This document shows positions 1 through 32,739 of a DNA stretch of 32,739 bases, in pieces. This stretch comes from Catajapyx aquilonaris (taxonomy: Eukaryota). Under the pieces are notes generated by a model. That model had not been told where the DNA came from and did no database searches. It worked only from the letters and a program-made list of their open reading frames with translations. How positions within the stretch are numbered: the first letter of the stretch is position 1; each line of letters starts with the position of its first letter. Location of the stretch: the NCBI GenBank assembly GCA_000934665.2, contig KZ539121.1, positions 1 to 32,739 of the forward strand, given 5' to 3'. A program made the translations under genes and the position numbers.

Positions 1-2648
1 GTTATAGCACTAACTCTTTTTTTTCGAACTTGGTGGATTCATCTCAGTGTAATAAAATTTAACCATATATCTCTGAGCTAAATGGCTGATATAATTTGGC
101 ATTGAGAGAATGTGGACTGACACATATTTGCATTCATACAGTGCATTGCGCTGTTCAAACCCTGCATATTGACGTGTGCCAAATACAAAGTATTGTGAGC
201 ATTATTTGCCACATTCTGAAAGAGGTTGCCCCCAGACCAAACAATAATTAAATAATATGAATATTTATTTCGTATATTCAAAAAAGCGACGTAATAAGTG
301 ACTTTGATCATTTTTTAAAATACTTTTTGTGCACAGTGTATTACAATCTGGATCCTCTTTTTCATCTCCCGTACTTCAAAGTTCGTTAATATTGTGGTAG
401 TATGTACCCGAATTAAATCATAAATGAGATTGGTCGAACCAGTCACCGTCAAAGTTCAGTACATACTGCACAGTACACTAATCCAATAGTTTGCAGCACT
501 GGAAGCGCATTTTAAATTCCTGACTAACGCCTGTGTCAAACTCCTGCATTTCCAACTGAATAAACGTACCTTTTCATCTCGTTTCCAAACCAACTCTCCC
601 TAGTGCCAGCTATAGCAGTGATATGAATAGAAAAGGCTAATTCCGCAGGAAGATAAAATTACACCCAATACCTTTCCTCCCAGGTAAAATTGTAACCTGC
701 AGATCCAATTTGCCTACATTTCCGTCATTCCCCCGGAACTAAAAAATGGCTAGATTCTCTTTTTTCCCCCCTCGCTTATTTCCCATTCCCTCCAGCATTA
801 CTACAAAAAGGTCCACCTAAAGCCCCCCCTTTTTTTGCACAAAAAATATATATACAGTATACACTAACGCATGCAGGTCTGGTTCGCTCTTTTTTTGACG
901 TGACTCGAAGCTCAAAAACCCAGGTGACATATGCTGTTCCCGGAGAGGACGACGACTCGTCTCCACGTGTTATTTCTTCAGCCGTTTCCCCCCTTTGCGT
1001 GAATAGTTATTATTGCAACTCTCACTCATTTCCTTAATTAGGGGGCGGGGGGGGCACCGCCTGGGCCAACCCAGTCATTATCAGAATGCTTAGAAGGTGT
1101 TAATATTCAGGATACCCCACAATTGATTTGTGGACATTTCCAGTGGGTGAGAAAAAGAATGTGCGAAAATTTATGCAAATTTTAGCTCCCACTATACATA
1201 CAAAAAATAGTGCTGAAAATAAATAAAATATCATAGCTTCTAATTTAAGTAGATATGTCATCCACTAATCGCTAATAAGTTTTGAATTGCTCCAAAAATT
1301 CCACCAAATAAATTGGTATCCTGAAAGTTAGGCCACTTTTCAAGCAATGGTTGGATGGTTGCATAACAAACAGGATATTCCTTGCTCTCTCTGCAAATTT
1401 TTGCGATTTCTTTATGAATTTTAACACAATTTTACGTACCATCTGTATCTATACTAGAATTCGACCATTTTCTGTGCAATTTCAAGCCCCCGAATCTTGC
1501 TCCCAACTGATAGCGTGTAATGACCAAGTGATGATCAGCATTATCATCACTTTCAGCACTACAAGTTTATTCCAACTGGCCATTTCCCTCTCCTATATAA
1601 ACCTCCCCCCCCCCCCTCGCCAAACTGCAATAACATTTCTCATCCGGTTTTTCAGACTGTAGATCACCGGATGATAAAATCCCCCCCCCCTCCTCCTCCC
1701 TTAGTACACGTCCATTAAAACTCTACGGGTCATTTGGCAAAGGGTTGATCCTATTGGTACCAAGGACGGGGACTTTCAATTCTACTGTACGTGTGTGTGT
1801 CTAACTATCCTTCGCCAAAAAAAAACTTTTAAAAAAACTAAAATGTATCCGTGTCCATATCTGTGACCGTATCACAAGTATATGGAAGGCATCGCAATTC
1901 GGATCCCAAGCTTTGCACGCAATCTTTGGCATGCAAGTTGGTTCCTTCCTGTTCGGAACTCGGACCAATTTATAGCAGAATCTAACCTACAACAGAATTT
2001 ATATCATTATTAACATGATTTAACAGCGGGGCCAGCGGAAAACGCGCCGCTGGTCATCGCGAGATACGGTCTGGAAAATAAACAAGCATGACTTTTTGAA
2101 CTGGGTTTTTTTTTTCGAAATAAGGTATGGCCATGCGATTGATTATCACTGGCTAATTACTTTGAAATGCTGGGTGTTGGGTGTGATATACGATGGCAGC
2201 CAAATTGTTGTTGGCTCGAAAATTACATTGCGTGAATTTTTTGGCTCAATAAATTTGTGACAATAATGAACCCGCAGAAAAATTCAGTGCCAGCAATTTA
2301 AAAAAAAAAAAAATCTCTTCACAATATTATTTTTCATATCAGATCAAGTATGGCAGAAAAATTCATATTTGTAATATCTTTTTAACCGGTTATGATTGGA
2401 TAAATTCTGACATTCATTACTTGTGGTTGCCTTTATGCTTCAATATCTCTGTAATATCCACATTTCTGTCCACACCAAAAAAATGTGTCTTAATTTAGTG
2501 GTCTCATCACCCTCATCCTTATTCCCCTCCATTTGGCACCCACTTGATTCCATAAACAGAAGCAATAAGGCTCCGTTAGTTAGATTATAGACAAGGAGAA
2601 GTAAAAGGGCTGCTGGTTTCCCCCCCCCCCCCCCCCCCCCCAGCACCA

Positions 2649-2658
2649 NNNNNNNNNN
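2649..2658. other. Assembly gap (10 N) next to a 22-nt poly-C tract
   Basis: Run of Ns. Single Ns also lie within C-runs at 5159, 11776 and 12713. Confidence 0.95.
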
Positions 2659-3854
2659 AAAAAAAAAGAGAGACAACGACCGGGGAATATCAAATGAGCC
2701 TGGTTCTTCGTCCTGGCACACTTCCTCTGAAATGAACAGCCCCAACCCCTCACATTAATTCGATTACAACTCGTCAAAATAATCCTGGTTAGTACACTAG
2801 TATGGTTTCATCAAAATGGACGGGAGTAGACCTGGTCCGCACTTTGTGGTTTGTTAGAGATATATTTTCATTGTTTAAAACAACAATAACAATGCTTGTA
2901 ACCTGAAGAGTACACTCATTTCTGCAGGCAACTGATTTTCCCCCCCTGATATCATTGTGTTTGCAAACAAATGGTTTTTTTTTTTACCAATCGTGTAATA
3001 ATGCATTTTGTGGCCATGTCATCACAAGGGAAGGTTTTTCCCAGTGCTTGTCAAGCTTGTTCCGCCCGAGATTGTATTTTTTGTAAATAATTTTTTTTGT
3101 GTGTGTGTTTTTGCGCGGGGACCGGATTTCAGGAGAAGTCATTAGAGGCAAAGTACCAAGCAGATCTTCCCAGAAGTTTATTTGCGGAGCTCTCATGTCT
3201 TTCGTATATATTCAAATGTCGGGGGCCCAGAAAATTTCCAACTGAATTCCCCAGTGCTGGAAGACGACGTGACGGATATGAATAAATCGCTGGCGGCAGA
3301 GAGAATGAAAAAAAGAGAAGACATTGTTACATTAAGAACATACTGTACGACGTTTCCGGTTGAAATAATACGCATGAATTTGATATGGCAGAAACTTGCG
3401 ATATTTTTTTAAAAAATCTGCTTAACTATATGACTATAACGCCGGTTCTCTATACAGTATATGCACAAATGATACATTATTAGTAATCGTGTTAGTCATT
3501 TGTTCATCAAAAATCTTTTGTTAAATTATACCAAAATTATTCAGGCACATCTCGCGTACAGTTCAGTAATTTTTTACAGTACATATTATTCAAGCCGTTA
3601 TGTTTAACACTCACTAGAAAACCCTCGATTCGCTCGAATTTTTCTAGACCGTTGCTGTATTTACCTTCCACCCGACAGCATGGAAATGAATAGTGTTTCC
3701 TCCCACCCACCAGAGGCGCTGTCTTACCCTGCGCGCGTCGTATCTCCTCCCCTTGCGCAGTCGCAGAACGGGGGCCAATCAGAAGCATCGGTCAAACATC
3801 ACAATGATTTTAATAGTATAGATGATGTGTACTATCTACAAATAGCTCATTCAT

Positions 3855-3945
3855 AGTAAGGTGAAGTGGGGGAAGTGCACACCCGGGGTAAGTGCACATA
3901 TTGTGCACTTACCCCGGGTGTGCACTTCCCCCACTTCACCTTACT
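3855..3945. mobile_element. Perfect palindrome (44-bp arms, 3-nt loop), probably an internally collapsed TA-targeting MITE
   Basis: 3855-3898 AGTAAGGTGAAGTGGGGGAAGTGCACACCCGGGGTAAGTGCACA is the exact reverse complement of 3902-3945. TA dinucleotides at 3857-3858 and 3942-3943 flank an 83-bp core. Confidence 0.75.
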
Positions 3946-6900
3946 TCATTCAAAGTGCGACCAATTTTTTCCCCCCCATCCCAATCTTTTCGCGACCTTT
4001 TGAATGGTTTCCCTGCAGTTAACACCTTCCATGTGAATGCTCAGAACAAGTTTTGAGCGAGGCCTCCTCGTACCATGGTAATAACCCTAAAGGGAAAACT
4101 TGGTTCATTCACATCAGCTAAATGGGTGTGAAAGTGTCTTTATTATGCAAATTCGGACCGTCAGGCTGAGAAAAAAAACCCACCTCTGCTAATAATCTAC
4201 ACGCGAAAGGCATTTAGCCTTTAGTTGTCCGCAAAATTAGTAACATTGCTGTTCTCGCTCTCTCCGACAGCAATATTCTAAAACCCAGTACTTCCTGGGA
4301 ATATTCTCTCTCCAATAGCATGTAATTTGCATATGCTCCACACTTTAAAAGTTCATGATGCCAACTACTTTTAATTCGCAAGACCTGCTTATATTGCACA
4401 CTCCAATTGCAAGTTTGTTAAAAGGCTCTGTAATGACCTGTAATTACACTTTTTTTTGTGGCTCCAATACAAGATCCAATTTCTTTTTAAAAAATATGAT
4501 CCGGACAAGAATAGTTAATAGTTTCATGGTGTAATCCTGACATGATTGCATATTACGTCCTTCTGGAGAGCAGAACAGAGAGAGACAGAAAATAGTGTAA
4601 TATAAGTCTGGTAGCAGGTCTGGTGGTGTCCTCCTGTATGAATCCCTTTCTATCCCCTACTGACTCACTCGTTCCCTTATGTAAGTGCTGTGTCAAGTGG
4701 GATATAAAAATTTTACGGCAGGCTCGTAATCTGAAGCTGGGAGTGGGAAAGTGTAGCAAGGGGGGGAAAGGAGAAGGGGAGGGGAAAACCCCCCCTCATT
4801 GATCACAGTCCTTCATTCCGAATCACTTGCACTGAGAGGGAGATACAATTATTTTGCAAGCATTGCTCAAAGTACTAAAAATCCAGCAGAATTCTGATTT
4901 GTTTCGCATCAGGAAACATATATTTTGCACTTTTGATATATAACGAAAAGATGATAACCTTGGAAAAATTCCCTGATAATTAATTACGGATGAAGCATCC
5001 TGCTGTAAATCACGTCCTTAAAATTTGTTTTAAAAAAATTGTTGCGTAATAATGGCCTTGCAGCATGCAATTATCGTTCATTTTCCATGACTTCCCAAGT
5101 TGTAATCAGATCACAAAAATTGAAGCATGGAAAAGGTCGAAACGATAAGACCGCCCCCNCCCCCCCCCCCCCAGAAACACTTAGTTATATAAGTAGTTGC
5201 GTAAATCCGGTGTACACGTGGCAATAAATCATTGTGCAAATTCCATAAACCAATTAATTTCAATATATTTTATTTATTAAATTTATTGCTGTGTATATGT
5301 TTATACAGTACATATTTGTGCATTTATATTATGATCATTAATTTCATATTATTATCTGTCGTCACCATATAGTCAGAGGTCACTGAACCATCTATATACA
5401 GTCTATCAGTTTGTTACTCTCGCTCTGAACTTAAATTGAGTCCTTCAGAGCAAAGTGAAAACATGACATAGTGTGTAGATATACTGTACGACAAATTGAA
5501 GGTTTATTGAAGCGGAATAATCATTATACTTTCTCTTTGTTTCCTGCTTCTTTTCTACCAAAGCATAAGTCCCTGTTAGTCAAGTTTAGCGGATGAAGAA
5601 TCTTGTCAAGTGGAAATGACGATATTTTTTTTTCTCTTGTTTTTTTGATTTGTTCCGACTAGACCCCTCTCTTTTTGTTCTTGCTCATGATTCAACAGTT
5701 AGGCGAGCAAAAATGAGACTTTGCTGGGATACCTGGAACTGGGAATGTTAGATAATTACCAGTGATTCTTGTCTCAGATAAAGACTCCCAGTGCACGTTG
5801 CCAGGAGCGGATCTGCTGTCAAAAATAATGGCCCTCAGATGTCTACATCCAGGGATATATCATAAGCTTATAAGTCTAACGATATATATACAGACCGTTT
5901 TGCCGTATCTAAAATGGACAATTTGTCCATCGAATAAACCACTATCAGCATCAAACTTTTTTTGTCATCCCGACATTGAAATATAGTGTTGTAAAACTCG
6001 TTGATCGAAGATTGAAAGTGTTCAGTAGTCGACAGGAGCACATTCTCATCTAACTTTTTGATGGGTCTCTTGGTGACAGGTTTTAGTAGCTCATCTCGCT
6101 ATTACTAGGTGCATATCTCATTTTTCGATCAGTTTTTATAGTATTTTTTTTAATGGTCATATAAGCACAAAGTGGATTGTGTTCTCCCCTCGACCTGTTA
6201 ATACACCATTCTATAAAAAAGGGATAGGCCTCCCCCATCTTTGTTCAGGTTAGAAAAATCATAAAATTAATCTAAAAACCCGATTGATTATTGTCCATCC
6301 GATCCAACTGCGGGGACTATAAACTGTGCCCCCGCCCGAAATTTCACGTGTGCTTCTAGTGCTATAAAAGCCTACTTTTTAAGGAACATTACCTTCTCCC
6401 TGGAGGTAATATCTTCTGGGTTTTTAAGCCCTGCAGTGCCATCAGAGGTTGATTAAACCATCCCCCCCCCCCCTTCCAAGTCTGGAAATTGTTTGCGGAC
6501 GTACCCTGATGGCAGTGGCACATAACGACGTACCATCTAACCAGACGACCGCGCACACAAAAAAAAGAGAGACGCATAATCTATCAAACTGCTTTGCTAT
6601 AAAAATCTAGCCATAAATCGGACGAAAACATGAGTTTGTTATAAGAAAAAAAAAACCCGAACCTGCCTTTTTCATATATAACTGAACAATCCAGGGTAAT
6701 CATAAGATGGCGTCAATAAACCCTCACTTATACCAAACAGTTAAAGTCACCAACTGAGGGTCTCGCATATGAATTATTGTGCCTCTAAAATAATTTCGAT
6801 TCATTAATATTTGGGACAAATCCAACCAACCAGATTTTTATGGACGTTCGAGGGGGTTTTTTAGGTCGTTAAGTGTGACCCTTTTTCTGGGGTGTATATT

Positions 6901-8700
6901 TGGGTCACTCTGTATGTCGACAGGATTTGGCCATTGAGATGACCAGCAGGGGAGGGCAGCCAAGGACGAAAGAATCTGGCACCAAAAATCGCAGAGAGGA
7001 TTTTTTAGTAGGTTATATGGGGAAGCTGCAATCAATGTTATTATTCCGAGAGAGCCGAAGGTTTCTAAATGGATGGGAGTAGTTTTGCGCCTCAAGAGTT
7101 GCGGAACTGGAGGACGTTTTGTGGTCAAACCAACGTCAGTTATTACTTTCAAGGCGAGACTTAATGGGGACGGTAAAGTTGTGTTTAATGGGCAAGGCCT
7201 TTCAAGCAGAGAGGTTATCGCTTTGGTCTTTAACTGTTAACAAGTCTAACAGTATATGCTGGGAACGATGCACAGCTGAGATTTGTCCTGTGTAGATATT
7301 CGCAATACAAAAAAAAAAATTAATTGCGAAGTACCTTTTTAACAATATGGCATCCCTTCAAATAGGGTCTGACAATTATTGTTTATTAAGAGTATTAAAT
7401 GTCAGTTTTAATCACAACTTTTTGTCATCGCCTCCTATGTACAAAAATTCAAATTAAACTCTTGAGAATTTCATTGCTGTCCTACATATAGGACATCATT
7501 GTCCTTATCCAAAAAAATCAGGCCCACATCTAGAGTGAGCAGGTGTTTTCAATGCTCCTCGTGTCCGTTCATTACTTGCGAATCTTCCGGGCGACATTAC
7601 GGCCAAATCGTTTGCTTTATATGCCGAAAACAGGGCTTTTCCAGAGAGGGCCAACCTTATCTGAAAACTACGGGGAGGGTTTCTCCTTGATCCGGTGTAC
7701 AAGGGAAGTGTAGGCTGCAGCCTTGCCAGGAATTGGAGACGACGATTTTCCTCCACTTCTCGTCTCCGGATGTCTTGGGAAGTGAGTCTGATTTAGCCTG
7801 CACTAAAGGCGGACGCGATACGGAATTGAATTGCCCCAAGCATAGTACACCAAGAGCTATATATATACATGTATATCCAGGAGCAAAACGCCTTTCAGTC
7901 ATAACTTGTGCCAAAATGTTGCCGGAATTTTCCAACCAAGCGCAAAAAAAAAAATCTATATAATGTAGATTTACACGGCCATTTTTGCCACAATAACATC
8001 ACAAGACGGGTAAACACAACCAAAGAAATATCGCAAAAAAAAAATGTGGTCGGAACAAACCATATTTTTCTAAAACAAAGCGTGTTCAGCATAACATAAT
8101 TTAATTATTTATTTATTAACAATAAGTGGGCCTCTTCGGCAATCAACAGGTTTCAAGCGATATTTTGCAAGACTGAAACTTTGTGCCCCAAATATTAATA
8201 TTTTAATAACCTGTTAAAAATATTGGTAGCAGCATGGAGTTAATTGGGTTATTAAACTATATAGCGAAATCGCAGCATTGTTACGGGCGTCAAATCAAAG
8301 TGTCGAGCTTCATGACAATGTGTTAATCAACAAAAGCCAGTACTTATACAACGCAGTGATTCGTGATTTATTTCGCATCCCGCATTATTGGCGACAATTC
8401 AATTCACCACCGGTCCCACCCAATGAATCTCGACACACATTTTAAATAATTTTTTCCCCCTCCCACACCAACCCAGCTGACTATTAATTGATATTCAAAT
8501 TCATTTTAATCAATGTTTGTCAGTTCAATTCCGCTCTGATCCACAACATATTCACTCTCGGTACACTCATGCTCCACATTTAAATCAGGTTCCACATACA
8601 CTTGTGATGCTTCACGCAGTCACGGGACGTCAATATTGCAATCACTGTTCACATCAAACGCAATATACCGTTTAAACGACGCTTCTCTGTGTCGGATCTA

Positions 8701-8746
8701 CAGGGTGTGTCATAACGAGTCCACCCTTAAATTACGACACACCCTG
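8701..8746. mobile_element. 46-bp Tc1/mariner-type miniature relic
   Basis: TA-CAGGGTGTGTCATAA ... TTACGACACACCCTG, a 15-bp inverted repeat with one mismatch. CAGGGTG is a common mariner-like terminus. Confidence 0.55.
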
Positions 8747-11398
8747 TTACGAGCTTGCTCCTCACTAACGATTATTGCCAGGCATTAAAATGACCCACAG
8801 CGTTGACCACACGACTCGGAAACGCTCGTAAAACGGTCAACAAAACAGACATATAACGACTAAATAAGGTCCAAGCTTATAATAGAATATGAAGGAATTA
8901 CTGCCACACTTTTTGTCGCATTGACCATATGAATATATATAACCACGTAAATGTCTTCAAGTTGATATTTAGCACTGTCAGCTTAATATGTGCCTCGGGG
9001 ATACCTTTCCCTTTATATTGACACAGCAGCGACACACATCATTCCTTCAAAGAGACTTCATCTAAGAGCAAACTAGACAGTTTGGTCCCTTCCCTCTCCC
9101 AAAATGTTCCCCTGGAATTAGAGGAGCCAAAGTGCTTCAAAGGGAGAAGTTTGACTAACCAATCTGGAGGATTCCTAGACCAGGTTTTTGTTAGAGTCCA
9201 AGTGGTCGTGAGGAATCCTCATTGACGACTTTGCTCATAGGGAGTCGAGTCAAGAAGGAAGGATCTCAGGTGTCGACTGTCCCTGTCCGGCACTCAGACC
9301 CAACTTTATTTCTTCCTAAGGGAATTACCCCCACACGGATGATGGCTGCTTGACTCCAAAAGGGCCTCACTTTGCTCCTTAATTAAAAATGGAGGAACAG
9401 TGGACAAAAAAAAGGGCAACCGTAACGATTCCGACCTACTAGTGAACCCGTTGCCAATTTGGCAGCATAGTAATAATAAAATGGCCCGCCGATTTACCAC
9501 ATAGTAATATTCTTCGTGCGTAGATGGCGCACACTGTCTGCACACTCCTGCCACCGTGTGAGAGATAGCGATACTTGGTCGGACAAACATCCGACGGAGA
9601 GAATAAGCCTATTAGGCACACACTTCATCCGTTATTACAAATTCCAACAACATTACGTTAATGGCCCAATTGGAGTGAAAATTGAACACAAATTGAAACT
9701 GAAACTGTAGATCTCTAAAGCACTGGAGTATACACTTGAAACAGCACTAGGAAAGTTTTCAGGTATTGACTGCTTGAGAGAAGAAGCGAGGGGGAAAGCA
9801 ATCGAGGAAACTCTTCAATTCTGGGGGAAATTCCATTACCTTCACTTGGCAATTTAATATTATCGTTACACACTTGGCTTGTGAACAGTATTGGAAAAGC
9901 TAATATCAGATTTTATTGCTTTTACCTAATGTTGCGTTTCTGCTAGGAAAATAGCCTAAAATTGCTTTAAAATGTGTGAACAATGTAAAAATATATATAT
10001 ATGTTCTTTACTTTAAATATAATTAACTGACAGCTTCCCAGCAATAACTCACCCTGTCATTATGATTACCGGACTTTATTGAGCGACCATTTATATGTAT
10101 ATGAAATTTGGGCGATTATAATTTATAGCGCTCCTATTCAACCGACTCGCCCATTTGTTTCATAGAATTCATGTTGCCCTGTGTACGTGTGTGTAGAGAC
10201 CTGACAGTCAATTAACTATGAGTGAATGGTTTTCTCCCCAACGATATATATTTTTAATATATATAACCTCTAAAATTCACTATACTCAATAGCCATTTAT
10301 TCCGCATAATCCTGATGACTGCAACCTATGTGATAGCACACATTGTATCACATTTATTATCTCATCAACAACCCTATTAATTATCAAGCTATTGCAATGC
10401 TACGATCGACACTTGCTGCTGCTAATTACACAAGTCATACGTTTCAAGTACGTGTTTCAAAAAACAAAATACGTCAGCAACTTACGCACTATACAAAAAC
10501 TTGTAAACGACCAATGTTTTTCATTCCGTACTCGTAACTTTTGCGTCGCACTTCCGACCTCCATATGATTTACGTTCATGTCAGATGTAAGTACTTAGGG
10601 GAGAAGGTTAGATGGGGGGTACCAAGCATAAAATTAGCAACTCCACCCACCCCCAACACACGTCATCATCTGCACACGATCCATATCATTCTTGCGCTAA
10701 AATATCCCAAAATTTTCTTACACACAAATTGGGTCTCGAATTGTTGGAGCCACGTGCTCAGTGTTGCGGCTGAATCAACAAGCCATTTGTCTCCCTTTTT
10801 TTTCGGCGCCGAAGCCACTGTTCCGAATCGATTGTTGGCCTTTTTTTTTTCTAACAGGATAGAAGGAATAGGTCCTTATTCACACCCTGGCAAACATTGA
10901 AGAAACGAGCTTCCTTGAAAACTTTACAATCTGGGTCACCAAACTTCCCCCCCCCCCAAAAAAAAATTGAGTGTAACAATTTTTAAAAAGTCAAACGCTG
11001 ATTAAATGTATGTAATCTGAGAATAATTGTAAGCTTCATTGTTGTCTGTCACGGATTTATGCAATGCATGAGCGGATTGCAAGTGAGGCATAATATGGAC
11101 AAATAAGAAGAGTTCAATGCTATTCCCGTGCAATTCCTGTATGTGTCATACGGCCATTCTTTGGCGTGACAATGGTACGACACACAAGCACGCAACAATT
11201 TTTATTTGTAAAGTCAGAAATGGTGTGTCATAATTTTATCTTAACCCTGCAATTTTTTTTTTCTCCAAACAATCGCACGGATGGAAGCACTGAATATTGG
11301 ATTGCTTGTAGTGATAATTACTCACACATCAAGTGGCAGTAAAATTATATAATCGAGGATTCATGTTGTAATTTAAAAGATAATTTTCACTTCATTAA

Positions 11399-11813
11399 CA
11401 GGGGGGGCGGATCAATATATGTATTTCCCCCCCAGAATAATAATTGTTCTCCATTAAAATGCATGGCATTTTCACCTACAATTATGCAATTACCCTTACT
11501 CGCTGGTGGTGGCCGTAAATTTATACCCCCGAACAGGCCGCGCAATTTTCAAAAAAAAAATGCAGAAAAATCAGCTTGAATTTTTAGGCGCATTTTGCAA
11601 TTTTTGCATATATGACGTCGCAAATAAATTTTTATGCAAATATCCATTTATTGCATTGTTGGTTCGCTTCGTTTGAATTGGACCAATCTGTACGACACAT
11701 TTGTTTGAACCCACATAAAAAAATGTTCAGGCAAAAACCATAACAATACAGTGCTCTCCGAGAAATGCCCCCCCCNCCCCCCTCCAAAAATAACAACCCG
11801 GATCCATCCCTAG
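11399..11813. mobile_element. Possible degenerate hAT-like MITE
   Basis: CAGGGGGGGCGGATC at the left end and a poly-C tract followed by GGATCCATCCCTAG at the right end resemble CAGGGGCGGATCC-type termini. No target duplication seen. Confidence 0.25.
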
Positions 11814-13217
11814 TTATAAGCTTTTCCTTCAATACACGTTGTTGTCCCCCCAAATAGCCCAAATCTAACCCAATGATTTACGAACCGGACTAAAAACTTG
11901 GGGAGGCCAAGTCCGCCCCCAAATTTTTATATACCATCCCGGATAATCCCCCTCCAAAAAAAAATTATTTTTTTTGGTCCCCCTTCAAGTTTATATGTTT
12001 CCGCATTTTTTTTTGTCTCTCTCTCAGTTTTTAAGACCGCAATATATCACCTTTCAATTGTGCGGACCGTCTCTTTGAAACCCAGTTCCTACTTTAGCAC
12101 AATCTAAAAAAGCTCTTTCATAGCCCCCTCTCCCCTATCCCTTCCAAAAAAAGGAAGAAAAAAAAATGCACTTGGAACCGGAAAATTTTTACGAGTAATA
12201 AAAAGGTTGTGTTGCGAATATCTTTTCTCTCTTTTTCCCTGAGCTCTCTCTCTACAGGTTACGACCACAACGTCTGACGCGTTTATAATACTAGGGTTCG
12301 CATAACCGAAAAAAGAAAAGAAAGCCATTTCCACAGTGGACTAAAAGTTATTGCCGTTTGGTCCAGAGCGGCCTGTAATCTTCACCTCCGACCATGTCCT
12401 AAAAATCTACGCACTTAAATTTATATTTTTTGTAGAGTACAAGAAATGTTATGGGTTGCGTTCCGGACATTCTGATTCACCCGGTATAGTCAGCCTAGAA
12501 AATGAAGTGTACAAAACAAAACCCACAGAGCATCAGTTAATTGACAACCGTAAACAACCAGGCCGATACAAAAGAAAAAAGCCTCAGCAAATGATGAGGT
12601 TCTCGGTGGATCCAAAACCGTAACACCGACCGACTGCTAACAATAGAGGCGCAACTGCAATCAGTCTCTACCATAACTTGACCGCAACAACAGCTCTGAT
12701 TATGAGGACCCCNCCCCATTGATCCAGCATGCGATTGTTTGGCCCGTCAGTTACCAAATTAACTTTTAGGCCAGTTTTTTTGGGGGGGTGGACCCAACAA
12801 ACAGAAAAACACACGTACAGCGGTTGTTGGCTGCAATCATGCAAATGACATCCCAATGAAACAATTGCCGGTTTTTTTCTCCCCACACAATTCGAGTGGA
12901 TGTTGCTTGTTTGCACTCGTGTCGTCATTTTTCAACAGATGACCTGGGGGTAGAGGATTCCATTGTTACCTAGGACAATCCATCACCCGCCCAAAGCGAA
13001 ATGCAAATTGTCGGTCAATTAATATATTTCACTCAACAGGAGCTGTTCAGCCCCCTTTTTAATAAAATGTTAATACAAAATGTAGTAAAAGATGTTCGTT
13101 ACGCAACAGTGCCTTTTTTTTTTTTGACATGGCAGTTTACAAATTATGGTCACCATTGTTGCACGCAGCTTCCCTCTCTGAGTATTCATCTGTAGAGAAT
13201 AGAATCACAGCATACTT

Positions 13218-13223
13218 TTTATT
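13218..13223 (-). terminator. Candidate AATAAA polyadenylation signal of ASK1 (3' UTR about 1.15 kb)
   Basis: TTTATT on the plus strand, downstream of the ASK1 stop at the end of an AT-rich stretch. Other signals are possible. Confidence 0.35.
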
Positions 13224-14360
13224 ATTGCAGCCTTTTGAGTTAACAACACCTTCCGGTTAGTAATACTCTCTCCTATTAAATGCAGCTACAATAATATGTA
13301 CAGTAAGAAGCACTTGAAATTATTATTATTTTTTTTGTACAGAGTTAGTTGTATAAGTCTTGTTTAGTTTGCATAGATAAGATTACAACATTTAAAATGT
13401 CAACTATCTACAATCAATAATTTCTGCATTTGTTCGCAGAAGTGTTACGATATTATTATGCCGTTGTTTCGAAATGCTAATGAAAGCATTGCTTCTAAAA
13501 CTACAGTAAACTATCAACTTCAACACATGTAAACAACAATAACTCTTTTTCCACAAAATATTCCGCATTTACACATCTAAAAACACCCCTACTTAGTTTT
13601 TTTAAAAAAAACAAGCACACACTTAGCAATATAATTACATCGTCGCCAAACTTGACATTGTCCAGCAATTGTCTTTCCTAATAAAAAAATTGGCAGTTTT
13701 AAATAACTTATCCCTATAGTCAACAGTTAGTGTTATAAGGCACAAGAGACGGAGAAGGCAATAATCTAACGTTACCTGCTAGCAATATTGTTACAAAAGC
13801 ATTTTTAAAATCCAAGCCATAAAATTTTCACACCCCCCCCCCAGAATCAATCTTTAGATTTAAATTCAGCAGCACCTGACATGTCGTTAAGAAGCAAACA
13901 GAGCAAGTCAAAAACATCACATATTTTAACAATTTTTAAATAAATGTGCCCCCATCCAGGTTCGGCAATAGAACTTGGGTACTGATGTCACAGCCTTTAA
14001 TTTATGAGGTATCCGAAATACCTCTTAGAACCCTTTTTGACCATAATGCGCTGTCCCTTCAAAAAGAAGACAGCAATCCAATTGGATTTTGACTTGCTCT
14101 GTAAATGAGGCCTACGTCCATATTTACAATGCGTCCAAGTCTCAATACTTAACAACCAAAGAACCTTCAGATAGTAACATTACTGCAAAACAACGTTAGC
14201 ACACAACTCCAATAAAATCAGACGGTAATTGGCATTTCTTCCATGGCACAAAAAAATTAACGGCACAACCTGTGACTGGCAAAACAGCCACACATTGCAC
14301 GAAAAGGCACATTTAGTTAAAATTAAATTTGAGAAGCAGAAATAGAAAGGGAGACGAAGG

Positions 14361-17300
14361 CTACAGGTTTGTCGATCCCGAAGCAGCCTCCTCGGACCCT
14401 TGCCTTGTGTTGGGTCCTCTCCTCTCCTGACGATACCTCAAAATTGCTCTCCACACACGAAGCTCAATTCCACCCCTGCAAAGACGGTGAGCGTCATATA
14501 AAGAAGGTGGCACTGAATGTTTAAAAAAAAAATCCAGTTACTTACCTGAGACCCAATCTGCAGAGATCTTCCTTCCCTATGTAATGTAGCAGATCATCTA
14601 AGCTGTACTCTTCCATCACAAACTGGAATAAAAGTCATGCTCGAAACGTGCCGCAGCATTCTATGAGTAAATGCAGACTTACCCTTTGGATAGAGTGCTT
14701 GTCCAGTCCAAGATTCTCCAGCCATTCCATCATGGCAACGTCGCATCCTTCCGACACGTTTATTCTGATGTGCGGTGGCGCAGTGGCGGATTCTCCATCC
14801 CCACCGCAGCCAACAGGACTCTGGACACCTTGCTCCATCTGGAGGCTTCCACTCGACGCCTGAGAGCTAAACCTGAAGCAACGCTCGAGTTGCTCAAATA
14901 AAACCATACGGAAACACGACTGCTTACCCAGTGTCCAGCCTGGGCCTCATCCCACTCCAGGTTCCCAAGCAAGACATCTGCTGGAGCATTTGCTGCATTG
15001 CTTGTACGTTATTCTTCTGCTCCTCCAGTGTACTTTTCAGGGACTCGTTGTACGCTTGCCTTGCCTCCGTGAGCTCCTGCATCAACCTCATCGTGAACGC
15101 CTTGAGAGATTCCACCTGTTCCTGCAGCTCTCTGTGCCACCCGCCTCGTGCAGAAGAGAAATTCTCCAGTCCGCCCTTCTGAGACTTCATCGAGTTCACC
15201 GTGGACAGGCCCGAGGAAGACCCTCCGTCTCCGCCCACCCCACTGCCCTGCTCACGATGGTCACGACCAGCCAAGTTTGCTGCCAGCTCTAGTTCGGAGT
15301 TTAAAATTTGCATTGTCACACTATTCTATGTCCTTGGAATCAGACATGACTGACCTGGCGAAAGGATGGTGATTGCCGCATGTACCGAGCTGCGCACCAG
15401 GCTGTCCAGGGCAAACATCCAATGCGGTTTGATGCTATGCGAGCGAAGAACTGCATTCACCTAGAACGCATCAAAAACATTACAGGCAACTGCATCCAAT
15501 GGGAAGCCAGCTGTGCACAACTAACCGCATCTTGAAAGAGGTAGAGTGCAAGCTGGATATGGTTGATGGCAACACCGTCAAATTCAAGCTCCTCCTTCAG
15601 CTTGTGGATGGCCTGCTCCACCGCACTCTTATTCTGATCTGAGATGTACTCCTTGAGGCCATGCATCAGTGTGGTCAAATGTTCCTGTTGAAGATAACGA
15701 AAGCGACATATCATGTGGAGGCTGTGCCATAAAAAAAGTAATGCGTATAATGCACCGTAACATTAGGATTGTTCATAAGCTCTCGGGTCAGCCACACTGA
15801 GATTATTACGGGTACTGACCAGAGTGAGGACATTCTCCTCAACTCCCATCTCCAGGCTCTTGACCCACACCTCGCAGATCTTCGTCTCATCCTGTGTCAG
15901 CACCCTGGTGAGGGTCATCCTCCTCTGGGAGTCTTTCTTCAGGAGATAAAACCCATCGCACTCCAGCTCCCCTTTGGTTGAATCCACGTCAGGGGAGAGC
16001 AGGCCCCCTGAGGAGCTGCGGCGCGACATCAGAGTGTCATCGTAATCCGATCCAGTCGTCATCGAGCTGTCAAAAAAAGGCAAATAATCTTGTCAGGTTG
16101 GCCGCAGCACCGGTCATTCTCTGGCAGTTATATGGAATGGTCAAAATGTTTTCAAATGCCACGAATAAAACAGTGTAACATTAAACTGAAAAAATTCAGT
16201 ACTTCACATCTTGCTTGGCATAAATATCATGAGGAATTACAGGTTGAGAGAATCTATGGCCTGTAAACATGCATGTACTCACGCATTACATTTTTGCCTC
16301 GGCATAAGGCAAAGTGCCTCGACTCCTAAACTGTCTAAAACACACAGCTTCATAAGATGAAACAAGTCACTATACCCAGTAATCTAGTTGCCGATAACAT
16401 ATCAAGACTAGGAAGGCAAACAACGCCAGCTCATTTATGAACTAATTTAGGCTAAGGTAAGATAAGCACGTAATTACATACTGTACAGTGAAGCCTGCAT
16501 GAAACAGCAGAACTGTACCACAAAATTTTTCTATAATGAATAAGTTTCTTACTTCAGAATGATTTGAAAATCATCCAACAGGACCAAGCAGAGAAATTGT
16601 CCATTTGGTTTCCGATATATTCAATTTCAGGCAGATTTCACTGTATTTTCATAGTCACACAAAAATTCCCTTGAATGTTATCACATCTGAGTCACGAAAA
16701 GTTCACACGTACACACTGAAGTATCAAGAAAAAAGTTTTCGCTGGGCAACTGCCAGTAAAAATTCCACATTGATTAATATTTAAAGTGGCCCTGAGAAAA
16801 CATCAACAAGTAGACACAAATTACACCAGGCTCACCTGACAAACGAGAGAGCAGAGGGCATGCTGATGGGTGAAATAGGCGAGGCGCCCAGGCTGCTTAC
16901 AGGACTTGTTTTAGTATTGAAAGCACTGCAAAGAAGTAGAGAGAGAGAGAGAGGTAGAAACAGGGTACAAACAGGTGAGATAAAAACTGCATTGAGCCGA
17001 ACGCAGTGTGGCTTTACATGCGGTCACAAGCTTAAGTTAACTAGAAAACTCACCCATCGTCCGCAGAGGTGGCCAGCCGACTGTTGATGTGGTTGTTCTT
17101 TTCCGTCTTGACCGCCCGATCCGCAGGCACCGAGATGCTGCGGCTGAACTCCTGAGCAGTGGCCAAGCGGGCTACTTTCTTCTTCCGGCCAATTCTGTAT
17201 GAAATGGAAATCGCAATCAGCACCATCCGCAGTCAAGTGTCCATGTGGCTTATCCCGAAGCAAACAAGACATCAGTCTCTTATTTAAGCACCGGTACTAC

Positions 17301-20300
17301 ATGTACTTTACAGCCTCACGTCAATGCAAAACAAGCTGAAACAACTCACTCTGCCAGAAAGGTGTCCTCCAGCAACTCAGCCGAAGTCGCCCTCTGGTCC
17401 GGATCAGGTTCGAAACACCGCAGGATGAAGCCCCTAGCTTTCTCTGTCAGCTCCATCGGAATTTCCGGATGCATCTTGTAATATCCGACCTGGGAAAAAA
17501 TACCGTTTAAATTAAATGAGGACTGGATTTTTTTTTTTTAACTGTCATTTGAATGATTTATTTTAAAAGACCTGTTGAATGTCCTAAGCTAATTCACCAC
17601 ATACCTTGAACATGGCTGCTTGAGGAGAACCCAGCTCAATGAAAGGAGGTTTTCCGGTGGCCATCTCAACAATGGTGCATCCCAGTGACCAGATGTCGGC
17701 CTGGGAAGTACAACAAATCAATCAGTCCGCCTAGAAATACGGAAACGCACTACGATGATTCAAAACTGACCGGAGCTCCGTATCCCCTCTGCCCTTTGTC
17801 GATGACCTCAGGTGCCATGTACTGCAAGGTTCCTGTGAAGGTCTCGGTGCTAGGGCATATCCCTGCCAGCCTCTTGGATGTGCCGAAGTCAGATATCTTG
17901 ACCACTCCACTGTATGTGTTGACCAGCACGTTGTCACCTGGTCAAAACGAATGTCCTTAATCCTTTCCCTCAACGTCACAGACCTCATAAAATCATCCTA
18001 ATTATTCTGGTTGTACCACACCTTTTATGTCCCTGTGCACGATCTTCTGGTCATGAAGGTACTTGAGCCCCTCCAGGATCTGTTTGGTGTAATAAGCGAT
18101 TGTGGCCTCGTTCTCCTTCAGTGGCCCCCACTTCGACCTGAGTAAGGCGGAGAGGCTCCCTCCCGGCACCTGCTCCATGCAGATCTTGAAGAATCCATCC
18201 TCCGAGAGGGAGCCCAGGTACTGCACGATGTTCCGATGGCGCAGCTGGGAATGCAGCTTGATTTCCTCATGCAGGGGCTGGACCTCACCCAGGTTCTTCT
18301 CGGGGATCTCCTTCACTGCTATCCTCACCTGGGTGTTAAGGTCACGGGCTGCGTACACAACGCCGTACGTGCCTTTGCCCAGGACAATCCGTTTCTCTTG
18401 ATCATCCAGTTCGTACTCGTACTGAAAAACAAATTATCACTGTTAAGAAATCCATCATCAAATCTGAAACTTGCTATCTTACCCGTATCTGTTCGGAGGA
18501 GAGATCCGAGTCTAGTCCGGTGAATACGTTCCCCTGCTCAGCAGTCATCTCCAACACAAGATCGAAAAATCGCTGCCTGCACTGCACTGACGGAAAGAAC
18601 ATCTGGAAGTCATCTGAATTCTGGTGCACATACAGAAACAGGCACCGTTCATCCCTCTTGTACAAGCTGTGCAAGAAACGAAAATCATTGGCACATGTCT
18701 GCATTTAATACCACACACAAAAAAAGAGACATACCTCAGATTCTTGATCATGTCCGCCATGAAGAGCCACTCGTGGACTTGCCGACATGTTCCCTTGATG
18801 CTGTCCAGGCAGAGGTTCCAGATCTGAATCGACTTCTCCTCCGCTCCCATGTGCACATTCACGTAGCTTGGCATGTACACTTTTGTTGGCTCCAAGACCA
18901 GAATCTGCGATAAGCAAGAGGCAAATAGGGGTAATATGCCCGAGCGTCTTAAATTCCGTCAAATATTGTAAGTTTCAACATGTAGAGAAACGAATGTGGT
19001 TAACATATTGATCACATATCTTTATGAACTCATTGATGTAAGCTGAATCTTCCAAACGTTAGTCAACATGCCAACGTTTCAAACTCACAGGAAATCTGAT
19101 GCTGTCCCCAACTTCCAGTTTGGTTGCCTCCACAAAGTAGTCCATCCAGAAGCTAAATATCTGCTCCTCGGGAGACAACTCCGCGTCCTCGTTTCGCTTG
19201 CGGAAACGGTTTATCAAAGTGATGTTGCCAACGGTGGACTTCAGGTACCTGAAATTGCGAATACAACGTGTTCATCATAAAGGGTGTCGGCATATCTAGA
19301 ATGGCACAACTGTCAGGACAAGGTAAGAACAGGTCGGACCAGTCGGGTGGCTTGAGCTTGAACATGCACTCCGCAGCCTGAATGGTCTTTGAGTAGTCCT
19401 CCGCCAGCACGCTGATCTCAAAGAAGGTGGCTACGTCCCAGTAATCCTGCAAGGATGACAAGCTGCCCTTCTTGCCAATCAAGTTGTTCAATACCATGCC
19501 TGAAATACACGCCGTGCAATGATGCTGCTCATTTGCATAAGAAAAAATTCACCCTTCCTTACCAATGTGCTGGAGCTCCTCGGATTTGGAAAACTCGTTT
19601 CCCGCAATGACGAGAAGCGTCGCCAGGTTGATCCCTGCGTATTCATTGGGCTGCACCTCGAATCCTTTCCTGTACCAGTGGATGGCGTTCTTGAGACTGT
19701 CTGCGTCCGTGTGCTGCGACTCCACAAACTTGTCCTTGTAGATTCTCCCGCAAAGGCAGAGAATGTCAGGGACGTGGTTTTCTTTCTTCTCCAGGGCTTT
19801 CGTTATCACCTGAAGGGCACGTTCCCTGTCCCCTTCCTTGTTACGTCGATTCAAGGCAAAGGCATAAGAGTGACGGATGGCTGGAGTATTTATGTAGTTC
19901 TTCCGGTTAGGAATAGTCTTCAAGTCGTCCACCAGCTGGACCATTGCATCATAATCCTTTGAAAGCAAAGTGAGAGACACTTGATTACAAACAACAAATG
20001 CTTTCAATCGCGCACCTGTTTGCGATGTGAATTACGCACCTGGATCTCTCGGAATGAGATCAGCATGTTGAGTACGACATCTCCTGAGAGCACATTCGGA
20101 TCATCTAACCTCTTCCTCATGTTGTGAAGCACCTTGGCCAGCTCCTCCCCAGTGTACGTCTCCCTCGCTTTGCGCAAATCAGACATAAACTTCTCTTTCA
20201 TGTGAGCCCTGAAAATTAAACCCACTGTATATTAAGTTCTTAACAACAGGATTCACCTTATCGCCACACATTTTTAACGAGACATAACACTAAAGAAAGG

Positions 20301-22334
20301 CATCCTCACTTTGACTGTATCTCGACATCCTGAAGTAGCCTCTTCAGCTTCATCCCAAGCGGCTGCTGCTTTGTCTCGGCCATTCCCTCCTCTCCCTGGA
20401 CCCTGAGGGCGGCTGGATTGTTCACCACACAAGTCCCACAGTCCAGCACACGGTATGAGACGAACGTGTAGTTGCTACAGGACAGCTGCAAGGAAAATGA
20501 GCAGGATGCATCCAACCGATTTTCAGAGCCTGTGTTGCAAGGCCCCCCCAGTTCTTACATGCATGCCAAGCAGCCGTGGGAACTTCCACTTCCAATTTTT
20601 TTTTTTTAAGCTCCCACAAGCCGCACATGGCCTTCATACATCATATGGAGGGCTACACATGAGATCCTAATCTGCAGCTACCTGAATAAGCCAGGAAGCA
20701 ACGCGCTGTTGTGCATTGCACTCAAAACAGGCCCTAACAATGGCTGACAGCTTGTCATGACATCTCATGGACAACGAATGGCAAGTGCAATGACTGATGA
20801 CTGATGTGCAGGGAAAGTGTCACCAAGGTCAACCATGACAGCAAATAAACATTTCTAGTCAAAAGAAATGCCTACGATGTGTACATTATAATAACCGTTT
20901 TAACACAAACCAATTATCATAAGCAGTAATACACCTTAATGTATAATGTGAGTTCATTGTTACAGGTACGTATCGGGTGTTCAGGATTTTCTCCCTATTG
21001 AACAAAAGGCCATGGATCCTTTTCTGTTTACATTTAATGGTTCAGCTCGGTTCGGCCAAAAACACTATTAAAACAATACATCTTTTTGAGTGGATTTTAT
21101 ATGCCAAAAAGTCTATTTTTCGTGTTAATTGGACCACAAGGTCCTAACATGCAATGCACAACTAACCGAAAAGAAACATGTCCCAAACAGACACTGCATC
21201 TCAAACAAAAGTTATACGCAACGCAACGCTCTTTAACCCATGGAAACTTGTTTCGTACACATAAATTTCAAGGAACGAGAATGAAGCAAACTCCACTACA
21301 TGCCATATCTCTTTCATTTCTAAATGCGACCTTCTTATCCGCCAGCAAATTGCGGCTGCACACTTTTCATTCATAATCTTAATTCCTGTAACCGGCTGAG
21401 CCAGACAGGGTGAGCTCATCTGCAGATAAACTGAGTTTGGAAATCTCAACAACGACATAATAAACATTAACAACATTAATATATTGCACATCCTGATTAA
21501 ACCCTACTAAACGGGGCTAATATTTGCAGTGACATCAACATTACTTAAATTACAATTCGAACAATTAGACATTAACGTATTTGACACCCCCATTTCAGCA
21601 GATCATATTCATGAAGAGCGTACTTTTGCATATAAGACGCATTTGAGCTATTTTTACACGCTTTTTTAGGGTGAAGAGTGCGTCTTAAATGCCGTCTAAT
21701 GCTGTAATTCCCTTCCTGCTTTACCATGCATCTCGGCGCATATGCTGCGGTACGTGAAGGGGTAAATGTATGATTACCTTGAGCGGTAGAGTAACTTCCG
21801 TATCATGGTCGTTGTAGATGAGAATATTCTCCTTCATCCCAAAGCTCTCCCTGACACCCAGGTGGTAAAACAGCGCGCTCTGCTGTAGCTGTACGGACAA
21901 ATCCACCACAGCCACATCCGCATTATAAAAGGTGTCCAGCACGTTCGCCTCCCCAAAATCCAGCTTCTCAAACTGCACATGATGACAATGCGACCCGACC
22001 AGGAGGCAAGCCTGCCTCACCTCCTCCAGCGCCTTCCGTCTCTGCGCCGACGACTCCGACTGCGTACACAGGTCGATCACAACCGCAATGTCCATATGCG
22101 GCCGTGCAGAGGACGACGTAGTCGAGGATGGTCCTGCGCCCATAGCTGCATTTGCAACGGTAGTGCCCGACGTGTCGCTCCGACTCCCAACGCTGTCAGT
22201 CGCACTCCGGGACGACTCACCTGCTGGGAAATAATGGGTCAGTCGCATCCGTACAATAAGTATAATGTACCATTTATACATTACGTACAAACCAAATGGA
22301 GCGTACCTTCAGCATCCGGATTCAGGTTTGGCAT
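14361..22334 (-). CDS. ASK1: Apoptosis signal-regulating kinase (MAP3K5/MAP3K15 family MAPKKK), about 1390 aa, 22 coding exons
   Basis: Exons in transcript order: 22334-22307, 22220-21778, 20485-20310, 20208-20040, 19956-19563, 19499-19340, 19248-19089, 18904-18735, 18666-18483, 18421-18022, 17937-17771, 17700-17605, 17489-17350, 17194-17054, 16925-16836, 16066-15820, 15684-15526, 15460-15355, 15288-14928, 14872-14683, 14622-14546, 14475-14361 (TAG). All introns are GT-AG and the phases sum to 4173 nt. ASK-family motifs: [52 protein letters not shown], kinase [10 protein letters not shown] / AVKEI / HRDIKGDN / [10 protein letters not shown] / [23 protein letters not shown], coiled coil, and C-terminal SAM ([15 protein letters not shown]). 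Confidence 0.96.
16486..16643. mobile_element. 158-bp pogo/Tigger-like MITE in an ASK1 intron
   Basis: TA-CAGTGAAGCCTGCATGAAA ... TTTCAGGCAGATTTCACTG-TA, 18/21 inverted match including the TA target duplications at 16484-16485 and 16644-16645. Confidence 0.65.
21628..21706. mobile_element. Degenerate short inverted-repeat element in ASK1 intron
   Basis: GCATATAAGACGCA (21628-21641) versus TGCGTCTTAAATGC (21679-21692), 13/14 inverted match, ending in CTGTA. It resembles Tc/pogo-type MITE subterminal sequence. Confidence 0.4.
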
Positions 22335-22447
22335 CTTCAGCCGCCCGTTACTCACACCTTCAGTCTTCGCATCTCCTTCTGCAAATACAAGTACTTAGAG
22401 CTGCTGTACTTAGAGTACTTTCTATATGATCTATTTAATCAGCTCAC

Positions 22448-22530
22448 CTTTTTTTTCTATGGCTTCAACAGACAGCAAAAAAAAATTTTAATATTTTTTT
22501 TTGTTCTATTTCCTGGATTCCATTCCTATC
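22448..22530 (-). other. ASK1: Putative non-coding first (5'-UTR) exon of ASK1
   Basis: The ATG-containing exon has a strong acceptor (tacttgtatttgcag, exon begins 22378). An AAG|GTGAGC donor lies at 22447, giving a 69-nt intron. An in-frame TAA at 22490-22488 with no ATG after it makes the exon non-coding. The 5' boundary is approximate. Confidence 0.6.
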
Positions 22531-22992
22531 TATGCAGTGTTGCCAACTGCAACTGGGAGATTAATATGATTAGCATTAAAACCAGGTTTTATATCAGCTA
22601 AAACCACATTATTAAATAACCACAGCTCCATATTATAAAAAGTTAATGTTAAATGCATTTATTTTAAATGATATATTTTTGAAGGCCAGATGCTGTGATT
22701 GGCCAGTTTGATGCAACATGCCAAATTAGATGTGCCTTTTTATTGGCAAGGCTGTGCAAGTTTGCTATTGCAAAAATTCGCAAAAATTGGTACATTTTAA
22801 TTGTTTTTAGTTTTAAGTTTTATGTAAAATATTAGCCCAATAGGTTTAACCAACACTTAAGAGATAACACTTGCAGCACATATAGACGGTTAGCGTATAA
22901 CAGCCCAGTTAAAGTGTGTTGCGTTATCAGATTTATTTATTATGTTAATGATTTATTAATTATGTTAATGATTTTGTTAATTAATGTTGCAG
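22531..22992. promoter_or_regulatory. Shared divergent (bidirectional) promoter region of ASK1 and MyD88
   Basis: Short AT-rich spacer between two divergent genes. It contains CAGTGTTGCCA (22535-22545), ATTGG boxes at 22698, 22742 and 22786, and CCAAT at 22837. Confidence 0.7.
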
Positions 22993-23011
22993 AGTGTATG
23001 CTTATGAGACG

Positions 23012-24616
23012 ATGGATGATGTTAATGGACGCAAAGGAGGGGAAGACTTTGCAGCCGTCCCGGTGCGAGCAATGCGGACATCCGCTTGTAGGAAGATGTC
23101 CAGTATGCTCAACGTGACCAAGGTCATCCCGACCAGAGAAGGACTCTTCAGGTACAGAGTAAGCCCTGTACTGCAAAATTGATAGCCTCTAATTGTCGTC
23201 GCACTTGTTACAGAGACTGGCGAGGATTGGCCGAGCTGCTGGATCTCGATTCAGGAACGATTCAAATATTGGAAAGCAAGTCTGATCCGACTGCGGAAAT
23301 GTTGTCGCTTTGGCCCAAAACTGGGACGTTTCATGACTTGACTGTCCATCTAGCCAGGTTGGACCGATATGACATTGCAGATGATATCTGGGACTATCTA
23401 GGTAATCACAGGACAAAATTAGTTCATAAATTTAATGATTTGAACAGTGGTGAGTATTCAAAGACCATGACGGCGACAATAGCAAACCAATGCTATTGTT
23501 AAAAAATTTCTTGGCTCATACAAATCTCTGTAAAATGCAAAAATGTCTTATGATGTCACATAGTAGCTAATATTGTATATTTCCACAGTGCAAGACTCCG
23601 AGTCGTACTTGAAGAAGAGGGAGGACGTTCATGACCCACAGTTGATAAGCGGTGAGGTAGATTCAACTGTGCTGACGATTGGTGACTCGGCCAGGTTGGG
23701 GCAGGGACTGGCCGTTGAACGATATGATGCCTTCCTCTTGTATGCTGAAGATGACACAGACTTTGCGATGGAGATGGTTCGCAAGATGGAAGATGAATAT
23801 GGGATGAAATTGTGCCTCCGGGATCGTGACCTAGTCGGAGGGCTGCCTTTCGAACATGATGCGATTGCAAAACTCATAGAAGAACGGTGCAATCGGCTGG
23901 TCGTTATATTCTCACCTGCCTTCATCGAGAGTAAAGCTAATCAATTTGTGCTCATGTTTGCTCAAGCTCTTGGAATAGGTAACATCAGCGCTTTACCTCA
24001 TTTTACGTCATGACTAAAGAGTGACACGAATTATTTCAGAGCAACGTCAGCGTAAGATCATCCCATGCATTTACAAGCACTGCGACCTCCCTGCCACAAT
24101 CCGTTGTGCTTTCTGTCTCGACTATACCCGATCAGGAAAGTTGTGGAACTTTTGGGAGCGGCTGCGAGACTCACTACAAGCTCAGCCCAAAGCAATCAGG
24201 TTCGGCCAACACATTTTCTCACCTACGCTGTGTGATTCAGAATAATAGCTCTGAAGGCAAATGCATCGATATATTACAGATCCAATTTGGTGGTGGAAAA
24301 TAAGGAATCCCAGATACATCAACTGACCCACAGCATGGAAGTGAAGAAACCCGAAGCGACCGCAACCAAGGAGAAGGTTCGATCCATTAGTCTTGGATGC
24401 AAGTCCGCAGCGCAGGTGACAAAACGGGAGCACAGTCACTCCGATTCAGGCGTCTGCTCTGAACCAAGCACGACCAACACGAATGGCGAAATGTCCAAAA
24501 GCACCAGCAGCGACCTCGGAAGTCCTGTTCCCTTAACTTCATGGTTCAAGCGCCTTCTTCCCAAGCCAGGGAACAGGTACAGGAAAGTGTCTCACAGCAA
24601 ATTGCTGGCCGAATGA
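23012..24616 (+). CDS. MyD88: Toll/TLR adaptor MyD88 (death domain + TIR domain + C-terminal extension), 404 aa, 5 exons
   Basis: Exons 23012-23151, 23214-23401, 23589-23978, 24040-24199, 24280-24616 (TGA), 1215 nt in frame. Death domain RDWRGLAELL..LARLDRYDIADD, linker VLTIGD, TIR box 1 YDAFLLY, box 2 LCLRDRDLVGGLPFEH, IEERCNRLVVIFSPAF, RKIIPC, FWERL. A ttgcag acceptor at 22992 implies an upstream UTR exon. Confidence 0.95.
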
Positions 24617-25151
24617 TGTGGCATATCCTGATTCGTATCGTCCAATTATTTCCTCTCTTGTACATACCTGTGATATTGTCATTCCACATCTCAAAAAAAG
24701 AGAGAAATGTTCTTTGTGATTTTAAAAATGTATTTTATTGAAATATATTCTATTCTTCATGCAAATTTTTGTTTGGATTTATTGGTACTTGTACAATATT
24801 TTGCTGTAGTTCAGTTAATTGCACAACAAAAATGTTTTTTACTGCCTCACCTGGATGACAGAAGTACAACTCCGCGTACAATATTTAAATTAATTTCATC
24901 TGAATTTTTTTTTTTAAAACACAGCATCACAGCCTGCAACACTGAATTATTATCATCTGCGGTGGTGAATTATTATTAATTATTATGGGTAGTTGAATTG
25001 CGCCTCAGTCGCTGAATTTTCATCTGTGTGAATTAATTAATATTATAATATAGATAATATAACAATACTGCAATATAATTATATAATATATAACGGATTA
25101 TGCCGTGATGTATGTATGTATGTATGTATTATATGTATATTTATATTAAGC

Positions 25152-25167
25152 AATAAAAATCAATAAA
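25152..25167 (+). terminator. Candidate tandem AATAAA polyadenylation signals of MyD88
   Basis: AATAAA at 25152 and 25162, downstream of the MyD88 stop and upstream of SFT2. Confidence 0.4.
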
Positions 25168-25755
25168 TCATTTCCTGACTCTGAATCATAATGAATAAGT
25201 ACTTCAATGAGTAAATTCAAATCGGCGCCGTAGCAGTGTTGCCAATCCTTTCAATGATACCAGTATGTTTCTATTAATTATTTTAATTAATGCCTAACCG
25301 TACAAATGACACAACATAAATTCCTAGATCATAATTTCGCAATTAAAAAAGTCTGCTAAAATAAAGTTAAACGTCACGTGAACTCACAATACAATATATT
25401 TGACACGTCCTTTAATTTCGCCGCCAAATCACGCCCCCCCTTTAAATTTCAAGCCAATTAAACCTAATTTAACTTAACTATTATGCTGAAATATCCGGTT
25501 TTTAATTACTCTTACCTGGAAGTACAATCTGGACATTTGCACAATTATTTAATTTTTTTTTTTTTTTTTGCACAGGACGTGGTCAAAATTTTGGCAGTGA
25601 AGTTAATTTAGCGCCATCTCCTCCTCGTTCACTTGTTGCTTCTTCAACCGGACCTGTCTCTTAGTGTCCGGGACATCAATCTTTCTTTGGTCTTTAATTG
25701 ACCTGCCCTAACAACCGGGACAGAAGAAGAAGAACCCCCTCCCGAGGGCACTCAG

Positions 25756-27182
<1,427 letters not shown>

Positions 27183-27668
27183 TTACCATTGCATTTATGT
27201 TCCCTATTTATGTAAACTGTCCCCGCCCCACATCTGTAATAATAACAATACAATGTTTATAGGGCCTTTACTTACAAAGCAATGCACATGTGCTCAGAGA
27301 GTCAAGCAATTCACTGTAACATGATAGCCGTCCAGTTATGAACCAGGTCTGGCACGAGAAAAAATAAGTCATTGAAAGCTCAGGCATTGATCTTCCATTT
27401 TCTCATTATTTTTCTAATCATGTACCTATCGCATGTGCTTAGGAGCACTCCTTGTAAGTATGTGACATGACGTGTAAAGAAAAGGCAAATCCAGTGACAA
27501 TAATGAAACTACAGAGAATGACATGTGACAATATATTTTTCCTGTTGCATGTGCGGTAAATAAATAAATATGTAAGCATCCACCCACGTGTTTTTATTCA
27601 GGACTGTTAGTTTTATTGAATGGATTTCATTTATTTAAATCCATTAATCAACTTGTAGAAAAAAGTAT

Positions 27669-29686
27669 TTACTCTAACAAATGTTGAATGTACTCCGAAT
27701 TCTTCCTGTCACGATGCTTCAAGAAGTTTGTAATTCTGGCTCCTTTTTCAGCACCTTCATTTTCTTTATCCCACCCTTCTTCTGAAGTTTTCAAATACGC
27801 CTGCAAAAATCCAAAATGGAGAAGAAGTAAATTAACAAAGCCATTATAAAATTAGTGCCAAGAAGCTAGAAGCCAGTTTGATTGCACTCACAGTCAGTGA
27901 ATAGTACCATATGGTGCGTCAAAGTGAACTTGTAATTCAAACTGACCCAAACAATTACCTTCAATTGATGAGCATGGCGTTGGTAGAGCAATATTGCACC
28001 TAAGAAATTCCAGAATCCAAAATCTGGCCACAGTGTTTTTTGAAAACAAAGGTAGCTGAAAGAACTCTGAAAGAATATAAACTGGACTTTAAAATATGCA
28101 CTCAGTAACAGAATTTACAATTTAAACATGACGTCGGGCTACATGGTGAAGTACACATCACTTAAAGACAGCTGTAAATTGCTTGAAATAGGAAGGAAGT
28201 CCATTAATGGCTTGTTCAATATTTCCTCCGCACTGCTTACCTGCCAAAGCATAAAGTCGGATAATCTCTTTTCCCCTGAAGTCCTGACCAACATGTCTAT
28301 GGGTGGCAAATCACTTGTTCTAAGACTCCTCTCCATCAGTCCCTCAGACACGTCTTCAGGTTCAATCAGTCCTCTGTCAACACCTTCCATCAGTTGATGA
28401 ATAGCATGAGTCATGTCATCACGAGCTGCATGTATTGTTCCGTTATTTAGTTGCTTATGACCAAGATATCTCATCCTCTGCGTTTTCCCACAGAGATATT
28501 TCATCACAGGGAAATCCCAACCAATATAACATTATTTTCATGATACAGACATCAACTGTTTGTGTGTACGACACTCACATGTATAGGCAGCAGCTACGAT
28601 TATGACATGTTTGTTGCAAGACGCTGTCTTCGCCATGAGCTGCCCTGCGAGGGTTTGAAATTTTTTGGGAAGGAGCTCTAGACGACCTATTACCCGAAAC
28701 TGGGTACCCGTCTTGACCCAAGTGTCACTTAAATAAAATTATCTTGGATTAGCTGAAAATGTAGCATGAAATGACATGCTCGTTCAGTATAATGGACTAT
28801 TAAGGTATTTAATATTGGAACAAGTTATATTTATCACACATTTAGCCACGACTGTCCCAGCTGTAGTATTGATGTATTTTACATTCAAGGATGAAAATGA
28901 AAATATGGCAGGATATGAACATGGAGTGATTATAAAATTATATGAAGCTATGCTCTATACATAATGCAGTACATAATCCACAAGAATACGGCTTCGCTGA
29001 GTTTTATTAATTTCATTCCAAACCTAGTAATGTGAAGTGCTGTTACGAATATTGAAATCATGCCTATATTAAACATGCAAATATACTTACATCTCCAACA
29101 AAAATATTTCAAGTGCCTTTATAAATATTCTTATCAAATTGTCGACTTCTTCCTGACTCCTTTTAAAGTTCTCCATGCTGAATGCATACACACTCAGAGC
29201 ATACACTCCCATCATTCTGCACCAGCTTATTGTCTTCAACAATGTGTTGTAGCTGTAATCGATAATCTTGCCATAAATGTCGAATCAGTACGTAATTATT
29301 GCATTGGTGTCAGTAATCATTGCGGTACGAGTGTGAGTTACAGCTTTCAATTCATTATTCGAACTTATTCCGTTTGTTAAAATGTTGGTGAAATAAACAT
29401 TTGTGCGCAAACACATGGTTACATTGATTACGTGACATGACTGCACATACAAAGTAGATATGAAAACATTCTTGTCATAGTAAGTATTGCTCTAAAAGAT
29501 GAAAACTTGCCCGTTCATGTATCCTTCCGTAATTGTCATTCCTCTCTCTTTTGCAAATCGTCTGTTGCCATCCATGATGTAGGCAATGTGTCGAGGGACA
29601 TGCCCCTGTTTGACAATTTTCGAGAAGAAATCCTGCATGTAAGTCAAGCTACCATATTCTGATGGCTTTCTTAACGTTTGGGACAT
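27669..29686 (-). CDS. DHDDS: cis-prenyltransferase, dehydrodolichyl diphosphate synthase (DHDDS)-like catalytic subunit, 303 aa, 6 exons
   Basis: Exons 29686-29511, 29252-29091, 28727-28579, 28425-28241, 28066-27959, 27800-27669 (TAA), 912 nt. Motifs VPRHIAYIMDGNRRFAK, VYAFSMENFKRSQEEVD, FRVIGRLELLP, AYTSR, DMLVRTSGEKRLSDFMLWQ, LWPDF. Intron 1 needs a GC donor. Ortholog versus paralog status is uncertain. Confidence 0.92.
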
Positions 29687-29861
29687 GTTCACACCACTTG
29701 AATGAAGGAAACAACTAGATTAGGCATCTTATTATTCACTTTTAAAAGTATTCTTTGCAAGTAAATTTTAGACTAACTATTGATGGTATATCCATCACAC
29801 ACAAGTTTGCAAAAATCTGCCCACTTCATATACCATTACAACAGTAGCCTAAGTGATTTAT

Positions 29862-30370
29862 AATAGATTGCTCAAAAAGAATTCTCATTTTCAACAGTGT
29901 ACATCAAATATGGATATGGCAATCGGGAATATGCACATTTTAAAATATACTCACACTATACTGTAGGCAAGTTTACTGAGCTCTACCTAGTCTTGTCTGG
30001 CTGAAGGAGAACACCTTGAGGTTCAAAAAGCTGATGCTTTATAGTATACTTTACCACTAATTTTAGATAGTCCTGATTCATTGTAAAAAGTTTAATCCTC
30101 AGTCCATTGCATCTGCGTGAGAATAATATGATGGTCGTCTCTGAAATCATGACACGGACGGGATATTATCACAGCAATTAGACCAGTAATCTCAATATAA
30201 AGAGGCATAATATTTCTTCAAAGTTGTCCTTTGTTTCCAGAATTGCGTTGCACACTTCATCCCCTGACGTATGTAGGAATCAATGTCATCATAATACTGA
30301 GGGTGGTAATTTTTTTTCATCATTCCAGCATTGTTATATCCAACTGTAAGGTTTCGACATTACTGGACCA
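29862..30370. repeat. Copy 1 of a diverged direct duplication (about 500 bp) upstream of the DHDDS-like gene
   Basis: Colinear blocks shared with 30909-31400: GATTGCTCAA.AAGAATT, CACATTTTAAAATA, GATAGTC.TGATTCATTGTA, CTCAGTCCATTGCA, TCTCTGAAA, TCTCAATATAAA.AGGCATAATATT, TTTCGACATTACTGG. Confidence 0.85.
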
Positions 30371-30908
30371 GCTTATTACGGAAGCCCGGAAGGGTCACGT
30401 CGGGGTTCCCTCCTTCATCCCTTGCAGAGTTGGGTCGTCTCTGGCTTCGTTTCGGGTGGAATCTCCTCAGACTAATCCACCCGGGGGAGTTCACAAAATA
30501 TACCGTTTGAGAATTGCACTTGCACCTTGCACATCCTCTCCCAGTCACCCTGCCCGTGGGCCCGGGCGCCACGTCAAAAAGGTTCCATCAAGACGAAATA
30601 AAGGTTCTCTCCCTGCAGTACAATGCAGGGAGGTAAATAGCTACATAAAAAAGGCATTTCCATGGGAATGCAAATTGATATATTGAATATTGTTGTTGAT
30701 GCAAGTTAATTGTTGAGGCGCGAGTAGTGAGAAGATTAGGGGATATGCATGTTGTGGGAGTTAGGTTCATTTTCGGAAGCTGAAACATGCGGCGTTGGAT
30801 TCCTTGGAAAAAGTAACCCCCCATATGCTAATTTAAGGCGGTGTGCAGGCCTTCCCCAGGATTTCTATAAGGGAAAAACAAACTCACAAACAGATATACA
30901 TATAGATT

Positions 30909-31400
30909 AATGGATTGCTCAATAAGAATTCAACAGTGCACAAAATATGGCAATAGGAAATGTACACATTTTAAAATACTCCTCACACTAGTCAAGTCTG
31001 TTGCACCCTGCCGATTCTTGTCAGTCTGAAGAACTTTAGCTCAAGAAGCTGTTGCCTTAGAGTACTGTACCACTGATTTGTGATAGTCGTGATTCATTGT
31101 AGACAGTTTTATTCTCAGTCCATTGCACCAGAGCTAGAATATGCTGGTCATCTCTGAAAATAATCATAACACTGGCTGGATGTTAATACAATAAGATCAG
31201 TATTTCTCAATATAAAAAGGCATAATATTGCTTTACAGAGTTGTGTTTTGCTTCAGATTTGCTTCTCAGGTATACATTATTACAGATTGCATGCCCTAGT
31301 ATATGTAGCGATCAATCTCATCGCAATATTGCAGGCGATAATTTTTGTTGCATCGTACCAATATTGTTAGCCAACTATGGGTTTTCGACATTACTGGCCA
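30909..31400. repeat. Copy 2 of the diverged direct duplication
   Basis: Same ordered blocks as 29862-30370, offset by about 1.03-1.05 kb with many small indels. Confidence 0.85.
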
Positions 31401-32739
31401 AGGTTGTAGTTTGCAGTATTTACATAATGCTGCGTGGGTTTACTTCAAATTGTGCTCCATATAATTTTAGTTCCTCTTTTCAGCATCTAATTGTCTTTTT
31501 TTACAGGTGAAATTTAAATTGACCAACAGAATTGGCTGTGATTGGTTGCAACAAGAAAATTCAACTGTGTTTCTTTCGATTATGGGATGAAAAAAAATGA
31601 CATCACTGACATTCAATGCCAATAATACTGTATATTGATCATTTGTGAAATTCGCAATTTAAAATTTCATTACAACTCGCATCTTGCATGTATGATTCAA
31701 TTCGGTCTAATACTAGCTGCTAACACTTTTGCAATAACCAAAGGAGCTGTTGCCAGGAATGTTCCAGGAATCTCGAACCACTTCAGACATTTCAGTTGGA
31801 ATACCTCTTTCAACCCCTATAGCATCAGTAGGCTACATTGATGGATGGCATGAATCATGTCAGCAAGATTAATGATGTATGGAATATACCGTACCATTTT
31901 AAAATGAATCGCAAATTTAAAAAGGGGGATAAGTCATGATTTTGGCGATTTTGAGTTAATCGCACCATAAAATTCACCACCCCAAGACACACGAAAACAT
32001 ACATGAAGGGTGCCAGTCAGCGAAACCGTTCAACTACAGGGTGACTCGTAAGGTCCGGACACATCAGCTAATGATTGTATTGTTGGGTGCCAATCATATG
32101 TTTGCTGAGTTTTGACCACTTTCACTAACCGATAACAATTCATCAAAAAGGGGGTCATTCTCAGCCCTTTTTCACTATTTCGACGGCTAGGTGCCTGTCC
32201 GTACGATATTGTACGTATAGTCCAGTGCATTTAGTCGATATTTATCCACAACCTGGACATTTAGAGTTACTAAACGAAATTTGGGATATATGTTCAATTG
32301 GCCCTCCTGAACAATATCTGAAAGTTCCCAAGTGATTCCTCATGGGATTACCCTGCAATCCTGCAAAAACTGTAACATACCTGCAGTTTTCCTTGAACCC
32401 GCATAGAAAGTGAACGCATGGACTTGGACACTCATTTCTTTTTACAAATTACTTGTTTTGACGTGTGTTGTCATTTAGAAAAAGTGCCAACGATTTTGAT
32501 ATAAACTTAATTATGTTAACCTGCATAACCTATTCATTACCTCGAATTTTTCTGGAACGCACGCAGGAAAGGGACGGGTTGTCTTAGACCGAATTTCTTT
32601 TTTCATAGTGCTTGTTTTGATTGTATCGCTTCATTTAGAGTGAGTGGCGATGGTTTGGGTGCCTGAATAGCCTGCAGATTACCTGTAAAGCTCCTTGAAC
32701 TCCACCCAAACGGACACACATTGTTGTATAAGCACGGGA

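Follow-up and report, generated by a model that had tools for sequence, protein, structure and literature searches.

A divergent ASK1/MyD88 gene pair with a short, CpG-free core between the genes in Catajapyx aquilonaris

The window analyzed here, the whole 32,739-nucleotide stretch of contig KZ539121.1 (Catajapyx aquilonaris assembly GCA_000934665.2), carries an ASK1 gene on its minus strand and a MyD88 gene on its plus strand (Table 1). The ASK1 product has DRHyd-ASK, MAP3K_TRAF_bd, TPR-S, Pkinase, and HisK-N-like domains (Pfam) in the order of the ASK-family MAP3Ks (MAP3K5/6/15), lies close to proteins named ASK1, and is 76%–88% identical to 30 homologs over up to 859 alignment columns. The gene is intact: 13 exons from 22334 to 17350, joined by GT-AG splicing, give 895 codons without a stop, and the 3′ exons beyond 17350 are positioned by tblastn alone, down to 14367. 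In the ASK1 tree, this gene branches outside every sampled winged insect. The MyD88 product has an N-terminal Death domain followed by a TIR domain, its top matches are named MyD88, and its start codon has a strong context. In the MyD88 tree (126 rows, after leaving out those not spanning Death to TIR), the protein adjoins an Orchesella protein with a support of 0.92, which we consider weak. A fused neighbor was looked for in seven long MyD88 database entries, none of which contains an ASK domain. Searches of the animal's own genome gave, for each of the two genes, at least one strong match among the matches listed, within the window.

Table 1. Features of the ASK1/MyD88 locus (window coordinates)
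Feature	Position	Strand	Evidence
ASK1 / MAP3K5-MAP3K15-type kinase coding span	14361..22334	-	Pfam; 13 spliced exons; tblastn for 3′ exons; stop from sequence
ASK1 start-codon exon (44 nt leader + 28 nt coding)	22307..22378	-	Donor 22306, acceptor 22379; homolog N-termini
Predicted ASK1 5′-UTR intron, 69 nt	22379..22447	-	Top-scoring minus-strand donor and acceptor of the gap
Predicted ASK1 noncoding first exon (5′ end 22534 guessed)	22448..22534	-	Inferred from donor 22447
Core between leaders (≤311 bp, 31% G+C, CpG-free), likely shared promoter region	22449..22759		Geometry and composition
TGGCAACACTG motif, fits DMv2 / Ohler 8 (TGGYAACR)	22535..22545	-	Consensus match; genome abundance
CCAAT-box-like site (GGCCAATCA)	22696..22704	-	Reached in 5.6% of shuffles
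MyD88 noncoding first exon, contig-visible part	22760..22789	+	One X1 contig; true start may be further left
MyD88 5′-UTR intron, 203 nt	22790..22992	+	Spliced contig joint
MyD88 coding span (404 aa; Death, TIR, C-terminal tail)	23012..24616	+	Pfam; intron joints; open frame
MyD88 coding exons	23012-23151, 23214-23401, 23589-23978, 24040-24199, 24280-24616	+	Four introns, all seen as contig joints

The two genes are adjacent on opposite strands with facing 5′ ends, and their start codons (22334-22332 on the minus strand and 23012-23014 on the plus strand) are 677 bp apart. The gene identities and the head-to-head layout proposed in the initial annotation are borne out by the Pfam domains, the start codons, and the open spliced frames: ASK1 and MyD88 are a genuine divergent gene pair. 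The annotation had also suggested a further 5′-UTR exon for each gene. For MyD88 this exon is seen in one X1 contig, spliced from 22788 to 22992 (a GT..AG joint at depth 6 whose shorter flank is 29 letters); X1 comes without a library record, and we treat it as transcript-derived because its contigs skip seven GT..AG introns. For ASK1 the exon is a prediction from splice-site scores: the best minus-strand sites in the gap are the donor at 22447 (9.5 bits) and the acceptor at 22379 (8.8 bits), scored with matrices for which ASK1 and MyD88 themselves supplied 18 donors and 17 acceptors as training sites. Within 19400-27600, X1 contigs cover ASK1 only at 19647-19918, and the predicted UTR intron lies outside this segment. 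We take 22334 as the true ASK1 start because several insect homologs open with the same Met-Pro and a short leader. The predicted first exon contains a five-codon upstream ORF and an in-frame stop, and the ASK1 protein would therefore end its N-terminal reach at 22334. Since no in-frame stop interrupts the 44-nt leader, we also considered an upstream coding extension of ASK1 and a MyD88 gene nested inside an ASK1 intron; in-frame upstream stops and the matching homolog starts rule out both.

From the predicted ASK1 leader to the MyD88 leader seen in one contig, the distance is at most 311 bp. The short upstream region common to both genes that had been claimed for the locus is thus upheld, at ∼310 bp or less between the leaders, and with start codons 677 bp apart, the predicted start sites would lie within 1 kb of each other. 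This core is likely a promoter region for both genes, judging from its position and composition. It contains no CpG, where 7.6 are expected. The upstream region of SFT2 has 14, and 27 other sites of the motif described below have a median of 14 and a minimum of two, which makes the core atypical as a promoter of this genome. At the ASK1 5′ end (21501-22500), the CpG observed/expected ratio is 0.94–1.1 versus 0.41–0.82 within the gene, and a ratio near 1 is what is expected of sequence beside a promoter. Acceptor-like sites without use occur in the core at 22597 and 22684 on the plus strand and at 22553 and 22693 on the minus strand.

The gap holds one clear motif, which is abundant in the genome. 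TGGCAACACTG fits TGGYAACR, the Drosophila promoter motif DMv2 / Ohler 8 (PMC1779564, Table 1), and may act as a promoter motif here also. The 11-mer was matched in one of 1000 shuffles, for a motif picked after it had been seen; its 12-mer form has 1,311 matches in the genome versus 11 for a reversed control. A second copy lies at 25234, ahead of SFT2. Thirty motif loci were drawn and three overlapping ones removed; with the top five ORFs per locus considered, seven of the remaining 27 are Pfam-positive (the gene pointing away in five of the seven), compared with four of 20 control loci (two of the four). A literature search with the letters of the motif returned primer matches only. We graded a second site, GGCCAATCA, as weak because 5.6% of shuffles match it; it resembles a CCAAT box. 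Scanning the gap with consensus response-element patterns gave no match to five kB patterns or to the AP-1, CRE, STAT, HSE, and DRE consensus, and ARE and GATA matches were no more numerous than in shuffles; the immune or stress elements expected of a co-regulated pair were not found in the gap with these patterns. The TATA consensus is also absent from the gap.

A short head-to-head gap is in itself nothing unusual (PMC2670823, PMC3483549). In Drosophila melanogaster, pairs <1 kb apart account for 31.6% of genes, mostly at 200–400 bp; these pairs are TATA-less and poorly conserved among insects, and they exceed random pairs in co-expression and functional likeness (PMC2670823). Head-to-head pairs make up 8%–18% of genes in other eukaryotes, including insects (PMC3483549). 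The ASK1/MyD88 pair resembles the fly pairs (Yang and Yu 2009, PMC2670823) in its opposite strands, in starts that are probably <1 kb apart and in the 200–400 bp class, in its AT-richness and lack of a TATA consensus, in joining broadly used genes, and in poor conservation of the pairing; unlike them, its host is not a fly and its start sites are predicted. The available tables of that study contain neither Myd88 nor Ask1 symbols, and control symbols are equally absent, so they are uninformative on this pair. In mouse, Myd88 shares a promoter with Acaa1a, and the two show mutual positive cis-regulation (PMC13564825). There too MyD88 stands head-to-head with a protein-coding gene, promoter sharing being probable in our case; however, the mouse partner is a fatty-acid thiolase and not ASK1, and cis-activation was tested in mouse. 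The partner of MyD88 thus varies by lineage.

We looked for the pair in 23 other arthropod species, using contig separation and accession distance as proxies for adjacency, with assemblies that may differ within a species. In 15 species, spanning Odonata, Blattodea, Phasmatodea, Hymenoptera, and Malacostraca, ASK1 and MyD88 are on different contigs. In three Timema species, their accessions are 4,103–7,790 apart. In five Schistocerca species, both genes are on one chromosome of 1.2–1.3 Gb, with accessions 443–15,137 apart; on a chromosome of this size, co-location can be chance. In Macrobrachium, they are on different chromosomes. Fragmented assemblies (Ladona, Blattella, and Meganyctiphanes) are among those compared, and two of the MyD88 entries are labeled "MyD88-like". 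By these proxies, adjacency is not conserved in distant lineages. Absence of the linkage in other species, one of the two observations that the initial annotation had named as refuting its reading, holds outright in 15 species and probably in three more, none a close relative. From springtails, diplurans, bristletails, myriapods, and chelicerates, the two genes could not be recovered together; for Orchesella we found MyD88 but no matching ASK1. Ten MyD88 loci were recovered from 310 pattern matches in metagenomes; none has an ASK1 match nearby, with our own window as positive control. Only one of them (L037) has a long upstream flank, 6.2 kb without an ASK1 match, in which ORFs have Pfam matches below threshold only. 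Of the others, L035, L036, and L043 extend <500 bp upstream, L038–L042 stop short of the 5′ end, and L034 looks like a transcript without flanks. Rows for MyD88 or ASK1 occur neither in two of the three supplement files of PMC4987106 nor in PMC6938034.

Since none of the other arthropods checked shows this arrangement, a chance neighborhood is the most likely origin. We consider it probable that the divergent pair is specific to this lineage, uses a general-purpose promoter, arose by chance, and has no shared immune switch. A rearrangement within this animal's lineage would most likely have created the pairing, and both genes probably start in one short AT-rich open region of ∼200–310 bp with a widespread housekeeping-type motif of the TATA-less kind. 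From this region, recruited polymerase would fire in both directions, and loose co-expression of ASK1 and MyD88 may therefore arise as a by-product. Nothing was found in favor of an infection- or stress-specific switch, and both proteins are signaling components controlled mainly post-translationally. Immune- or stress-themed pairs are expected by chance at 0.007–0.42 per genome, a rough figure under our own assumptions. Against the chance reading, the sampled relatives are distant, adjacency was read from proxies, Schistocerca has both genes on one chromosome, the core is CpG-free, and fly pairs are more co-expressed and more alike in function than random pairs. On the chance reading, the pair is a further case of the known class of divergent pairs and of small consequence.

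Unlikely, in our view, is that the neighbors lack a common promoter: each would have an insulated core promoter of its own, or their 5′ ends would overlap, with one start located farther inside the partner's leader. Close fly pairs without co-expression, with an insulator between them, are frequent (PMC3483549). The geometry of such BEAF-32-insulated pairs (PMC3483549) is the same as here and illustrates that closeness does not imply co-regulation; unlike them, the ASK1/MyD88 gap has no DRE-type consensus. The atypical CpG-free core and its unused acceptor-like sites would fit separate promoters. Against them stand the room of only ∼310 bp, the promoter-like CpG ratio at the ASK1 5′ end, and the lack of a further strong donor in the gap.

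About equally improbable is a selected, lineage-restricted module, in which the common promoter couples MyD88 and ASK1 levels so that Toll input scales with p38/JNK output. The very short common upstream region, the mutual cis-regulation of mouse Myd88 and Acaa1a (PMC13564825), and the enrichment of fly pairs for similar function (PMC2670823) would agree with such a module, as would the mammalian pathway on which the initial annotation had drawn: a TLR4-TRAF6-ASK1-p38 link is indeed in print for mammals (PMC3376149, citing Matsuzawa 2005). Both gene families take part in that pathway; however, the link is at the protein level and shown in mammals, and the available text gives no tie to gene linkage or to arthropods (PMC3376149). 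A fly study assigns the two genes to different headings, systemic immunity for Myd88 and cellular stress responses for Ask1 (PMC9043853), and among the papers listed in our literature search none stood out for a MyD88-ASK1 link in arthropods. The gap is without inducible-element consensus, and at least 15 other arthropods do without the linkage. With the genes on different contigs in 15 other species, no immune or stress sites above chance, and an axis known from mammals, the co-regulated signaling module proposed for this locus is not supported.

We regard as more doubtful still that an early-branching hexapod hard-wires MyD88 to ASK1 through a CpG-free promoter of ∼300 bp, kept in wingless hexapods and jointly induced. 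If true, this would be genomic evidence for a mammal-like Toll-ASK1-p38 branch in the insect ancestor, uncoupled in winged insects; a pair kept in wingless hexapods and co-induced would offer a direct test of an ancestral arthropod Toll-to-ASK1-p38 route resembling that of TLR4. Least credible is an old microsyntenic pair that winged insects and malacostracans lost, while this genome, rearranging slowly, retained it: the branching of this animal outside the winged insects in the ASK1 tree and the shared chromosome in Schistocerca agree with it, but the pair would have to be lost independently at least twice (in winged insects and in Macrobrachium), the five Schistocerca species count as one event, and mouse Myd88 has another partner (PMC13564825).

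For annotation, the locus gives a corrected MyD88 model and leader introns for both genes, that of ASK1 being predicted. If one general-purpose promoter serves the pair, as is probable, editing either promoter would affect both genes. The MyD88 5′-UTR intron also contains a 20-bp tandem repeat, at 22930-22988.

The window spans an entire contig of an animal assembly of 285.6 Mb, and its right half holds four genes by Pfam domain search (see table). As the initial annotation had it, the ASK-family MAP3K gene (ASK1) and MyD88, the Toll/TLR adaptor gene, lie head-to-head, their start codons 677 bp apart. For ASK1, 13 exons between 22334 and 17350, joined at GT-AG, give 895 stop-free codons, and their product is 76-88% identical to 30 homologues. 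Its start is sound because several insect homologues share the Met-Pro beginning (and the short leader) and in-frame stops lie upstream. MyD88 has 404 residues in five coding exons. Each of its four introns is matched by a splice joint in the contigs of one public run, which skip seven GT..AG introns; both SFT2/Got1 introns are likewise seen there. Searches of the animal's own genome give at least one strong match each for ASK1 and MyD88. Retention of one MyD88 intron would introduce a stop shortly past the TIR domain and leave the protein without its C-terminal tail; only the spliced form is seen in the contigs of the run. At the end of this tail is a basic patch, which we take to resemble the membrane-lipid-binding tail of fly MyD88.

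A further 5'-UTR exon had been proposed for each gene. That of MyD88 is now transcript-supported, by one contig of low depth, from a run without a library record; since this contig carries 29 letters upstream of its GT..AG joint, the MyD88 transcript reaches at least 22760. That of ASK1, whose 5' end is without transcript coverage, stands as a prediction: the best minus-strand donor and acceptor of the gap between the start codons (22335-23011) score like ASK1's own splice sites. With one leader taken from the contig and the other predicted, the distance between them is no more than 311 bp. The predicted ASK1 leader contains two upstream ORFs, each with a purine at -3, which could damp ASK1 translation. 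On the MyD88 side, a 39-codon frame that overlaps MyD88 opens at two upstream ATGs, both out of frame and in weak context.

Features of the window (forward-strand numbering)
Feature	Position	Strand	Basis or detail
ASK-family kinase	start codon 22334; exons to 17350	minus	domain match
MyD88	start codon 23012	plus	domain match
SFT2/Got1 gene	25616-27529 (first base of its contig at 25616)	plus	domain match and contigs
cis-prenyltransferase	right half of window	minus	domain match
MyD88 leader joint	22788 to 22992	plus	one contig
ASK1 leader intron	donor 22447, acceptor 22379	minus	predicted, 69 nt
ASK1 upstream ORFs	22372 and 22523	minus	6 and 5 codons
MyD88 upstream ATGs	22998 and 23004	plus	14 and 8 nt before start
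TGGCAACACTG, first copy	22535-22545
TGGCAACACTG, second copy	25234-25244
CCAAT-like site	22696-22704
CpG-free stretch	22370-22778		about 410 bp
MyD88 intron, stop if retained	24200-24279	plus	contigs
Tandem repeats, first SFT2 intron	26060-26183; 26380-26567
Direct duplication	29870-30260 and 30915-31290		about 390 bp

The shared region is AT-rich (32% G+C). Scanned with consensus patterns against 1,000 shuffles, the gap contains no match to five NF-kB patterns or to AP-1, CRE, STAT, heat-shock, DRE or STATAAA; ARE and GATA matches are at chance level, and the CCAAT-like site is weak (reached by 5.6% of shuffles). The one clear element is TGGCAACACTG, which matches the fly motif DMv2 / Ohler 8 (PMC1779564, Table 1). 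Its second copy lies about 370 bp before the SFT2/Got1 contig, and the genome contains 1,311 copies of it as a 12-mer, compared with 11 of the reversed control, which marks it as a general element rather than one specific to ASK1/MyD88. In a comparison aimed at whether the motif could mark gene starts, Pfam matches occur at seven of 27 motif loci and four of 20 control loci, with the gene pointing away from the centre in five of the seven and two of the four. At locus L032 (G000:C40:58666-61677) the motif lies between a divergent O-methyltransferase gene and an RNase P Rpp21-type gene, head-to-head.

The region also holds the sole CpG-free stretch of its size in the contig, noticed after the fact. 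Its 311-bp core (22449-22759) has no CpG, against 7.6 expected; zero-CpG windows of 311 bp number two of 623 in the contig, overlapping at one place, and five of 1,065 in controls. The median is 14 CpGs at 27 other motif sites, and the SFT2 upstream region is, in contrast, CpG-rich. The stretch does not fit a typical promoter.

Linkage elsewhere was judged by proxy, from accession distance and the size of the contig bearing each named protein, in 23 species with both proteins found, none a close relative of Catajapyx aquilonaris. The genes are on different contigs in 15: Periplaneta (two assemblies), Blattella, Bacillus, Ischnura, Hetaerina, Ladona, Orussus, Neodiprion, Microplitis, Bombus pascuorum, Lasioglossum, Megalopta, Augochlora, Macrobrachium and Meganyctiphanes. 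The accessions are 4,103-7,790 apart in three Timema species and 443-15,137 apart in five Schistocerca species, where both genes share one 1.2-1.3 Gb chromosome and this distance suggests that they are far apart. Fly Myd88 and Ask1 are on different chromosomes, as are human MYD88 and MAP3K5. In a metagenome contig (L037), whose MyD88 is closest to hymenopteran MyD88, no ASK1 occurs in the 6.2 kb upstream; opposite-strand ORFs there (L037:2182-5859, sub-threshold DUF1487 match) are possibly a different head-to-head partner. Three database MyD88 entries carry extra parts (P0342, a syntaxin/SNARE tail; P0137, an unassigned tail; P0127, a tandem double MyD88) and are probably fused gene models of neighbours. 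The absence of adjacency by this proxy in most species, and of above-chance immune or stress consensus sites in the gap, argues against the co-regulated Toll/stress-MAPK module first proposed.

It is instead probable that a rearrangement in this lineage made ASK1 and MyD88 neighbours and that transcription of both now begins inside a single short open region carrying a general-purpose motif; loose co-expression would be a likely by-product, and an immune-specific switch is not indicated. Immune- or stress-themed pairs are expected by chance at 0.007-0.42 per genome, on the assumption that 8-32% of genes are in pairs and that 50-200 out of 15,000 belong to immune or stress signalling; some will therefore turn up when many genomes are scanned. 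Divergent pairs <1 kb hold 31.6% of D. melanogaster genes, mostly 200-400 bp apart, TATA-less and housekeeping-type, and are less conserved than vertebrate ones (PMC2670823); figures for other eukaryotes including insects are 8-18% (PMC3483549). Selected, lineage-specific coupling of the two genes is unlikely. Fly divergent pairs exceed random pairs in co-expression and functional likeness (PMC2670823), and many close head-to-head pairs are without co-expression (PMC3483549). The TLR4-TRAF6-ASK1-p38 link is mammalian (PMC3376149), and a fly study assigns Myd88 and Ask1 to different arms (PMC9043853). As unlikely as selected coupling are separate or overlapping promoters. Mouse Myd88 and Acaa1a have a common promoter, and transcription of each raises the other's (PMC13564825); MyD88 is thus already known head-to-head, but with an unrelated partner, Acaa1a, where here it is ASK1. 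Among the open-access matches listed, none describes ASK1-MyD88 linkage. A pair conserved among wingless hexapods and induced together is slightly less likely than either of the two alternatives above, and the least probable reading is an ancient pair that survived here but was broken up in other lineages. In the ASK1 tree, the window's ASK1 falls outside all sampled winged insects (that clade bootstrap 100) and inside Daphnia plus malacostracans (support 99), which probably places the animal among the early-branching hexapods or close to them.

None of 15 ORFs tried in 1-13500 has a Pfam match, and that part is probably non-coding or intronic. The direct duplication upstream of the cis-prenyltransferase gene is diverged (83% mean column identity), with no Pfam domains found nearby. 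The first SFT2 intron holds two tandem repeats, the first with a 57-bp unit in 2.2 copies and the second with a 20-bp unit in 9.4 copies, 97% alike.
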